A stretch of DNA of 20,731 bases, from positions 1-20,731 of the forward strand of contig JBIIPZ010000044.1 in NCBI GenBank assembly GCA_044342325.1. Direction: 5' to 3'. Position 1 is the first letter of the stretch. Every line of letters starts with the position of its first letter. Positions 1-20,731 of this stretch are shown here, in pieces. The notes below the pieces were generated by a model, which saw only the letters and a list, made by a program, of their open reading frames with translations, ran no database searches and was not told the origin of the DNA. The DNA is from Terrimicrobiaceae bacterium. Lineage in GTDB: Bacteria; Verrucomicrobiota; Verrucomicrobiia; Chthoniobacterales; Terrimicrobiaceae. A program made the translations under genes and the position numbers.

Positions 1-198
1 CCCGATGTGAAACAACTCCTCGTCAGGCAAAATATCGAATTCAAGGAATCCCACCTCCTGCCTGCCACACCGCGCCAGTTCCTCCTCCGCATGCTTGCCA
101 ATCTCCTCTATGTCTATGATCTCGATGAAGAGGATGAGAAAAGAGATCGCGTAAAAGAGTGGATGGATGCCATCTCCTACTGTGCAGTGGCCGGATGA
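1..198 (+). CDS. 3' end of a SirB1/transglutaminase-like family protein (partial)
   Basis: The frame is open from the window edge. ATPRQFLLRMLANL resembles the SirB1-family C-terminal motif. The TGA overlaps the cinA ATG (ATGA, 195-198). Confidence 0.6.
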   Translation, partial: PDVKQLLVRQNIEFKESHLLPATPRQFLLRMLANLLYVYDLDEEDEKRDRVKEWMDAISYCAVAG

Positions 199-1430
199 TT
201 ATCGAAGTCATCAACAGCGGCACCGAGCTTCTCCTCGGTGAGGTCATAAATACCCATGCCGCATGGATTGCAAAGAGGGTGTTTCCGCTTGGGCTTCGCC
301 TCTCGCGCCAAACAACCGTTCCCGACGGGCCTGCCATCAGAGATGCCGTCTGCGAAACATTCAATCGTGCCGACATTGTTTTTATAACCGGAGGCCTGGG
401 ACCGACGACGGATGACATTACTCGCGAAGCCGTAGCCGAAATTCTTGGTCTCAAGCTTGTGCCAAACGAAACCGTTCGAGATGCTATCGAATCGCGGTTG
501 GCGGCGAGGGGATACAAACTTCTCGAGCGCATGCTGCGTCAAACGATGGTTCCAGAGGGCGCTATCGTGCTTCCCAACAATAATGGCACCGCTCCTGGCC
601 TCTACATTCCCAGTTTGTCCACGCCGTCGTCCGCATCACCGCATTTCTTCCTCCTGCCGGGTCCGCCGCGTGAACTGAAGCCGATGTTTGAAGAATCCGT
701 CATGCCCGTGCTCTGCGGCTTGCTGGGCGACCTGCCTGAAAAGGAATGCCGCATCTATCGGGTCGTCGGCCTCGGTGAAAGCGCCGTGGAGGAGATGATC
801 GGTCTCGAGCTCTCGGCAAATATAGACCTCGAAGTCGGCTACTGTGCCCGCCCGAACGAGGTGGATTTCCGACTCATTGGCTCCAAGGAACTGCTCGACT
901 CCATCGAGCCGCGTATCCTGCAAACCCTCGGAAAAAACCTCGTCTCAGCAAAAGGCGAGGGGATCGAACAATGGATCATTCACCGACTCGCTGCCATGGA
1001 GCGCACCATCTCGACAGCTGAATCCTGCACAGGCGGCCTTCTCGCAAGCCGTCTCACAGATGTCCCAGGTTCCTCAAAAGTCTTCAACCGAGGATTCGTG
1101 ACATATTCGAATGAATCAAAGGTCGACCTGCTTGGCGTGAGTCAATCGATCCTATCCGAGCACGGTGCTGTGAGCGAACCCGTGGCCTGTGCCATGGCCG
1201 AGGGGGCTTTGCTCCATGCGCATTCGGATTTCAGCCTCGCACTCACTGGTGTCGCCGGCCCCGATGGAGGCAGTCCTGAAAAACCCGTTGGCACCGTCTT
1301 TATCGCCATGGCCCAAGCCTCCAAGCCCACTCATTGCCAAAAATTCTCCTTCCCAGTGGACCGTGCCACCTTCAAGCAGCTCGCAACGCAAGCCGCCCTG
1401 GACATGCTCCGCCGCGCCATCGTGGAATAA
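195..1430 (+). CDS. cinA: Competence/damage-inducible protein CinA (molybdopterin-binding-like domain plus NMN deamidase PncC domain)
   Basis: Motifs GTELLLGEVINT, GGLGPTTDDITRE, LPGPPREL, TAESCTGG and TGVAGPDGGS..KPVGTVF. Start placed at ATG 195. Confidence 0.96.
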   Translation: MIIEVINSGTELLLGEVINTHAAWIAKRVFPLGLRLSRQTTVPDGPAIRDAVCETFNRADIVFITGGLGPTTDDITREAVAEILGLKLVPNETVRDAIESRLAARGYKLLERMLRQTMVPEGAIVLPNNNGTAPGLYIPSLSTPSSASPHFFLLPGPPRELKPMFEESVMPVLCGLLGDLPEKECRIYRVVGLGESAVEEMIGLELSANIDLEVGYCARPNEVDFRLIGSKELLDSIEPRILQTLGKNLVSAKGEGIEQWIIHRLAAMERTISTAESCTGGLLASRLTDVPGSSKVFNRGFVTYSNESKVDLLGVSQSILSEHGAVSEPVACAMAEGALLHAHSDFSLALTGVAGPDGGSPEKPVGTVFIAMAQASKPTHCQKFSFPVDRATFKQLATQAALDMLRRAIVE

Positions 1431-1498
1431 ATTTCAGAAGGCAGGCTTGGATTTCGTGATTGCCAGAGATCCACATTTCAGTAGTGTAGGCAACAGTA

Positions 1499-1580
1499 GC
1501 CGGCGTGGCGGAATTGGCAGACGCGCGCGACTCAAAATCGCGTTCCGCAAGGAGTGTCGGTTCGATCCCGACCGCCGGTA
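1499..1580 (+). tRNA. tRNA-Leu, anticodon CAA; CCA not encoded
   Basis: Acceptor stem GCCGGCG/CGCCGGT with discriminator A. D-loop GGAATTGGCAGAC. Anticodon arm CGCGA-CTCAAAA-TCGCG. Long variable arm TCC-GCAA-GGA. T-arm GTCGG-TTCGATC-CCGAC. Confidence 0.97.
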
Positions 1581-1676
1581 GTTCCGTTTCAATAACCCCG
1601 CTTCATAAATGAATAAAAAGGGGCTCTGTAATTTTGGAAACTTGCGCTCCAATTCGGAGGCAGACAGATTGATTCT

Positions 1677-2228
1677 GTGAATTATCCATTCGACATAGAG
1701 AAGTCTGCACAGTGCGCGCACTTTTTTGCGAATCGAGCAGGCGGGGAAATAGAAATTCTAAAGCTAGTCAAACTGATCTATCTGGCGGATCGGAGGTCTT
1801 TCGAGACGCGCCAAGTTCCGATAGTTGGCGGTCACTACTACTCGTTGAAACACGGTCCGGTCACCAGCGAGGTGCTCGAGTTGATCAATGACGGCACGCC
1901 ACTGGGGGAGAGTCCGTGGGAAAAATTGATTTCGGATCGGGCCAACCACAAGGTGGCCACTGCGGCGAAAATTGACTCTTACGATGCTCTTGCGACTTCT
2001 GAAATAAGCATTCTCAACGAGATTTGGAAAGATTTTGGCCCGTTCGACAAATGGGAGTTGGTGGACTGGACGCACAAACATTGTGAGGAGTGGGCAGACC
2101 CGAATGGTGGTCGCTTGGACATCAAGGCCCGCAAATTGGCCGAATCCTTTTCATGGAACGCCGAGGAGGTCGAAACTTTCTTGGAGGAAATCGAGTCGGC
2201 AAACCGAATCCATTCCTTGCTGAAATGA
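1677..2228 (+). CDS. Panacea/SocA-like (DUF4065) antitoxin domain protein
   Basis: LKLVKLIYLADR, YYSLKHGPV and WELVDWTH..C.EW are typical DUF4065 motifs. GTG start. Confidence 0.85.
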   Translation: MNYPFDIEKSAQCAHFFANRAGGEIEILKLVKLIYLADRRSFETRQVPIVGGHYYSLKHGPVTSEVLELINDGTPLGESPWEKLISDRANHKVATAAKIDSYDALATSEISILNEIWKDFGPFDKWELVDWTHKHCEEWADPNGGRLDIKARKLAESFSWNAEEVETFLEEIESANRIHSLLK

Positions 2229-2235
2229 CCCTCGG

Positions 2236-2606
2236 ATGGACTTGACTCTCGGAATGGCTTTCCGGTGCATGGCGGAGCCGGGCACATATACATTCCCTTG
2301 TTCGATCCGAACCGGGATGCCGATGAGATGCTGCTTGTGAACTTTACAACGCTTCGGGAGAAGTGCGTCGATGATTCCTGCATTCTCGATGATAGTGATT
2401 ATGTGGAGTTGAAGCACCAGACCACAGTGGCTTACTCAAGAGCCAATATTTACAAAAAATCCCTGTTCTGCGCTGCGGTTGGGAACAATCATTTTGTTCG
2501 GTTGGACGATCTGCCTGGAGGCACATTGGAAAAAATTATCTCGGGAGCTTTCGCTTCAAATGAATTGCCGAAACGCAAGAAAGCAATTCTGCCCCAAACC
2601 TTTTAG
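2236..2606 (+). CDS. Putative cognate toxin of the Panacea antitoxin (possibly PemK/MazF-like fold); 5' end apparently frameshifted
   Basis: ORF 2265-2606 (HIYIPLFDP..LLVNFTT..DDSCILDDSDY..H...AY..A) resembles, from memory, small proteins encoded beside Panacea genes. The nearest plausible ATG (2236, MDLTLGMAFR) is in a different frame. Confidence 0.55.
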
Positions 2607-2686
2607 GATCCAGCATGCATGTGGGTCTGCGGGTGAAGACGATACTCAGATCGAATCCAGCGGGAAATTGTCCCGAACAACTTACT

Positions 2687-3403
2687 TCAACTGATGAGCA
2701 GCAACCGTGGAGAACTGGTTCGTGGAGCGCGATGGATGCATGGCGGAACGGGAGAATCGGGATATTGCACCGCAATGCGCCAGAAATTGGCTCTTCCAAA
2801 CGGGTAGGGTTCTGCGTGGGGCAAGGCTGCATAGTGAAGGTCATAGCAATTTTCGCTTAAAAACTCACAGAATCCCTCATCATCCTGACCTCCATAGAGC
2901 TTCAGGAGATCTGCTCGAGTTTTCGGAATATCCACATGCCTCACAGCTTCTTCATTCCGGATCGCCTCGCTGCATGCTCCAAAATATGTGCAAAGCCATG
3001 TTTCCGATTGCACCGGAGCACTATCTGCATGAAATGAATAAACATCCGTCGATATGGAAGCGTCGTTGTCATCACTCGGATAAGCATGAATGCAGTTCAA
3101 AACAGGATCCAATCCCAAAGCGCTCAGTAAGCGCTCATCCTGAAGCATTTCATTGATCGCTACGAGACCGGCGGGACTGAGCGGCAGGCTTTGCAAAAAA
3201 TCTTCGTCGAGAAGGGTAATGCCATCGCCTGAACCGATCTTTTCCACGAGTTCAGCAAAATTTCCATCAAGCACCCGTGGCCAACAAAAGGCATTGACTC
3301 CAGCTCCGAATGGTGCCGAAGCCAACTCCTCGAACGAATGGACCACCTTGATGCAATCGAAATCCGGGGGCAGGATTGGGCGCGGGTTTAATTGTTTGGA
3401 CAT
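2687..3403 (-). CDS. DUF1826 domain protein (2OG-Fe(II) oxygenase-like)
   Basis: Motifs VNAFCWPRVLDGNF, DVYSFHADSA, LCTYFG and CIHRAP...PRLLLIS, giving an HxD...H triad. ATG 3403 is preferred over the longer ORF-track start. Confidence 0.8.
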   Translation of the reverse strand: MSKQLNPRPILPPDFDCIKVVHSFEELASAPFGAGVNAFCWPRVLDGNFAELVEKIGSGDGITLLDEDFLQSLPLSPAGLVAINEMLQDERLLSALGLDPVLNCIHAYPSDDNDASISTDVYSFHADSAPVQSETWLCTYFGACSEAIRNEEAVRHVDIPKTRADLLKLYGGQDDEGFCEFLSENCYDLHYAALPHAEPYPFGRANFWRIAVQYPDSPVPPCIHRAPRTSSPRLLLIS

Positions 3404-3426
3404 GCCCGCAGAGGCTAAATTTCCCG

Positions 3427-3640
3427 TGTGGAAAGGAAAGCGAAAGTTTGAAATCCGTCTGATACCAAAATGTGTCGCAGTCTTTTCACCGCTCCCTGTG
3501 AATAACAGAGCCCTTGAATCCATCGAGGAGGGAATGGCTGAACTTATTCCAAACTTATTCACAGACTCGCCAAACCATAGACCCAAGGGACATATCTATA
3601 ACATCTGATAATATATGTAATAGGTAATAGCGACGCTATG
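3427..3640. promoter_or_regulatory. Cluster of DnaA-box matches next to an AT-rich tract (candidate oriC or DnaA-regulated site)
   Basis: TGTGAATAA at 3497-3505 and TTATTCACA at 3555-3563 match TTWTNCACA exactly. TGTGGAAAG at 3427-3435 has 1 mismatch. An AT-rich tract follows at ~3591-3640. Confidence 0.4.
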
Positions 3641-3921
3641 CTTTTCCTGCTATATCACTCTGCTTCGCGACATTATCCTAAATTCAAACTGCCGATGATT
3701 CTTGCGACAAACCATGTTTGCCGATCACTGAGATTCCGCTACCAAAACCCGCGCGGCAGCGCGCCAAAATCCTTGGAGGGTCGACCTCCGGCTTGACCCA
3801 AATACCACCTCGAAAACCTACAAACCACTCCCGAAAACCACCTCGCCAAAAAATCGCACAAACCACAAAGCTTGTCCGCGCGTCCTGCACGCCGAACGAG
3901 TCGCAATGACAGATGAATTTC

Positions 3922-3957
3922 GACCAAAAATTTGGACGATCGTCCAAATTTTTGGTC
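3922..3957. repeat. Perfect 36 bp palindrome with no spacer
   Basis: GACCAAAAATTTGGACGATCGTCCAAATTTTTGGTC equals its own reverse complement. The ORF track shows MDDRPNFWS on both strands here. Confidence 0.97.
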
Positions 3958-4259
3958 TTTTACTTTTACAAAGGATTCCAGCAATTTGATCTGCAAAAAG
4001 CCACCCGCCTCACCCAGGACCTCGTGTGGGTATTTGCGGCGAGGAAAATTACTTCCGATGCAGAGATTTTTTGACTCTTTGCGCATCGAAACACAGCGGG
4101 GTTTATCCTTTGAAGCGCAAACTGCTCTGGATGCGGCAAATTTGATCGCTTAATATTGAAATGTCCGGCAGGTTCATTTTGGATTCTATTTTTATTTCAA
4201 AGATATCTCATAAAAAGAAACATATGCTATATTTTTACACATTAGTTTTTTAAAACTGC

Positions 4260-4844
4260 TCAATGATCTAATCCAGGATTCAATGCCTCAATCTGGATCT
4301 TATAAACTGTTGTTTTAATATCTATTGCACCGGATTCATTGGTCATATTCCCCTCGCCGGTTTTATCATTTGTAAATCCCAAAGAAATCAGGCCATTTTC
4401 AAACGATTCAGCACCATTATTCGGCTCTACCTTGACAATCCAAGAGTCCGCAGCGTCTTCTCCAGTTTCTACGAATGGAATACCCGACCGTTTGAACAAC
4501 TCTAATACCTCATTGCGCTTTTGCTCGCGTTGCGCGGCATCTTCATAGCGGAGCCTAAAAATACGCATTGGAGATTCTACGAGACCGACCGGTAAGTTTG
4601 CGTCGGCGATGGATTCCAAGGATTGACGCAACCCTGGAACCTCGGCAGCGGCCTCTGACACTTGGACCTCCGCCACCACGGTGGATTGTCTCTCCTTTCG
4701 GATACCATTTAGTCCAAGAACGAGAATCGTGATTGGCAAAGCCAGAGCCACCCCCAGCAGGCCCAGAATTTGAAAGACCTTGGCATTCACTCGGAATTTC
4801 GGCAAGGGCTCCTCGGGTCTCTGAGCGGGATCGGTTTCTGACAT
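4260..4844 (-). CDS. Hypothetical protein with an N-terminal membrane anchor, divergent from lepA
   Basis: 194 aa ORF with an ATG start and one hydrophobic segment (VFQILGLLGVALALPITILVLGL). No family recognised. Confidence 0.7.
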   Translation of the reverse strand: MSETDPAQRPEEPLPKFRVNAKVFQILGLLGVALALPITILVLGLNGIRKERQSTVVAEVQVSEAAAEVPGLRQSLESIADANLPVGLVESPMRIFRLRYEDAAQREQKRNEVLELFKRSGIPFVETGEDAADSWIVKVEPNNGAESFENGLISLGFTNDKTGEGNMTNESGAIDIKTTVYKIQIEALNPGLDH

Positions 4845-4925
4845 GCCTCTACGAAATAGCTCAGCGGCTTGCCATCTGGCGAATCGAAAACATTCTTCAT
4901 TTTTCTTCGCAAGAGCAGCTTCAGA

Positions 4926-4954
4926 TTGACCCGCCGCTCTGAGTGCCCGATAGT
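4926..4954 (+). promoter_or_regulatory. Possible sigma70-type promoter for lepA
   Basis: TTGACC-17 nt-GATAGT, ending 12 nt before the lepA ATG. The -10 box is a weak match. Confidence 0.35.
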
Positions 4955-4966
4955 CCCCGGCTTTTC

Positions 4967-6772
4967 ATGGCTATAGAAAACACGCGCAACTTTTGCATCA
5001 TCGCCCACATCGACCACGGTAAAACGACTCTCTCCGACCGCCTTTTGGAGGTAACGGGAACGATCCAAAAGCGCGAGTCCCAAGAGCAACTCCTCGATGC
5101 CATGGACCTCGAGCGCGAGCGTGGCATTACAATCAAAGCCCACCCGATTGCCATGGAATACACTGCCAAAAGTGGCGCTCATTATAAGCTCAATCTTTCC
5201 GATACGCCCGGGCATGTGGACTTTTCCTACGAAGTGTCCCGCTCGCTGGCTGCCTGCGAAGGCGCTCTTCTGATTATCGACGCGGCGCAGGGTGTGGAGG
5301 CCCAGACTGTGGCCAATGTCCACCTCGCCGAGAAGCAAGGACTCAAGCTCATTCCAGTCATCAATAAGATCGACCTCCCCAATGCCGATGTCGAAAATGC
5401 CAAGCGGCAACTCGAGGACATTCTTGCGATCCCAGCCGAGGAGGCCATCCTTGCCAGCGCGAAAGCAGGCATCGGCATTCAGGACATCTTGGAAGCTGTC
5501 GTGGAACGCATCCCCCACCCGGCAGGTAAGCCCGAGGCCCGTCTGCGCGCTCTCACCTTTGACTCGCATTTTGACACCTACCGTGGAGTGGTCATCTACA
5601 CCCGCGTCATGGAGGGCACGATCAAGGCTGGCGATCAGGTGAAACTCATGGCCACGAACTCAAATTACGAGGTCAAGGAAGTCGGAGTTTTCAAGCCGCA
5701 ACAGCCTAAGTTTTTCGCGAGGGAAAAACTCATCGCCGGCGACATCGGCTATGTCATTGCTAATATCAAGACCTCCTCGGAAGTGAAGGTTGGCGATACT
5801 CTCACCAACGCCCGCCAACCTGCCGAGGAGCCCCTGCCCGGCTTCCAAGTCGTGCAGCCCATGGTCTTCAGCGGCATTTATCCTATCAACACGGCTGATT
5901 TCGAGCACCTCAAGGCAGCCATAGCGAAGCTCCAACTGAACGACGCTGCCTTCCAATTCATGGCCGAGTCGAGCGTGGCTCTTGGCTTTGGATTCCGTTG
6001 CGGATTCCTAGGTTTGTTGCACATGGAGATCATCATAGAGCGTCTCCGCCGCGAGTTCGACATGGACATCATCGCGACCTACCCCTCGGTCATTTACGAG
6101 GTGCAGCGCACGAATGGCGAAGTCCTCCGCATCGATAATCCCGACCAACTCCCCGACCCCAGTGTGATCGAGGAAATCCGCGAACCGATGGTGCGCTGCT
6201 TCGTGATGCTCCCGAATGAATACATCTCGCCCATCCTGCAACTCATCATGGAAAAACGCGGCGAGGTAAGCCACACCGAGTCCATCGACACCAAGCGCGT
6301 CATGCTCACAGCCGACCTCCCGCTTAACGAAATTCTCGTCGATTTTGTGGATAAAATGAAATCCATCACCCGAGGCTACGGTTCGATGGACTACGAGCAG
6401 GCTGGCTACAAACCGGCGAAGCTCGTGAAGCTGGAGATGCTCGTGAATGCCGAACCAGTGGATGCCTTCTCCTCCATCGTCCATCGCGAGAAGGCCGAGT
6501 CGCGCGGTCGTGCGCTTGCCACCAAGCTCAAGGAAGTCATCCCTCAACAACTCTACCAAGTGGCCATCCAAGCCGCCGTGGGCGGAAAGATCGTGGCCCG
6601 CGAGAGTGTGAGCGCCATGAGGAAAAATGTGACCGCGAAGTGCTACGGCGGCGACATCAGCCGCAAGCGCAAGCTCCTCGAGAAGCAGAAGGAAGGCAAA
6701 AAACGCATGAAGGCTGTTGGCACCGTCAACATCCCACAGGAAGCCTTCATCGAGGTCCTCCGCACCAGCTGA
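4967..6772 (+). CDS. lepA: Elongation factor 4 (LepA)
   Basis: RNFCIIAHIDHGKTTLSDR, ERERGITIK, DTPGHVDFSYEVSRSL, GFRCGFLGLLH and KCYGGDISRKRKLLEKQKEGKKRMK. Confidence 0.99.
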   Translation: MAIENTRNFCIIAHIDHGKTTLSDRLLEVTGTIQKRESQEQLLDAMDLERERGITIKAHPIAMEYTAKSGAHYKLNLSDTPGHVDFSYEVSRSLAACEGALLIIDAAQGVEAQTVANVHLAEKQGLKLIPVINKIDLPNADVENAKRQLEDILAIPAEEAILASAKAGIGIQDILEAVVERIPHPAGKPEARLRALTFDSHFDTYRGVVIYTRVMEGTIKAGDQVKLMATNSNYEVKEVGVFKPQQPKFFAREKLIAGDIGYVIANIKTSSEVKVGDTLTNARQPAEEPLPGFQVVQPMVFSGIYPINTADFEHLKAAIAKLQLNDAAFQFMAESSVALGFGFRCGFLGLLHMEIIIERLRREFDMDIIATYPSVIYEVQRTNGEVLRIDNPDQLPDPSVIEEIREPMVRCFVMLPNEYISPILQLIMEKRGEVSHTESIDTKRVMLTADLPLNEILVDFVDKMKSITRGYGSMDYEQAGYKPAKLVKLEMLVNAEPVDAFSSIVHREKAESRGRALATKLKEVIPQQLYQVAIQAAVGGKIVARESVSAMRKNVTAKCYGGDISRKRKLLEKQKEGKKRMKAVGTVNIPQEAFIEVLRTS

Positions 6773-6791
6773 ACATCCCACACCCCGCGCC

Positions 6792-7913
6792 ATGTTTTTC
6801 CTGACACCACGCTACATCAAAGAGGCCAAGCAATACCTCCACGGCGCAAAAAAATTCCTCGCCTACAAGCGCGACATCCTACCCGACGCCCGCGTCAGCG
6901 AAATCGAATCACTCATCGCCGTCCTGCATGGAGCCATGCGCTTTCGGAATCGTAATGAGGTTTCAGAGGCAGTCGCCAAGCTGGATGAGGTCATTGGAAA
7001 ATCCCTTCCTCCTCAAAAACACGCCGCCCTCCGCGAGAATATCGAGGTGTTTCTGGTGGCCATTGTCATTGCCGCTGGAGTGAAGGCGTTTCTCATCCAA
7101 CCCTTCCGTATTCCCACCGGTTCGATGCAACCGACGCTCTACGGCATCGTAGGCGTGCAGACGGATACCCCGCCGCCGAATCTCGCTGTTCGGGCCTTTG
7201 ATTTCGTGGTTAGAGGCCGTCACCATTTCGAACTCCGCGCCAAGGAGAGCGATGTCGTCGTGACGCTGAACGAGCGCACTTATCTGAATTTTTTCACTTT
7301 CACAGAAATCGTCTGCCGCAACAATTCCTACACACTCTTCGTGCCCCGCGACCCGCTTATGCGCTACTTCCGCGTGCTGCCAGGCCGCGAATACTCCACC
7401 GGCGAAGTCATTGCCCGAGGCCACATGGATACCGGTGACCAGGTGTTTGTGGACAAGGTCAGCTACAACTTCACCAAGCCCAAGGCGGGCGATGTCTTTG
7501 TTTTCAAAACCACAGGCATCCGCGAGATCGAATCCGGTCTTGATCCCGCAATGGGCTCCCAGCATTACATCAAACGCCTCGCGGGCATGCCAGGCCAGAC
7601 GCTTCGCATCAATCCCCCCACCCTCACGGTGGATGGAAAAATTCCAGACCAATTCGTTTTTGAGAGGGTCATGAGCATGAAGGATGGCTATCAGGGCTAC
7701 TCAAATGGAGGTCGCGGCGGCCCCGCATTCCGCTATCTGGGCAATCCCGAAGCCACCTTCACTGTGCCTCCTCGTTCCTACTTCGCCCTTGGTGACAACA
7801 GCTACCACTCCCGCGACAGTCGTGATTGGGGCGGCGTGCCCGAGATCAATGTCGCCGGGCGCGGACTCTTAGTTTACTGGCCATTCAGCGAGCGCTGGGG
7901 CCTCATCCGTTAA
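6792..7913 (+). CDS. lepB: Signal peptidase I
   Basis: Catalytic Ser box IPTGSMQPTL, Lys box YIKRLAG and GDNSYHSRDSR. Conserved lepA-lepB order. Start placed at ATG 6792. Confidence 0.95.
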   Translation: MFFLTPRYIKEAKQYLHGAKKFLAYKRDILPDARVSEIESLIAVLHGAMRFRNRNEVSEAVAKLDEVIGKSLPPQKHAALRENIEVFLVAIVIAAGVKAFLIQPFRIPTGSMQPTLYGIVGVQTDTPPPNLAVRAFDFVVRGRHHFELRAKESDVVVTLNERTYLNFFTFTEIVCRNNSYTLFVPRDPLMRYFRVLPGREYSTGEVIARGHMDTGDQVFVDKVSYNFTKPKAGDVFVFKTTGIREIESGLDPAMGSQHYIKRLAGMPGQTLRINPPTLTVDGKIPDQFVFERVMSMKDGYQGYSNGGRGGPAFRYLGNPEATFTVPPRSYFALGDNSYHSRDSRDWGGVPEINVAGRGLLVYWPFSERWGLIR

Positions 7914-7968
7914 ATTCAACAACATTCCTGAGTCCTCGCTCGTAAGGTCTCACACCAGTCGGTTTCCT

Positions 7969-9090
7969 ATGAAAAAAAAGATCTTCCTGACCATTCTCGG
8001 TCTCCTTGTCCTCGTCGGTGCCATCATTGGCGTTAAAGCTCTCCAGATCGTGGACCTCATCAAAATGGGTGAGACCTTCGAGATGCCTCCCGAGACAGTT
8101 GTGATCGAAGAATCGGCCACCAAGACTCTCACCGTATCGTTTCAATCCATTGGTTCAGTAGAAGCTGCACGCGGCGTCATGGTTGCCAGCGAGGTCTCGG
8201 GTAAGGTCGTTGGCATTCTTTTCCAATCTGGAGCGGAGGTGGAAGCTGGCGACCCGCTCGTGCAAATCGACAAATCGATCGAGGAGGCCCAACTGCGCTC
8301 GGCACAATCCACAGCCGACCTCAACCGCCTGAACCTCGAGCGCATCCGCGGACTCCGCAAAACCAGCGTTGTGTCGCAGTCGGATATGGAAGGCGCCGAG
8401 GCCCAAGCCAAGGACTCAGCCGCCCGCGTGGATCAACTCGCATCGATTGTCGAAAAAAGGACCATCCGCGCACCATTCACCGGACGCCTCGGCATCCGCC
8501 AAATTCAGGAAGGACAATTCCTCAAGCCCGGTGACCCCATTGTGACTCTCCAAGCCCTCGACCCCGTCTATGTGAACTTCTCCCTTCCCCAACAACGCCT
8601 CGGCGACCTCTCGGTGGGAATGAAGGTAAAAATCACCACCGATGCGCTGCCGGGCCGGGCGTTTGAAGGCACGCTCACGGCCATCGAGCCGGCGGTGGAT
8701 GCCACCACGCGCAACATCAATCTTCAGGCTACTCTCCAAAACCACGACGGCGCGCTGCGCCAAGGGATGTTTGTCGCCGTTTCAGTTCTTGTGCCGGGCA
8801 CCTTCGAGCGTGTTGTCATTCCTTCGACAGCTGTCATTTTCGCCCCCTATGGCGACTCGGTTTTTGTGGTGACTGAGGTCGAGAACAAGAAAGGCCCTCG
8901 GCTCGAGGCGCATCAGAAATTCATCCGCCTCGGTCAGCGCGAAGGCGATCTTGTGGCCATCGAAGAAGGTCTCTCAGCAGGCGAGCGCATCGTGACCATC
9001 GGCGGCTTCAAGCTTCGCAATGGCTCCCATGTCGTTGCAGGCGAAGCCAGCCTCCCCTCCTCCGCCAAGCCTACTCCCTCCGAGAAGTAA
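7969..9090 (+). CDS. RND efflux periplasmic adaptor (membrane fusion protein)
   Basis: N-terminal anchor, EVSGKV...G.EVEAGDPLVQID, IRAPFTGRLG and VD..TR. Directly upstream of an RND permease. Confidence 0.95.
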   Translation: MKKKIFLTILGLLVLVGAIIGVKALQIVDLIKMGETFEMPPETVVIEESATKTLTVSFQSIGSVEAARGVMVASEVSGKVVGILFQSGAEVEAGDPLVQIDKSIEEAQLRSAQSTADLNRLNLERIRGLRKTSVVSQSDMEGAEAQAKDSAARVDQLASIVEKRTIRAPFTGRLGIRQIQEGQFLKPGDPIVTLQALDPVYVNFSLPQQRLGDLSVGMKVKITTDALPGRAFEGTLTAIEPAVDATTRNINLQATLQNHDGALRQGMFVAVSVLVPGTFERVVIPSTAVIFAPYGDSVFVVTEVENKKGPRLEAHQKFIRLGQREGDLVAIEEGLSAGERIVTIGGFKLRNGSHVVAGEASLPSSAKPTPSEK

Positions 9091-9108
9091 ACCACGGCGT
9101 CCCGCTCC

Positions 9109-12100
9109 ATGAATTTCACCGACATCTTCATCCGCAAGCCGGTCCTATCCCTCGTGGTGACCTTCGTCATCCTGGTGGCAGGTTTCCAATCCATCGGCTC
9201 GCTGAATGTTCGCCAATACCCGCGTAGCGAGAATGCCATTGTCACAGTCACCACGGCCTACATTGGAGCCAATGCCAAGCTCGTGCGGGGATTTATCACA
9301 ACGCCACTCGAGCGCGCCATCGCTGCGGCAGACGGCATCGACTACATCGACTCGACGAGTTCGCAGGGCCTCTCGACCATCCAAGCCAGGCTGCGCCTGA
9401 ACTACGATGCCAACAAGGCGCTTGCGGAGATCAGTTCAAAGGTGAACCAAGTCCGTGGCGACCTCCCGCCCGAAGCCGAGGTGCCAGTCATCAATATCGA
9501 AACCGCAGACTCCCGCTTCGCCTCGGCCTATCTGCGCTTCACATCCAGCATCCTCAAGCAAAACGAAATCACCGACTACCTTGTGCGTTCGGTCCAACCG
9601 CGCCTCACCGCCCTCCCCGGCGTGCAGCGTGCTGACATCCTCGGAGCCCGCACCTTCGCCATGCGCATCTGGCTCGACCCCGTTCGCATGGCCTCGCTGG
9701 GCGTGAGTCCCTCGGATGTCCGCAGCGCCCTCGCTGCAAACAACTACCTCTCGGCCGTCGGCCAGACCAAGGGCTCATGGATCCAAGTCGATCTCACGGC
9801 GGATACCAACCTCACCTCAGTCGATGAATTCCGCCGACTCGTGGTGCGCAAGGATGGCGAGCGTTTCATTCGCCTGGAGGATATCGCCAATGTCGTCCTC
9901 GGCGCGGAGGACTACGACACCGAGGTGCGATTCAGCGGCGAGACGGCTGTCTTTATGGGCATCTGGCCACTGCCGAATGCCAACTCGCTGGATGTCATCA
10001 AACGCGTCCGCAGCGAGATGAAAGAAATCGAAAAAGACCTTCCCACCGGCCTTCAGGCAGGCATCGCCTACGACGGCACCGTTTATATCGAAGACGCGAT
10101 CAAGGAGGTCGTGAAGACGCTCGGTGAGACACTCCTCATTGTCGTAGTCGTGATTTTTCTTTTCCTGGGATCCCTGCGGTCCGTGCTGGTGCCCGTGGTG
10201 GCCATTCCCATTTCCCTCATCGGAGCCGTTTTTCTCATGCAGATTTTTGGCTTCACCATCAATTTGCTCACCCTCTTGGCCATCGTGTTGAGCGTGGGAA
10301 TTGTGGTCGATGATGCCATCGTCATGGTGGAAAATGTCGAGCGCCACATGCGCGAGGGGAAGTCGCCCTTTGATGCCGCCATCCTCAGCGCGCGAGAACT
10401 TTTCGGGCCTATCGTGGCCATGACTCTCACCCTAGCTGCCGTCTATGCCCCCATCGGACTGCAAGGAGGCCTCACTGGAACCCTCTTCCGCGAGTTCGCA
10501 TTCACGCTAGCCGGGGCCGTGCTCGTCTCTGGCATCGTAGCGCTCACGCTCTCTCCAATGATGTCCTCCAAGCTCCTCACGCCCCGCTCCGAGGATGCCT
10601 GGCTGCCGCGCCACATCAATGCCACCTTCGAAAGAATCCGCTCCTTCTACGCCCGCATTCTCGATGCGACGCTCAACGCTCGTCCGGCCGTTTACACCGC
10701 CTGGATCATTCTCACACTGGTGACCGTGCTCCTCTACACCCAGTCGCCGAAGGAGCTCGCCCCGAATGAAGATCAAGGCGTCATTTTCGGAATCCTCGAC
10801 ACGCCATCCAATGCCTCCATCGACCAAATGACCGTCCATGCCACCGAGGTGAACAAGGTTTTCCAGAGCTTCCCTGAGACCGCCTACACATTCCAGATCA
10901 CCCAGACATTCGGCGGCTTCTCCGGCATGGGCCTAAAAAGCTGGACCCAGCGCGACCGGACCGTCTTCGACATGACACAAGAGGTTCAAGCAGGCCTCGG
11001 CAAAGTGCCCGGCGTAAGTTCCTTTGCCGTAGTTCCACCTGCCTTACCCGGCGGCGGCGACTTCCCGGTTGAGATCGTCGTGGCATCCACCGCCGATACC
11101 GAGCGCATCCTTGAATTCGTCGAGCAACTCAAGCTCAAGGCCGTAGCCAGTGGCAAATTCGCCTTTCCGCCTATCGTCAGTGTGAAATTTGACAAGCCAC
11201 AGGCCGAGTTCGTCATCGACCGCGACAAGGTCGCCGCCCTCGGACTCGACCTCGCCCAAGTGGGAGCCGACCTCTCCGCCGCCGCCGGCGGGAATTATGT
11301 GAACCGCTTCAACATGGATGGCCGCAGCTACAAGGTCATCCCACAGATCACCCGCCTCGGGCGTCTCAATGAGGACCAACTCCTCGACATCCGCATCCGT
11401 GGCCCCAAAGGCGAACTCATCCCGCTCTCCACCGTCGCCACCGTGAAAAACAAGGTCGAACCCCGCAACCTCCAGCGCTTCCAGCAAATGAACGCCGTCA
11501 AACTCAGCGGCGTCGCCATCGTCCCGCTTGACCAGGCCCTGAAATTCCTCGAAGACGAAGCCGCCAAGATTCTCCCCCGAGGCTACATCCTCGACTACAC
11601 CGGCGAATCCCGCCAGCTCCGCGCCGAAGGCCCTGCAAAGTTCCTGTTCACCTTCGCCCTCGCCATTGTGATGATTTTTCTCGTCCTCTCTGCTCAGTTC
11701 AACAGCTTCCGCGACCCATTCATCATCCTGTTGGGCTCTGTCCCCCTCGCCATGTTCGGCGCCCTTATTTTCACCTTTCTGAAAATGCCCGCACCGGATG
11801 TGCCATTCTGGACCAATGGATGGACGACCACCATGAACATCTACTCGCAAATCGGCCTGGTGACACTCATCGGCCTCATCGCCAAAAACGGCATCCTCAT
11901 CGTGGAATTTGCGAATCACATGCAACGCGAAGGCCACACGAAACTCGAAGCCGTCCGCAGCGCCGCCCTCACCCGCCTTCGCCCCATTCTCATGACCAGC
12001 CTGGCCACCGTGTTCGGCCACTTTCCTCTTATCCTCGTGACCGGCGCCGGAGCCGCCGCCCGCAACTCCATCGGCCTCGTCCTCGTCGGCGGAATGACCA

Positions 12101-12177
12101 TCGGCACCATCTTCACCCTCCTCATCGTCCCCTCCCTCTACATGCTCATAGCTAAAGAGCAGAAAAAATCCGCATAA
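9109..12177 (+). CDS. RND efflux permease (HAE1, MexW/MexI-like)
   Basis: 1022 aa. Motifs FTDIFIRKPVL, GIVVDDAIVMVENVER, KNGILIVEFAN and RLRPILMT. Confidence 0.97.
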   Translation: MNFTDIFIRKPVLSLVVTFVILVAGFQSIGSLNVRQYPRSENAIVTVTTAYIGANAKLVRGFITTPLERAIAAADGIDYIDSTSSQGLSTIQARLRLNYDANKALAEISSKVNQVRGDLPPEAEVPVINIETADSRFASAYLRFTSSILKQNEITDYLVRSVQPRLTALPGVQRADILGARTFAMRIWLDPVRMASLGVSPSDVRSALAANNYLSAVGQTKGSWIQVDLTADTNLTSVDEFRRLVVRKDGERFIRLEDIANVVLGAEDYDTEVRFSGETAVFMGIWPLPNANSLDVIKRVRSEMKEIEKDLPTGLQAGIAYDGTVYIEDAIKEVVKTLGETLLIVVVVIFLFLGSLRSVLVPVVAIPISLIGAVFLMQIFGFTINLLTLLAIVLSVGIVVDDAIVMVENVERHMREGKSPFDAAILSARELFGPIVAMTLTLAAVYAPIGLQGGLTGTLFREFAFTLAGAVLVSGIVALTLSPMMSSKLLTPRSEDAWLPRHINATFERIRSFYARILDATLNARPAVYTAWIILTLVTVLLYTQSPKELAPNEDQGVIFGILDTPSNASIDQMTVHATEVNKVFQSFPETAYTFQITQTFGGFSGMGLKSWTQRDRTVFDMTQEVQAGLGKVPGVSSFAVVPPALPGGGDFPVEIVVASTADTERILEFVEQLKLKAVASGKFAFPPIVSVKFDKPQAEFVIDRDKVAALGLDLAQVGADLSAAAGGNYVNRFNMDGRSYKVIPQITRLGRLNEDQLLDIRIRGPKGELIPLSTVATVKNKVEPRNLQRFQQMNAVKLSGVAIVPLDQALKFLEDEAAKILPRGYILDYTGESRQLRAEGPAKFLFTFALAIVMIFLVLSAQFNSFRDPFIILLGSVPLAMFGALIFTFLKMPAPDVPFWTNGWTTTMNIYSQIGLVTLIGLIAKNGILIVEFANHMQREGHTKLEAVRSAALTRLRPILMTSLATVFGHFPLILVTGAGAAARNSIGLVLVGGMTIGTIFTLLIVPSLYMLIAKEQKKSA

Positions 12178-12217
12178 AACAAACGCAAAGAAGGCTTAAA
12201 ATACGGAAAACACTCCC

Positions 12218-12541
12218 ATGCAGTGGCTCTACCTTTCTATAGCAATCCTTGCCGAAGTCATCGCCACCTCCTCCCTCAAGGCGGCGGAAGGTTTCACACG
12301 CCTCATTCCCTCGTTGATTGTTGTATTCGGATACGGAACAGCATTTTACTTTTTGTCTCTGACCCTCCGCACCATGCAAGTCGGCACGGCTTACGCCATC
12401 TGGTCGGGTGTCGGCACCGTGATCATCAGCATCGTCGCCTGGCTCCTTTACAATCAAAAACTCGACGCCCCAAGTATCCTAGGAATGACGCTAATCATTA
12501 GCGGCGTTGTTATTATAAAATTCCTATCCCCGCAAAGCTGA
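12218..12541 (+). CDS. Small multidrug resistance (SMR) transporter, EmrE/QacE-like
   Basis: 107 aa with four hydrophobic segments. [19 protein letters not shown] carries the conserved TM1 Glu; AYAIWSGVG is also present. Confidence 0.95.
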
Positions 12542-12578
12542 GTCTGCCAATCCACGGGAAAAACCGCCCCCCCAGAAC

Positions 12579-12596
12579 GCCGACGTCCCCGTCGGC
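12579..12596. repeat. GC-rich hairpin (REP-like or terminator-like)
   Basis: GCCGACG-TCCC-CGTCGGC, a 7 bp stem between convergent genes. No U-tract. Confidence 0.5.
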
Positions 12597-12656
12597 ACCA
12601 CACCAGCGTCCTAAAAATGATTGGTCTGTTCATGATTTTTCGCGCCCCTTATCATC

Positions 12657-12839
12657 CTATGTGAAACTGCCGCAAGTATCTTCTAGCACCGCAGAGAAAC
12701 TCTGCTTTCGTTTTTTGGCAATGGCATCGATCTTTGCAATGATTGCAGCGGAAAGAAGAACTTGTTTCCTCATCTTTTCAAGTGGCTTGCGCCCAGAACA
12801 CTTGCGGTTTGCTCCCCACACAACCGCTTATTTCTTCAT
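12657..12839 (-). pseudogene. Small ribbon-helix-helix (CopG/Arc-like) DNA-binding protein; TAA at codon 4, or 54 aa if started from GTG 12821
   Basis: Manual translation: MKK*AVVWGANRKCSGRKPLEKMRKQVLLSAAIIAKIDAIAKKRKQSFSAVLEDTCGSFT. It has a WGGxRxGxGRKP-like leader followed by a beta-helix-helix pattern. Confidence 0.6.
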
Positions 12840-12999
12840 TCGTGCAGGATTGTGGTAAAGTGGCGCGGCGGCGAGTTTAGCTACCGCCATTTGCGTCGAA
12901 ATCGGGGCAGGAGTCCGGCGGATTGCTGAATAGGCAAAAAATAGACACAGCCTGAAATTTTTGTTTACTTCTGGCATTTGTTGTGCAAATGGTGTGCCT

Positions 13000-13284
13000 A
13001 TGCAAATGATCGCTTCAAGAGAATTGAGTTCCAAACCGGGCGCGGTTTTGTCCAGGGTGGTCTCGGAGGGAACCATGGTTGTGACGCGGGATGGCCGGCC
13101 GATGGCGATTTTAACGCCGACTTCCCCGGAATCCTTGATGGAGGATTTGAAGGAGATCGCGTTTTCAAAGGCTCGGCGCGCCGTGCGAAACTTGCGGTCC
13201 GGAGCTGGAGAGGCGGGTGTTGATTCGATTTTGGCTGAGGAGATCGAGAAAGAAATCCAAGCAGTGCGGAAAAGCGCGAAATGA
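13000..13284 (+). CDS. Phd/YefM-family antitoxin
   Basis: MQMIASRELSSKPGAVL...VVTRDGRPMAIL matches the Phd N-terminal pattern. ATGA overlap with the PIN gene. Confidence 0.85.
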   Translation: MQMIASRELSSKPGAVLSRVVSEGTMVVTRDGRPMAILTPTSPESLMEDLKEIAFSKARRAVRNLRSGAGEAGVDSILAEEIEKEIQAVRKSAK

Positions 13285-13694
13285 TCTCACGGCGGGATTG
13301 GGTTCTGGATACCAATGTGCTGGTTTCCGGTCTTCTCTCTGCAAAGGGGCCGCCTGGGCGGCTGATTGACGCTATTCTTGCACAAAGGGTGGCCATCGCA
13401 TTCGATGACAGAATCCTGTGCGAATATAGGGAGGTGCTTGCTCGTCCGAGGTTTTCATTCAAAGCGGCCGATGTCGCGGCGTTTTGGGAGATTCTGCCTT
13501 TTCAAACCCACCTTGTGGCGATGCCAATTCAAGGGCTCGAAGCAAGCGATGCCTCGGATACCAAATTTCTCGAGGTAGCCGCTGCGACTGAGTCGAAAAT
13601 TCTCGTGACTGGCAATGAGCGCCACTATCCGGAGAAAACACGGGGAGTGGTCAAGATGCTTTCTCCAAGAGAAGCCTTTGAGCTGGTTGTCTAA
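13281..13694 (+). CDS. PIN-domain (VapC-like, PIN_3 type) toxin
   Basis: VLDTNVLVSGLL, EYREVLARP, D.SDTKFLEVA and LVTGNERHY. Confidence 0.92.
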   Translation: MISRRDWVLDTNVLVSGLLSAKGPPGRLIDAILAQRVAIAFDDRILCEYREVLARPRFSFKAADVAAFWEILPFQTHLVAMPIQGLEASDASDTKFLEVAAATESKILVTGNERHYPEKTRGVVKMLSPREAFELVV

Positions 13695-14803
13695 AGCCAC
13701 AACAGAACAGAGCGGCTCATGCGCTCATCTTCACCAAACCTTCCACCAGGGCTTGTCATCGCTTTTTGCGTCGCCTTGGGCGGTGGGAGCGGCTGTTCCA
13801 GCTCCGCTTGCGTTGAAGGCTATGAGGTTTTCGGTGCTGCGGTCGAGTTTTGCTCGGCCGCTGGTGGCTTTGGTGACTTCTTGGCCGAGGCCGATATTGT
13901 CCAGGCGGGTTTCGACATCCAGGACGCTGATGCCTTGCGAGTCGAACTCGCGGGGCCAGACGGCGCTGATTTTTTTCGTGTCGGCGAAGTCGGTTTGGAT
14001 TTTTTGGAAGTCTTCGGAGCTGATGCTGGAGAACTCCAAGCGTTTGATGGCGCCGAGGTCGGTTTCAGTGACCCAGCGGGCGAGGATTTTGTTGAGAATG
14101 GTTGGCGGGGCTTCGGCGTTTCCATTGGGACGGGCCAGCAAGTCGAGTGCTTCGCGCGCGGCATCTTCCTTGGCAAATGCCGTGCCGCCGACGGAATTTT
14201 TGCCCGAGAGGTTATCCACCGCTATGACTTCGCCCGTGTCGCCGCGCACCGCACGGATTGTGCCTGTGGCAGCGAAACTGTGCTGCGGAGGGCGTCCATG
14301 CAGGGTTTCGCGGCCGAGGTATTTCATCGCTACCTCCCCCTCGATCACGAAGTCCGCACGACTTGCGGGATCGACGACAAAAAATTGCATTCCCTTCGCC
14401 GCATCCTCCAACACATGCTGCAGCGAGTCTTTGCCATCGGATTCCGGCAAGCGCTCGCGAATCCGGATGGCAACGCGCGGCGCTCCCTTGCGTTGCATGA
14501 GCTCCCGCAAAGCCAATATGTTCTTGGCGTCCGGCGTGCCCTTTTCCACGTCCGCCCGAATCTTGACCGTGTAGATTTGATCCTGTCCCAGACGCGAGCT
14601 GATGACCTCGTAACTTTTCACATGCCCGAAGGCTGAACTCAGGATGCGGTCAAAATCCAAAGCGAAATTCGAGACCCCGCTCGATGCGAGCACATCGACA
14701 CCACTTCCCTTGCGCACGGCCTCCCGGAGCGCATCGGCGAGCGCCTGCTCGCGAGCTGTTTTCTGACCCCCGCCGCGCGTCCCTCGGCCTCGACGGTGGC
14801 AGT

Positions 14804-14827
14804 TTGGATTTGACCACCGAGGACACC
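14804..14827. repeat. Direct repeat copy 1 (core GATTTGACCACCGAGGAC), inside the signal-peptide coding region of copy B
   Basis: The 18 bp core at 14807-14824 is identical in all three copies. 21 bp are identical to each of the other two copies. Confidence 0.95.
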
Positions 14828-14834
14828 GAGAACG

Positions 14835-14904
14835 CAACCGAGCGCGAGGTAGAGCAACCGAAGGTTGGCCCGAAGGGCGAGCCGAGCTGGAGCGAGCGAG
14901 TCAA
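14835..14904. mobile_element. 64 bp structured mini-insertion flanked by a 3 bp direct repeat (CAA)
   Basis: CAA at 14835-14837 and 14902-14904. Excision restores MKKLTLHLCVLGVLGGQIQTATVEAEG and an ungapped alignment to 17739-17787. Contains hairpins CAACC-GAA-GGTTG and GCCC-GAA-GGGC. Confidence 0.7.
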
Positions 14905-14923
14905 AGGTGGAGAGTGAGTTTTT

Positions 14924-16309
14924 TCATCGGCTGGGTTTGTCTTGGGACGATGTCTGGTTGGGGGCGGACTGCACGAGTCGAGGAAATTGGCCGACAAAAG
15001 GAAGTGGCAGCGAGACGAGCTTGGAGGTCGCTCCCTCGCCCTCGATGAAGGCCACCGAGGGCTTATCGGTATTAAATCTCAGCGCGGCGGGGGAGTTTTT
15101 TTCACTGAGGAAGAGTTGGAGCGATTTGAGGCGTCCAGTTTTGCCTGACTTCACCTCGATGGGCAGAATCCCACTTCCGAGTTGCGCTAAAAAATCCACC
15201 TCCGCTGTGGAATTCGGGCTCTCACGCGTCCAGTAAAAGGCCTCGGATTTTGTCCATGGATCCCCGCCATGGAGCAGATTTTGGGCGATCGCCTGCTCGC
15301 AGAGTGCACCTCGGTTGACCAAGAAGAGTTCGTCCAGTTTCTCAAGGCTGTCGATTTGCAGACCCAGGGCCCTGTAGGCCAGGCCTACATCGAGGAAGAA
15401 CACCTTGAAGTTGCGGTCATCGGCCTCAGCGGCGAGAGGCACTCCATTTCCATGGCAACGCCGCACCTTGTGAAACACCCTCGCCAAACACAATAAATGC
15501 AAGGCCTCGCCGAGATTCTTCGAGCGCTCGGCGGGGTCCACCTCGCTGAATTTGAACTTGCGCCCCAGCATCGCCGGCACACGGGCAAATAAACGATCCA
15601 TCCGTGGCTTCTGCACCCGCCGGGCGTATTTTTGGAAATCATCTTGATAGGTTGCCAGGATCGACTCCTGCACCCGCGCGCAGTCGCGGTAAGAGCCTGT
15701 TTCGGCAAAAACCGCCACCGCTTCCGGCATTCCGCCGACCACAAGATATTGCCTGAAAGCTGCGAGCAAGTCCTCGTGGAGCGCCTCCGGAAAAGCCTCC
15801 CCCCAGCTCCATCCTGCCATCCAGGAGATCAACCCCGCACGCCCGGTGGCTTGCAGAAATTCCTCGAACACCAGCGGTCCCAGGTGCAAATACTCGATCC
15901 TCCCCACCGGCATCGAGAACGCGTGATCCTCCAAGAGTAAATCCAGCAGCGAGCCTGCAGCCAGGACATGCAGCCCCGGCAATTCCTCATGAAAATAACG
16001 CAACTTCGCGAACACCTCGGGCGCTGCTTGAATCTCATCGAGAAAAAGTAGCGTCTTCCCCTCCACTACCGCCATTCCGTATCTGGCCTCCAACAGCCGC
16101 ACGGTCTCCTTCACCGATGCCCCGGAAAAAAGCCCCGCGAGCGAGGCATCCCGCTCGAAATTCAGCTCCAGGATTCCCTCAAACGCCTCAGCCGCCAAAG
16201 CCCGGGCCAAATGCGATTTACCCACCTGCCGCGCCCCACGCAAAACCAAGGGCTTGCGGCCAGCGCGATTCCGCCATTTCAATAATTCGTCGAGTGCCCT
16301 TCGTTTCAT
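14924..16309 (-). CDS. AAA+ ATPase (AAA_14) with DUF4143 and a C-terminal PD-(D/E)xK-like motif
   Basis: Walker A GARQVGKS, Walker B LLFLDEIQ, YLVVGGMPE and EVDFL...PIEVKSG. Confidence 0.92.
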   Translation of the reverse strand: MKRRALDELLKWRNRAGRKPLVLRGARQVGKSHLARALAAEAFEGILELNFERDASLAGLFSGASVKETVRLLEARYGMAVVEGKTLLFLDEIQAAPEVFAKLRYFHEELPGLHVLAAGSLLDLLLEDHAFSMPVGRIEYLHLGPLVFEEFLQATGRAGLISWMAGWSWGEAFPEALHEDLLAAFRQYLVVGGMPEAVAVFAETGSYRDCARVQESILATYQDDFQKYARRVQKPRMDRLFARVPAMLGRKFKFSEVDPAERSKNLGEALHLLCLARVFHKVRRCHGNGVPLAAEADDRNFKVFFLDVGLAYRALGLQIDSLEKLDELFLVNRGALCEQAIAQNLLHGGDPWTKSEAFYWTRESPNSTAEVDFLAQLGSGILPIEVKSGKTGRLKSLQLFLSEKNSPAALRFNTDKPSVAFIEGEGATSKLVSLPLPFVGQFPRLVQSAPNQTSSQDKPSR

Positions 16310-16379
16310 TTGCGCTATTTTAGCAGGTTATTTTAACATTAAAAAGGTAATTTAGGTAGGTGAAATTTCGTGAATTGCC

Positions 16380-16430
16380 TTGGATTTGACCACCGAGGAC
16401 TGAGAGCGAGAGGTGGTAATTAGCTTTTCG
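16380..16430. repeat. Direct repeat copy 2: decayed duplicate of the copy B 5' end
   Basis: TTGGATTTGACCACCGAGGAC at 16380-16400 is identical to 14804-14824. The minus strand reads LSVLGGQIQG. Gapped similarity continues to ~16430. Confidence 0.9.
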
Positions 16431-16569
16431 ATGTGAGATTGCGTGACATCATGTGAGATTTTTTTAATTCAGATAACGGGCGGAGACATAGTGGTTCAGA
16501 ATGATTTTGCCGCCCTTTGCTTTGAGTGGAATATGCATGATTATATGGATCTGCCAAAAATCTTCTTGC

Positions 16570-16597
16570 TTGACATGAGGGCGACTAAATGTAAAAT
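16570..16597 (+). promoter_or_regulatory. Sigma70-type promoter for the second AAA-DUF4143 gene; transcript probably near-leaderless
   Basis: TTGACA (16570-16575)-16 nt-TAAAAT (16592-16597), 9 nt before ATG 16607. Confidence 0.65.
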
Positions 16598-16606
16598 TCA
16601 CTTGCA

Positions 16607-17737
16607 ATGATTACTCGGCCTATTTGGATTCAGCGTTTGGAGAGGGCATGGCAAGAGGTGCCCTTGGTGTGGCTGGCGGGTGTGCGGCGCGTGGGCAAGA
16701 CTGTTCTGGCCAAGGAATTTGGCGATTCGGAGTTCCTGAACTGCGATTTGCCTGGAGAGGCATGGCGGTTGGAGGATCCCGAGGCGTTTTTCAAGTCTGT
16801 GCGCAAACCGCTGGTGGTTCTCGACGAGGTCCACCAACTGCCCGACCCGAGTCGGATTTTGAAAATTGCGACGGACGCCTTCCCGCATTTGCGCGTGCTG
16901 GCGACTGGATCTTCGACGCTTGCAGCGAGCCGGAAGTTTCGAGACACGCTCACAGGGCGGAAGCGCGTGGTGGCTCTCACTCCTGTGCTGGCCGAGGAAA
17001 TGGAGGCTTTCGGCATCGCGGATATGGAAGCGCGCGTTTTGCGAGGAGGTCTGCCGCCGGCCCTCCTGCGGGATGGCCCGGACTGGGAGTTTTATTCCGA
17101 GTGGCTCGATTCGTATTTCGCGAGGGATGTCCAGGAGCTTTTCCATGTCGGAAAACGGGCCGAGTTTTTGCGGATGGTATCGCTGGTTCTCCGGCAGAGC
17201 GGCGGGTTGCTGGAGATCACGAGCTTGGCGAAGCACACCGGAGCGAGTCGGCCAACCGTGATGACCTGGCTCGATGTGCTGCAAATCACGCAAGTCGCCC
17301 GTCTGGTGCGGCCCTTTTCCGGCGGAGGCCGCCGCGAGATCATTGCGCAGCCGAAGCTCTACGCTTTCGACACGGGATTCGTGTGCCATGCGCGGGGATG
17401 GGACCGATTGAAGCCCGAAGACCTTGGATTTCTTTGGGAGCATTTGGTCTTGGACACGCTTGTGGCTGCACCGGCGCGAGAAATTCTGTTCTGGAGGGAC
17501 AAATCCCAACGCGAAATCGACTTCGTTGTTCCCCGATCGAGAGATGCCGTGGACGCCATCGAATGCAAATGGACTCCCTCGGCGTTCGAACCGGAAAACC
17601 TCTCCGCATTCCGATCCATTTATCCTAGCGGCCGCAATGTTGTTTGCTGTCCGAATCTCGCAAAACCCTATCAGCGACACTTTGGTGATTTGCTCGTCGA
17701 GTTCATGAACGCAAAAGACCTGCGGGTTTTTATTTAA
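16607..17737 (+). CDS. AAA+ ATPase (AAA_14) with DUF4143 and a C-terminal PD-(D/E)xK-like motif
   Basis: Walker A GVRRVGKT, Walker B VVLDEVH, ATGSS, PKLYAFDTG and EIDFVV...AIECKW. Confidence 0.92.
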   Translation: MITRPIWIQRLERAWQEVPLVWLAGVRRVGKTVLAKEFGDSEFLNCDLPGEAWRLEDPEAFFKSVRKPLVVLDEVHQLPDPSRILKIATDAFPHLRVLATGSSTLAASRKFRDTLTGRKRVVALTPVLAEEMEAFGIADMEARVLRGGLPPALLRDGPDWEFYSEWLDSYFARDVQELFHVGKRAEFLRMVSLVLRQSGGLLEITSLAKHTGASRPTVMTWLDVLQITQVARLVRPFSGGGRREIIAQPKLYAFDTGFVCHARGWDRLKPEDLGFLWEHLVLDTLVAAPAREILFWRDKSQREIDFVVPRSRDAVDAIECKWTPSAFEPENLSAFRSIYPSGRNVVCCPNLAKPYQRHFGDLLVEFMNAKDLRVFI

Positions 17738-17738
17738 T

Positions 17739-17787
17739 GATTTGACCACCGAGGACACCAAGAATACGGAGGTTGAGATTCAGTTTC
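17739..17787. repeat. Direct repeat copy 3: decayed duplicate of the copy B 5' end
   Basis: GATTTGACCACCGAGGACACC at 17739-17759 is identical to 14807-14827. It matches the insertion-excised copy B at 40/49 nt without gaps. The minus strand reads KLNLNLRILGVLGGQI. Confidence 0.92.
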
Positions 17788-17861
17788 GAAGAAGACAAAC
17801 GCTTTGCGGCGGGTCTTGGCCGATTTTTCAGGAGTGGTTTTTGTGACGGCGGGAGTCCTTT

Positions 17862-17890
17862 TCAACCCGTGACGGTTTGTCACGGATTGA
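17862..17890. repeat. Inverted repeat with 12 bp arms, 1 mismatch and a 5 nt spacer
   Basis: TCAACCCGTGAC-GGTTT-GTCACGGATTGA. Confidence 0.75.
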
Positions 17891-17997
17891 CTGCATGAGG
17901 GCTTGGCTTTGAATTGTGGCGAATTCGCCTTAATTGAACGCGAGTTTCTGTGTAGGCGATTTTTGCCACGAGTTGTCGCAGAAGCGTGAAAATCTTC

Positions 17998-19221
17998 CTA
18001 CCAAACCTTCCACCAAGGCTTGTCGTCGCTTTTCGCGTCGCCTTGGGCGGCGGGAGTGGCTGTTCCAGCTCCGCTTGAGTTAAAGGCGATGAGGTTTTCG
18101 GTGCTGCGGTCGAGTTTTACACGATCGCTGGTGGCTTTGGTGACTTCTTGGCCGAGGCCCATGTTATCGAGGCGGGTTTCGACATCCAGGACGCTGATGC
18201 CTTGCGAGTCGAACTCGCGGGGCCAGACGGCGCTGATTTTTTCCGTGTCGGCGAAGTCGGTTTGGATTTTTTGGAAGTCTTCGGAGCTGATGCCGGTGAA
18301 CTCCAGGCGTTTCATGGCTCCGAGGTCGGTTTCGGTGACCCAACGGGCGAGGATTTTATTGAAGAGTGGCGGGGTGCCGTCGTTCTTGCCTGCGGTGCTG
18401 AGGACTTTCTGGATGACATCCCGCGCGGCCATTTCCTTGGAGTCGAGGTCGCTTTCCACATTTTCGGTGCCAGGCAACGCGGCGACGGCGACGACTTCGC
18501 CGGTCTCGGGGCGGATGGCGCGGAGTTCGCCACCGACGGAGAAGACATGCTGGGGCAGACTGCCGTAGAAGCTTTGCTTGCCGACATAGCGGGCCACGAT
18601 GTTGCCTTCGATCAAGAAGTCGCTCTTCTGCGAGATGCCTGCGCTGCGGAGCTTGGCGTTTTTGTCGTTGCCGAGGATGGCATCGCGCGCAGCCATCTTG
18701 CTTTCCTGCCCGCTGGCGGTGCCTACATCCACGAGGTTGAATTGCAACTCTCTCGCCGTCTGCTCCATGATGCCTTGGGCGTATTTGGTCGGCGCGGGAG
18801 CGCCATCGATCTGCTCCTGCACAGCAATAGAAACACGCGGCGAGCCTTTGAGGAGAACGATCTGGCGCAGGGCGAGCGTGTTCTTGGCACCCGGAGCGCC
18901 CTTCTCCACCTCGGCCTTCACTTTGACCGTGTAAATCTGATCCTTGCCGAGCCCTGAGCTGATGACCTTGTAGCTCTTCACATGCCCGAAGGCGGAGCTG
19001 AGTATGCGGTCGTAATCCAAGGTAAAATCCGACACGCCGGTGGAGCTTAAGACATCGACTCCGGTGCCAACGCGCACCGCTTCGCGCAAGGCATCAGCGA
19101 GCGCCTGCTCGCGGGCGGTCCTCATGTCGCCTGGCGCACGGCCTTCGGCTTCGACGCTGGCGGCTGGTGCAAAGTAAGAAGTCAGAAGGAGGAAGGATGA
19201 AGTGAGAATGAGTTTTTTCAT
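17998..19221 (-). CDS. Secreted/periplasmic protein with an FlgT-N/LPP20-like N-terminal domain (copy A, intact)
   Basis: Signal peptide MKKLILTSSFLLLTSYFAPA. VEAEG.A.......AREQALADALREAV....GV.V.S...V....L..D.I.....G.VK.Y....YTVKVKAEV fits the FlgT N-terminal pattern. Ends in KPWWKVW. Confidence 0.8.
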   Translation of the reverse strand: MKKLILTSSFLLLTSYFAPAASVEAEGRAPGDMRTAREQALADALREAVRVGTGVDVLSSTGVSDFTLDYDRILSSAFGHVKSYKVISSGLGKDQIYTVKVKAEVEKGAPGAKNTLALRQIVLLKGSPRVSIAVQEQIDGAPAPTKYAQGIMEQTARELQFNLVDVGTASGQESKMAARDAILGNDKNAKLRSAGISQKSDFLIEGNIVARYVGKQSFYGSLPQHVFSVGGELRAIRPETGEVVAVAALPGTENVESDLDSKEMAARDVIQKVLSTAGKNDGTPPLFNKILARWVTETDLGAMKRLEFTGISSEDFQKIQTDFADTEKISAVWPREFDSQGISVLDVETRLDNMGLGQEVTKATSDRVKLDRSTENLIAFNSSGAGTATPAAQGDAKSDDKPWWKVW

Positions 19222-19305
19222 GGTTTTTTTATTTGGCTGTTGCTGCTCTGAGCTACTGCTGAAGCGTGGTCTGTTTTCATACTTTGTCCTTCATCCTTCT
19301 GACTT
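19172..19305. repeat. Inverted pair of heptamer tandem arrays (AAG[T/G]nnG-type) enclosing the copy A start codon
   Basis: AAGTAAG AAGTCAG AAGGAGG AAGGATG AAGTGAG at 19172-19206 and CATACTT TGTCCTT CATCCTT CTGACTT at 19278-19305. 23/28 positions are complementary. Confidence 0.85.
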
Positions 19306-20661
19306 TCCCCCAACTTCCCAGTGACCACCTTTGTCGGGGCCTATGCGATGGAGGCGGTTGCTGGCTTTGAGTTGGCGGATTTGTTTTTCCACAGCGCGGG
19401 TGCTGAGATCGAGAATTCGAGCCATTTCCGGAATCGAAATGCCGGAAGATTCCCGAACGGCGGCGAGAATCTTCTCCTCGGTTTTCACCGGCGTTTTCCC
19501 CGAACTTTTCCCCGAACTTTTCCCCGAACTTGGTTCGGTAATCGTTTTCGCCAGATGCTCTGGCGCGAATGCGAATTTCAACCAGAAGTCCCCGGGCGTG
19601 TAATCAATGATGGGCACCGGGCAGTGGGCGGCCTGACACGTGGTTAGAATTCGCTCGATCCCTCGACCCCAGGATTCGATTTCACCAGCGCGGAAGAAGG
19701 CATTTGCGATATCCGGGTTGAAGGGTTTGGAGGAATGCTTTTCCGTCAAGCGAGCAACCGTCCAGTCCAGGGGAAGATGTCCCGAATTCCAGATCAGCAA
19801 CTTGTCGGCATAGACGCTGATCTGGACGGGTGCTCCGCTGGCATAATCTTTGTGCGCGATTGCGTTTAAAATGGCTTCGCGCAGGGCTTCCTCGGGGACG
19901 GGATAGGTTTCCACTCGCTGCACGCCGTCATAGGAGATCAAGGCCTTGAGATACTTGGCCCGGAGCGTTTCGAGGGTTTTATCGACCTGACTGAAGAGAT
20001 TGCCATGAATTTCATCATGGAAAACAAGGTCGGCATTCGTGCGGAAGAAGCCGATCTTGATGTAGGCCCCGGTGACAAATCTCTCGGGATCGGGGTGAAA
20101 GAGGAGGATTGCGGCGCGTTTCAGGTAAGTTCCATCCATGAGATGAAGCTTTTCCAAAAGACCCTCATCCGCTTCTTGAAGAATTTCGGGTGTGAGTCGT
20201 TTGCTCCGAAGAGCACGCTTGCGGAAGGCCGCAAGAGAAGACGGATCAAGATCGGCTTGCGAAACATTTGGCACCGGCACCCCGTCCCAATTCCGACCCT
20301 GCTTGCGCAGAAGAAACCGGTCCAGCGCTGCGCCTTTCAATTCCTGCTTCGTGCTGCCGCTCCGATAGTGGTATTCCCCCTTGTAGCTGATCGGATAGGG
20401 ATAAGGTTCGACAACAATCTCGATGAGATCGCACTTCTGCTCTTGCCGAAGGTTCACATCGACCAAAATCCCGAGCACATCACGGGTTTTGTTTGGAATG
20501 TCCTCCAACAATTTCCGGGAATCCTTCACGCCCACCGTGTCTCCCTTGTTGTTCTTCCCGAGGACAAGCATCCCACCACCAGCGTTTGCGAATCCGCAAA
20601 TCCATTTCAAGTATTCGTCACGCCAGGATTCTTTCCATTCGATGGATTGATGTTCGGTCAT
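19291..20661 (-). CDS. AlbA_2 (Schlafen-like) domain + HATPase_c_4/RecG C-terminal-like domain + C-terminal HTH protein
   Basis: EHQSIEWKESW...ICGFANAGGG.L.LG, REAILNAIAHKDY, NP.IANAFFRAG.IESWGRGI, and an HTH ending RIGPDKGGHWEV. Confidence 0.9.
   Translation of the reverse strand: MTEHQSIEWKESWRDEYLKWICGFANAGGGMLVLGKNNKGDTVGVKDSRKLLEDIPNKTRDVLGILVDVNLRQEQKCDLIEIVVEPYPYPISYKGEYHYRSGSTKQELKGAALDRFLLRKQGRNWDGVPVPNVSQADLDPSSLAAFRKRALRSKRLTPEILQEADEGLLEKLHLMDGTYLKRAAILLFHPDPERFVTGAYIKIGFFRTNADLVFHDEIHGNLFSQVDKTLETLRAKYLKALISYDGVQRVETYPVPEEALREAILNAIAHKDYASGAPVQISVYADKLLIWNSGHLPLDWTVARLTEKHSSKPFNPDIANAFFRAGEIESWGRGIERILTTCQAAHCPVPIIDYTPGDFWLKFAFAPEHLAKTITEPSSGKSSGKSSGKTPVKTEEKILAAVRESSGISIPEMARILDLSTRAVEKQIRQLKASNRLHRIGPDKGGHWEVGGKSEG
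19494..19529. repeat. 12 bp tandem repeat, three copies, in frame (SSGK)
   Basis: TTTTCCCCGAAC at 19494, 19506 and 19518, with a degenerate unit at 19482-19493. Confidence 0.95.
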
Positions 20662-20687
20662 TTTGAAAAATTGGTTAGATTGGGGGT

Positions 20688-20731
20688 GGTTTTCATGTCG
20701 CCGGGCGCTCAGCCTTCGGCCTCGACGGTAG
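20688..20731 (-). pseudogene. Truncated 5' fragment of the FlgT-like gene (runs off the window edge)
   Basis: Reads TVEAEG*APGDMKT versus SVEAEGRAPGDMRT in copy A. 36/44 nt identical to 19117-19160. In-frame TGA at 20711-20709. Homology stops 26 nt before the AlbA_2 ATG. Confidence 0.88.

Follow-up and report, generated by a model that had tools for sequence, protein, structure and literature searches.

We find that the right third of a 20,731-nt stretch of DNA (the window, which is one entire contig, C8, of the 78 in a metagenome-assembled genome of a freshwater Terrimicrobiaceae bacterium) holds genes of defence type interleaved with dead 5′ ends of genes for FlgT/CsgG-like secreted proteins. 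Such a gene normally closes a tightly packed caspase/CHAT operon or stands downstream of an LprI gene. We suggest, with a probability of roughly 0.55, that the region is a 5′-end displacement array at a defence-gene hotspot, built by homology-anchored recombination. On the minus strand the order is stub F1, an AlbA_2 gene, copy A of the FlgT-like gene, stub F2, an AAA-DUF4143 gene (AAA2), stub F4, the remnant of a Fic gene, stub F3, a second AAA-DUF4143 gene (AAA1) and a broken copy B (Table 1).

Table 1. Features of the array and its left flank, in window coordinates
Feature	Position	Strand	Basis or remark
F1, dead 5′ stub of FlgT-like gene (codons about 21–35, in-frame TGA)	20685..20731	−	cut at contig end
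Cargo 1, Schlafen/AlbA_2 (SLFN_AlbA_2) + HATPase_c_4 + wHTH gene	19291..20661	−	Pfam
Replacement upstream region, ATG and signal peptide, brought by AlbA block	19113..19290	−	repeat D8
Counterpart of F1 repeat inside the AlbA block's replacement segment	19113–19156	−	D8, 84% over 44 nt
FlgT-like copy A, intact, 407 aa, secreted	17998..19221	−	Pfam and fold matches
F2, dead stub (gene codons 3–18, start codon lost), largely REP-1 half-site	17739..17787	−	abuts AAA2 stop codon
Cargo 2, AAA_14-DUF4143 gene (AAA2), opposite orientation	16607..17737	+	Pfam, PADLOC PDC-S01
F4, dead 5′ stub ending ...TCCGCC, the left junction of the Fic block	16479..16508	−	shuffle test
Left end of Fic block, with the ATCTCAC motif three times and the opening codons of Fic; remaining Fic deleted	16423..16478	−	comparison with intact Fic blocks
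F3, REP-1 end of dead stub, ending ...GGTCAAATCCAAGG	16378..16417	−	orthologous full stubs in relatives
Cargo 3, AAA_14-DUF4143 gene (AAA1); stop overlaps copy B ATG (ATGA)	14924..16309	−	Pfam, PADLOC PDC-S01
FlgT-like copy B, broken	13731..14927	−	start 14904–14927; gene span listed with Pfam 13731–14837
Copy B REP-1 half-site	14798–14837	−	within broken gene
PIN_3 toxin and presumed antitoxin	12961..13694	+	gene content

The first-pass annotation, made from the sequence alone, had read this gene content and order, with which Pfam agrees, and had noted how tight the junctions are: 1 nt from the TAA at 17737 to the repeat, an ATGA overlap at 14924–14927 and 26 nt before the ATG at 20661, all as we find them. 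Its remark that the window holds no integrase or transposase also stands, as whole-genome searches for Phage_integrase and Y1_Tnp gave no match on this contig. Since the window is an entire contig, F1 is truncated by the contig end. The annotation had taken the fragment at 20688–20731 for a dead 5′ stub, and rightly so: besides its in-frame stop, complete orthologues (ATG to codon 35, 106 nt) lie just past the stop of the upstream operon gene in five other assemblies, and in L033, L035, L062 and L117 the full 106-nt stub occupies its native place in the operon. The annotation had also read F2, whose junction with AAA2 recurs in L043, L071, L033 and L040. The fragment that it had read at 16430–16380 includes the REP-1 end of a stub (F3, with full orthologues, ATG to codon 20, in L045, L048, L121 and L092), but the upstream part of that fragment is the start of the deleted Fic gene, as comparison with intact Fic blocks in L032, L045, L048 and L110 shows, and the stub F4 had been missed; its score was reached by 0 of 500 shuffles. 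A sigma-70-like site lies at 16570–16597, upstream of AAA2. In relatives, the PIN_3 module always lies downstream of the stop of a FlgT-like gene, be it of type A, B or C.

The FlgT-like genes form a multi-copy family, about 1,220 nt in length. Copies A and B match FlgT_N weakly (27.4–28.1 bits against the Pfam cut-off of 28.8), and their gene context is one of caspase/CHAT-Sel1/TPR operons. Neither the sub-threshold match nor this context supports a FlgT flagellar basal-body protein. For copy A, a low-confidence model (pLDDT 60) resembles FlgT, CsgG and PelC, the top fold match being FlgT 3w1e with an E value of 2e-9 but a TM score of 0.21, so that at most a FlgT/CsgG-like fold can be claimed for either copy. 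Copy B is a pseudogene in this genome: a 66-nt nested repeat (14838–14903) introduces a stop (TGA) at codon 9, and the loss of 1 nt near 14766 shifts the frame; in run X2 an additional C follows 14766 at full depth. As for the cargo, AAA1 and AAA2 match the PADLOC candidate defence system PDC-S01 with 468.1 and 172 bits, respectively, and the AlbA_2 gene has weak PADLOC matches to pAgo-associated Schlafen regions. The Fic cargo is SoFic-like, and AbiE is another cargo type at related loci.

How the array is organized, where its blocks begin and end, and that blocks have been gained and lost can be seen directly across 92 related loci, all from metagenome-assembled genomes or metagenome contigs, many of which may sample one population. 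Aligned as the first-pass annotation had proposed, these loci include insert-free sites, six cargo types at the same site, and near-identical genomes that differ by one 1.5-kb block alone, with breakpoints spread over the first 9–147 nt of the gene. Of the 56 gene starts for which 400 nt or more of upstream sequence is available, 12 carry no insert, the preceding gene's stop being 5–67 nt from the ATG; 25 have a defence-type gene immediately upstream, and a stub was detected before 15 of these. The LprI locus occurs in three states, namely LprI-B, LprI-stub-AAA1-B and LprI-stub-Fic-stub-AAA1-B, a series that bears out the earlier proposal that an incoming block provides the gene with a fresh ATG and signal peptide, the old start being stranded. 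Between L046 and L092 both flanks are 95–100% identical, the difference being a block of about 1.5 kb, with edges ATGAAAAAACT on the left, where 11 nt are shared, and GGTCAAAYCCAAGC on the right, where the flank is a long homologous stretch. The AAA1 block, which has identical sequence at both edges, is 93–100% identical upstream of B-type and C-type genes through nt 58 of the gene, past which identity drops sharply to 0.60; the same block thus precedes two paralogues that are only about 60% alike. Stubs end at nt 9–11, at about nt 54–61 (four cargo types), at nt 105 and at nt 147, and direct repeats of 44–133 nt span the gene starts around the blocks. Some 3′ fragments and one internally deleted FlgT-like copy were also seen, among L039, L053 and L121.

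One could ask whether there is any insertion logic at all, as the region might consist of decayed tandem paralogues with chance dispersed REP copies, the accessory genes having arrived by unrelated routes. The multiplicity of FlgT-like genes, the 3′ fragments and the deleted copy just mentioned and the genome-wide dispersal of REP-1 would fit this idea. It was already disfavoured, and we consider it improbable, as every 5′ stub is at most 147 nt long and sits exactly at a native operon position, near-identical genomes differ by whole blocks, and the pattern is also found at single-copy genes (see below). Even less probable is a chimeric assembly of mixed metagenome strains: the source is indeed a genome of 78 contigs, the contig end falls inside a repeat and many related contigs end at this locus too, but the junctions recur in independent assemblies and samples, contigs of runs X1 and X2 bridge 14852–18155 and 15771–18155 with 0 and 1 differences, respectively, and the repeats are 84–95% identical rather than exact copies.

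On our reading of the array, one- or two-gene blocks of defence type (Schlafen/AlbA_2, PDC-S01 AAA-DUF4143, SoFic-like Fic, AbiE) have repeatedly landed in the first 9–147 nt of a FlgT/CsgG-like gene, each with its own ATG and signal-peptide segment at its downstream end, fused in frame with the resident gene. The gene is thereby kept intact, with the resident start stranded upstream as a dead stub, and repeated insertions stack the blocks, the newest adjoining the gene. For the enzymology, and for the role of selection, we infer the following. The blocks would not be self-mobile, nor would a dedicated integrase act on them; they would instead recombine with the resident gene through shared homology, with the other join made in a 35–58-nt REP-like repeat, which is signal-peptide-coding in many copies, or at microhomology. 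Two routes could lead there, homology-facilitated illegitimate recombination and a Campbell-type event between the duplicated ends. Where operons are tightly packed, both neighbouring genes would stay intact only if the insertion duplicated the gene boundary, and this would account for the restriction to short end-stubs. Several observations sit uneasily with homology-anchored displacement. It is built from sequence outcomes, the recombination events being inferred rather than directly observed; 35–58 nt is a short homology for RecA; and copies A and B share only 65–78% identity over the 5′ third of the gene, which makes them weak anchors there for recombination between paralogues.

A purer version of the second route would be a cycle in which RecA forms circles from a stub and the live start, and these re-enter by a single crossover into starts that share the segment, the first duplication being a rare accident of replication or repair. 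Direct repeats of the 5′ segment do flank every block, the AAA1 block has matching edges left and right, and insert-free states are the expected remainder of excision between repeats. On the other hand, the signal-peptide segment of L046 matches neither repeat of L092, so that L046 is not a simple excision product, and the contigs of four runs, in which rare forms would be invisible, showed no circular block junction. We regard such cycling as an unlikely account of the array as a whole.

The repeat at the junctions deserves separate consideration. A 26-nt sequence occurs three times on the contig, with a 16-nt core exact in all three copies, and belongs to a repeat of about 35 nt, REP-1, made up of three CTCYGTG units followed by GGTYAA. 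In a whole-genome nhmmer search we found 70 half-sites (E ≤ 0.01) on 33 of the 78 contigs. They are often paired as inverted doublets of 130–160 nt, with 20 minus/plus pairs listed, about 18 of them distinct. The repeat is thus not private to the FlgT-like gene. The first-pass annotation had named a high-copy dispersed core without a link to gene starts as what would count against it; the core is indeed dispersed in high copy, yet the link to gene starts exists, as 31 of 67 FlgT-like 5′ ends carry it. Inside coding sequence, a half-site encodes the hydrophobic core of the signal peptide. F2 and F3 consist mainly of REP-1, and a 16–21-nt core is perfect in both while the remainder of each stub has decayed, a pattern that may point to constraint on the core or to gene conversion and that counts against homology-anchored displacement.

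A rival reading is the integron-like model of the first-pass annotation, in which a dedicated recombinase acting in trans (of the tyrosine, Y1 or REP-associated kind, or of some other) would move circular single-gene cassettes, with the REP-derived signal-peptide coding sequence as attachment site. More specifically, a non-integron system might shuttle defence cassettes among gene starts, using the outer end of that sequence, and the gene that is hit would survive because every cassette would come with a start codon and signal peptide to replace those lost. The Fic (L032), distant AAA (L036), AAA1 and AAA2 blocks all have stub ends no more than about 8 nt from the outer end of REP-1, the AAA1 block has that same sequence at its right edge, and the core is exact in three copies; a stub end common to four cargo types and matching AAA1 edges are what one would expect of a site-specific enzyme, and count against homology-anchored displacement. 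The genome also encodes an integron integrase on contig C30 (TIGR02249, 417.5 bits, cut-off 265) and three Y1_Tnp genes, and a REP-1 half-site lies directly upstream of intI in this genome (G000) and in G007, G008 and G049. The remaining stub breaks lie elsewhere, however, the stubs lack an inverted partner for an attC-like hairpin, and the array beside the intI orthologue of G008 has classical attC sites (e.g., L144:15997–16174) unrelated to REP-1 or to our junctions. None of the Y1_Tnp matches (C70:85171, C52:26097, C9:58623) lies beside REP-1, the nearest being 2.6 kb away, and REP-1 was found within 2 kb of 0 of 11 other AAA-DUF4143 matches in this genome (coordinates compared by eye). No recombinase of the unlinked kind that the first-pass annotation had proposed to look for could be tied to the pattern, and we hold both the integron-like model and its non-integron variant to be doubtful, if somewhat less so than RecA cycling.

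The first-pass annotation had also proposed a genome scan for genes preceded by their own decayed 5′ end, and such a scan found the architecture at unrelated genes. On contig C67, a 133-nt duplication across the stop of bioD and the start of a DUF4139 gene, both single-copy, flanks an AlbA_2-like gene; this insert is absent in seven relatives and present in two genomes (this one and one relative). On C52, two Fic genes ahead of an AEP-TOTE gene lie between the arms of a 76-nt duplication, and 3′-end versions of the pattern occur on C35 and C12. The junctions on C67 and C52 are unrelated to those of the array and lack REP-1, which argues against a trans-acting recombinase; were that reading true, the 76–133-nt boundary duplications would be footprints of the same machinery. 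The C52 target is a cytoplasmic primase-helicase, so that the attachment site is not a signal-peptide coding sequence as such, and breakpoints are spread over several nucleotide positions. The clean duplications on C67 and C52 are also awkward for homology-anchored displacement, as homology on one side leaves the first event that they require unexplained.

Compared with known systems, the array resembles integron arrays in its stacked, mostly single-gene cassettes, the newest at the insertion point, and in having no recombinase inside. Sites of the attC type are imperfect inverted repeats with RYYYAAC ... GTTRRRY boxes. Here, in contrast, no attC was found at the array junctions, the stubs being single arms in direct orientation, the junction position varies, and cassettes lie in both orientations, one with its own promoter-like site. 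Nor did the short contig C8 yield, within its ends, a Phage_integrase match that would place intI and attI at the head of the array, and membership among integrons is not supported. Integrating elements that restore a target gene end, such as SXT/R391 (5′ end of prfC) and tRNA-gene islands, likewise supply a new gene end and leave a partial copy at the far side, and tandem arrays separated by att repeats can form; the 44–133-nt direct repeats containing the target gene end are attL/attR-like in this sense. These elements encode the integrase themselves and use a single, fixed crossover core, whereas the blocks described here are 1.4–2 kb, hold one or two defence-type genes alone, encode no integrase and have several junction positions. 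With REP/REPIN sequences and MITEs, REP-1 shares that it is short, dispersed and frequent as inverted doublets; it differs from REP/REPINs in that the half-site lies within coding sequence, encoding the signal-peptide core, and in that no linked REP-associated transposase (RAYT) was found beside any copy.

The closest parallel is with the C-terminal displacement arrays of rhs, CDI and T6SS effector-immunity loci (PMC5361080, PMC2935791). Orphan gene ends in T6SS and rhs arrays have been explained by displacement via homology-facilitated illegitimate recombination (PMC5361080). The likeness lies in a conserved resident gene that is repeatedly hit by incoming modules, with displaced ends kept as orphans and piled up in order of arrival with no integrase; in our case the orphans stacked beside the live copy (F1, F2, F4, F3 and the LprI series) are 5′ ends. 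The array differs in that the 5′ rather than the 3′ end is displaced, that a start codon and signal peptide arrive with the incoming piece, and that the stubs are very short (30–147 nt). The cargo consists of stand-alone defence or toxin-antitoxin genes instead of toxin tips with immunity genes, and no such tips with cognate immunity genes were found among the AlbA_2, PDC-S01, SoFic-like Fic and AbiE cargo. By this analogy, the array is best read as a mirror image of the rhs/T6SS arrays, at 5′ ends and with defence-type cargo.

Blocks made up of cargo and a replacement ATG and signal peptide have been gained and lost at the start of the FlgT-like secreted-protein gene, each of them bringing a new start, while the old starts remain as stubs. 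The first-pass annotation had proposed that cassettes insert repeatedly at this position, and alignment across relatives bears this out, since both differing cargo and insert-free sites are found at the same gene start among 92 loci (23 from genomes and 69 from metagenomes, many of which may sample the same populations). Near-identical loci come from Terrimicrobiaceae/Verrucomicrobiota MAGs from lakes. Where cargo differs between loci, similarity starts at the ATG. The available upstream sequence reached 400 nt or more for 56 of 66 FlgT-like gene starts: a native neighbour lies within 70 nt in 12, a defence-type gene lies directly upstream in 25, and the upstream sequence of 19 was left unclassified. 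The 25 cargoes are the AAA_14-DUF4143 gene AAA1 (12), the Schlafen/AlbA_2 gene AlbA (5), AlbA remnants (4), other AAA-DUF4143 genes (2), AbiEi/AbiEii (1) and Fic (1), and a stub was detected upstream of 15 of them. PADLOC assigns AAA1 and the second such gene of the window, AAA2, to PDC-S01, places Fic near SoFic and calls the gene pair of locus L037 AbiE.

The clearest series of states is found at the LprI locus. In state 0 (L046, L091, L114) LprI is followed by 64 nt and gene B; in state 1 (L092, L093, L104, L106) the same flank is followed by a 47-nt stub, AAA1 and B; and in state 2 (L045, L048) it is followed by ATGAAAAAA, a Fic block, a stub, AAA1 and B. L046 and L092 differ by a block of about 1.5 kb whose two flanks are 95–100% identical; its edges are ATGAAAAAACT on the left and GGTCAAAYCCAAGC on the right. 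L046 is nevertheless not a plain excision product, because its signal-peptide segment matches neither copy in L092, and close relatives carry unrelated signal-peptide segments between the conserved ATGAAAAAACT and CAAGCC. The related genome G015 lacks window positions 14931–16508 (Fic remnant, stub F3 and AAA1), and the upstream region of AAA2 lies there 11 nt before the ATG of B.

F1 and the F3-type stubs are remains of real gene starts. The fragment at 20731–20688, read in the first-pass annotation as a dead 5′ end, is truncated because the window is an entire contig (C8, 20,731 nt) that terminates there, and its orthologue is a complete start, from ATG to codon 35, in L033, L035, L062 and L117. 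The stubs orthologous to this fragment (F1) stand directly after the stop of an upstream 212-aa operon gene, two bases separating that stop from the stub ATG in L033, and are followed by AlbA and then the intact gene. In insert-free loci (L039, L064, L070, L086) the gene itself occupies the stub position, 5 nt from stop to ATG. In L045, L048, L121 and L092 the F3-type stub that precedes AAA1 has kept a complete start, running from ATG or ATTG through ...CAAATCCAAG. F2 reaches about 15 nt past the REP-like repeat REP-1 into gene-like sequence and is ambiguous on its own, because REP-1 interiors look alike there. F4 scored above 500 of 500 shuffles and ends at the junction ...GCC/CGTYATCTGA, as for the Fic block of L032. 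A further candidate stub, in L105, is actually the start of another MKKL... gene, which is LprI-like.

Features of the array and other elements of the window, with copies of the 66-nt element elsewhere in the genome
Feature	Coordinates	Strand	Remarks
F1 (stub)	20731-20685	-	codons 21-35 of copy A, 84% over 44 nt; in-frame TGA
AlbA_2 + HATPase_c_4 + HTH gene (AlbA)	20661-19291	-	start 26 nt after F1
Tandem repeat	19482-19529		within AlbA_2 gene; 3 tandem 12-nt units, (S/P)SGK-type linker repeat
Copy A	19221-17998	-	intact; 69 nt after AlbA_2 gene
F2 (stub)	17787-17739	-	210 nt past copy A stop; 1 nt from AAA2 stop
AAA2 (AAA_14-DUF4143)	16607-17737	opposite strand to array	
F4 (stub)	16508-16479	-	upstream of AAA2 start; overlooked in the first-pass annotation
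Fic block, left end	16478-16423	-	gene itself deleted
F3 (stub)	16417-16378	-	between Fic remnant and AAA1
AAA1	16309-14924	-	stop overlaps copy B ATG
RND efflux pair	7969-12177		
Palindrome	3922-3957		perfect, 20 nt
SocA/Panacea antitoxin-like gene	1677-2228		
66-nt element, other copies	C2:5090, C9:46002, C9:46783, C38:49358, C36:44023, C40:7825, C63:34186		

The local order is confirmed by metagenome contigs that bridge 14852–18155 with 0 differences (run X1) and 15771–18155 with 1 difference (run X2). Copy B is broken: a 66-nt repeat (14903–14838) lies inside its signal peptide and introduces a TGA at codon 9, and its frame is shifted by a 1-nt deletion near 14766, where run X2 has the missing base. 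Copies A and B share 60% identity at the protein level. Over their final 300 nt (18000–18299 and 13733–14032) the two genes are 94% identical (90–98% in 60-nt steps), against 47–78% in the remainder, which suggests gene conversion or 3′-end exchange. A PIN_3 toxin-antitoxin pair stands after the stop of an A-, B- or C-type gene, depending on the genome. The target protein has a weak FlgT_N match, and its structure model, itself weak (pLDDT 60.3), matches the folds of FlgT, CsgG and PelC at low TM-scores; the gene sits in secreted caspase/CHAT-Sel1/TPR operons. A 30-nt inverted repeat (19179–19208/19276–19305, 83% complementary) has one arm at the 3′ end of the AlbA gene and the other in the signal-peptide coding region of copy A; between the arms lie the ribosome-binding region and ATG of copy A. 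Every Fic gene of this family is preceded by a triple ATCTCAC(A/G)T motif (window 16423–16470; L032:8170–8225; L045:1660–1700), which is probably an operator and which persists in the window without its Fic gene. A promoter in every block was not supported by a promoter scan (2 sites, 2.1 expected). Positions 1–13000 hold ordinary genes, among them cinA, lepA, signal peptidase I and an SMR pump.

The block edges can be placed at the nucleotide level. The AAA1 block precedes both B-type and C-type genes, with 93–100% identity through position +58 of the gene and 0.60 thereafter (L092 versus L099), and its right edge falls on the very sequence where the stubs also end. Stubs end at nt 9–11 for Fic in L045, at about nt 54–61 for Fic in L032, the AAA gene in L036, AAA1 and AAA2, at nt 105 for AlbA and at nt 147 for AbiE; the ends thus cluster, yet on more than one site. 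Positions 54–61 coincide with the predicted signal-peptidase site and with the outer end of REP-1. Within the source MAG (G000; 2.93 Mb, 78 contigs, 86% complete) the exact 16-mer core of REP-1 is confined to the contig studied here, and a profile made from it detects 70 half-sites (E≤0.01), spread over 33 of the 78 contigs, with the consensus CCTCYGTGCTCTCYGTGTCCTCYGTGGTYAAW; about 18 copies are inverted doublets of 130–160 nt. Read in frame, REP-1 gives L-C-V-L-C-V-L-G-G-Q-I, the hydrophobic core of the FlgT-like signal peptide (e.g., window 14798–14837; L032–L040, L092). Against the insertion reading, the first-pass annotation had raised the case of a core that is a high-copy dispersed element unlinked to gene starts: dispersed it is, but unlinked it is not, as 31 of 67 FlgT-like 5′ ends carry REP-1, with a second type (TSSFLLLTS) in 11 and neither in 25. 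The second type was rejected as a dispersed repeat, having only two weak sites outside the gene in this genome. REP-1 was found within 2 kb of 0 of 11 other AAA-DUF4143 paralogue matches in G000 (coordinates compared by eye), which rules it out as a general companion of these genes. The 66-nt element in copy B, TGACTCGCTCGC...CTCGCGCTCGG with GCCCTTCGGGC hairpins, has 8 other copies in the genome, several nested inside REP-1 copies, and read depth over it is 10–20 times that of its flanks in four lake metagenomes.

The architecture is real and recurrent. A self-BLAST of G000, covering the whole genome, found other genes preceded by their own decayed 5′ end, the pattern for which the first-pass annotation had suggested a scan, at contigs C67 and C52. 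At C67:11107–15309 (L148), bioD is followed by a dead copy, a 612-aa AlbA_2-like gene with HATPase_c_4, a second copy and an intact DUF4139 secreted gene. The alignment is a clean duplication of 133 nt (positions –37 to +96 of the DUF4139 gene) that spans the bioD stop and the gene start, the repeats being 89% identical over 136 nt and the bioD stop overlapping the ATG of the dead copy. In 7 relatives bioD abuts the gene, and the insert is present in G000 and G048. At C52:17683–22612 (L169), two Fic genes are preceded by a 76-nt dead copy (–43 to +33) of an AEP-TOTE primase-helicase gene; these Fic genes are absent from G005 and G045, and in other relatives the upstream contexts differ and similarity starts near codon 6. 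Two loci represent a 3′-end version, with a 281-nt copy of the 3′ end of a secreted gene beyond 2–3 inserted ORFs (C35:12007–14735) and a 209-nt copy of the Rrf2 3′ end beyond a Bro-N gene (C12:38268–40183). These four loci beyond the FlgT-like genes show that the phenomenon is not specific to signal peptides. Further annotated candidates lie on C37, C60, C69, C5, C74 and at C70:52830; those on C71 and C78 are paralogous genes or shared leaders rather than stubs.

The window holds no match to an integrase or Y1 transposase family, in agreement with the first-pass annotation. An integron integrase gene is present elsewhere in the genome (C30:1921–3032, L147), with orthologues of at least 90% identity in at least nine members of the genus. 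Beside the orthologue in G008 lies a classical array of at least 8 small co-oriented ORFs (contig C29, L144:9040–18200), but its separators are classical attC sites (GCTAAC...GTTAGGC) unrelated to REP-1, and an integron link was therefore rejected. Two directly oriented REP-1 half-sites flank the integrase gene of G000, the one just upstream of the gene being conserved in four genomes; the integrase and FlgT-like loci overlap in presence within the genus, these genomes being close kin. A link to a REP-associated transposase (RAYT) was also rejected, as no Y1_Tnp gene adjoins any REP-1 copy in G000. Contigs of four metagenome runs (X1–X4) gave no sound evidence of circular block junctions. Two backward joints in X4 (20703->19133 and 20670->19122) are no evidence of circles; they are best accounted for by the absence from the window of the upstream part of F1, which then aligns to the start of copy A. 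Two further joints in X4 (16462->18000 and 16974->12959) are arrangements known from G001 and G015.

We suggest that joining would be anchored by homology within the resident gene, that the other joint would fall in REP-1 or at microhomology, and that selection in tight operons would retain only those insertions that duplicate the boundary. Several observations speak against homology-anchored joining: the homology is short, the edges of the AAA1 block are identical, conservation of the stub cores is perfect, and the clean duplications at C67 and C52 call for a first event that such joining leaves unexplained. A dedicated enzyme that moves the blocks is the alternative; we consider it unlikely, but if such an enzyme is behind the pattern, it would represent a new kind of cassette system. 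We prefer homology-anchored displacement, and the locus is best classed as a 5′-end displacement array of defence genes.

The usual explanations for defence islands are integrases, transposases or integration between conserved core genes. In this compact freshwater genome, defence genes enter within the first codons of live genes, and the gene that is hit survives because each block supplies a new start. This amounts to a concrete, integrase-free route, at the sequence level, by which accessory genes can be acquired where intergenic DNA is almost absent, with a dispersed REP-like repeat that supplies a signal peptide with its hydrophobic core and also acts as a recombination hotspot. The route is testable, given near-identical genomes that differ in whether they carry a block, edges defined to the nucleotide and clean duplications at other loci of the same genome. 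In the literature searched (titles and abstracts), we found no report on DUF4143 and mobility, and nothing relevant on N-terminal displacement with horizontal transfer in the literature searched for that topic. The closest parallel is found in T6SS and rhs arrays, for which a displacement model has been set out, with homology-facilitated illegitimate recombination as the proposed process (PMC5361080; for displacement arrays of this kind see also PMC2935791). The mechanism suggested here would mirror, at the 5′ end of genes, that displacement model of T6SS and rhs arrays (PMC5361080; PMC2935791).

Follow-up and report, generated by a model that had tools for sequence, protein, structure and literature searches.

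Copies A and B, two related genes in the stretch of DNA analyzed here (the window, 20,731 nt), probably belong to an exported-protein family in which a copied dispersed repeat arm serves as the 14-codon signal peptide core and is swapped as a module, with stubs left behind by insertions and with copy B wrecked (Table 1). According to this explanation, an arm would have been captured at the origin of the gene family to serve as the hydrophobic core, and the resulting 42-nt module would be flanked by conserved DNA, namely, 18 nt comprising the start codon and lysine codons on one side and the mature N terminus on the other. In genes that otherwise are nearly identical, 7-mer, 9-mer, and ordinary cores would then be swapped among alleles, paralogs, and leftover 5′ stubs, either by gene conversion or by homologous recombination. 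The conserved gene start would repeatedly have anchored the upstream insertion of defense-type genes, with each insertion leaving behind the stub of a dead gene start, as represented by R2, R3, and the segment at 20690-20731.

Table 1 Features of the copy A/copy B region, in window coordinates
Feature	Position	Strand	Description
Copy B	13731..14927	-	5′ end broken; ATG at 14927, stop at codon 9 (14901-14903); body frame open from 14837 to 13731
ORF from TTG within inserted repeat	14639..14857	-	72 aa; signal-peptide-like start, ...VEAEGRAAG, then out of frame
1-nt deletion site in copy B, relative to orthologs	14766..14767	-	Shared by contigs from runs X1 and X2
R1, 9-mer array	14807..14836	-	Encodes ...CVLGVLGGQIQ in the +1 frame
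Inserted repeat piece	14837..14904	+	68 nt of a ~98-nt structured dispersed repeat; sits in the third 9-nt unit of the copy B signal peptide array
ATPase 1	14924..16309	-	AAA_14 + DUF4143; PDC-S01 (2e-141); stop overlaps the copy B ATG (ATGA)
R2, decayed 5′ stub of a B-type gene start	16379..16428	-	Cut after the array
ATPase 2	16607..17737	+	AAA_14 + DUF4143; PADLOC candidate defense family PDC-S01
R3, decayed 5′ stub of an A-type gene start	17739..17786	-	Lysine codons and 9-mer array; cut just past the array end, abuts the ATPase 2 stop
Copy A	17998..19221	-	Intact secreted-protein gene, 407 aa; FlgT_N-like or LipL46-like (both matches under family cutoffs)
Exchangeable hydrophobic-core module of copy A	19162..19203	-	42 nt, codons 7-20; placed in the six-unit heptamer array 19172-19213
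I1, inverted heptamer arm, partner of the copy A array	19276..19305	-	Purine-rich on the coding strand
SLFN_AlbA_2 + HATPase_c_4 + HTH gene	19291..20661	-	Sits as an insertion in a copy-A-type gene, at the 5′ end (G000, G001, G015, G030, and G062)
5′ stub tail of a copy-A-type gene	20690..20731	-	About codons 21-36, in-frame TGA; contig ends inside

RESULTS

The signal peptide core of copy A is encoded by a heptamer array

A first-pass annotation of the region had noted that the two genes share their start, are unrelated directly behind it, and rejoin at ...VEAEGRA. This was borne out, with 17 of 18 start nucleotides being identical (family D13). The core of copy A is covered by six 7-nt units that read AAGnnnG on the plus strand; the units are imperfect, and no two are alike. 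A pattern detector returned 44 arrays of 7-nt units from the source genome (G000), compared to 2 to 6 from five shuffles. As the annotation had proposed, the pyrimidine-rich repeat strand is read as the hydrophobic core; this strand specifies Leu, Cys, Val, Gly, Ser, Phe, and Thr, and arms are thus tolerated by the signal peptide. The translation of copy A begins with MKK, a positively charged n-region likewise found in eight of the nine starts compared (MKN in G008), and codons 7 to 20 are free of charged residues in all nine, as in a Sec-type core of about 10 to 15 residues. The mean Kyte-Doolittle value across 10 residues on the copy A array was 1.26, and the junctions APA-AS and IQA-AT agree, as judged by eye, with the -3/-1 rule for cleavage sites. 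These features suggest that the intact signal peptides of the copy A family function in export. The identity of the proteins is a likeness only: for the two copies, PF16548 (FlgT_N; cutoff, 28.8) scored 27.4 and 28.1 bits, and the LipL46-like profile NF033164 scored 33.4 against a cutoff of 400.

Both cores belong to dispersed repeat families

The source genome is that of a lake bacterium, and both core types are copies of short-repeat families dispersed in it. Across this Verrucomicrobiota genus, two arm families were distinguished, one with arrays of 9-nt units ending in GGTCAA or GGTTAA and one with arrays of 7-nt units ending in CTT. At other sites, these families flank small genes (one with PF05635 and one with AlbA_2) as inverted repeats and also make up hairpins without a gene. 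The 9-nt family consists of two or three CACNGAG-type units beside a terminal TT(A/G)ACC motif, and G000 contains 46 strict generic arms of this kind outside the window and 14 convergent arm pairs spaced 63 to 144 nt apart. The window has three copies of the R1-type 18-mer (14807, 16383, and 17739; family D3), and the genome has 32 when up to three mismatches are allowed. R1 and the signal peptide arrays of eight orthologs or paralogs align with generic 9-mer arms; the match between the ortholog core and G000 arms is nearly letter for letter and includes the terminal motif (e.g., arm C16:167).

A 22-nt heptamer-core pattern (two or fewer mismatches) gave 22 matches in 11 of 41 genus genomes versus 1 control match, and 14 of the 22 lie outside the copy A/B family. 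Within G000, the only sequences resembling the heptamer core are a tandem at C78:28721 and the partner arm. Inverted heptamer pairs were present in G030 (C64), G062 (C32), and G025 (C3), and at the six loci examined heptamer arms bracket a PF05635 gene (G025) and an AlbA_2 paralog (G062). In addition, a 9-mer arm adjoins a TIGR04256 (GxxExxY) gene on contig C52 of G000. The suggestion that both repeat styles recur elsewhere, around four-helix-bundle and GxxExxY genes, thus holds for this genus. In two of four orthologs of a 114-aa lipoprotein, the signal peptide is likewise built from heptamer arms, and a DUF4384 protein of G062 has a 9-mer core. A search of G000 for further array-encoded signal peptides found none outside the copy A/B family, to which they are local in this genome.

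Signal peptide arrays differ from generic arms in two respects. Arg-type units were absent from the 27 units of nine signal peptide arrays (counted by eye) but made up 67 of 129 units in generic arms, and all nine arrays end in GGTCAA, in contrast to GGTTAA in most generic arms (also by eye). Selection would retain only those arm variants that lack Arg codons and the TAA arising from GGTTAA. Alternatively, the 9-mer-like sequence could simply be ancestral, as represented by the degenerate cores of the B clade, with the generic arms being alike for another reason.

The core is exchanged as a module among close relatives

The 11 full-length copy A orthologs, whose mature parts are 89 to 98% identical, comprise three with a 7-mer core, six with a 9-mer core, and two with an ordinary core; the core measures 42 nt in all nine repeat-type genes. 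Copy A and its G062 ortholog are identical at 126 of 150 upstream positions, 18 of 18 start positions, only 15 of 42 core positions, and 286 of the next 300. The comparison with G025 gave the reverse picture (upstream, 41/150; start, 18/18; core, 40/42; next 300 nt, 259/300). Between genes, the 7-mer core is identical at 40 to 41 of 42 positions, while the flanks are just 86 to 93% identical. On a tree of 18 mature coding sequences from genomes that are nonindependent metagenome bins of one genus, signal peptide type required eight changes (shuffled mean, 8.9), and the 7-mer type occupied three places, at least two of which are forced by starred branches. The copy A part of this tree is poorly resolved, with 6 of 15 inner forks open, and the scatter of core types may therefore reflect few recombination events rather than many. 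Core type did not follow the gene tree, and it was not tied to the upstream gene either. The expectation of the annotation that signal peptide type follows the upstream gene is thus not supported, since the AlbA_2 gene precedes a 7-mer core in two genomes and a 9-mer core in three. The core swaps are consistent with homologous exchange.

The start of copy B is broken

The signal peptide of copy B had been thought to be rebuilt by an incoming cassette; it is instead destroyed by a stop codon, a 68-nt insert, and a 1-nt deletion. The core encoded by its repeat is read in the +1 frame, downstream of a TTG (14855-14857) located inside the insert, and the model R1 of the ~98-nt structured repeat matches 14822 to 14908. 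The assignment of both insert halves to a single copy rests on the assembly of the bin, as the compared contigs stop short of spanning the inserted repeat. The +1 frame departs from the body frame after ...VEAEGRAAG through the deletion, which recurs in contigs of a second study; relatives in runs X3 and X4 retain the extra letter. A version of the protein starting at the TTG has no Lys or Arg among its first residues. The reconstructed copy B peptide put forward in the annotation does resemble those of intact orthologs, but 68 nt must be removed to obtain it. The junction of the ~98-nt repeat is identical to that in stubs of relatives. This repeat, which would target 9-mer arrays, may have landed in the copy B start at a later time, followed by the deletion; together, the two lesions would make copy B a recent pseudogene, or at minimum a gene whose product is probably unable to be exported.

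Upstream insertions are accompanied by gene stubs

The two DUF4143 ATPases are surrounded by direct repeats that represent decayed 5′ stubs of the copy A/B gene family. R3 and the A-type gene start are identical at 41 of 48 positions, a score reached by 0 of 1,000 shuffles, and a stub occupies the position equivalent to R2 upstream of ATPase 1 in G007 and on contig C46 of G030. At the contig end, the junction between the stub tail and the region upstream of AlbA_2 matches that of G001 and G015 in position. Where an insertion is followed by an intact signal peptide, it is also preceded by a 5′ stub of the gene concerned, a pattern that fits incoming DNA carrying a homologous gene start rather than an arm rebuilding one. 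The ATGA overlap of ATPase 1, the gene directly upstream of copy B, is kept in four relatives (G032, G007, G030 C46, and G029), and a related ATPase tail precedes the 9-mer signal peptide of a more distant paralog (G064 C123). Judged from these neighborhoods, ATPase 1 is an old conserved neighbor and not a fresh cassette. One end of the AlbA_2 gene is formed by the purine arm I1, which provides the final codons (...KSEG) and stop; on the other side, the stub in G001, G015, and G062 contains a pyrimidine 7-mer array. About 100 nt of host gene separates this left array from the cargo, and in the window the left part is cut by the contig end. In G030, a pair of purine and pyrimidine arms also stretches across the intergenic DNA in front of the lipoprotein gene.

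Alternative explanations

The arm of an incoming cassette could rebuild the export signal downstream, so that signal peptide type records the inserted cargo. At three or four independent insertions (AlbA_2, a DUF6088-type pair in G033, ATPase 1, and ATPase 2), a dead start precedes the cargo and an intact signal peptide follows it; moreover, G001 and G062 have a 7-mer core in the stub and a 9-mer core in the gene, and a heptamer arm forms the end of the AlbA_2 gene. We nevertheless consider this explanation unlikely. The same AlbA_2 insertion, with an identical junction, is found with both core types, the 7-mer core of G025 follows a different gene, and the 9-mer core of G008 occurs without an insertion. 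Two stubs (36 and 49 codons) include 15 to 28 codons of the mature protein, and the duplicated piece is therefore gene sequence and more than an arm. The break points also vary by event, lying just past the array, after codon 36, or after codon 49. A related proposal, to which we give the same low probability, regards the arm as an active recombination site, with defense-type genes entering at its GGTCAA end and the arm acting as both a portable export signal and a cassette landing pad, integron-like but with another site and an unknown enzyme. The start codon, lysine codons, and core would then stay with the arm at the crossover, so that every arrival would leave a working arm-encoded signal.

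It is less probable still that the arrays are maintained because they form an RNA hairpin controlling or processing the AlbA_2-copy A transcript, with the encoded peptide being incidental. The 30-nt arms on both sides of the copy A start codon are 83% complementary, and I1 pairs with the signal peptide array around a 67-nt loop containing this codon; the fold reached -46 kcal/mol (z, -3.34; equaled by 1 of 200 shuffles), and a similar arm pair precedes the G030 lipoprotein gene. However, the upstream arm is kept in G030, G001, and G062 beside a 9-mer core unable to pair with it, while the 7-mer core of G025 lacks an upstream arm. Two further explanations are very improbable. Slippage-prone, T-rich signal peptide DNA might make arrays locally, with a coincidental likeness to dispersed arms; signal peptide cores are indeed T-rich and tolerant of change, and drift is visible in the degenerate B-clade cores. 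Coincidence is disfavored by the near-identity of ~30 nt to generic arms, terminal motif included, and by the 7-mer core being more conserved than its flanks. The 7-nt array might also slip in unit number and toggle copy A as a phase-variable contingency locus. Its unit length is indivisible by 3, it lies within a leader peptide, and the CTCTT repeats of Neisseria opa are the nearest published precedent (PMC3960869). Against slippage, the core has the same length in all three full-length 7-mer and all six 9-mer genes, each unit differs from the others, and length variants were absent among the compared genes and stubs.

DISCUSSION

Signal peptides are tolerant of sequence change, and if a repeat-derived core exchanged as a module is general, signal peptide regions would be a safe harbor for repeat families within genes and hot spots of gene exchange and defense-gene insertion. 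Gene callers and orthology methods would then mis-start or split such genes, as illustrated by copy B. The contrast between filtered arms, without Arg units or a TAA end, and generic arms offers a direct readout of signal peptide selection. In the searchable literature, we found no account of dispersed, selfish-looking repeats supplying signal peptide hydrophobic cores or of two unrelated repeat-built cores alternating at one site in near-identical genes.

Several known systems share single traits with this family. The heptamer family resembles the cyanobacterial STRR, which are dispersed arrays of 7-nt units that often form inverted pairs; we know of no report of STRR encoding signal peptides, and a literature search for such cases found none. 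In integron cassette arrays, attC hairpins with bulged bases share one orientation and lie beside intI. Similarly, R1 to R3 are direct repeats that separate single genes, and some 9-mer hairpin ends recall, by eye, RYYYAAC/GTTRRRY boxes. In contrast, the 9-mer stems are near perfect, lack bulged bases, and are spread over many contigs, and R2 and R3 are gene-start stubs and not hairpins. No integrase was found in the window; G000 has an intI on contig C30, where the repeats between small genes are built differently. The ORF-bearing intervening sequences of 23S rRNA in Leptospira and Coxiella are arm-bounded small genes with PF05635 and GxxExxY cargo. The heptamer arms around PF05635 (G025) and AlbA_2 (G062) genes are similar, as is the purine arm that completes its cargo. 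Here, however, one arm is used, as coding sequence of the host gene, and the adjoining cargo (AlbA_2, DUF4143) measures 1.1 to 1.4 kb in comparison to a 0.35-kb gene.

Two precedents concern translated repeats. The opa coding repeats consist of perfect CTCTT units in the leader peptide whose number varies and switches the frame (PMC3960869). Both cases involve a short pyrimidine-rich tandem repeat that specifies the hydrophobic portion of a leader peptide; the units of the copy A family, in contrast, are imperfect, the core length is fixed at 42 nt (9 of 9 genes, with no frame-shifting variation in unit number), and variation consists of whole-module replacement. Rickettsia palindromic elements are whole elements of ~150 bp inserted in frame in many kinds of proteins (PMC10969869). 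They likewise are dispersed hairpin-forming repeats translated within ORFs without destroying the host protein. In the copy A/B family, a single arm of 7- or 9-nt units instead replaces a defined 14-codon part of the signal peptide, and two unrelated arm types alternate at one site among orthologs.

Both signal-peptide cores are arms of dispersed repeats

Copies A and B, paralogous genes for putative secreted proteins, are located on C8, a whole contig of 20.7 kb in the Terrimicrobiaceae bin G000 (86% complete, 78 contigs, 2.9 Mb). Both resemble FlgT_N and LipL46, with matches below the curated cut-offs. The first-pass annotation held that the genes share their start, rejoin at ...VEAEGRA and differ in the hydrophobic cores between, each written in a repeat DNA of its own. 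The shared start was borne out by the opening 18 nt, which are identical at 17 of 18 positions (direct-repeat family D13), and so was the rejoining. Six 7-nt units at 19172-19213 underlie codons 7 to 20 of copy A, while copy B carries a 9-nt-unit repeat with an 18-nt core that occurs exactly three times, only in the window and in one orientation (14807, 16383 and 17739). Both repeat families were found to be dispersed in G000: a simple detector returned 44 heptamer arrays (two to six in five shuffles), 46 strict 9-mer arms were counted outside the window, and with up to three mismatches the 18-nt core occurs 32 times in the genome. Fourteen convergent pairs of 9-mer arms, spaced 63-144 nt apart, form gene-less hairpins. 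These hairpins are found on C13, C19, C35, C38, C40, C41, C44, C48, C55, C63, C68 and C70, several of them with a shared loop and with flanks that are conserved. Facing 9-mer arms also form the ends of many contigs in the bin, which indicates that the arms break the assembly.

The link of such repeats to four-helix-bundle and GxxExxY genes, which the annotation had drawn, could be verified within this genus. One 9-mer arm adjoins a GxxExxY gene on C52, and among six loci examined, heptamer arms bracket two genes: in G025 a PF05635 gene (23S rRNA intervening-sequence protein), in G062 a second AlbA_2 gene. Written as a 22-nt pattern, the heptamer core gave 22 matches in 11 of the 41 genus genomes (one control match), 14 of which lie outside the copy A/B family. 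A purine-rich heptamer arm supplies ...KSEG and the stop codon in three genes (see table); since these cargo genes belong to different families (two AlbA_2, one PF05635) and all end in ...KSEG, the arm appears to rewrite the 3′ end of the gene it flanks. At C78:28721-28758, inside a long opposite-strand open frame, the heptamer of the copy A arms recurs as five GGATGAA units in a tandem that is nearly perfect.

With a 67-nt loop carrying the start codon between them, the purine arm upstream of copy A (19276-19305) and the signal-peptide array are predicted to form a hairpin (-46 kcal/mol, z -3.34). The upstream arm is kept unpaired in the orthologues with a 9-mer core, which argues that hairpin pairing is not required.

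Features of the window and of related genomes (locations without a contig name refer to the window)
Feature	Location	Strand	Remark
SLFN_AlbA_2 + HATPase_c_4 + HTH gene	19291-20661	minus	...KSEG and stop at 19291-19305
Copy A	17998-19221	minus	407 aa
R3	17739-17786		decayed 5′ end
ATPase 2 (DUF4143)	16607-17737	opposite to other listed genes	
R2	16379-16428		decayed 5′ end
ATPase 1 (second DUF4143 ATPase)	14924-16309	minus	
Copy B body	13731-14837	minus	
~98-nt repeat, window	14822-14908		
~98-nt repeat, elsewhere in G000	C2:5085-5182		
~98-nt repeat, elsewhere in G000	C9:45997-46097		
~98-nt repeat, elsewhere in G000	C9:46751-46849		
~98-nt repeat, elsewhere in G000	C36:44002-44095		
~98-nt repeat, elsewhere in G000	C40:7795-7892		
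~98-nt repeat, elsewhere in G000	C4:3060-3190		nested extra ~34 nt
~98-nt repeat, elsewhere in G000	C38:49304-49434		nested extra ~34 nt
G062 C32 AlbA_2 gene end	L061 857-880		...KSEG and stop
G025 C3 PF05635 gene end	L062 160-181		...KSEG and stop
Exported-protein gene, array-encoded core	G030 C64:16412-16756		
Exported-protein gene, array-encoded core	G025 C3:28853-29197		
Exported-protein gene, array-encoded core	G062 C32:21078-22190		

The core behaves as an exchangeable module among relatives

The copy A/B family is present in 19 of the 41 genus genomes, all of them bins from one genus and mutually non-independent. We compared 11 full-length copy-A orthologues with mature parts that are 89-98% identical. 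Three have a 7-mer core (G000, G015 and G025), six a 9-mer core (G030, G001, G062, G026, G031 and G008) and two an ordinary core (G033 and G064 C4); for 7-mer and 9-mer types alike, the core is exactly 42 nt long. Position by position, copy A of G000 matches G062 at 126 of 150 positions before the start, 18 of 18 within it, 15 of 42 across the core and 286 of the 300 that follow; the corresponding values against G025 are 41/150, 18/18, 40/42 and 259/300. Judged from these alignments, the core of copy A is an exchangeable module.

In a tree built from 18 coding sequences of the mature part (omitting the partial genes of G012, a 7-mer-like variant, G018 and G023, as well as G061, G032 C159, G064 C12 and copy B of G000), signal-peptide type required eight changes, compared to 8.9 for shuffled labels. 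The 7-mer type falls in three places, and well-supported branches force at least two of these; resolution is poor in the copy-A part of the tree. Two further clades have the 9-mer core too, the B clade (in G032) and a third that is only 67% identical (in G064 C123); other members there have drifted cores that retain the ...GQIQ end. The annotation's expectation that signal-peptide type would track the upstream gene did not hold: downstream of the same AlbA_2 gene, the core is of the 7-mer type in two genomes and of the 9-mer type in three.

Arms in signal peptides differ from generic arms

Each 9-nt unit has one variable base, which in the signal-peptide frame yields Cys, Gly, Ser or Arg. Arg-type units make up 67 of 129 units in generic arms versus 0 of 27 in nine signal-peptide arrays; the latter, counted by eye, comprise 16 Cys, 10 Gly and 1 Ser. 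All nine signal-peptide arrays terminate in GGTCAA (Gly-Gln), and roughly two thirds of the generic arms end in GGTTAA, in frame a stop codon (both by eye). These contrasts point to selection on the arms. The Gly-type unit is present in the direct repeats R1, R2 and R3; its rarity in generic arms (5 of 129) marks the three as descendants of signal peptides.

Copy B is broken at a structured repeat

According to the annotation, an incoming cassette can rebuild a working export signal. In copy B this was not the case: reading from the ATG at 14927 meets a stop at codon 9. In the intact orthologues (G032, G007, G030 C46 and G029), MKKLILH... leads directly to the mature protein, and the matching ATPase lies upstream with the same ATGA overlap; its conservation in four relatives marks the ATPase as an old neighbour of copy B and not as a new cassette. 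Relative to these orthologues, copy B of G000 has two lesions: 68 nt (14837-14904) replace one base in the third 9-nt unit, and one base is absent between 14766 and 14767. A TTG within the insert opens a 72-aa frame that begins like a signal peptide, reaches ...VEAEGRAAG and then leaves the body frame through the deletion. The deletion is present in contigs of X1, the probable source run, and of X2, from another study, which align to 14500-14875 with 0 gaps; contigs of more distant relatives in X3 and X4 retain the extra letter. The insert is not bridged by any contig of the four runs, so its junction is neither confirmed nor contradicted, and the reading of the two insert halves as one repeat copy rests on the bin's assembly. 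Whether or not they are one copy, the start and the body of copy B both abut the repeat. Of words sampled from 14500-15300, the copy B/ATPase 1 stretch, half or more occur in 12 of the 23 metagenome runs listed. Folding of 14800-14930 on either strand was no better than that of shuffles (z -0.30 and -1.07).

The insert is part of a ~98-nt repeat with three hairpins. In a 10-copy alignment, two-sided changes keep the pairing in five of the six pairs of the first hairpin, and the remaining two hairpins are conserved. With a covariance model, G000 yielded 26 matches, each of the 36 other genus genomes searched had between 1 and 51, and 8 of 24 genomes from other genera of the order had matches as well; Rfam returned no match for 13500-19500 of the window or for four full repeat copies. 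In lake metagenomes, the contig depths over the repeat core add up to 400-5000. Sequence of the 9-mer arrays lies directly left of the repeat in 8/8 aligned G000 copies outside the window, and array units lie to its right in six of the eight, C9b and C40 running into other repeats. In G018, the repeat lies within the copy-A signal peptide without closing the reading frame. The repeat in copy B shares a truncated first hairpin and the right-hand junction with the copies in dead stubs that precede the ATPase gene in G007 and G030 C46, which suggests that an exchange with a stub of this kind may have brought it into copy B. A transposase between inverted repeat copies on C9 was considered and rejected, the candidate being an ordinary gene beside a ClpS-like frame (ClpS by eye). 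Y1 transposase genes gave three matches in G000.

PDC-S01, a candidate defence family of PADLOC, is matched by both window ATPases (2e-141 and 4e-51). The G000 bin holds 14 DUF4143 ATPase genes, including the window stretches 15143-15646 and 17123-17572, and at least those at C40:6877 and C63:32622 lie within ~1.2 kb of ~98-nt repeat copies. Over their final 300 nt (18000-18299 and 13733-14032), copies A and B are 94% identical, compared to 73% in a stretch upstream (families D1 and D2); the 3′-end identity points to gene conversion between the paralogues. G008, G028 and G033 also hold C-terminal fragments of the family.

Stubs of family members accompany inserted genes

R3 aligns at 41 of 48 positions to the start of an A-type gene, over the stretch between its Lys codons and the end of the arm, and R2 aligns to a B-type start; either score was reached by 0 of 1,000 shuffles. 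These alignments identify R2 and R3 as the decayed 5′ ends of family members; the cut lies at the arm end or 4 nt past it. In G001 and G015, a copy-A-type start plus 36 codons meets the upstream region of AlbA_2, and the junction falls at the same fixed point in both. A 9-mer stub takes the matching position in G030, and in G062 a pattern match marks a 7-mer stub, the junction itself having been read in G001 and G015 only. The last 42 nt of the window are the tail of a G001/G015-type stub with an in-frame TGA. G033 has, in this order, a 49-codon stub, a DUF6088-type gene accompanied by a partner gene, and a full gene with an ordinary core; G008 displays the uninserted state. Stub and gene pair as 7-mer/9-mer in G001 and G062, 7/7 in G015 and 9/9 in G030, and the break points of the four insertion events seen here are scattered, which argues against a reading of the arm end as a landing pad with a fixed crossover point.

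We hypothesize a one-step route in which the incoming DNA would comprise a gene of defence type and, with it, the start of a homologous member of the family, entering by recombination within the gene on one side and by illegitimate joining on the other. An integron was weighed as the origin of R1 to R3. G000 does encode an integron integrase (C30:1-2977, L064; TIGR02249, 415.9 bits versus a cut-off of 265); it is surrounded by other repeats and its 9-mer array is an in-frame linker, and the integron was rejected. The linker reads ...TTEDTENTE... within the long integrase ORF. Upstream of the integrase are three small reverse-oriented ORFs with two similar palindromic repeats between ORFs.

Array-encoded signal peptides in other genes, and the nearest published systems

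Arrays also encode putative signal peptides outside the copy A/B family. That of a 114-aa lipoprotein is heptamer-encoded in two of four orthologues from relatives, and a 9-mer array encodes the putative core of a DUF4384/CsgG-like protein of G062. In tblastn searches of the 86% complete G000 bin, orthologues of these lipoprotein and DUF4384 genes were not found. Only the array of copy A falls on a plausible signal peptide among the 44 heptamer arrays of G000, and the 9-mer arrays of G000 gave no further convincing case.

Our literature search returned no description of signal peptides encoded by repeat arms. The nearest published cases are the Rickettsia palindromic elements, which sit in frame (PMC10969869), and, in the leader peptides of opa genes, coding repeats of CTCTT (PMC3960869). 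The system described here differs from both in that a defined signal-peptide module is swapped for arms of two dispersed repeat families.
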